A DNA stretch of 24,043 bases from a virus (lineage: Duplodnaviria > Caudoviricetes). Below, in pieces: positions 1-24,043 of this stretch. Within the stretch, counting starts at the first letter, position 1; each line of letters begins with the position of its first letter. The stretch lies in IMG/VR virus record IMGVR_UViG_3300034355_000015, positions 1 through 24,043 of that record, one strand, 5' to 3'. The notes beneath the pieces are model-generated. The model was not told the origin of the DNA and ran no database searches. It was given only the letters and a program-made list of their open reading frames with translations. The translations under genes and the position numbers were made by a program.

Positions 1-1521
1 TGCACCTACAATAAGTGCGTTGCCATCGTTATCTACTGTTGGGGCGACTGATTTAGCACCAAGGTAGCGGTCATCAAAGTTGTCATAAGTTGTGGCTGCT
101 GACGATGCGCTTGTTGCTGCATCGGCTGCAGATGTGGCTGCTGCTGTCTGGCTTGTTAAGGCAGATGATGCAGAAGTAGCAGCGCTAGTAGCAGAAGTTG
201 CTGCAGCGGTAGCAGATGCTGCTGCTGATGTAGCAGAAGTGGCTGCTGCAGTAGCACTTGTTGCTGCGCTAGTAGCCGAGGTTGCTGCTGCTGTTTGAGA
301 TGTTAAAGCACTTGATGCTGATGTTGCTGCAGCAGAGGCAGATGTAGCCGATGAAGTTGCAGAGTTTGCAGCGCTCGTGGCTGATGTAGCAGCGGCAGTT
401 TCAGATGATGCAGCAGCAGTAGCACTAGCAGAAATAGTTGCAACAGATGCAGCAGCCGTTGTTGCACTTGCTGCAGCAGATGTAGCCGAAGTAGCAGCAG
501 CCGTAGCGCTTGTTGCAGCACTTGATGCGCTAGTAGCAGCAGCCGTTGCAGAAGCATCAGCAGATGTGGCACTGGTAGTAGCAGCAGTTGCACTAGCAGC
601 AGCACTGGTTGCACTTGTTGCAGCAGCACTTGCTGATGAAGCAGATGAGGTAGCACTAGCAGAAGCAGAAGTTGCACTTGTGGCTGCAGCAGTAGCCGAG
701 TTTGCAGCACTTGTTGCAGATGCAGAAATTGTAGCCACGGAAGCAGCAGCGGTTGTTGCAGATGCAGCAGCGCTTGTAGCGCTAGTTGCTGCGCTTGTTG
801 CACTTGTTGCTGCTGCGGTAGCAGAGGCTGCAGCGGATGTTGCTGAGGTTGCAGCAGCAGATGCGCTAGTAGCAGATGATGCAGCAGATGCTTCTTGTAA
901 AACAAGGATTGCATCTACATAAGACTTAGGTGCAGCAGATGAACTGGACATACCAGCAGATGAAAGACCAGTGATTGTTCCAGCACCACTGACAACAATA
1001 GATGCTGTTGAGGTTACTGTGCCACTAAGAGTAGCACCGTTGATGACTGGTGTTGTAAGAGTTTTGCGAGTAAGTGTTACTAACTGGTCTGAACCAACTA
1101 CTGAACCATCGCCAGTTACAAGTCCGTGCACATGTGTTTGACCAGCGTTAGAAAGAATACCTGAGTCGGCATCAATACCACGGGCTGCAATGTGAGTTTG
1201 GGATTCTTTAAAGTCACGACCAGATACACCATGGCGCACAGATGTGCCAGCGGTATGTGATTGAGCCTGGGTTCCATCTTGACCACGAACAATGGTAAGA
1301 GTAGTTCCCGCAATAGCGGTTACTGTAACTACTTCTTCTTTGTTAGTATCTGGTCCAAGGATGATTGTGTATGGAACAGATGGGAAACCGCTAACAGATA
1401 CAACAGAAACGCTTGTGGTTGTATCGCCAGTTGCTGCTGATGAAATAGAGTTAACTAGCGTTGTTTCAATTGCTGTGGCGGAAAAATTCCGCTTTAATAC
1501 GCCTGGGTCGCCTGCTGCCAT
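1..1521 (-). CDS. Tail fibre/spike protein with long Ala/Ser/Thr repeat stalk (runs off the left edge; at least 507 aa; missing from the ORF track)
   Basis: Manual translation from ATG 1521 (MAAGDPGVLKRNFSATAIETTL...EEVVTVTAIAGTTLTIVRGQDGTQAQSH...KSYVDAIL) stays open to base 1. About 270 aa of SATSAA-type repeats are followed by TYDNFDDRYLGAKSVAPTVDNDGNALIVGA, a motif I recognise from environmental phage fibre proteins. Confidence 0.85.
   Translation of the reverse strand, partial: MAAGDPGVLKRNFSATAIETTLVNSISSAATGDTTTSVSVVSVSGFPSVPYTIILGPDTNKEEVVTVTAIAGTTLTIVRGQDGTQAQSHTAGTSVRHGVSGRDFKESQTHIAARGIDADSGILSNAGQTHVHGLVTGDGSVVGSDQLVTLTRKTLTTPVINGATLSGTVTSTASIVVSGAGTITGLSSAGMSSSSAAPKSYVDAILVLQEASAASSATSASAAATSATSAAASATAAATSATSAATSATSAAASATTAAASVATISASATSAANSATAAATSATSASASATSSASSASAAATSATSAAASATAATTSATSADASATAAATSASSAATSATAAATSATSAAASATTAAASVATISASATAAASSETAAATSATSAANSATSSATSASAAATSASSALTSQTAAATSATSAATSATAAATSATSAAASATAAATSATSAATSASSALTSQTAAATSAADAATSASSAATTYDNFDDRYLGAKSVAPTVDNDGNALIVGA
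90..893 (-). repeat. Low-complexity coding repeat (ATSATSAA/SAAA units) in the fibre stalk
   Basis: Dense GCA/GCT/ACT/TCT codon repeats. The unit TTAAASVATISASAT occurs twice, near 420-465 and 715-760. Confidence 0.9.
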
Positions 1522-1530
1522 GGGGTTGCC

Positions 1531-2454
1531 TTATCTCTGGTAGTGTGAACGAATTGGGAATTGACGGCGTTGGTTCTCCGCCACTTCGTTTAAACGAGTG
1601 TTGTAAACATTGAACAAGAAGCGTGATGCGTTCTCACCACTTCGTGGTCCACGCTGGTTATCAAGCACATCTGCCTCCGCAGATAGTGCACCCAAGCGTG
1701 ATGGGTCTAAGAAGGAAATCATACGAAAGGCTGCGCCATAAATAACTACATCTTCTGAATAATCAGGCATGCCAGTTACTGTTGAGTATTCTTGGTTAAC
1801 CGATGGCAACGCTGTAATGTTAAAAAGCGTTGGGCGCTTTGAAAAAGCCACATTAACTGTGCGACCTGGAACTACTGCTGAGTAGATACCAAGAGTTTTT
1901 CCAAAGTTACCACCAGTGCCCCACTCTCCTGGATTTGCTGTTCTATCTAATTGCCACGCACGAACTGGTAACCACTCTTTAGATGGACCAATAACATGAT
2001 GAGTTACAGATAAAACATTTTCTACCACATCTGGTAAATCGTAAGTTGTGCGAGCAGCAATATATGGGAATTGATATTGACCAATAGCAAATATGCTTGG
2101 ATACATTGAGTTGAGTGTGTCGTTAATAGCACGCTTAATTTCAAAGCGTGGGAATAATGGAGATACCATTACCTTAGATGAATTGTCATGTGTTACCGCT
2201 AGAGTGCCACGCTGTGCTCGACCCCATGGTGCAAGTGTGAGGATATTGTCAATGTTGTTAGTAGAGTTAACATACATAATTTCATCGCCAATTTGGATAA
2301 AGCCACGGCTTACCACATTGGCATCATTAACAGAAATAGTTGTTTGTGTTGTGGTTGTTATGGCACCAGTCAACCATGTAGTTGATTCCATATTTACGGT
2401 GTAACCATGAAGAAGCGTATCTACACGGTCAGTAAGTTGTTCAAGTGTGCTCAC
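1531..2454 (-). CDS. Putative tail adaptor / tail tubular-type structural protein (307 aa)
   Basis: Lies downstream of the capsid module and just before the fibre. Helical N- and C-terminal parts (EIKRAINDTLNSMYP; SEDVVIYGAAFRM) flank a beta insert. Start overlaps the stop of the upstream gene. Confidence 0.6.
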   Translation of the reverse strand: MSTLEQLTDRVDTLLHGYTVNMESTTWLTGAITTTTQTTISVNDANVVSRGFIQIGDEIMYVNSTNNIDNILTLAPWGRAQRGTLAVTHDNSSKVMVSPLFPRFEIKRAINDTLNSMYPSIFAIGQYQFPYIAARTTYDLPDVVENVLSVTHHVIGPSKEWLPVRAWQLDRTANPGEWGTGGNFGKTLGIYSAVVPGRTVNVAFSKRPTLFNITALPSVNQEYSTVTGMPDYSEDVVIYGAAFRMISFLDPSRLGALSAEADVLDNQRGPRSGENASRFLFNVYNTRLNEVAENQRRQFPIRSHYQR

Positions 2455-2726
2455 AGGTCAATGCTCCTTAAGGCTGATACTGCCGATTTGCCAGTTGTGC
2501 CAGCAAGTTCATTGCATACTGCGTTTAAACCTTTGTATTCATCTGGTTGGCGTGATTCACTAGCCTTGTAATTTAACGCTCCTAATAAATCTTTATTGCT
2601 AGTGCCTGCCCATTTATTTGCTGCTCCTGGTGCTTCTAGGAACACAGTGCGGTCTGGGTAGGTGCCTTCATTGGCAAGCCTATTTAATTCAGCAACGAGC
2701 GTAGAGCCGTCATAACCTGTAGCCAT
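2451..2726 (-). CDS. Hypothetical virion-module protein (91 aa)
   Basis: Coupled to both neighbours by start/stop overlaps; codon usage like the rest of the operon. Confidence 0.8.
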   Translation of the reverse strand: MATGYDGSTLVAELNRLANEGTYPDRTVFLEAPGAANKWAGTSNKDLLGALNYKASESRQPDEYKGLNAVCNELAGTTGKSAVSALRSIDL

Positions 2727-2887
2727 TAGTTAGCCTTCTTTCGTGCTGCTCTCATGTTGTCCACAAGATTGGGATATTTTCTACCAGCCTTTTTTGCAGC
2801 AGCCTTGGCTGATGCTTTTGCAGCAGGTGAAAGTGGTTTAGATTTTTTCTTAGGGTTTGGTTTATCCCATACTTCTTTTTTAGCCAT
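2726..2887 (-). CDS. Small Lys/Ala-rich basic protein (53 aa, MAKKEVWDKPNPKKKSKPLSPAAKASAKAAAKKAGRKYPNLVDNMRAARKKAN); not in the ORF track
   Basis: Fills the gap exactly, with TAATG overlaps at both ends. The GRxYPNLVDNM motif is one I recognise from small phage proteins. Confidence 0.85.
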   Translation of the reverse strand: MAKKEVWDKPNPKKKSKPLSPAAKASAKAAAKKAGRKYPNLVDNMRAARKKAN

Positions 2888-3144
2888 TACCATTTCACCT
2901 TATCTGCCCAATACGCTGCACTCATTTTGCCTTTGGCAATGTTTGTAGCGTGACGAGCCTTAAATGATTTTTGTCTTGCAGTTGGAGTCTTGTCTCCACT
3001 GACACCCTGTTGACCAAAGCGAATAGTTTTAACCTGGTCACCAGACTTTGCCACAACTACATGCGACTTTGTTGGATGGCTCGGTGTGCGCTTAGGCTTA
3101 TTAAAGCCCGACACTCCTGCTCGCTTTAGTCTAGGGTCTGTCAT
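2887..3144 (-). CDS. Small basic phage protein (85 aa; IRFGQQG...RQKSFKARH...SAAYWA family)
   Basis: Motif pattern typical of a widespread small phage protein; coupled by TAATG to the next gene. Confidence 0.8.
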   Translation of the reverse strand: MTDPRLKRAGVSGFNKPKRTPSHPTKSHVVVAKSGDQVKTIRFGQQGVSGDKTPTARQKSFKARHATNIAKGKMSAAYWADKVKW

Positions 3145-3152
3145 TTTTTTCT

Positions 3153-3275
3153 TTACTTTCCACCAAGAGTAGTCGGATTATTGACCGCAGGGGCAGGGAT
3201 GCCATACGGGTTAATTGTTCCAAAGTTGTCGTCTGCATTGACGGTGTTAGTCCCACATCCACATTGTGTGCACAT
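3153..3275 (-). CDS. 40-aa microprotein with N-terminal CxxCGC (MCTQCGCGTNTVNADDNFGTINPYGIPAPAVNNPTTLGGK); not in the ORF track
   Basis: ATG 2 nt after the upstream stop; fills the gap between 3278 and 3144. Confidence 0.7.
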   Translation of the reverse strand: MCTQCGCGTNTVNADDNFGTINPYGIPAPAVNNPTTLGGK

Positions 3276-3277
3276 GG

Positions 3278-3418
3278 TTACATTGCCTTCTTCTTGAGCA
3301 TTGACATGCCCTTCTTTAATTCTTTAGCCTTTGCAGTTCTTGATTCAGCCTTTTCAGCCATTGCATAAGCCTTCTTCTTCATTGCTGGTGATGCTGCCTT
3401 CTTCTTCATTGCTGGCAT
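3278..3418 (-). CDS. Possible in-frame nested 46-aa basic protein (MPAMKKKAASPAMKKKAY...)
   Basis: AAGGGG RBS-like sequence just before the in-frame ATG at 3418, immediately after the end of the Ntn fold. Confidence 0.5.
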   Translation of the reverse strand: MPAMKKKAASPAMKKKAYAMAEKAESRTAKAKELKKGMSMLKKKAM

Positions 3419-3979
3419 GTTATTCCCCTTTTGTGTGATTATTTTGACATCTCCACCGACACCTATACAGTAGTCAGCAGAAATCTTAATTGCTCTACGA
3501 GCAGCAAACTCTGCTGCCTTAATAGAGTTCTTACTAAAGCCAGTGGCTAATGCACCTAGTGCTAATTGCCCACCACTGCCTACTGAGTAAAGTCCACGGT
3601 CATCTCGTGACCATAAGTATTGTTCGTCAATTTCATAAATAACACCGTTTAAACACATAAGTGCATCAAAGCCAGCGTTTGGGTCTTTAACCGCATCTGG
3701 TTCATAACCATGTTCTTTCATTGCATCTCGTAGAGATGGAAGCACCTTGACTTGCATAAAAGCATCAAGTTGCATTGTCTTAATAAGTTTAGGTGGAGTC
3801 CATAAAAACTCTGCTATGTTGCCAGCAATGGCATCTCCTGCAAAGGCAAACACATAGTCACCCTTACGCACTGCCTTGTCCATGCCCTTGGCATAGTAAG
3901 GTTTGTCATCATAGGTAGTCATGGAATCTGCTGCAATTACTGCCCAGCCTTTTCCCTGAATACCTACGATGGCAGTCAT
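3278..3979 (-). CDS. Ntn-hydrolase, HslV/proteasome beta-subunit-like protease, with a basic C-terminal extension
   Basis: Thr at residue 2 (the nucleophile after Met removal), TAIVGI...VIAADS, conserved Lys region (MDKAV), FAFAGD and SVGSGG..ALGAL motifs. GGGG RBS upstream. Confidence 0.8.
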   Translation of the reverse strand: MTAIVGIQGKGWAVIAADSMTTYDDKPYYAKGMDKAVRKGDYVFAFAGDAIAGNIAEFLWTPPKLIKTMQLDAFMQVKVLPSLRDAMKEHGYEPDAVKDPNAGFDALMCLNGVIYEIDEQYLWSRDDRGLYSVGSGGQLALGALATGFSKNSIKAAEFAARRAIKISADYCIGVGGDVKIITQKGNNMPAMKKKAASPAMKKKAYAMAEKAESRTAKAKELKKGMSMLKKKAM

Positions 3980-3981
3980 GT

Positions 3982-4419
3982 TTACCCCTTAAAACTATTA
4001 GTGTTTGCATCGTAGGCTTTACCTACTTTGTTTGAATCATCTATTGCTTTTTGCACTTGCTTAGTAGAGGTTCCTGCTGGTTGTATTCCTTGTTTACGAG
4101 CATCTCTGTAAAGGTTTAATTCTTTATCCCATTTTTTCTGGGACATATTCTTATTGCTTGCAGCATCTCCTGGGGATAGTTGGAGAGTCTTAGCCTTACA
4201 CCCAAAGCATGGGCAAAATTCTGAATCAATGTGGTCTGAGTTGGGGGTTACTACACCCCAGTCTGACCATGGTTCTGTTGAGGTGGCATCGCACTTGGTG
4301 CAGCCAAACAACTCAACCTTAGGAAACATTTGTCCGTCTATTAAATCGTATCCGTCTTTTACTACTTTGCCGATATGTCCTTTAACTGAACAATCATAAC
4401 TCGGTAATGTAGTCTCCAT
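3982..4419 (-). CDS. Cys-rich (putative Zn-binding) hypothetical protein; start uncertain (4419 or 4431)
   Basis: CTKC and H..FCPCFGC motifs; C-terminal WDKELNLYRDARKQGIQP segment; overlaps the upstream gene. Confidence 0.7.
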   Translation of the reverse strand: METTLPSYDCSVKGHIGKVVKDGYDLIDGQMFPKVELFGCTKCDATSTEPWSDWGVVTPNSDHIDSEFCPCFGCKAKTLQLSPGDAASNKNMSQKKWDKELNLYRDARKQGIQPAGTSTKQVQKAIDDSNKVGKAYDANTNSFKG

Positions 4420-4666
4420 AGTTGCCACCAATGCTTGGGTTTGTTAAACGATTCTTAGTTGCTTCGTCAATAATATATTCACGCCCACCTAAGTATACCT
4501 CAGTGGCTTCAAAAGTTTGAGTTTGTGCAGGGTAGCGATAAGAAGAATAAGTGCCATTTATCATCATTACTGTTACACCACGAGCGATTGAATAACGCTC
4601 TAGGAGGCGATGCCAACCCATAGGTGTTTCTTCAACACTTGGTGTTACAAATAAATACTCTGCCAT
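4394..4666 (-). CDS. Hypothetical structural-module protein (90 aa)
   Basis: Strong RBS AAGGAGGAG immediately upstream; first gene after the capsid hairpin. Confidence 0.85.
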   Translation of the reverse strand: MAEYLFVTPSVEETPMGWHRLLERYSIARGVTVMMINGTYSSYRYPAQTQTFEATEVYLGGREYIIDEATKNRLTNPSIGGNYGDYITEL

Positions 4667-4714
4667 GGCTCCTCCTTTTGTATATACATTGTGTATACAG
4701 TTATTTTATGTAGA

Positions 4715-4743
4715 GAGAGAGGCGGGATTCGCCCGCCCCCCTC
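4715..4743 (-). terminator. GC-rich hairpin after the major capsid gene (terminator or attenuator)
   Basis: Minus strand GAGGGGGGCGGG-CGAAT-CCCGCCTCTCTC, a 12-bp stem with G-U pairs, 14 nt after the MCP stop; no strong U tract. Confidence 0.65.
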
Positions 4744-4756
4744 AACTACAATTACT

Positions 4757-5926
4757 TTATGCAGAGATGGATGAACCAGTCTCAATGCGGTAAAGTGCTG
4801 CTTCACGGTAACGAGAGAAGCCAAGAACTCCATACCAACCGATTGGTCGGAAACGAAGTAACTTGTCTGTAACTGGTCCGATAACAACATTTGGCTCCTG
4901 TGCAACTGCCTCAGCAAGCGCTTGCTTTCCAGCAACGATTGTGCGGTAGTTAGCAGCAACAGGAGTTACTGTTACAACAGTTGTCGCTGTAACTGCAGCA
5001 GTGTTTGCTGTGTCTACAGTGATTGTTGCGGTGCTGCCTGAGGTTACGATAGATGTAATCTTCGCACCAGAGGCAATACCTGTGCCTGAAATCTTGTCGC
5101 CTGCTTCTGCTTGCAACGCAATAACAGATGTTGCAGCAACACCAAATGTAACTCCTGCTGATGTTCCAGCAACAGTTACGGCAGTTGTAGCAAGATTTGT
5201 TGCATCTGCGCCATCTACGCCACGATACATACGAGGTGTTTCAACAAAGAAAGCGCCTTCGTAGGTTCCGATTGAGCCAGCCCAGAAGTTGCCTGTGCCT
5301 GTCTCTGCGTATTTGTGCATGTCGTTCCAGCCACCAACGCCAGTTTCAGCACGAAGGTCGTGTGAAACTTCTGGGTGGATACCTGTCCAGTAAAGGGAAC
5401 CTTCACGAGGAACAGCCTTGTTTGAACGAAGTTTGGCAACAGCACGGCGGATATTAGCAGCAGTGATTGTGTCAGTTGCTGTAATTGTTGCTGTTGATGT
5501 GCGAGTTCCACCGTAGATAACATTTGTTCCTTGGCGGAGAGTATCCATGGCTAGTCTGTCTAGTGAGTCAGCCATGTTGTAAGCGATGATGTCTGCAACT
5601 GCAGGGTCAACATCTGAGAGTGAGAATAGTTGCAACTTGCGTGTTACAAGTGATGCATTGCCATACTCGTTAAGTGTTACAGAAACAGTTGTTACATCTG
5701 ACAGTGCTACTGCATCTGGGTCAGTTGTTTCTGATAGTGATGCTGTTGCTGGTAGCAAGTCGTTGTAAATTGAGAATACAACACTTGAACCTGGCATTGC
5801 CTGTTGAGCAGGGCGCTTGTCGGCTACTGAACGAATCAGTGGCTGTGAACGAAGCGCAAACTCTACATAGCGGTCATACGCTTGCTTGATTAAGCCAGCG
5901 AGTGCTGACGAATCTGTGTATGCCAT
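4757..5926 (-). CDS. Major capsid protein (HK97 fold, N4-gp56-like family), 389 aa
   Basis: Follows the scaffold; RBS GGAGG. Motifs VTLNEYGN, IHPEVSHDLR, GSIGTYEGAFFVET and DKLLRFRPIGWYG are typical of this MCP family. Confidence 0.9.
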   Translation of the reverse strand: MAYTDSSALAGLIKQAYDRYVEFALRSQPLIRSVADKRPAQQAMPGSSVVFSIYNDLLPATASLSETTDPDAVALSDVTTVSVTLNEYGNASLVTRKLQLFSLSDVDPAVADIIAYNMADSLDRLAMDTLRQGTNVIYGGTRTSTATITATDTITAANIRRAVAKLRSNKAVPREGSLYWTGIHPEVSHDLRAETGVGGWNDMHKYAETGTGNFWAGSIGTYEGAFFVETPRMYRGVDGADATNLATTAVTVAGTSAGVTFGVAATSVIALQAEAGDKISGTGIASGAKITSIVTSGSTATITVDTANTAAVTATTVVTVTPVAANYRTIVAGKQALAEAVAQEPNVVIGPVTDKLLRFRPIGWYGVLGFSRYREAALYRIETGSSISA

Positions 5927-5959
5927 GTGGGTTCACCTCCTGGTGATTGGTAGTTTGAG

Positions 5960-6427
5960 TTATTGAACTGAAACACCGAGTATTGCGCTGAGTTCTGCAG
6001 CACTTTTAGCATTAAGAATCCTTGACATTGAATCTTCATCTACTCCTGGAGGAGTGCCTGTTGATACAACATCGTTGATTCTTTTTTGCGCTTGTAGTGC
6101 TGGGTCCTTTGATGCCTGGCTCTCGCCATCTTTGGCATCTTGGTTAACACCGAATACATCGCCATATTCATTAAGCCAGTTATTAACTGCTTCTTCCGAA
6201 GCATCTAAGTCCTGAGGTATGAACGCTGCGACCTTTGGGTTAATACCCTTTGCAGTCAACACATCCTTTACGGTGCGTTGACGAGTCTGATTCTTTAGAG
6301 TTGTTGCTTCTACTTCGAGTTCTTTCAAACGCTTTTCTAGCGTTTTATTTACTCTGCGTAATTGCTTGACAACATCCTGAGGTTCAAAGTCCTCATCGAA
6401 ATCGTCATCGTCATAATTGGTAGCCAT
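5960..6427 (-). CDS. Capsid scaffolding protein (155 aa)
   Basis: Acidic N-terminus and coiled coil (VVKQLRRVNKTLEKRLKELE); directly upstream of the MCP; RBS GGGAG. Confidence 0.75.
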   Translation of the reverse strand: MATNYDDDDFDEDFEPQDVVKQLRRVNKTLEKRLKELEVEATTLKNQTRQRTVKDVLTAKGINPKVAAFIPQDLDASEEAVNNWLNEYGDVFGVNQDAKDGESQASKDPALQAQKRINDVVSTGTPPGVDEDSMSRILNAKSAAELSAILGVSVQ

Positions 6428-6456
6428 CTACCTATCTCCCTTGTTAGTTGTTGTAT

Positions 6457-6540
6457 TCGCAATCCACACCATGATTCGGGGAAACCATGCTGGCTATTGC
6501 TCCTAGTCTTTTACGCCCCCCTGGGCTAGTCGGTCAGGGT
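6457..6540 (-). ncRNA. Candidate structured cis-regulatory leader RNA of the scaffold-MCP genes
   Basis: Stems CCCTG/CAGGG, GCAAT/ATTGC, CCA/TGG and CATGGTT/AATCATG in a 123-nt intergenic gap; possible CTAG-CTAG pseudoknot. Confidence 0.5.
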
Positions 6541-6550
6541 TGGGGATTCT

Positions 6551-7942
6551 TTATATGTTGGAACTGGTGCGAAGTGAGGTTGCACTCAATCCGCTTGAGC
6601 CACCGAAGCGTGCTTGTTCTCGCTTTGCTCTTTTCGTAGATGCCATAATTGCTTTTTGGTCGCCCTCTAATATGGCTTCTAATGATTCTCTATCTGAGTA
6701 TGTATCTTTTTCAAGATAGGCAAGGCGTGATTGAGTTGCAGCAAGTTGAGATGCTTGACCAAAGGCTTTGGTTAAATCTGATGTGCTAAGTTTAGCATAA
6801 GCATCCTGAACTCCAAGTTGTTCAGCCTCCGCCATGCCGAAGTCAGCAAATCCATAAGTCTTACCAATACCTGCAATTTCAGCAGCCTTAGCAGACTTCT
6901 GTAGCAGTGGTAGAGCCTTATCAGCATTAAGGAAGTATGCAGTAATAGCACCTTCACCAACCTTGTAGAAATCCATAAGAGCATTACGAACATTTGGGTC
7001 AGCAGCACGGGCTAAGTCTTGAGCCATTTGTGCTCTGTCTTGCACTTCCTTTGGAGATACTTCGTTTTCAATCATCTTACCCATGGTTGCACGGTCATCA
7101 TAAAAACCAGGGGGTAGGTCAAAGAACCTTAAGGTTTCAACTATTTGATTCTCAAGTCCAATGTATTGAGCCTCTGTAATAGTGCGGTTCTTTGTGCGAA
7201 GTTTTGCCATACCAGGAAAGCGTAGTTTGTATGCTGGCTGCTCATAAAGTTCAATAAGAGTCTGTGCCTCAGATACATCGTTCATAATGTTATTACTAAT
7301 AAATGTAGCAAATGCCTCATCTTCAATACCTTGAGACTTAAACAAGTTGATTAACTTATCTTTAGCAGCAACCTTAACTGCAAACTTATTATCTGCCTCA
7401 GTTGTGGTTGCCTTTGCCTCACCTGCTGCAAAAGCCTTATCAATGTCAGCCTGAGTAAAACCACCAGAGAATCCTGTAGCGCCTCCTGGCATACCGCCAG
7501 TGGCTCCTCCGCCATCTACCTGAGTAGGTGCTGGGTTAGGGTCGCCTTTGCCACCAGTTGCTGGTCCTTGGTCAGTGTTAGCGCCAACACCTGGCACCGT
7601 TGGGTCTGGAACCTTTGGGTCTGGGTCTTTTGGCTTTGGTTCTGGCTCTGGTGTAGGAGTAGGTGTTGGAGTAGGTGTTGGAGTAGGGGTGGGGGTTGGT
7701 GTAGGAGTAGGGGTAGGTGTTGGAGTTTTTACTGGAGCCTTAGGAGCAGGAGGAGCAATGTTGATTTTGGTGTTAGACCAAATCATATTGCCATCTTTAT
7801 ACTTAGGGTTGCTCATAAGCACAGGATTAAGTGCTCTGATTTCCTTAAGAGTTAAACCAGCATCTTTAGCAATCTGCGAAAGCGTATCGCCTTTTTCTAC
7901 ACGAACAGCAGTAGTGGGATTCTTTTTATCTGGCACTGCCAT
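6551..7942 (-). CDS. LysM-domain virion protein with (TP)13 and Gly-rich linker and a helical C-terminal domain (463 aa)
   Basis: N-terminal VEKGDTLSQIAKDAGLTLKEIRALNP is a canonical LysM motif. Confidence 0.85.
   Translation of the reverse strand: MAVPDKKNPTTAVRVEKGDTLSQIAKDAGLTLKEIRALNPVLMSNPKYKDGNMIWSNTKINIAPPAPKAPVKTPTPTPTPTPTPTPTPTPTPTPTPTPEPEPKPKDPDPKVPDPTVPGVGANTDQGPATGGKGDPNPAPTQVDGGGATGGMPGGATGFSGGFTQADIDKAFAAGEAKATTTEADNKFAVKVAAKDKLINLFKSQGIEDEAFATFISNNIMNDVSEAQTLIELYEQPAYKLRFPGMAKLRTKNRTITEAQYIGLENQIVETLRFFDLPPGFYDDRATMGKMIENEVSPKEVQDRAQMAQDLARAADPNVRNALMDFYKVGEGAITAYFLNADKALPLLQKSAKAAEIAGIGKTYGFADFGMAEAEQLGVQDAYAKLSTSDLTKAFGQASQLAATQSRLAYLEKDTYSDRESLEAILEGDQKAIMASTKRAKREQARFGGSSGLSATSLRTSSNI
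7649..7726 (-). repeat. (Thr-Pro)13 coding repeat
   Basis: ACN-CCN repeated 13 times with varied third positions. Confidence 0.95.
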
Positions 7943-8946
7943 TATGACACCATCCCAAACTTAGTTAGCATTGCTCTACCATAATTCATATAAGTTGCAT
8001 CAGCGTTTTTAGTAAACTGCCATCTTGGGTCTGCTTTAATCATTTTGTCTGCTTCCCATAATGGGCGAGCAACAATTTTACTTGGGTCCTTAGGGTCAAC
8101 AGATTGAAAAATCTTTCCATCTTTAAACAATGGGTCATCCCATTTAATAGTATCAGGGTCAACCTCTAATAATTCTGCAGCCTTCTGGCGGTAGTTAGAA
8201 GTTAAATCCCATAGGGTTACACCTGCATTAATCTGGTCTGCAAAGACACCATACTTAGTAGCAGTGTTCTTACGAATCTCTGCTTTAATGTCATCAACAG
8301 ATGAACGGACACGAACACCGTTTTTGTCTGTAAGACCCATAAGGCGCTGGGTGTAGTTTGTTCTATCACCAGCAGTAAGATTCATACCCATTGTTTGTGC
8401 CCAGTCTGCAACATCTTGAGTCTGTGCTGAGTAAAGCCCACCTTTAATCTTCTTAACAATTTCAGTGTTACTTGTAATAACACCTTCAAGTTGTGAAGGA
8501 GTCCAGTTGTGAAGGTATGCGTTTTCACCTAAGGCTGCTAGGTAATTAGACACCATTGGGTCAGTTGCATCTAAGCCAAGGTCTGTAGCAGTCTTTGAAA
8601 CTATCTGGCGGTATTCATTAACACCTTCACGGTATGCGTTCTCGCCACCTTTGATACGGTCAATAAGTTTTTGAGCCACTGTTGGTCCGTTTAAACGATA
8701 CCACTCAGTGTCATTAATCATTGTTGCAATAGTTGCAGCATCATATTTAAATGAGCCGTCAGAGTTGCGAACCTTTTGGTATACAGCATTAAGTTCAGGA
8801 ATAGTTGTTAATGCAGTAATAATCCAAGTTGCCATAGGAGGGGCATCTGTCTCTACAAGACCAGACTTGTATTTCTTGCCACCAAATTCACCAGTAAATG
8901 GCTTGCCGTCTTTGTAAAGGATACCGCCAATAGATTCCATTGCCAT
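7942..8946 (-). CDS. Putative internal virion/ejection protein (334 aa)
   Basis: TAATG-coupled to neighbours and predicted helical; function inferred from context only. Confidence 0.6.
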   Translation of the reverse strand: MAMESIGGILYKDGKPFTGEFGGKKYKSGLVETDAPPMATWIITALTTIPELNAVYQKVRNSDGSFKYDAATIATMINDTEWYRLNGPTVAQKLIDRIKGGENAYREGVNEYRQIVSKTATDLGLDATDPMVSNYLAALGENAYLHNWTPSQLEGVITSNTEIVKKIKGGLYSAQTQDVADWAQTMGMNLTAGDRTNYTQRLMGLTDKNGVRVRSSVDDIKAEIRKNTATKYGVFADQINAGVTLWDLTSNYRQKAAELLEVDPDTIKWDDPLFKDGKIFQSVDPKDPSKIVARPLWEADKMIKADPRWQFTKNADATYMNYGRAMLTKFGMVS

Positions 8947-10193
8947 TACGATTTAAGTCCTAACGCTTTGACCAGAGCATTACCAAACACATCTGCTGTT
9001 TGATACTCTGCGTATCGTGGGTCTTGCTTTGCATAAGCCTCGGCATCTGCTAGAACATCTGACTGACCATAACCTTGAACTGTTTTAACTCTAGTAGTGT
9101 TGCCAGTAGTTGTGCGAACTGATTTAGTAGGGCTTTTTGCTTCTTTCTTGCGAACATCTTTAATAAACTTATTAATTGTTTCATCATCAATGTTTGCTAG
9201 ACCAAGAGATGCACCTAGTTGGCGCTTAAGTATCGTTGTAATATCAGCCTTAGCCATAGGGCTATCATCAATAGTAGTAGTAGTTTGGCTACCGCTGCCT
9301 GTTAATCCTTTTTGAATATCAAGTAGTTGCCATGGGCTAACCTTGTTACCAGCACGAGAGTAATCTAATGATAACTGTCCGTATTTATCCCATGCAGCCT
9401 TAACTTGAGTTAGGTCAGCAGTTGGGTCAAGAACTCCAGCGCTAACAAACTTTTGTTTAGCAGCACCAATGCCTGCTGCATCTACTGGGAAACTTTTGTT
9501 CCACTCTGAAAGGCTAACAATTTCTGACTTGCTGCCAGTAATTGTTCCACCAAATTTACGGCGGGGTGTTGAAGTTGGTGTTTCTTTTCCAGTAAAGATA
9601 CCAATACCGTTTAAACCAGTTAGTGGATTTACATACCCTCTGGCTGACATAAAATCTGAAATGTTATTTGCACCTATGCCAAGTTGTTGGGCTGTAGTTC
9701 CTTGTAGGAATTGTGTAACATCTACCCCTTGGGCATCAGCATTGGCAATGGCTTGAGCAAATGAATCTTGAGCCTGTAGTTCAGCAGCAGAGGCATTAGG
9801 GTCTATTGCTGTGTTGCCTGACTGAATCATATTGTATGTGCCAACCGCTGCCGATGCGCCAACAAGACCTGCAACTCTTTTTTTAGTTACAATTTTTTTC
9901 TTACCCGCTTTTGCAGTTTCTTCTGCAACCTTGGTTGCGGTCTTTTTAGCAAAAATAGATTTGGTTAAATCTGCAACTGTTTTACCACCCTTAACAACCG
10001 CTGGGGCAACTTTAAGAATATCTTTTGGTGAAAAAACTGCACCAGATAAAACTTTTGGTGGTTGTTTAACACGGTTCTTATATGTTGCAACAGTGTCATT
10101 ATCTTCTACAAAACCAATAGCAACAGAAAGGTCCATGCCTTCAATACCTGGGAACGCTGCTTTTACTAATGCTTCTTTTTCTTTATTAGTCAT
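8946..10193 (-). CDS. Putative internal virion/ejection protein (415 aa)
   Basis: Coupled ORF with a basic patch followed by a Gly/Ala hydrophobic segment (RVAGLVGASAAVG); function inferred from context only. Confidence 0.6.
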   Translation of the reverse strand: MTNKEKEALVKAAFPGIEGMDLSVAIGFVEDNDTVATYKNRVKQPPKVLSGAVFSPKDILKVAPAVVKGGKTVADLTKSIFAKKTATKVAEETAKAGKKKIVTKKRVAGLVGASAAVGTYNMIQSGNTAIDPNASAAELQAQDSFAQAIANADAQGVDVTQFLQGTTAQQLGIGANNISDFMSARGYVNPLTGLNGIGIFTGKETPTSTPRRKFGGTITGSKSEIVSLSEWNKSFPVDAAGIGAAKQKFVSAGVLDPTADLTQVKAAWDKYGQLSLDYSRAGNKVSPWQLLDIQKGLTGSGSQTTTTIDDSPMAKADITTILKRQLGASLGLANIDDETINKFIKDVRKKEAKSPTKSVRTTTGNTTRVKTVQGYGQSDVLADAEAYAKQDPRYAEYQTADVFGNALVKALGLKS

Positions 10194-10197
10194 AGTC

Positions 10198-13100
10198 CTA
10201 TCCCAATGTTACTGGGTCGTTTTGAAGAAAGCGGTTATAGAAACTGCTGAACTCTAACGACTCCTGCTTAAGTGTTGCAATTGTTTGATTCCACAAACCC
10301 TCAAGGTCTGCATTGTCTGCTGCTGTTAATGTGCCACTTGCACCACTTGCTTTACGGTTTGCAAGTTCTCTTGCAATTTGTGTGCGAGTTACATAGTAGG
10401 TTGCGATGGCTCCAACAACTGGTTTATTACCGTTATCTTGCATCCATTGTGGGTCACGAAGAATCGTGTTAATGGTTTGCATACGGTAAATCCATTTGCC
10501 TTTGTCAACGCTATAGAAGTCAGCAGCCCAGTCTTTATTGTTAGTTGCTAACTGCTGTGTATACGCTTGCTTAGCAAGATTAAGTTCTTCGGCACCACGC
10601 TCTGAATATGAGGTGTAGCCTTGTGCAAATAGTTGCTGGTCAAGGAAGTCCATAGCCTTACGGTAATCAATCCAACCCATTTTCTTTTGAGCATCTTGCT
10701 TAAGAAGTGAAGGGTCACGCTGACCACGGAAGTTTGTGGTTGAGCCAGGAACTGGAGAGTTACGCATCTGCCATCGGTAGGCTGCTTGGCTAAAGTCATA
10801 CTTACCATCTGGGTCGTTGACTAGGAAGCCAATCATCTCAGGTGTAGTGCTACCAATTTTAGATATTAAACCATTATACTTTTTAAGATTAGCAACTGCA
10901 GCCTGTGTAGCATCAACTCCAGTGTTGTTAAGTGATGCTGAGATTGTAGCCTCACCCATTTCTGGATACATTTGCAAGAACAAAGCATCTGCTTGAGAAC
11001 CGTAAGTCTGTTGTAGTTTACGGTATTGCTGTGTATACCAACCTAGTGGTGAGTCATACTGTGCAGCAAATGGAAGCACAAGGTTAGACAAAGCCTTAAC
11101 CTTATACATGTTATTTGTAAGGTCATTAATTTCTTTAAATGTAGGTTCAGTATCACGGTCGCCTAGGCGATACTTGATTAGTTCATAACGGTAAACGGTA
11201 TTAAATGTTCTTGACCATGAACCATCACGAGTTCCTGACCACAACTGTGCAGCCTTCTGCAATGCAGGTGGTAACAATGTTTTAATTGGAGATTCTGCTG
11301 CTCCAAATGGAATAACCTGCTTAAGGATTCCTTCCAAGTCAGGGCGCAAAATTTCTAAATACTGAGCAGGGATAGCAACTACTGGACCAAATCCAGGATG
11401 CACTTCACCTTGGAACATAACATCAAGTGAGCGAATAGGAATACTTACTTGGCTTCCAGCACTACGAATAGCAGCAGCCAAACCTTTACCGCCAGGAACT
11501 GCCTCCATTGTTTTCATAAAGGTTTCTGGCATAGGCAAAACTAATCTACTATCGTAACTAAATTCTTTTGATGGGTTACCATCTTTGTCAACATAGTTGT
11601 TCTGATTGCTAAGAGAAGAAGTAATCTGACCAGCCCTTGCAATTGCTGCTGGGTTTTCTTTTGCAAGAGTAGTCCAACGGCGCATGGTATTTTCCCAAGC
11701 GTTAAAGAACGGCATAAGATAACGCATCTTTTCACCAGCGTATGACTTACGCATGATTGTAAATAGAGTCTTGTTAACTTCTCTACGAGCGCCCTCTACT
11801 GCATCTTTGCGTAGTGCATTAATTTCATCAAGGGTAAGTTCAGCCTTAGGGTCATTAAGTTGTGAGCGCTTAAGTGAAAGAGCAATGTCTCCACGCTGTC
11901 TCATCTCTGCACGATATACAGCACGAGCCAATGGGTGACGGGCAAGTGTTGTTTCAGGCAAAGAACCTAGGAAGTAGAAAGCCTTTTGAACAAAAGCCTG
12001 TGCTGCTCCTGGTGCACCTTGGATTCCAGGCGCTTGAGGAATTACGCTACCAATAATGTCTGGCATTGCTGGTTGGTCTGCAAAGTGTGTGCGAAGATAC
12101 ATTTCATCAATAAGGTTATTTCTAAATGCTTCTTGAATTTCAACATCTGGAAGCATACGGGCATAAGCAGAATACAAGTTTCCTACAAAGTCCTCTGCAT
12201 CTGTGCCTACATTAAGGCGCTCGCTTGGAACCTTGAAAGCCCTATCATCAATACTCATCTTAGTTGAATACGCTTTACCTTCATCAGTTTTGCGTAGCCA
12301 TCTAACAACTTGTTCTGGAGTTTCGTTGTCTAAAAACTTTTGGATAATTGGGTCAATCTTGTTTTCGTTTGGTGAACGCCATAGGTTATTAAGATAGTTG
12401 GCATAACCAGTAAAGTATCGTGGGTCGTTAGGTGACAAACGGATTTCTTCCATACCACCATAACGAGCAGTAAATAATTGAGATGGAGCATCTGCCATTA
12501 ACCTATAGGTGTCAGCGTTGTCTGTGCGCTGCATGAGAATATCTCCCAATTCACCTGCTGCAGCATCTGGGTGTTCAATCACAGTTCCATCATAAAGTTT
12601 TTGAGTATATGTTCCAGTGCCAATACGCTTCTTTGGTGCGTTTAAACGACTTTCTTCTACAATGCGAGCATCAAGTCGTTGCATAAGATTTTCGTGCTTT
12701 GCTTTAGTTAGTGCGCCTCTATCGGCTAATTCACGAACAAGGTTAACTATGCCATCGGCTGGGTATTTACCGTCTGCGATGAGGTCTGCGAGTTCGCTAG
12801 TGCTCTGGCTATAACTTGGTCTGCTAAATCCTCTGCGAACGCTCTGCGCTCCGCTGGTGACATCTCCTGCACTGGCTTTTCTGACTTGACCCAATGCAAA
12901 CCCTGCGCTTGCTCCTTCATCGCCTGTTCCTCCTGTGTTAATAAAGGCATTGTCCATATCGCCTTGTGCAATTCTATCAAGGTCTGCCACTGCTTGTTGG
13001 TTACGAGAGGTGCCAGTCTTAACTGCTTTGGCACGGTCTTTAATAACATTAACAGGCTCAGCCCAAATGGTTAGAACGCCATTGTCATTAGGTGCAATCC

Positions 13101-16100
13101 ATGTTCCAAAGTGGTCAGCGCCTTCAAATTTATTTAGGTTATCTTCAATGTGCTGAATCAATGACTCACGAGCAGCAGCAGAATCAGCAATGGCATCATC
13201 TAGTGGTAGTTGCCAAGTGGCACCACGAACGGCTACTGAATAACCAGCAACGGGCACGGCTCCTGTTTGAAGTCCAAATGTTCCACCTTGGTTGTCAATG
13301 GTAGAACGCAATATGTCCATAATACGAGACTCGTTCTTGCGAAGCGCCTCAGTGTTACGGATAGTTTCAATGCGTTTACGAGCAAGGTCTGCTGCTGGGT
13401 CTTGTGTAGCAGTTTGAACCATTTTAGGGTCTACAAGAACTGTTGCACGACCATTAGCCTTGGTATCGGGAAGTGTTAATTTACCTACGCCATTGGCACG
13501 CATCCACTCAAGAAGTTCTTTTTCTTTACCCTTCCATGAGTCTGGCTTACGAATATCAAGTCCAAGTGCTTTAAGTTCTGGGTAATCGTTTAAACCTAAA
13601 CGAACTCGTGAACCACTAAATGTGCGTAGGTCAACAGGTGTGCCGTATACCCTAGAGGTAACAACCTGTCCTTGATTACCTGGCTTAACAATACGGAATT
13701 GTCCTTCAAGTAACATCTTTTGAGAAACTGTATCTGGGTCAATTGCACGCCATGTGCCACTAGGTATGCTAAGTAATTCAACTCTATTGCCTTTGGCAAT
13801 ACTGTTACGGAAACCATCACGCATATCTGAGGCAATAGTCTGCATAGCCTTTGATGGCTTGCGAACGCCACCTTCTCTAATAAGTTCGCCTTCACGATTG
13901 CGAAGGTTCTTAGGCATAGAGTATGCACGACCAGTAATGCGCTTGTAAATAGTAGATGCTGAAATAACCTTTATGCCTGCTTCGGCATACTGGTTTGCTA
14001 TATCATCAGAATAAGTCATCGCCAATGGGCGGTTAGGATTTAAAGAAGTAAGTCTTGATGGAGAACCATGGTGCAAAATCTCGCCTGAACGATAAGAAGA
14101 AATCTCAAGAAACTCAATAGCCTGTTCTTGTGTTAACTTACCCCGTTTAAACGCAAGTTCAACGGCTTCCATCTGAGAATCAATTTCTTGATTAAGGCTG
14201 TTAATTTGAGCACGCTCTGATTGAACTCTTGTCATTTCATTACGGAGTGCTACTGAATCTTCACGCACACCTTTTTTAACAAGGTTCTTATCTGTAAGTC
14301 TTTCGATGCCAATGATGCGGTTGTCATACCAATTCTTTATGCTTTCCTTGTTTACATCAGCAGCAGCAACAAGTCCATATCCTTTTGCAAGAATAGATGC
14401 AGTTGCTTCGGCAGTGTTACGCACTGTGTAACCAAGGCGTAAAAGAACAGAAGCCTTCCACACATCGTTAAGTAAGCCCATAACATAACGGTTAACATCT
14501 GGGTCAACAATGCCTTGGCTGCCTTCAATTGCCTGAATTAAACCTTTGTTCTCTGTAAGAACACGGGCATAGTTTTCAAGGTCAACCATTGGCTTAGCGT
14601 TAATACCTTGGCGCTCAGCATAAGGAATCTTAAGAATAACATCATCATTAGTCATTAAATACTTACGGTCACGAAGTGAATCTAATGCAACTTTACGGCG
14701 ACCTTTATAGGCGTTCCAAATAATAGCAGCGGTTTCATCTGAAATACCTAAGGCTTTGTTAACTTGTAAAACAGCCAAATCCTCAAAAGATTCTGCTACA
14801 AGACCACGAGCCTCAGGAATATCTCCTGCTTTAATAAACAAATCATAGTGTTCAGCAATACTTACATTTGCTGAGTCGCCAACAATCCTACGCAACATGC
14901 CACCAAATGCTTTGATTTCATTAAATGAATCTGAATCATTGTTATTAAACCAACCAGCAGGGCGCTCGCCTGCCCATCGTTCAGCAAAGTTAACTACTGC
15001 AACCATTGGGTGATACTTAGTTGGTTGAAAAATTCCGATAGTTGGGTATGCAGTTGGGGAAGGTTGTTCTCCCAAAGCACGGGCTGTCTTACGCTCAGCC
15101 TCACGGATTGCACCCTTTTGAGCCATAGATGCACCAAAGGTTCGCTTAGTTAAGTCAGCACCCTTTAAGGTTAATTTATTTAAATACTGAATATATGGGT
15201 CTTGGTCAGCAAGTTTAACTAAAGCATCTGCTGCATCAAGTATGTTTGCATCTTCAACAATACCATTGGTTGGTATGTTATCAGCAATCTGTTTATCTAC
15301 TTGAGATACTGGCTTTAATTTATCCATTACAAATGCTAAGTCTTTACGCTTATCAACAAGACGAACCATTGCTTCTGTATCTTTATTTGAAATAGCAAGC
15401 AATGTATCTGCAACATCATCTACAGTTTTTGCTTCACCAAGCAAATATGACATTGTATCTGCATCGTTAGATGCAGCAATCATTGGGTGATTACGAATAG
15501 TTTTTGAGTTATTAGCAGCAAACCACTCAAGAGTGTTGTTTAAACCGCCTTGAATATCTCGACCTTCGTTAATCTTTGCAGCCAAAGTTTGAGGAGAGAT
15601 AATTGTTACGCCTCTTATAGCCTTTGGTAGGAATAAATCTTTAGTTAATTGTGCTGCATTTGCATCTACGGCACCCATTGGTTGTGTAACTAAGGCTTTA
15701 CGAGCAAGACCAGCAGCCTTACCTATCTTGCCAAGTGGGTCAGTTACTGTAGTAAAGAAGGTGTCATAGGCACCTGATATGGTGCGATAACGCCAGTTAG
15801 TATCAAAGATTTCACGGTCATTAGCATCGAAGATATTGAAATCGCCACGAAGTTCAGTAGCAGTTAAGTCAAAGCGTGATTGCATATAAGCAATTGCTTG
15901 TCCTGCTGAAATTTCACTGCGTTGTTTATACGCTTCTTGGAAGTCACCTGTAGCAAGACCAGTAATAGCCGCTGATAAAGGCTCACGAACAACCTTACCA
16001 CCAGCCTCATAAGATGCTTGAAAGAGTGGAAGAACTGCCTTACCTAATACAGCACCGCCTACTTTACGAGGTATATATGTTGCACCTGCAGTAGTTGCTT

Positions 16101-16260
16101 TAAATGTATTTCCAAGTAATTGGAAGGCATCGCCTGCCCAATTCTTGTCATTAGTGGTAACGGAGGCAAGGTCAGACATTGCTGTAGCCCAGCCAATATC
16201 ATTACCAAAGTCTTTTACTGACTTCTCTGCCCAATCACCAATGTTTTTTATCCAACTCAT
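10198..16260 (-). CDS. Giant internal virion (ejection) protein with polyvalent-type domain inserts (2020 aa)
   Basis: Size and position, plus WKASVLLRLGYTVRN and MRYLMPFFNAWEN motifs typical of large podovirus internal proteins; ART-like HHGSP motif in the middle. Confidence 0.75.
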   Translation of the reverse strand: MSWIKNIGDWAEKSVKDFGNDIGWATAMSDLASVTTNDKNWAGDAFQLLGNTFKATTAGATYIPRKVGGAVLGKAVLPLFQASYEAGGKVVREPLSAAITGLATGDFQEAYKQRSEISAGQAIAYMQSRFDLTATELRGDFNIFDANDREIFDTNWRYRTISGAYDTFFTTVTDPLGKIGKAAGLARKALVTQPMGAVDANAAQLTKDLFLPKAIRGVTIISPQTLAAKINEGRDIQGGLNNTLEWFAANNSKTIRNHPMIAASNDADTMSYLLGEAKTVDDVADTLLAISNKDTEAMVRLVDKRKDLAFVMDKLKPVSQVDKQIADNIPTNGIVEDANILDAADALVKLADQDPYIQYLNKLTLKGADLTKRTFGASMAQKGAIREAERKTARALGEQPSPTAYPTIGIFQPTKYHPMVAVVNFAERWAGERPAGWFNNNDSDSFNEIKAFGGMLRRIVGDSANVSIAEHYDLFIKAGDIPEARGLVAESFEDLAVLQVNKALGISDETAAIIWNAYKGRRKVALDSLRDRKYLMTNDDVILKIPYAERQGINAKPMVDLENYARVLTENKGLIQAIEGSQGIVDPDVNRYVMGLLNDVWKASVLLRLGYTVRNTAEATASILAKGYGLVAAADVNKESIKNWYDNRIIGIERLTDKNLVKKGVREDSVALRNEMTRVQSERAQINSLNQEIDSQMEAVELAFKRGKLTQEQAIEFLEISSYRSGEILHHGSPSRLTSLNPNRPLAMTYSDDIANQYAEAGIKVISASTIYKRITGRAYSMPKNLRNREGELIREGGVRKPSKAMQTIASDMRDGFRNSIAKGNRVELLSIPSGTWRAIDPDTVSQKMLLEGQFRIVKPGNQGQVVTSRVYGTPVDLRTFSGSRVRLGLNDYPELKALGLDIRKPDSWKGKEKELLEWMRANGVGKLTLPDTKANGRATVLVDPKMVQTATQDPAADLARKRIETIRNTEALRKNESRIMDILRSTIDNQGGTFGLQTGAVPVAGYSVAVRGATWQLPLDDAIADSAAARESLIQHIEDNLNKFEGADHFGTWIAPNDNGVLTIWAEPVNVIKDRAKAVKTGTSRNQQAVADLDRIAQGDMDNAFINTGGTGDEGASAGFALGQVRKASAGDVTSGAQSVRRGFSRPSYSQSTSELADLIADGKYPADGIVNLVRELADRGALTKAKHENLMQRLDARIVEESRLNAPKKRIGTGTYTQKLYDGTVIEHPDAAAGELGDILMQRTDNADTYRLMADAPSQLFTARYGGMEEIRLSPNDPRYFTGYANYLNNLWRSPNENKIDPIIQKFLDNETPEQVVRWLRKTDEGKAYSTKMSIDDRAFKVPSERLNVGTDAEDFVGNLYSAYARMLPDVEIQEAFRNNLIDEMYLRTHFADQPAMPDIIGSVIPQAPGIQGAPGAAQAFVQKAFYFLGSLPETTLARHPLARAVYRAEMRQRGDIALSLKRSQLNDPKAELTLDEINALRKDAVEGARREVNKTLFTIMRKSYAGEKMRYLMPFFNAWENTMRRWTTLAKENPAAIARAGQITSSLSNQNNYVDKDGNPSKEFSYDSRLVLPMPETFMKTMEAVPGGKGLAAAIRSAGSQVSIPIRSLDVMFQGEVHPGFGPVVAIPAQYLEILRPDLEGILKQVIPFGAAESPIKTLLPPALQKAAQLWSGTRDGSWSRTFNTVYRYELIKYRLGDRDTEPTFKEINDLTNNMYKVKALSNLVLPFAAQYDSPLGWYTQQYRKLQQTYGSQADALFLQMYPEMGEATISASLNNTGVDATQAAVANLKKYNGLISKIGSTTPEMIGFLVNDPDGKYDFSQAAYRWQMRNSPVPGSTTNFRGQRDPSLLKQDAQKKMGWIDYRKAMDFLDQQLFAQGYTSYSERGAEELNLAKQAYTQQLATNNKDWAADFYSVDKGKWIYRMQTINTILRDPQWMQDNGNKPVVGAIATYYVTRTQIARELANRKASGASGTLTAADNADLEGLWNQTIATLKQESLEFSSFYNRFLQNDPVTLG

Positions 16261-16733
16261 TAAAGAACACTCCGCAAGTAACGAACATAATTGCGAAAGG
16301 CGTTAGATGCGGATGGGGATTCAGCAAGAATAGCAAGTGTTGGCAACGCATCAACCATGCGCTGACGGTCCTCTGTATTTAAAGTTGATTCATTAGAATA
16401 CATAACTTCGCTACCTGCGCCCTCAGTTCCCATATTAATACCAGTAGTTAATGGTTCATCTGGGCGGTCTGTTGGTGCATCTAAAGGTCTTAATTGTTGA
16501 CCTATTGGTGCTCTTTGTGGGCGACCTTGTGATGGAGATGAAGGCATAGTAGGAGATGCGTTCATTGCTGCTGATGTTTGTAATTCCATCATTGCTTGGT
16601 TATCACCATATTCGCCACCAGTCATAGCCTGTGCGCCTTGGGTGCCTGCATTTCCACTACCGCCAGTTGCTGAAACAGCATAGTTATTCTGTGAAGCAGT
16701 TGGGCGAAATCCGCCACGGTTTTCTACCGCCAT
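16260..16733 (-). CDS. Gly/Pro/Gln-rich hypothetical virion-module protein (about 157 aa)
   Basis: RBS GAAAGGAG spacing favours the ATG at 16733 over 16739; stop overlaps the start of the giant gene. Confidence 0.8.
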   Translation of the reverse strand: MAVENRGGFRPTASQNNYAVSATGGSGNAGTQGAQAMTGGEYGDNQAMMELQTSAAMNASPTMPSSPSQGRPQRAPIGQQLRPLDAPTDRPDEPLTTGINMGTEGAGSEVMYSNESTLNTEDRQRMVDALPTLAILAESPSASNAFRNYVRYLRSVL

Positions 16734-16773
16734 GTGCATCTCCTTTCCATTTAAGGTCAGTGTTTAAAATTAG

Positions 16774-16803
16774 TGAGCAGTTTTTAAACTTACTCAGGTT
16801 TAA
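16774..16803 (-). ncRNA. Candidate small H-type pseudoknot RNA element
   Basis: TTAAAC-CTGAGTAA-GTTTAA stem-loop, then AAAC, then TGCTCA, which is complementary to loop TGAGTA (one G-U pair). Confidence 0.5.
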
Positions 16804-16806
16804 GGC

Positions 16807-17004
16807 TTACTTTGAGCCGTGTGTTCCTGATGGTTGTGCTGTAAACATTGTGACGGATGCGCCAGGCTTAGAAGCCTTTGGCATACCATCGTAGCGTGGT
16901 TGCTGTGTAACGCCCTTTGAGTCTCCTGCACTACCCTGATTAGCAGGTTTTGATGCCTTACCAGGTTGGTTATTTGGATACTTTGCTGTGCTTGTATTCG
17001 CCAT
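16807..17004 (-). CDS. Small low-complexity protein (65 aa, MANTSTAKYPNNQPGK...)
   Basis: Strong RBS GGGAGGAGGG before ATG 17004; the longer start in the ORF track overlaps the portal gene. Confidence 0.75.
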   Translation of the reverse strand: MANTSTAKYPNNQPGKASKPANQGSAGDSKGVTQQPRYDGMPKASKPGASVTMFTAQPSGTHGSK

Positions 17005-17020
17005 GGTTTCCCTCCTCCCG

Positions 17021-18835
17021 TTAGATAGGTAGTCGCCGTGCGACTGTTGCTTGTAGATTAGGTTCACCACGGGCACCGAGAGATGCAAGTAATGATTGAA
17101 CATCTGGTCTACCGCCTGGAGCGATTTGTCCTGGAGCGATGCCTTGCATACGCCCTGACTCGCTCATGCCCATTGGAAGTTGCCCAACACCTGCTGCGCT
17201 CTCACTTGGCATGCCCATAGATTCGGGACTTACTGAGCCTGGGGCTGCAGCAGGTGCGGGATTCTGCGGTTGAAACGCCTCTTGGATAGCAACTTCAATA
17301 GAAGTTCCCTTTTGGCGTTCAGTAATAACATACGAAAGTTTGCGTAGGATGTCGGATGGGTCTTGTCCTTGACTTGCAAGGGCTGGTATTGCTTGTGCGT
17401 ATGAAGCAATTGCTTGTTTCATAGCATCACGGAGTTCTTCTGTCTCTACCTTTTGTTCTTCATTAGTTGCATTGAAGGAGAAAGGCATCTGTCGGCGTAG
17501 GAAATCACGAGAAATCAACTTGTCACCTCGTGCTTGTAGTCCAAATACTAATGCACGGTTAGGGTCAAGTCCTGCCATTAAGCCATATTGAATATCTACG
17601 GTGTAATCACCTGCAATATCACGGGCTGGCTTGTATTTAATATCGTAAGGTGTTCCATTGTATACACCTCGTAGTTGTTTTTCTTCGTCTTTAAAGATTT
17701 TTTCATCAACTTTAAGAGCAAGTGCTAACAATTCGGTAAAGGCACGGGCAAACATTGCATGTGCAGTCTTAATTTGTGTATCAAAACCACCCATAAGTGC
17801 TTTAACGCCTTGACCTGTAATAATAGAAGCATCTGAATTACCAGTTCTTGCTTCTGGGAAGCGTGAGCCTAGACGGAGTTCGCTCTCAAGAACCTGTGAC
17901 TGTGCGAACACATTATTAGGTAGTTCAAGTGGGACTCTGCGAATCTCATTAGGCTTGCTTGAACGCATAATTGCATCTGGTCCAAGGGCTAACTCCTGAC
18001 TGTCGAGTGGCATAGCGATAGGCGCTTGCACTGATTTAGTTGCTGCTTCAAGTGAAAGCAACGCATAGCGTGCTTTAGCAACTTGAATAGCAAGAACATC
18101 ATCAAATTGTCCACGAGATTGGTCGTCAATTGATGGTCGTTGAACAACTCTAATCATGCACTCACCCATTATATTGGTTGCTCTATCCAACACAAGGTTG
18201 TTTTTATTAGGCATGAAGATTAAATCTTGGTCTTTATCGTGGAAACGAACAATCTCAGACATGGTAGAAGTGTTGTTCTTATCGTAAATAAGGTGTGCTA
18301 CTTCTGGATACTTAGCCATTAGTTCTTCTGTTGGTTTATTCATGCGCTGGAAGAACATAGTTACACGACCATAACGGTCAATAACTGGGTAAGAACCTAG
18401 GGAATCAAAGAACTTAATGCGTGGCATGTTCTCATCTATGTCAATTTCAACCTGTGCTGGAACGAATCCGTAGGTTACATAGCGGTCTGCAGCATTAAAC
18501 ATCTGGGTCTGTAGGTCAGAGAAGTTAACAATACCGTTAACAATTTCTCCACGCTTATCTGCCTTCTTGCGCTGTGTTTCTGATGCCATTGATGTAGATG
18601 TGCATGAAAACGATGGTAGTGGTGCAATAACCTCTGATAAGTCACGGGCTGCAATATCAACCATGTTGGCAACAATAGGGTTCTCGAAAGGACCATCTGG
18701 GAAAAGGTCTGGGTAAACATCTCGCATCTTACCTTGTCGAACCATAAGAACTTGATTCATGCGTTGGTCACGGTCGTCATACATACGGCGATAACGGTCA
18801 TAATAGTTCTTAACTTCTTCAACTGATAGTGCCAT
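17021..18835 (-). CDS. Portal protein (about 604 aa)
   Basis: Immediately after the terminase, typical size, helical, with a Pro/Gly-rich C-terminal tail. RBS AGGAGG fits ATG 18835. Confidence 0.85.
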   Translation of the reverse strand: MALSVEEVKNYYDRYRRMYDDRDQRMNQVLMVRQGKMRDVYPDLFPDGPFENPIVANMVDIAARDLSEVIAPLPSFSCTSTSMASETQRKKADKRGEIVNGIVNFSDLQTQMFNAADRYVTYGFVPAQVEIDIDENMPRIKFFDSLGSYPVIDRYGRVTMFFQRMNKPTEELMAKYPEVAHLIYDKNNTSTMSEIVRFHDKDQDLIFMPNKNNLVLDRATNIMGECMIRVVQRPSIDDQSRGQFDDVLAIQVAKARYALLSLEAATKSVQAPIAMPLDSQELALGPDAIMRSSKPNEIRRVPLELPNNVFAQSQVLESELRLGSRFPEARTGNSDASIITGQGVKALMGGFDTQIKTAHAMFARAFTELLALALKVDEKIFKDEEKQLRGVYNGTPYDIKYKPARDIAGDYTVDIQYGLMAGLDPNRALVFGLQARGDKLISRDFLRRQMPFSFNATNEEQKVETEELRDAMKQAIASYAQAIPALASQGQDPSDILRKLSYVITERQKGTSIEVAIQEAFQPQNPAPAAAPGSVSPESMGMPSESAAGVGQLPMGMSESGRMQGIAPGQIAPGGRPDVQSLLASLGARGEPNLQATVARRLPI

Positions 18836-18847
18836 GTTCACCTCCTA

Positions 18848-20746
18848 TCATTGTGTATATGCGTAATCATTTAAGTTAACGGTCATTTGTTGGTTTCTGT
18901 CATGTCTTGTTTGGAACATATTGTATGAATTATGTGTGCGAGCAAACATACTTGCATTAGCAACTCTGTCTCTTACCGCTAGTTCTGCAAACCAGAACGC
19001 CATAACACAGTCAGTCTTTTGGCTGCGTGGAGCCTCTGGATACCAAGTAACCAGTTGCTCTACTAAAGCCTTTAGACCTTCGGATTGGTGCGTAGATGGA
19101 AACTCAATAAGGTTTAAACCTTCTTCATAACCATGAAACAATGTGGTAAGAGATGCCACACCGAAGTCTGTATCCCATTTATTGTTTCCAGTATGGTGTT
19201 CTTTGAGTGTGGCACCTCTTGTTTGTAGGTATTCCCGCACCTCACGGTCCTGAGTTAACATCGCTTGAAATGCATTTTTTTCAACACGCCACTCAGAAAT
19301 TGAATACTTGTCTGTCCAGTCTTTAATTAAACTTCTAATGTCATCAGGTTTCATACCCTGTTGGTTTGACACATCAAGCAAATACCTCTTTTGGGTAGAA
19401 ACATCAATGCCAATACACACAGCAGCGGTATACCCAGCCATGGCGGGGTCAAGCCCAGCAACCACAATGAGACCATCCATACCGTTATGTCGGTTACCTG
19501 CTTTGTTCTTTGGGATGATACCAATGTTACGAGAACCGTTAATAACACCCTTGACTGCTTCTTGTGGGAAAGCACTATCTTCGTGAACATGCTGTTGCTG
19601 ATAAACCATAGCCCAGAGATTGGGCGACATCCGACTGCGCTTCTTAGTGAGCGCCTCACCTGTCCACTTGTCGTAGAGACCATTAGCATCTGGTATACCA
19701 TTGCCAGACACTGGGGGCATATTGGTTTTAGCCCAAAGGGTAACCCAATCCTTCGGTTCATCGGCAAACTCCAATACCGCAGGTTGAGCGAAATAAGTCC
19801 AAGGAGAAGTTTCGTCTGGATAACGCATGGGGTCACGGAGTTCGGAATATAAATCCTTAGGGCGTAATCTTGTGCCTACTACCAGTAACTTACCGCCATC
19901 GTAATCAATACGAGACATAACTTCTGATTGAATCCAGTCAATCTGTTTTTCATATTCATGGGCGTTGGTATGGTCAACACAGTCATCCATGATGATTAGG
20001 TCGGCACGGGCACCGTAGATATGTCCACGAATACCAATAGCCTGAACCGTTGGGTCTTTTTCACCAGAGTCACGAGACTCAGATGATAGGTAAATTAAGT
20101 CCTGCTTCCACGAATCAGAGTTCTTTTCAAATCCGCCTGGAGGTCCAAAGGCGAGGTGTAAGTCCTGATAACGAGGATGGGTGAGTCTGTTCTTAATGGA
20201 GAGCAGGAACTTTTGCGCCATAGCCTGGGTTTTAGAAACAACCATGATACGGATGTTAGGGTTTTGGCAAATCCGATACACGGCATAGTTGACTGTAATA
20301 GTCGTTGACTTGGCGTGCTCTGGGGGAGTGTTTACGATGAGTAGGTCTTTATCCCCTGGCTCATAAATAATTGATGGGTGAACATCCGTAGGTGTCCTAG
20401 ATTCCAATAAATCAATCCAGTGGCGTTGATGTTCAAAAACTTGGACCCCAAGGTATTTTTCGGAAAAAATTTCAAATGGAGGTAGTTCTTCGGTCGGACC
20501 GCCTACTTCTCCACGGGCGGTCAGAGAGCGTAGTTTGTCTATACCTGCAGCAAAGTCAGGGTCTGTCTTACGATAATACTCGTAAGTCTTGACACTTCTC
20601 CCAACGGCATCCATGGCTCGTTGGACCGAGTAGCCTTGCATTAAAAAATCTATAATCTGCTTCTTTATGGCATCCGACTTATGGGATGCAGCAGTAACTC
20701 TTTTTCTTTCCATAGGCGTAGTAGCAATGCGACCTAATGGAAGCAT
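18848..20746 (-). CDS. terL: Terminase large subunit with N-terminal HTH extension (632 aa)
   Basis: Walker A-like PPEHAKST, GARADLIIMDD Walker B, VVGTR coupling motif, and nuclease residues in GLDPA, EKNAFQ and KTDCVMA; RBS GAAAGGA. Confidence 0.92.
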   Translation of the reverse strand: MLPLGRIATTPMERKRVTAASHKSDAIKKQIIDFLMQGYSVQRAMDAVGRSVKTYEYYRKTDPDFAAGIDKLRSLTARGEVGGPTEELPPFEIFSEKYLGVQVFEHQRHWIDLLESRTPTDVHPSIIYEPGDKDLLIVNTPPEHAKSTTITVNYAVYRICQNPNIRIMVVSKTQAMAQKFLLSIKNRLTHPRYQDLHLAFGPPGGFEKNSDSWKQDLIYLSSESRDSGEKDPTVQAIGIRGHIYGARADLIIMDDCVDHTNAHEYEKQIDWIQSEVMSRIDYDGGKLLVVGTRLRPKDLYSELRDPMRYPDETSPWTYFAQPAVLEFADEPKDWVTLWAKTNMPPVSGNGIPDANGLYDKWTGEALTKKRSRMSPNLWAMVYQQQHVHEDSAFPQEAVKGVINGSRNIGIIPKNKAGNRHNGMDGLIVVAGLDPAMAGYTAAVCIGIDVSTQKRYLLDVSNQQGMKPDDIRSLIKDWTDKYSISEWRVEKNAFQAMLTQDREVREYLQTRGATLKEHHTGNNKWDTDFGVASLTTLFHGYEEGLNLIEFPSTHQSEGLKALVEQLVTWYPEAPRSQKTDCVMAFWFAELAVRDRVANASMFARTHNSYNMFQTRHDRNQQMTVNLNDYAYTQ

Positions 20747-20887
20747 TGCAGTTTATCCTTTCCTAACCGTAGGCTGTAGCCCTAAGGCGGAAGCCGTAGG
20801 TTAGGGCAATAACTAGGGGGCAGCCTCTGGGCTGCCTATGAACTTTAGCGTAGGGCGACCATTATTTTGCCCTACATATACTATTAG

Positions 20888-20912
20888 GTGTCCAAAGGAC
20901 ACTTATTGGACA
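20888..20912. promoter_or_regulatory. Palindrome GTGTCC-AAA-GGACAC plus an extra GGACA half-site upstream of the late operon
   Basis: Perfect 6-bp inverted repeat at 20888-20902 beside an AT-rich segment, about 140 nt upstream of terL. Confidence 0.4.
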
Positions 20913-21006
20913 TTTTATTTGTAACTATTTTGTAACGGTTTACCTTTCAGGTAAAACCGCAGGTCAGAGCATGCAGACCCCAGGGCTATCAAAGTTATGT
21001 GGGTAG

Positions 21007-21034
21007 ATACACATACACACATACACACATATAT
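21007..21034. repeat. Short ATACAC(AC) tandem repeat
   Basis: ATACAC ATACACAC ATACACAC ATATAT. Confidence 0.8.
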
Positions 21035-21303
21035 TTAAAAACCTGGGGTCAAACATTTTGCTTAGCAATGCTTTTGTTTAAACTGCTTGCTGCTTTTGCT
21101 GCTGCTGCTGGCAAAACTAGGGCTGAGCAGTGCTATCTGCTGGCTTGGCGCTGACTCGTTGCTCGTATCAATCTCGCCCCGACCCAGCATACGCAGCGCA
21201 GCGCTTGGCTTGGCTGCATGCTTGGGCATCTCACTATGTGAGACGGGCATCTCAACATGTGGCAATGGCTCCACAATGCCCAATAAGTTACTCGTGAGTA
21301 ACT

Positions 21304-21507
21304 CTCTAAAGTCAGTTGTTTAATATCACTTTAGAGCATCGCAACATTTCAACATCGCTAAAGTCAGTATAAATCAATGGTTTTAGAGCATTACTCGCCA
21401 GTAACTTATTTTTTACCGCTTGCCAGCGCATGACCAATCGGAGGTAATCGTTTAAATCCAAATCGTTTAAACTGCTCTAAAGTCAGTTAAAATCAAGGGT
21501 TTTAGGG
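21304..21507 (+). repeat. Three imperfect 33-bp direct repeats with inverted ends (21304-21336, 21356-21388, 21475-21507)
   Basis: CTCTAAAGTCAGTTGTTTAATATCACTTTAGAG / CGCTAAAGTCAGTATAAATCAATGGTTTTAGAG / CTCTAAAGTCAGTTAAAATCAAGGGTTTTAGGG. Confidence 0.85.
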
Positions 21508-21511
21508 GTGC

Positions 21512-21540
21512 TTGTAATTTTGTTTAAACTCGTTTACCTT
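21512..21540 (+). promoter_or_regulatory. Predicted housekeeping-sigma promoter of the plus-strand operon
   Basis: TTGTAA-N17-TACCTT (TANNNT -10), with GTTTAAAC in the spacer. Predicted start near 21547, at the hairpin AGTGGA-ACAA-TCCACT. Confidence 0.55.
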
Positions 21541-21586
21541 TATCCCAGTGGAACAATCCACTACCGACTGGAAAGGTAACAACATC

Positions 21587-22117
21587 ATGAGAAATCGTGA
21601 ACAATGGCTCGCAGCGTTTGCAACTGCTGCTCGCCGACCAATCGCTCAATCAATCCAAGGTGGAGGCGAGGAGGAGAGCGCAATCCGTCTCTCTTGTGGC
21701 TTCCCTCCTAAAACTGGGCGCAAGGCTGCAACTGCTGCAATCGTGCCTCCAACTGCATCTCAGGATTTCACTGCTGAGATTTTCGTGGCTCCAACCGTTG
21801 ACCAAGCCTCCGAGGTAGCCAAGGCGATTATTCCCTTGCTCCGAGTGGCTCAATCAGGCAACTGGCGCTCAGCAGCACCAAGCGTTGCTCAACCCTTGGC
21901 TGACCTCCCAGCATGGGCAGAATCAATCCTCGAATCCCTTGGCGAATATCCTCACGCCAAAATCGAAATCGCTGCTGCTGCCAAGCAGACAACTCGCCTC
22001 ATCAAGGTTGCGTGTTTAAACGACAACTACATCGCCCGAATCTCTCGCTCAACGCTTGTGAATCTTGGCGCTCCAATCTGCCCAGCATGCAACATCTCAC
22101 TCGTGGAGGCTAACTAA
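21587..22117 (+). CDS. SprT-like zincin-family homolog lacking HExxH (176 aa)
   Basis: REQWL, IRLSCGFP, EIFVAP, LGEYPHA, KQTTRLIKVAC and GAPICPAC match a phage SprT-like family as I recall it; RBS GAAAGG favours ATG 21587. Confidence 0.65.
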   Translation: MRNREQWLAAFATAARRPIAQSIQGGGEEESAIRLSCGFPPKTGRKAATAAIVPPTASQDFTAEIFVAPTVDQASEVAKAIIPLLRVAQSGNWRSAAPSVAQPLADLPAWAESILESLGEYPHAKIEIAAAAKQTTRLIKVACLNDNYIARISRSTLVNLGAPICPACNISLVEAN

Positions 22118-22866
22118 TGACTACCTTCGGTTTAGAGTTCGAGGTCGCAGGTATCTCGACATCAGCAGCATCAGCAGCGCTCAATCGTGGCGGAATCGCT
22201 TGCGAGGAGCCACGCTCAGCACATCAGCGCAACGATAACTGGACATCAGTTTACGATGGCTCAGTTCGTGGAGCCGAGGTTGTCTCTCCAATCCTCGACC
22301 CAATCCGTTTAAACGAGGCATCAACCGTTGCCCGCTTGCTTCTCGGAGCAGGTGGCAAGGTTGACCGCACAACTGGCTTCCATGTCCATATCGGCGCTCA
22401 AGATTTAAGCGTGGACAATATCGCCCAGTGGTATCTCAACTGGAATCTAGTTCACGATGCAATCGGCGTGCTCGTTGCGCCAAGCCGTTTAAACAACTCA
22501 TACTGCAAATCGGTAAATCGTGAACATGCCGAGGCTAACGCCGAGCGCATCCGCAACGGCAAAATCTCCGACCTACGAGGCGACCGCTACCAATCGTTTA
22601 ACCTCGAAGCATACGGTCGCCATGGCACCCTCGAAATCCGACTACACCAAGGCACCCTCAACGGAGCCAAAGCGGTGGCGTGGGCAAAGTTCATTGATGC
22701 GTTTAAACAACTCAGTGCAACTCAATTACTGGCTCCTGAATCATTGGGCACTGGCACAAAATTGCAGCAGTGCACCAACCTCCTCAGCCTGCTAGTAATC
22801 CAAAGCGACCTTGACCTCAAGACCGCCGAGTATCTCAAAGACCGAGCAGCATCCCTCAACGGATAG
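22117..22866 (+). CDS. Putative amidoligase (COOH-NH2 ligase type 2, glutamine-synthetase-like fold), 249 aa
   Basis: TFGLEFE, YDGSV, GAEVVSPIL, TTGFHVH, RYQSFNL and HGTLEIRLHQGTLN motifs. Confidence 0.88.
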   Translation: MTTFGLEFEVAGISTSAASAALNRGGIACEEPRSAHQRNDNWTSVYDGSVRGAEVVSPILDPIRLNEASTVARLLLGAGGKVDRTTGFHVHIGAQDLSVDNIAQWYLNWNLVHDAIGVLVAPSRLNNSYCKSVNREHAEANAERIRNGKISDLRGDRYQSFNLEAYGRHGTLEIRLHQGTLNGAKAVAWAKFIDAFKQLSATQLLAPESLGTGTKLQQCTNLLSLLVIQSDLDLKTAEYLKDRAASLNG

Positions 22867-22875
22867 CAGCAGGCA

Positions 22876-22921
22876 GCCTGCCCCTAGTGGGTGAGCGAGG
22901 GTGCAATCCCCTCGGCAGGCA
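22876..22921 (+). ncRNA. tRNA-like element lacking the anticodon arm
   Basis: 7-bp stem GCCTGCC/GGCAGGC, 5-bp stem GAGGG/CCCTC with 7-nt loop TGCAATC, and a 14-nt connector containing TAGTGG. Confidence 0.6.
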
Positions 22922-22971
22922 CGAACGGATAGAGAAAATCTCTCTACCGTTTAAACAAAGGAGACTGGAAA

Positions 22972-23073
22972 ATGTATAACGCATTACCTTGGTGGCTGAC
23001 TTGGATAGATGGTCGTGCCTTACTGCTTGCCTTGCTTGCGGTCGGCTTCTATCTATATTCAAAGTTGGTATAA
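22972..23073 (+). CDS. 33-aa membrane microprotein (MYNALPWWLTWIDGRALLLALLAVGFYLYSKLV); not in the ORF track
   Basis: RBS AAGGAG 8 nt upstream; one hydrophobic helix. Confidence 0.7.
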   Translation: MYNALPWWLTWIDGRALLLALLAVGFYLYSKLV

Positions 23074-23077
23074 CAAA

Positions 23078-23224
23078 ATGTTATATATCATTGAAGGCAC
23101 CGACCCATCGGGTCGTAAGTTCAATAGTATTTACAACAAAGAGGATGCCGATTACCTATTGGCAGCCGACCGTTTAAACAGGCTGGTAAAAGTTATCAGC
23201 CCATGTGTTACACTTAACTCATAA
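23078..23224 (+). CDS. 48-aa hypothetical protein (MLYIIEGTDPSGRKFNSIY...)
   Basis: ATG 4 nt after the previous stop; fills the gap up to the GATase gene. Confidence 0.6.
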   Translation: MLYIIEGTDPSGRKFNSIYNKEDADYLLAADRLNRLVKVISPCVTLNS

Positions 23225-23250
23225 CAACTAGCAGACTGGAGAAATAAATT

Positions 23251-24043
23251 ATGTGTGGAATCGCAGGCTTCTGCCTCAACCCAAAGCACAATCAGAATCA
23301 AACAGACCTTGCAGCACAAATGCTCATGGACATCGAGCATCGTGGGCAAGATGCAACAGGTGTTGCTTGGATTAACCCAGCCTCAGGCAATCGGGTAATC
23401 ACAAAGGCACCGCTATCAGCAACTAAGTTCATCGCAACAGATGCAGGCAGGCGCTTATGTTTAAACGCACAGACTGCTATCTTGCACACTCGTTGGGCAA
23501 CTCAAGGTTCACCAAAGGTGAGCGACAACAACCACCCAATTCCTCGTGGCAAAATCGTGCTCACTCACAACGGACACATCAGCAACGATGACCAATTGTT
23601 TAAACAACTTAAGGTCAAGCGCCATGGACAGGTAGACAGCGAGGCAGTGGCTGCACTAATTGCCTTTACCGCAGCGCCTATCACCGAGGTGTTGGCTCGT
23701 GTTCAAGGCACTGCTGCACTGGCTTGGATTGAGCAGGGCAAGGGCAACACACTGCATCTTGCTCGTGTTAACTCCTCACCCCTATGGATTGGGCAAACCA
23801 AATCAGGTTCCCTTGTTTACGGCTCAACTCAAGAGACAATCGAGAACGCAGCAATCATGCTCGACTCAGACCTTGATTGGGAATACACCGCAGCCGAGGG
23901 TGAATACTTCAAGGTTAAGAACGGCAAGATTGTGGAGCATCAGAACTTCGAGCCGTTTAGACAGGTCTATACAAACAACTGGCGTGGGTTCGGTAGATTA
24001 ACCGATGCAGAACTCGACAAGTATTGGGCTGACCAAGATGAAC
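23251..24043 (+). CDS. Class II (Ntn) glutamine amidotransferase; runs off the right edge; missing from the ORF track
   Basis: Manual translation gives MCGIAG (catalytic N-terminal Cys), HRGQDATG, HTRWATQGS, NNHP, THNGHI and VDSE; RBS GGAG. Confidence 0.92.
   Translation, partial: MCGIAGFCLNPKHNQNQTDLAAQMLMDIEHRGQDATGVAWINPASGNRVITKAPLSATKFIATDAGRRLCLNAQTAILHTRWATQGSPKVSDNNHPIPRGKIVLTHNGHISNDDQLFKQLKVKRHGQVDSEAVAALIAFTAAPITEVLARVQGTAALAWIEQGKGNTLHLARVNSSPLWIGQTKSGSLVYGSTQETIENAAIMLDSDLDWEYTAAEGEYFKVKNGKIVEHQNFEPFRQVYTNNWRGFGRLTDAELDKYWADQDE

What the first reader, a model, noticed from the sequence alone, without database searches (positions are those of the whole stretch)
21076..23605. Dense array of the palindrome GTTTAAAC written through the early operon
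Seen: 11 copies in 2.5 kb, at 21076, 21465, 21522, 22014, 22307, 22487, 22701, 22949, 23172, 23459 and 23598, roughly one per 250 bp. They fall between genes and inside four genes, in two reading frames (R/C-L-N and x-F-K-Q). The sites use TTA/TTT/AAA codons in genes that mostly use CTC/TTC/AAG, so selection acts on the DNA rather than the protein. One copy sits in the spacer of the predicted early promoter. A rough base-composition estimate gives under one copy in the whole window. Inference: an undescribed cis-acting site system. Options are operator or roadblock sites (conceptually like mycobacteriophage L5 stoperators), loading sites for a host or phage DNA-binding protein that coats first-injected DNA, or a methylation or self mark.
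Basis: partly seen in the sequence, partly recalled or inferred. Interest (0 to 1): 0.85.

Follow-up and report, generated by a model that had tools for sequence, protein, structure and literature searches.

The report
Phage zinc-ribbon protein's octamer operator array
An 8-letter DNA palindrome is packed about every 250 bases into the early genes of this freshwater phage, and across unrelated phages and plasmids the word follows one small zinc-ribbon domain, which likely binds it and would switch the early genes off; if so, this is an undescribed repressor family and a candidate for the missing immunity repressor of temperate Arthrobacter cluster AZ phages.

Summary
Observation confirmed: 11 of 11 copies at the stated places; 10 more lie in the late arm (21 vs 0.62 expected; codon shuffles 0 of 2000). 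The window is 24 kb of a ~39.7-kb freshwater phage, probably of actinobacteria. The word follows the first early gene, a SprT-like domain plus a C-terminal zinc ribbon: 69 of 69 family loci with this gene type carry GTTTAAAC arrays, 68 of 68 with another ribbon carry TGTCTTAA; 11 of 11 cultured phages with the ribbon motif hold 4-41 sites, 7 of 7 without hold 0-1; plasmids agree. The protease site is lost here, and one relative keeps a 57-aa ribbon alone with the array intact, so binding, not proteolysis, is what seems selected. Sites sit at the gene's own promoter at variable positions, and abut four -10 boxes in phage KeAlii: most likely a self-limiting repressor with stoperator-like roadblocks (0.6); a protective DNA coat is the main rival. 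No binding is shown. The scan found this word and the zinc-ribbon link before on other DNA; I retested it independently. I found no published description of the pairing.

The parts
21076..21083 (.). GTTTAAAC, in the non-coding gap between terminase and the early operon (probable genome-end region)
21465..21472 (.). GTTTAAAC, 47 bp upstream of the predicted -35 box
21512..21540 (+). predicted early promoter (TTGTAA, 17 nt, TACCTT); below the consensus-scan cut-off
   Evidence: kept in G002, G004; not listed; RNA-library contigs of relatives begin at 21564-21569 in 3 of 4 runs, a weak hint only
21522..21529 (.). GTTTAAAC in the promoter spacer: predicted operator
21587..22117 (+). first early gene, 176 aa: SprT-like domain without its catalytic motif plus C-terminal zinc ribbon; proposed binder
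21833..21847 (+). residues 83-87 (PLLRV), aligned with the HExxH motif of intact homologues
21983..22093 (+). zinc-ribbon domain (KQTTRLIKV strand, YIAR strand, helix, PxCPxC), residues about 133-169
22014..22021 (.). GTTTAAAC inside the zinc-ribbon coding sequence (C-L-N)
22117..22866 (+). amidoligase gene (PF12224) with sites at 22307, 22487, 22701
22949..22956 (.). GTTTAAAC between a hairpin and the ribosome-binding site of a 33-aa gene
23078..23224 (+). 48-aa gene with the site at 23172
23251..24043 (+). class II glutamine amidotransferase gene (cut by the window end) with sites at 23459 and 23598
23955..23962 (.). near-cognate GTTTAGAC at a column where G002 and G003 have the exact word
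1588..19119 (.). ten further exact copies, all inside late genes (1588, 2523, 3647, 8689, 9609, 12640, 13588, 14145, 15538, 19112)
18848..20746 (-). terminase large subunit, start of the divergent late arm (context)

Best explanation
The octamers are an exact, selected DNA word that is likely the binding site of the zinc-ribbon domain of the phage's own first early protein (21587-22117), which would act as a self-limiting repressor: made first after infection, it would cover its own promoter and then dampen transcription at the sites along the early operon. Shown: the array, its selection, its gradient, the gene-word co-occurrence, the loss of the protease motif, the presence of a site at the gene's promoter. 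Inferred: direct binding (about 0.85), binding as a dimer, repression at the promoter, roadblocking inside genes. The sparser sites in late genes would serve genome-wide silencing, as in a dormant or carrier state; that step is the weakest, because no integrase was seen among the genes read.
For: Within the family the word follows the first gene, not the virion genes: 9 of 13 complete genomes have this gene type and GTTTAAAC (8; 28-57 copies) or GTCTAAAC (1; 36), 4 of 13 have another SprT-ribbon type and TGTCTTAA; trees of terminase, portal and capsid need 3-4 changes of word; 69 of 69 and 68 of 68 usable loci agree (12 + 12 dropped for under 1.5 kb downstream; close kin, not independent). The phage sigma factor does not track the word. 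Outside the family: 31 of 49 protein clusters (70% identity; 80 viral loci found by SprT-domain patterns, 6 genome loci by a ribbon pattern) are enriched for GT[TG]TAAAC at p<0.001, the backwards word in 0 of 49. Cultured phages: 11 of 11 with the Q-x-T-R ribbon hold 4-41 sites, 7 of 7 with a changed ribbon, no ribbon or no gene hold 0-1; two cultured Planktophila phages of like build lack both gene and array. Plasmids: 16 and 5 GTTTAAAC in two, 7 and 1 GTGTACAC in two whose ribbon reads R-H. Reverse test: loci picked only for two close words hold the gene in 26 of 38 with an array and 2 of 37 without. Protease dispensable: no HExxH in 69 of 69 loci of this type; G032 has a 57-aa ribbon alone and 8 sites in 3.1 kb. 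Promoter link: a site within 150 bp upstream of the gene in 18 of 49 clusters vs 3.3 expected; within 130 bp in 9 of 9 family genomes but at shifting positions (before -35, spacer, -10, after -10), which fits steric repression, not activation; in KeAlii four promoter-like elements are each followed directly by the site, and on a Pseudomonas plasmid five repeated promoters each carry it. Asymmetric versions point with transcription between genes: 11:1 in KeAlii, 31:5 in the TGTCTTAA phages. Truncation of the homologue goes with clear instead of turbid plaques in Liebe vs Maureen (10.1101/2025.05.26.655371, section 14).
Against: No binding, repression or dimer is shown. 18 of 49 clusters with the gene are not enriched at p<0.001. 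G023 (90% complete, 10 sites in 20 kb) has no detectable gene; nine further array contigs without it are 18-50% complete fragments. Late genes are selected for sites (10 of 14 chances), odd for a phage with no visible integrase. Dense sites run on past the early operon into convergent genes up to about 7 kb, and spacing is more even than random in 8 of 13 genomes, which suits a coat as well. On the Magnetospira plasmid most of 16 sites lie in or between genes all round the stretch read. E. coli phage Bas97 has a separate CI-like repressor. Inside genes the orientation bias is not beyond what codon use predicts, and in G015 the genic bias is reversed; the TGTCTTAA word often doubles as stop codon plus ribosome site. 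Liebe has three further changes.
Confidence: 0.6

Rival explanations
1. The same protein binds the same sites, but the array is a protective self-coat: bound protein every 250 bp on first-entering DNA (every 2 kb elsewhere) would hinder host DNA-scanning defences or silencers, with promoter sites serving only to set the protein's level.
For: Even spacing (8 of 13 genomes); site turnover with kept density (22 of 45 aligned site columns unique to one genome); density tied to the first 7 kb rather than to one operon; sites all round plasmids and elements; heavy restriction pressure, seven 4-base palindromes absent from the window; ArdC, a Spartan-like plasmid protein, blocks type I restriction without its protease activity (PMC7213743 passages).
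Against: Only one genome end is dense; sites recur at many separate promoters in KeAlii and the Pseudomonas plasmid and point with transcription between genes; ArdC binds single-stranded DNA without a described site.
Confidence: 0.22
2. The sites anchor a protease on the element's DNA that would cut host proteins stuck there, as Spartan does with cross-links.
For: HExxH intact in 68 of 68 TGTCTTAA-type loci and nearly all distant homologues; SprT-like fold; proposed by likeness in 10.1101/2025.05.26.655371.
Against: The motif is lost in the window and in 69 of 69 loci of its type, and absent altogether in G032, yet these have the densest arrays.
Confidence: 0.05
3. The word is a host signal (host DNA-binding protein, methylase target or HIP1-like iterated palindrome) and the gene only shares hosts with it.
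For: The word shifts with host-linked composition: GTGTAAAC at high GC, GTCTAAAC in G015, which has no TTAA in 41.6 kb while its ribbon is little changed. G023 has an array without a detected gene.
Against: Seen with hosts from E. coli to Streptomyces; Crosby 41 vs Immanuel3 0 on one host strain; four cellular genomes show 7-21 copies in 2-6 Mb, at or below the control word, 8 of 10 on one contig in G056 and 5 of 7 beside the gene in G055; Planktophila phages lack it. Chromosomes of the likely host order were not counted.
Confidence: 0.06
4. The bound protein times DNA entry or packaging, for example as a brake on transcription-driven entry of the first 7 kb.
For: The dense zone is about 18% of the genome next to the probable end, like the host-polymerase-transcribed part of T7 (recalled).
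Against: Plasmids and siphoviruses with evenly spread sites have the same pairing; orientation follows transcription in both arms, not one genome direction.
Confidence: 0.05

Closest known systems
Operator/stoperator arrays of Cluster A mycobacteriophages (L5, TipsytheTRex; PMC9283540, passages read)
   Same: One phage protein, more than twenty dispersed sites, some in promoters and some between genes, oriented with transcription where the word is asymmetric.
   Different: 8-bp palindrome or near-palindrome, not a 13-bp asymmetric site; zinc ribbon on a SprT-like domain, not HTH plus Stoperator domain; most sites here are written into coding sequence; also on plasmids; repression not shown.
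Reg576 and establishment-gene control on plasmid p576 (PMC6294495, abstract and outline read)
   Same: An autoregulated repressor that lets newly entered DNA express its first genes for a time and then shuts several promoters; matches the five repeated promoters on the Pseudomonas plasmid.
   Different: Reg576 is a ribbon-helix-helix protein with dual heptamers at four promoters; no in-gene array.
SprT-like protease of cluster AZ Arthrobacter phages (Lizalica gp46; 10.1101/2025.05.26.655371, passages and section 14 read; PMC8758107 passages)
   Same: Same protein family; named there as one of four repressor candidates with a predicted C-terminal DNA-binding domain; AZ phages are temperate with no identified repressor.
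   Different: No binding site is named in the text read (repeats are mentioned as data not shown; supplements of the preprint are closed); the window's copy lacks the catalytic motif.
ArdC of plasmid R388 (PMC7213743, passages read)
   Same: Spartan-like metalloprotease fold on a mobile element whose protease activity is dispensable.
   Different: Binds single-stranded DNA through another, N-terminal domain; no site array.
HIP1 of cyanobacteria (recalled; also named in a scan note)
   Same: An exact, over-represented 8-bp palindrome written into genes.
   Different: HIP1 is chromosome-wide; this word is confined to elements that carry the gene and is graded along the genome.

Membership tests
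Cluster A stoperator system | 13-bp asymmetric site | tested here: not met
   8-bp palindrome; flanks vary
Cluster A stoperator system | repressor with HTH plus Stoperator domain | tested here: not met
   candidate is SprT-like plus zinc ribbon
Cluster A stoperator system | more than twenty sites over the genome, some in promoters | tested here: met
   48 in G001 after removing a duplicated block; promoter sites
Cluster A stoperator system | orientation follows transcription | tested here: inconclusive
   undefined for the palindrome; between genes 11:1 and 31:5 in asymmetric versions, not clear inside genes
Cluster A stoperator system | block of elongation and superinfection immunity | not testable with these tools
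   needs reporter and immunity assays
SprT/Spartan-like metalloprotease | SprT-like domain | tested here: met
   homologues at 31-35% carry PF10263; model matches a phage SprT at E 3e-10, TM 0.67; no PDB match at E<=0.001
SprT/Spartan-like metalloprotease | HExxH catalytic motif | tested here: not met
   PLLRV in the window; absent in 69 of 69 loci of this type
Reg576-type establishment repressor | ribbon-helix-helix fold | tested here: not met
   model shows two strands, a helix and a cysteine knuckle
Reg576-type establishment repressor | operator at its own promoter and at other first-expressed promoters | tested here: met
   by sequence only: 9 of 9, 18 of 49, KeAlii and Pseudomonas plasmid promoters
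HIP1-like host palindrome | enrichment across the host chromosome | tested here: inconclusive
   not enriched in four cellular genomes that carry the gene; chromosomes of the likely host order not counted
HIP1-like host palindrome | methylation of the word | not testable with these tools
   no long-read data; no methylase among 20 window proteins scanned, the other genes were only read by eye

The most novel reading that the evidence does not exclude
A widespread, undescribed class of phage and plasmid regulators: a 40-residue zinc ribbon reads an octamer by a simple residue code, silences or coats its own element through dozens of sites written into genes, and carries a Spartan-like protease as a release switch that lytic lineages have switched off or shed; in cluster AZ and EH phages it is the missing immunity repressor.
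Probability: 0.35. Interest if true: 0.88.

Novelty: new variant of a known kind. Interest (0 to 1): 0.72.

Why it matters
It gives a common 'SprT-like protease' of phages and plasmids a predicted DNA site and job, and a new small sequence-specific DNA-binding domain with natural specificity variants. It makes a stated open question testable at once: temperate cluster AZ phages are immune without a known repressor (PMC8758107), and they carry 17-27 copies of the word, one directly behind the promoter of this gene. It also shows a cis-signal strong enough to shape codons across a whole genome, and one that changed its spelling where the phage avoids TTAA.

Tried and rejected
Second family word first guessed as the palindrome GTCTTAAGAC: only 0-3 copies per record; the word is TGTCTTAA(G/T). 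Longer repeat around the octamer: flanks vary. Amidoligase and amidotransferase as partners: they track the word inside the family but are not among the annotated genes read for the cultured phages and plasmids with arrays. Sigma factor as binder: does not track the word, and Eden has a DNA-binding gene in the same place but no sites. Active protease: rejected for this phage. Fold search in the PDB: nothing at E<=0.001; sequence search of the PDB, NCBIfam and the protein atlas gave nothing usable. Rfam: no match at gathering level in 20700-24043. RNA-library contigs of relatives (about 90-95% alike) cover both arms including the first gene, but cannot show level, strand or start. phiAsp2, a distant homologue of the second type, has no TGTCTTAA word and a different ribbon; its top word looks like a -35 box, inconclusive. 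Microbacterium EB phages with a changed ribbon have a longer repeat containing CTACAATAG; not shown to be the cognate site. L164 (ribbon K-T-Y) has CTTTAAAG six times, one case only. Host chromosomes could not be drawn for a virus record. Literature: searches found no description of the word-protein pairing; the library lacks most subscription papers, and supplements of the AZ preprint are closed.
Full report
OBSERVATION. GTTTAAAC occurs at all 11 stated places and 10 more times in the late arm: 21 copies against 0.62 in 100 shuffles. It is the commonest 8-mer of the window, its one-mismatch variants occur 0-3 times and its flanks vary. Seven early copies lie in four genes, four between genes; all ten late copies lie in genes. 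Codon shuffles that keep proteins and pooled codon use give 0.36 for 7 (early) and 0.71 for 10 (late), 0 of 2000 in both; 7 of 9 early and 10 of 14 late synonymous chances are taken. Selection thus acts on the DNA over the whole window. The early arm also offers five times more chances per kb (9 in 2.3 kb, 14 in 18.6 kb), which suggests that peptides there are bent to fit the word (inference).

CONTEXT. The window is a whole 24-kb record. Terminase, portal and capsid read leftwards; a divergent operon from 21587 encodes a 176-aa protein, an amidoligase, two small proteins and an amidotransferase. The closest cultured phages are Streptomyces Beephvirinae (terminase 49%) and two Planktophila phages (terminase 46%, capsid 67-68%; PMC10202952, first part read). 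A near-identical record, G001, gives a 39.7-kb unit with a WhiB-like and a sigma-like gene (named by eye and by likeness to Immanuel3). Near-identical DNA is held mostly by lake-water runs. A host among freshwater Actinomycetota is likely but not shown.

GRADIENT AND TURNOVER. All 13 complete relatives have an array that is dense in the first 7-10 kb of this arm. In the 8 genomes tabulated, density is 2.2-4.3 per kb in the early operon, 2.7-4.9 in the convergent genes up to the sigma start, 1.0-1.8 in replication genes and 0.2-0.6 in the rest. Spacing is more even than random in 8 of 13. Of 45 aligned site columns in 12 genes, 22 are unique to one genome and 5 are shared by eight or nine: density is kept while most positions turn over.

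THE PARTNER. Earlier scan notes proposed a SprT-like zinc-ribbon protein; I took that as a lead and tested it. The first early gene is such a protein in 13 of 13 genomes, in two types. Nine genomes with the window's type carry GTTTAAAC (8) or GTCTAAAC (1); four with a different ribbon carry TGTCTTAA. On loci fetched by each gene the split is 69 of 69 and 68 of 68 (12 loci dropped from each set for lack of downstream DNA; these are kin). Word type does not follow terminase, portal or capsid trees (3-4 changes) nor the sigma factor. Outside the family, 86 loci (80 viral ones found with patterns from the SprT domain, 6 from cellular genomes with a ribbon pattern) fall into 51 clusters; of the 49 with 4 kb or more, 31 are enriched for GT[TG]TAAAC at p<0.001 and none for the backwards word; 18 are not, most with one to four copies. 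Among 18 cultured phages, chosen by me for spread from 164 hits plus one outgroup, 11 of 11 with the Q-x-T-R ribbon have 4-41 copies (KeAlii 23, Powerpuff 27, Crosby 41, E. coli Bas97 6) and 7 of 7 without have 0-1. Of four plasmids read (of 74 hits), two have 16 and 5 GTTTAAAC, and two whose ribbon has R-H have 7 and 1 GTGTACAC. In the reverse test, 77 loci of 4 kb or more were picked only for two words 166-196 bp apart: 26 of 38 with an array hold the gene, 2 of 37 without, 1 of 2 in between. By contig it is 21 of 32, and 22 with G032, found in the whole record; nine of the other ten are 18-50% complete and one, G023, is a real exception. Whole-record search of 20 no-array loci gave one weak partial hit. 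In four cellular genomes with the gene the word is rare (7-21 copies, at or below the control); 5 of 7 copies lie beside the gene in G055 and 8 of 10 on one contig in G056. Crosby and Immanuel3 share a host strain and differ 41 to 0; the Planktophila phages have neither gene nor array. A host-made signal is therefore unlikely.

WHICH PART OF THE PROTEIN. The model (pLDDT 89) matches phage SprT proteins but nothing in the PDB at E<=0.001. HExxH is replaced by PLLRV here and missing in 69 of 69 loci of this type, while intact in 68 of 68 of the other. G032 encodes only a 57-aa ribbon and keeps 8 sites in 3.1 kb. Homologues with the SprT domain but no or a changed ribbon have no array. The ribbon alone goes with the word. 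G015 lacks TTAA entirely and spells the word GTCTAAAC with a little-changed ribbon, so the protein probably tolerates a change at position 3 and host restriction picks the spelling (inference).

WHAT BINDING WOULD DO. A site lies within 150 bp upstream of the gene in 18 of 49 clusters, 3.3 expected, and within 130 bp in 9 of 9 family genomes, but before the -35 box, in the spacer, over or behind the -10 box, or between ribosome site and start. Shifting position fits a blocker, not an activator. In KeAlii four promoter-like elements (TTGCG, 17-18 nt, TA-x-x-CT) are each followed directly by the site; Powerpuff and VroomVroom show the same before the gene; five repeated promoters of a Pseudomonas plasmid carry it ten bases before -35. 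Between genes, asymmetric words point with transcription (11:1; 31:5), inside genes the bias is not beyond codon use. A preprint lists the AZ homologue among four repressor candidates and notes clear plaques in a phage with a truncated copy and three other changes; AZ lysogens are immune without a known repressor. I therefore read the array as operators plus roadblocks of a self-limiting repressor (0.6). The in-gene and late sites are the part least explained: they fit silencing in a dormant state, for which I have no evidence in this phage, and equally a protective coat (0.22), which even spacing, turnover and the ArdC parallel support.

COMPARISON AND NOVELTY. It works like Cluster A stoperators and Reg576 but is a member of neither: site and protein fold differ. 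It is not an active Spartan-type protease in this phage. The protein family is known by name; searches found no account of its site, within a library that lacks most subscription papers; the closed supplements of the AZ preprint could bear on this. The scan has reported the word and the link on other genomes; the dead-protease and ribbon-only series, the plasmid and cultured-phage counts and the AZ promoter placement were obtained here. Verdict: real, a new variant of a known kind, interest 0.72; binding and function remain to be shown.

Noticed in passing
window 1-24043: AGCT, GATC, GGCC, CCGG, CGCG, ACGT and GTAC are wholly absent; relatives avoid different subsets, a record of strong and shifting restriction pressure.
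   Followed up: partly
G015 (L098, L129-L131): No TTAA in 41.6 kb; its array is spelled GTCTAAAC/GTTTAGAC at the same aligned columns, with a little-changed zinc ribbon.
   Followed up: yes
window 22876-22920: Three-way RNA junction with a T-loop-like arm after the amidoligase gene (z -2.2), nearly identical in G003 and G009, with paired changes in G005; like elements follow early genes in G007 and G010. No Rfam match.
   Followed up: partly
L448 (G032): First early gene reduced to a 57-aa stand-alone zinc ribbon, array intact.
   Followed up: yes
G007 (L144-L146): TGTCTTAA-type genome that keeps 10 GTTTAAAC, none in its first 6 kb, and whose portal groups with the window's clade: looks like a recent swap of the early module.
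   Followed up: partly
G001: The record holds a 2,860-bp duplicated block of the early operon, probably an assembly effect; unit length 39,707.
   Followed up: partly
window 20998-21040: A run of CA/TA dinucleotides in the gap between the arms, near the probable genome end.
   Followed up: no
L224, L262, L291: Microbacterium EB phages carry a repeated element around CTACAATAG between genes, and a SprT protein with a changed ribbon.
   Followed up: partly
L333 (G023): A 90%-complete viral record with 10 GTTTAAAC in 20 kb and no detectable SprT-ribbon gene.
   Followed up: partly
window 3278-3979: HslV/proteasome-like peptidase gene in the late arm.
   Followed up: no

Follow-up and report, generated by a model that had tools for sequence, protein, structure and literature searches.

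Genomic setting of the element

The window analyzed here (the whole 24,043-nt stretch of DNA, a fragment of a phage genome) contains 46 bases (22876–22921, + strand), located just past the stop codon of a putative amidoligase gene, which raise the question of whether a phage message carries a copy of the top half of a tRNA and what such a structure would do there. A sequence-only reading of this DNA had described them as a tRNA mimic with an acceptor stem and a T-arm but no anticodon arm. PHROG-type annotation of the ORFs revealed that the terminase, portal and major head genes are oriented leftward; a gene for an HslV/proteasome-subunit-like peptidase (3278–3979, − strand) adjoins the major head gene. 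The rightward unit begins near 21548 and comprises, in order, an unassigned gene, the Amidoligase_2 gene, the element, two small ORFs and the GATase_6 gene. The gene preceding the amidoligase gene (21548–22117) has a C-terminal cysteine cluster and belongs to phrog_6361. The features of the locus are as follows.

22117..22866, + strand: putative amidoligase gene upstream (Pfam Amidoligase_2, E 1.5e-22); context, as the element does not require this gene
22867..22875, + strand: single-stranded 5′ leader, 9 nt, spanning the stop codon to +1
between 22875 and 22876, + strand: predicted cut position (inferred)
22876..22881, + strand: P1, acceptor-like stem of 6 bp, 5′ strand; double changes in 4/6 pairs, 2 pairs invariant
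22882..22891, + strand: P2, mini D-arm, 3-bp stem and 4-nt NAGU loop; predicted elbow partner of the T-loop
22892..22895, + strand: linker, 4 nt here (4–7 nt in the family), in the place of the tRNA anticodon and variable arms
22896..22914, + strand: P3, T-stem of 6 bp with a 7-nt T-loop (22902–22908); double changes in 6/6 pairs
22915..22920, + strand: P1, 3′ strand (covariation)
22921..22924, + strand: pre-tRNA-like 3′ tail, positions 73–76, consensus R-C-(not C)-A
22923..22952, + strand: P4, predicted second hairpin, variable in sequence, usually with an A-rich 5-nt loop
22957..22974, + strand: ribosome-binding site and start codon of the first downstream gene (read from the sequence and the ORF list)
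22972..23073, + strand: small ORF of 33 aa, first in a variable set of small genes preceding the glutamine amidotransferase gene
23251 onward, + strand: glutamine amidotransferase gene (Pfam GATase_6)

The 33-aa ORF (22972–23073) has no Pfam or PHROG match. Its cluster accounts for 29 of the 111 first-downstream ORFs, which together form 36 clusters, and the region 22972–23224, with the related loci, is a hot spot of exchanged genes (23–118 aa) between the element and the amidotransferase gene.

The sister record G001 (CheckV 100%) encodes an amidoligase identical to that of the window, and its rightward unit runs on to genes for DUF3846, an SLT domain and WhiB. Since the known distribution of WhiB is actinobacterial, its presence in G001 points to an actinobacterial host for the window phage.

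The divergent gene units are separated by approximately 800 nt (20750–21547), probably a control region. This stretch contains a 13-nt motif in three near-copies (near 21305, 21358 and 21477) and a TACACA-type short repeat (near 21008–21030). The palindrome GTTTAAAC occurs at 21 sites in the window, from 1588 to 23605 (expected number, 0.62), and 11 of these are located beyond 21000; one copy overlaps the 3′ arm of P4. G001 has 37 sites in its first 20 kb; G006 and G008–G011 lack the palindrome.

Secondary structure and covariation

Two hand-picked alignments, A3 (34 distinct homologues) and A4 (46 distinct members), were used to examine the proposed fold. In A4, 99.7% of the cells pair, compared with 36–50% in slid controls, and changes on both sides were observed in 11 of the 16 pairs, a number reached by 0/500 shuffles; these shuffle and slid controls ignore phylogeny, and the counts, drawn from related sequences, do not represent independent events. 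The sequence-only reading had staked its proposal on conservation of the stem lengths and the loop in relatives, and both are indeed conserved.

A 7-bp acceptor stem and a 5-bp T-stem, as originally described, can be drawn in the window, but their register is off by one. Seven of the 34 members of A3 cannot form the seventh acceptor pair (22882:22914), whereas all 34 keep the alternative pair 22914:22896, with double changes in 7. The register is therefore a 6-bp outer stem and a 6-bp T-stem, which still add up to a stack of 12 bp. The 7-nt loop (22902–22908), the A at 22921 and the lack of an encoded CCA, all stated in the same reading, are present as described: the tail of the window element (22921–22924) is ACGA, with G at position 75.

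Within the T-loop, the 54–58 pair is U-A in 37 and A-U in 9 of the 46 members of A4, and G55 and C56 are invariant. Such a U-A/A-U swap at 54–58 is a mark of the T-loop motif. Over 79 distinct cores, 936 Watson-Crick pairs, 10 G-U pairs, no A-C pairs and 2 other pairs were counted; since G-U pairs occur and A-C pairs do not, an RNA transcribed from the gene strand is favoured.

The 14 nt between the two stems, originally described as a linker with a D-loop-like AGTGG, are predicted to fold as a 3-bp hairpin (22882–22884 with 22889–22891, loop 22885–22888) followed by 4 nt. The sequence of P2 never varies in the alignment, so covariation is silent on its pairing, for or against. The length of the linker that follows is 4 nt in 50 of the 79 cores, 5 in 21, 6 in 7 and 7 in one. 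We infer that the A and G of the NAGU loop act as positions 18 and 19 in an elbow with the T-loop; the literature search found no paper supporting an A18-G55 contact.

The sequence-only reading had missed a conserved second hairpin, P4 (22923–22952). Of 127 members, 119 have a predicted folding energy (ΔG) of −6 or lower for this hairpin (the mean z against shuffles is −3.0), and 77 have a first loop of 5 nt.

Folding of the single window sequence gave z values of −0.16 (81 nt) and −1.92 (49 nt), which are not clearly beyond chance; the comparative evidence for the fold, as judged from the alignments, exceeds chance. On these comparative grounds, the 46 bases are taken as a genuine structured RNA that is uncatalogued and is shaped like the top half of a tRNA. 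Hallmarks of tRNA found in it are the 12-bp acceptor/T stack, the covarying 54–58 pair and the invariant C56, and together with the D-loop-like AG and the pre-tRNA-like ends described below they support the mimicry originally proposed.

Ends, leader and spacing

The position designated +1 is a purine in 79/79 cores (G in 70), position −1 is never U in the same cores, and −1 and 73 are unpaired in 75 of them. The tail has a purine at position 73 in 78 cores, C74 in 77, C75 in one and A76 in 68; a complete CCA is present in none. The R-C tail had been imposed in one pattern scan and was unconstrained in the others; where the 3′ end was left free, 86/86 closing matches finished in AC or GC. P1 could be lengthened by pairing −3 with 74 in 93 of 115 members, but not in the other 22. 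The element starts 6–11 nt past the stop codon in 106 of 115 members, and a GG-Y-A bias is observed at leader positions −4 to −1, which is absent from the host-type tRNA leaders checked.

These ends were compared with tRNA genes of two actinobacterial genomes, which may not be hosts of these phages. C74 is encoded by 27/27 and 29/29 of the genes examined (out of 41 and 40 matches, respectively), and C75 by only 10 and 8. Taken together, these two genomes (G013 and G014; L575–L629) encode C74 in 56/56 of the tRNA genes examined and CCA in only 16. In Mycobacterium tuberculosis, 32 of 45 tRNA genes are described as lacking an encoded CCA, and CCA-less tRNAs as being trimmed and then CCA-tailed (PMC10673834). 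By sequence, the ends of the element thus copy those of actinobacterial pre-tRNAs, with a purine at +1, unpaired −1 and 73, a near-fixed C74 and a nearly absent C75.

Distribution of homologues

The element was searched for with descriptors fixing different parts of it. A scan fixing the 5′ part gave 97 matches, of which 86 close both stems, with a T-loop beginning UGC or AGC throughout. When the outer stem and the T-loop were fixed, 101 of 119 viral matches were true, and the CCC-N-AGT-GGG core was present in 101/101. With the core fixed and the common outer stem excluded, 42/42 viral matches were true, and a scan anchored on the T-arm only recovered the core in 32 of 34. A metagenome scan added further outer-stem variants amid many chance matches. 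A pattern scan of bacterial genomes in GTDB gave 49 matches, of which 2 score as members. Chance matches were dropped before counting (11/97, 18/119 and 47/49, as well as poorly paired metagenome matches).

One of the two GTDB members is located on a 1.5-kb contig, beside a phage-type amidoligase gene. A model search of 151 actinobacterial genomes refound only this phage-like contig, plus one chance match. The other GTDB member, a full one (L399, 2993–3043, − strand), was observed near the end of a 165-kb cyanobacterial MAG contig, with phage-like ORFs around it; it may extend the host range or reflect a mis-binned contig. A blastn search of cultured phages with a distant member gave 5 short matches at chance level, and no cultured phage of exactly this subfamily was found.

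The element is single-copy in the genomes searched, the two matches in G001 lying in its duplicated end. G011 contains a decayed second copy (L557, 1410–1449) approximately 1.1 kb upstream of the intact one, in a duplicated gene end, and one 4-kb metagenome contig carries two identical copies (L434/L435) with a T-C-C-G tail and differing downstream genes.

Among amidoligase-anchored loci with downstream DNA, the element follows the stop codon in 43 of 45, the two misses belonging to a 37%-identical relative. Viewed from the element, the amidoligase gene is directly upstream at 88 of the 111 loci with at least 600 nt of upstream sequence and is absent from the other 23. Amidoligase_2 was found in 0/5 element-bearing records searched, 3 of which are at least 98% complete and carry WhiB, and two Arthrobacter phages contain the amidoligase/amidotransferase gene pair without the element. 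The flanking genes differ among element loci, and they include no shared candidate binding gene.

Comparison with known structured RNAs

ARAGORN, one of the programs proposed in the sequence-only reading, detected no tRNA or tmRNA gene. A tRNA gene was rejected on this basis and on the lack of an anticodon arm, with only 4–7 nt between the mini D-arm and the T-stem. Rfam, likewise proposed there, identified no family at the element when the whole window was searched, and nothing at 10 distant loci; a search of the 151-nt region gave only sub-threshold matches (reverse-strand Plastid-ycf2, 23.2 bits; the tymovirus tRNA-like structure [TLS], 11.4 bits; MEG8_1). The literature search found no description of the element among the matches listed. 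The anonymous catalogue of Fremin 2023 (PMC10690425) may contain it; supplementary files 3, 4, 5 and 6 of that paper held no element matches.

The closest likeness is to the TLS of tymoviruses, pomoviruses and furoviruses (Rfam RF00233), in whose consensus the D-loop is CAGU (4 nt) and the T-loop UGCAACU. The window family shares the NAGU loop and the UGCRA T-loop, and the T-loop is identical in 2 of the 79 cores. Both the TLS of turnip yellow mosaic virus (TYMV; bioRxiv 2020.06.19.162263) and the window family have 12 bp from the T-loop to the tail, and the D/T association of TYMV is reported to be nearly identical to that of tRNA (PMC4810234; further TLS background in PMC8127992). In contrast to RF00233, the window element has no valine anticodon arm, no pseudoknotted acceptor and no terminal CCA; its RF00233 score is 11.4 bits against a gathering threshold of 40, and it would lie within the transcript of a DNA phage. 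The tymovirus-type elbow predicted here appears to reflect convergence, not homology.

The tmRNA, to which the sequence-only reading had compared the element, does share its reduced architecture (RF00023; an acceptor-like stem stacked on a T-arm, with no anticodon arm), and two copies from the Mycobacterium phage Indlulamithi gave sub-threshold tmRNA matches, but the fit is poorer than that of the tymovirus elbow. A tmRNA was rejected, as pair 3 is C-G in 44 of 46 members (no G3-U70), CCA occurs in 0/79 cores, there is no tag reading frame and the register is 6+6 rather than 7+5. In a comparison with YrlA/Y RNAs, the connectivity was found not to be permuted and no Rfam match was obtained; no TROVE (Ro60) domain was found among the 42 ORFs scanned against Pfam.

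In mascRNA/menRNA and the t-elements of plant mitochondria, a tRNA-like fold within a longer transcript directs cutting by RNase P and RNase Z (PMC4919922). These are eukaryotic or organellar, whereas the window element belongs to a bacterial virus and has a 6+6 register, and its cleavage is a prediction. It is placed between co-oriented genes, where it may be embedded in a longer transcript. The CI RNA of phage P4 is grouped with the C4-type antisense RNAs cut by RNase P. The C4 antisense RNA of phages P1/P7 is cut by host RNase P from an early polycistronic transcript (PMC11143913), and the window element is much smaller than this RNA. An antisense RNA of the C4/CI type was rejected, as only one 12-mer and one 11-mer complement were found in positions 1–40000 of G001, with no Rfam match.

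A related multi-copy class in cultured actinophages

Related top-half structures are present in many copies in cultured phages. Twelve were found in the scanned half of the Indlulamithi genome (35000–71538; 36.5 kb); Fowlmouth has 10, in 24 kb, and GMA7 has 2. The respective reversed-sequence controls gave 1, 0 and 0. The generic descriptor used for the class missed two members found by the model (G008 and G010). The copies in these three phages are unannotated in the records and lie between early genes, mostly 5–13 nt past annotated stop codons. In Fowlmouth, one copy begins 6 nt within the gene that precedes it and overlaps the stop codon of that gene, and one Indlulamithi copy is 135 nt from the annotated stop.

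Like the window element, these copies consist of a 5–6-bp stem on a 6-bp T-stem, just past a stop codon, followed by a hairpin and a ribosome-binding site. They differ in having a UUCRA T-loop and an open GG linker, whereas the window subfamily has a UGCRA or AGCRU T-loop and a closed CCC-NAGU-GGG mini D-arm, usually in one copy. Among the 37 UUC-type elements, −1 and 73 are unpaired in 37/37, C74 is present in 31 and C75 in 2; the outer stem is 6 bp long in 19 and 5 bp in 18, the latter giving an 11-bp (5+6) stack. The linkage of T-loop type with D-loop type across the class is suggestive, the GG linker having been fixed in the UUC-type scan. Judged by its layout, the window element is a variant of this multi-copy class of Mycobacterium and Gordonia phages, with a different elbow.

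Predicted processing by RNase P

The preferred reading, with a probability of about one half, is that the element is a cut mark for host RNase P in the early phage message, the cut being predicted from sequence features. The element would be transcribed within the rightward unit, and docking of its NAGU loop on the T-loop (UGCRA) would create an elbow like that of the tymovirus TLS. RNase P would grip this elbow, measure 12 bp, pair with R73-C74 and cut at +1. Downstream, the message from the small genes and the amidotransferase gene onward would keep a base-paired 5′ end resisting 5′-end-dependent decay, while the upstream message would be left with a bare tail of 6–11 nt and decay faster. 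Early genes sharing one transcript would thereby be expressed to different extents. Base-paired 5′ ends resist both RNase J and RNase E.

RNase P is described as gripping the elbow, as using a 12-bp ruler from the T-loop and as pairing with positions 73–75 (PMC11143913, PMC4810234). Its non-tRNA substrates include the TYMV TLS, C4 RNA and some mRNAs (PMC11143913), and in living Bacillus subtilis cells the enzyme matures precursors that lack CCA (PMC1874595). A type A RNase P RNA is encoded in 4/4 actinobacterial genomes checked, and the GGU of L15 is kept in the one that was aligned. The ruler is matched by 6+6 bp throughout A4, with no −1:73 extension in 75 of the 79 cores. The likeness of the ends to those of actinobacterial tRNA genes and the repetition of the same layout between early genes of cultured actinophages were also counted in favour of this reading.

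Several observations fit it less comfortably. With G75 in the substrate, cutting by B. subtilis RNase P at 2 mM Mg2+ was slowed more than 100-fold (PMC1874595, Table 3). As the window element has G75, and C75 is present in only 1/79 cores, cutting may be slow or partial. The 11-bp stacks of 18 of the 37 UUC-type elements would suit a strict 12-bp ruler less well, and the Fowlmouth copy inside the upstream gene and the Indlulamithi copy 135 nt from a stop codon also count against the model. The invariant junction and the GG-Y-A leader bias exceed what RNase P is known to need and may mark the site of a specific protein.

A less likely competitor is that the element is never cut and acts in cis as a folded landmark, to which the ribosome or a protein of host or phage that reads the elbow would bind, with antitermination, translational insulation past the stop codon or a barrier to exonucleases as the effect. 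The invariant junction, the conserved leader bases −4 and −3, the second hairpin with its preferred 5-nt loop and the poor match to RNase P at position 75 would all suit such a landmark, as would the spacing from the stop codon, since 6–11 nt is close to the edge of a terminating ribosome given the size of its footprint. However, a landmark of this kind leaves unexplained why the stack ends at 12 bp, why −1 and 73 are unpaired and why the R-C tail resembles that of the host, and the differing flanks supply no shared gene for the binding protein. It is more doubtful still that the element is excised as a mini-tRNA of 46–49 nt, CCA-added and acting in trans as a decoy for defence proteins that bind acceptor ends or elbows, with P4 capping the downstream mRNA. 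Such excision has precedents in mascRNA and the t-elements (PMC4919922); the 3′ tail is like that of host CCA-less tRNA genes, whose products are trimmed and CCA-tailed (PMC10673834), and P4 begins a few bases from position 73. The decoy function is weakened by the single copy per genome in the window family and by the lack of CCA and of an anticodon arm, which leaves nothing for anticodon nucleases, and exonucleolytic trimming would destroy the downstream message. Moreover, only 40 of 201 genomes of the bacterial class gave an RNase Z-like gene at E ≤ 1e-50, none of them smaller than 2.6 Mb and none of the matches above the curated cut-off (39 of 200, the smallest 3.0 Mb, when the unpublished G195 is left out), which makes a single 5′ cut likelier than excision.

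A plain terminator, which the sequence-only reading had named as the observation that would count against it, a site acting at the DNA level, or a relic of a tRNA attachment site is very improbable. GC-rich stems directly after a stop codon, the fact that actinobacterial terminators can lack U-tracts and the frequent exchange of downstream genes (36 clusters in 111) speak for this group of readings. Against this, a search for intrinsic terminators (a GC hairpin with a U-tract) found 0 sites in 20600–24043, the 54–58 swap and the asymmetry between G-U and A-C pairs are signatures of RNA tertiary structure, and no room is left for a promoter ahead of the next gene. Free variation in the stems does not fit an attachment core, and the only finds among the 151 actinobacterial genomes were the 1.5-kb phage-like contig and a chance match. 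The idea that the flanking amidoligase and glutamine amidotransferase use the element as a substrate, as the sequence-only reading had more speculatively suggested, or as a cofactor rested on a neighbourhood that is indeed frequent (43 of 45 anchored loci, 88 of 111 element loci). It has been largely refuted and is now scarcely credible, given the 23 loci with no such gene upstream, the five records without Amidoligase_2 and the two Arthrobacter phages that have the gene pair and no element.

Returning to the RNase P cut mark, a broader proposal, offered tentatively and at somewhat less than even odds, covers the whole actinophage class. Portable mini-tRNAs would make RNase P cut early transcripts and would cap the resulting pieces with a folded 5′ end. 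The window subfamily would have reached its tymovirus-type elbow independently; without U55, C75 and an anticodon arm, it would be visible to RNase P and hidden from translation and from tRNA-sensing defences. The class is directly testable, since cultured phages of Mycobacterium smegmatis carry 10–12 copies, and the module could serve as a small processing and stabilizing tag in actinobacteria. Organelles and long non-coding RNAs provide known cases of such punctuation; its general use by phages was not found in the literature searched. Should the cut prove real, these phages would punctuate and stabilize their own messages by means of a ribozyme essential to the host, and the 46-nt module would be a naturally evolved, near-minimal substrate of RNase P and a second natural use of a tymovirus-type elbow.
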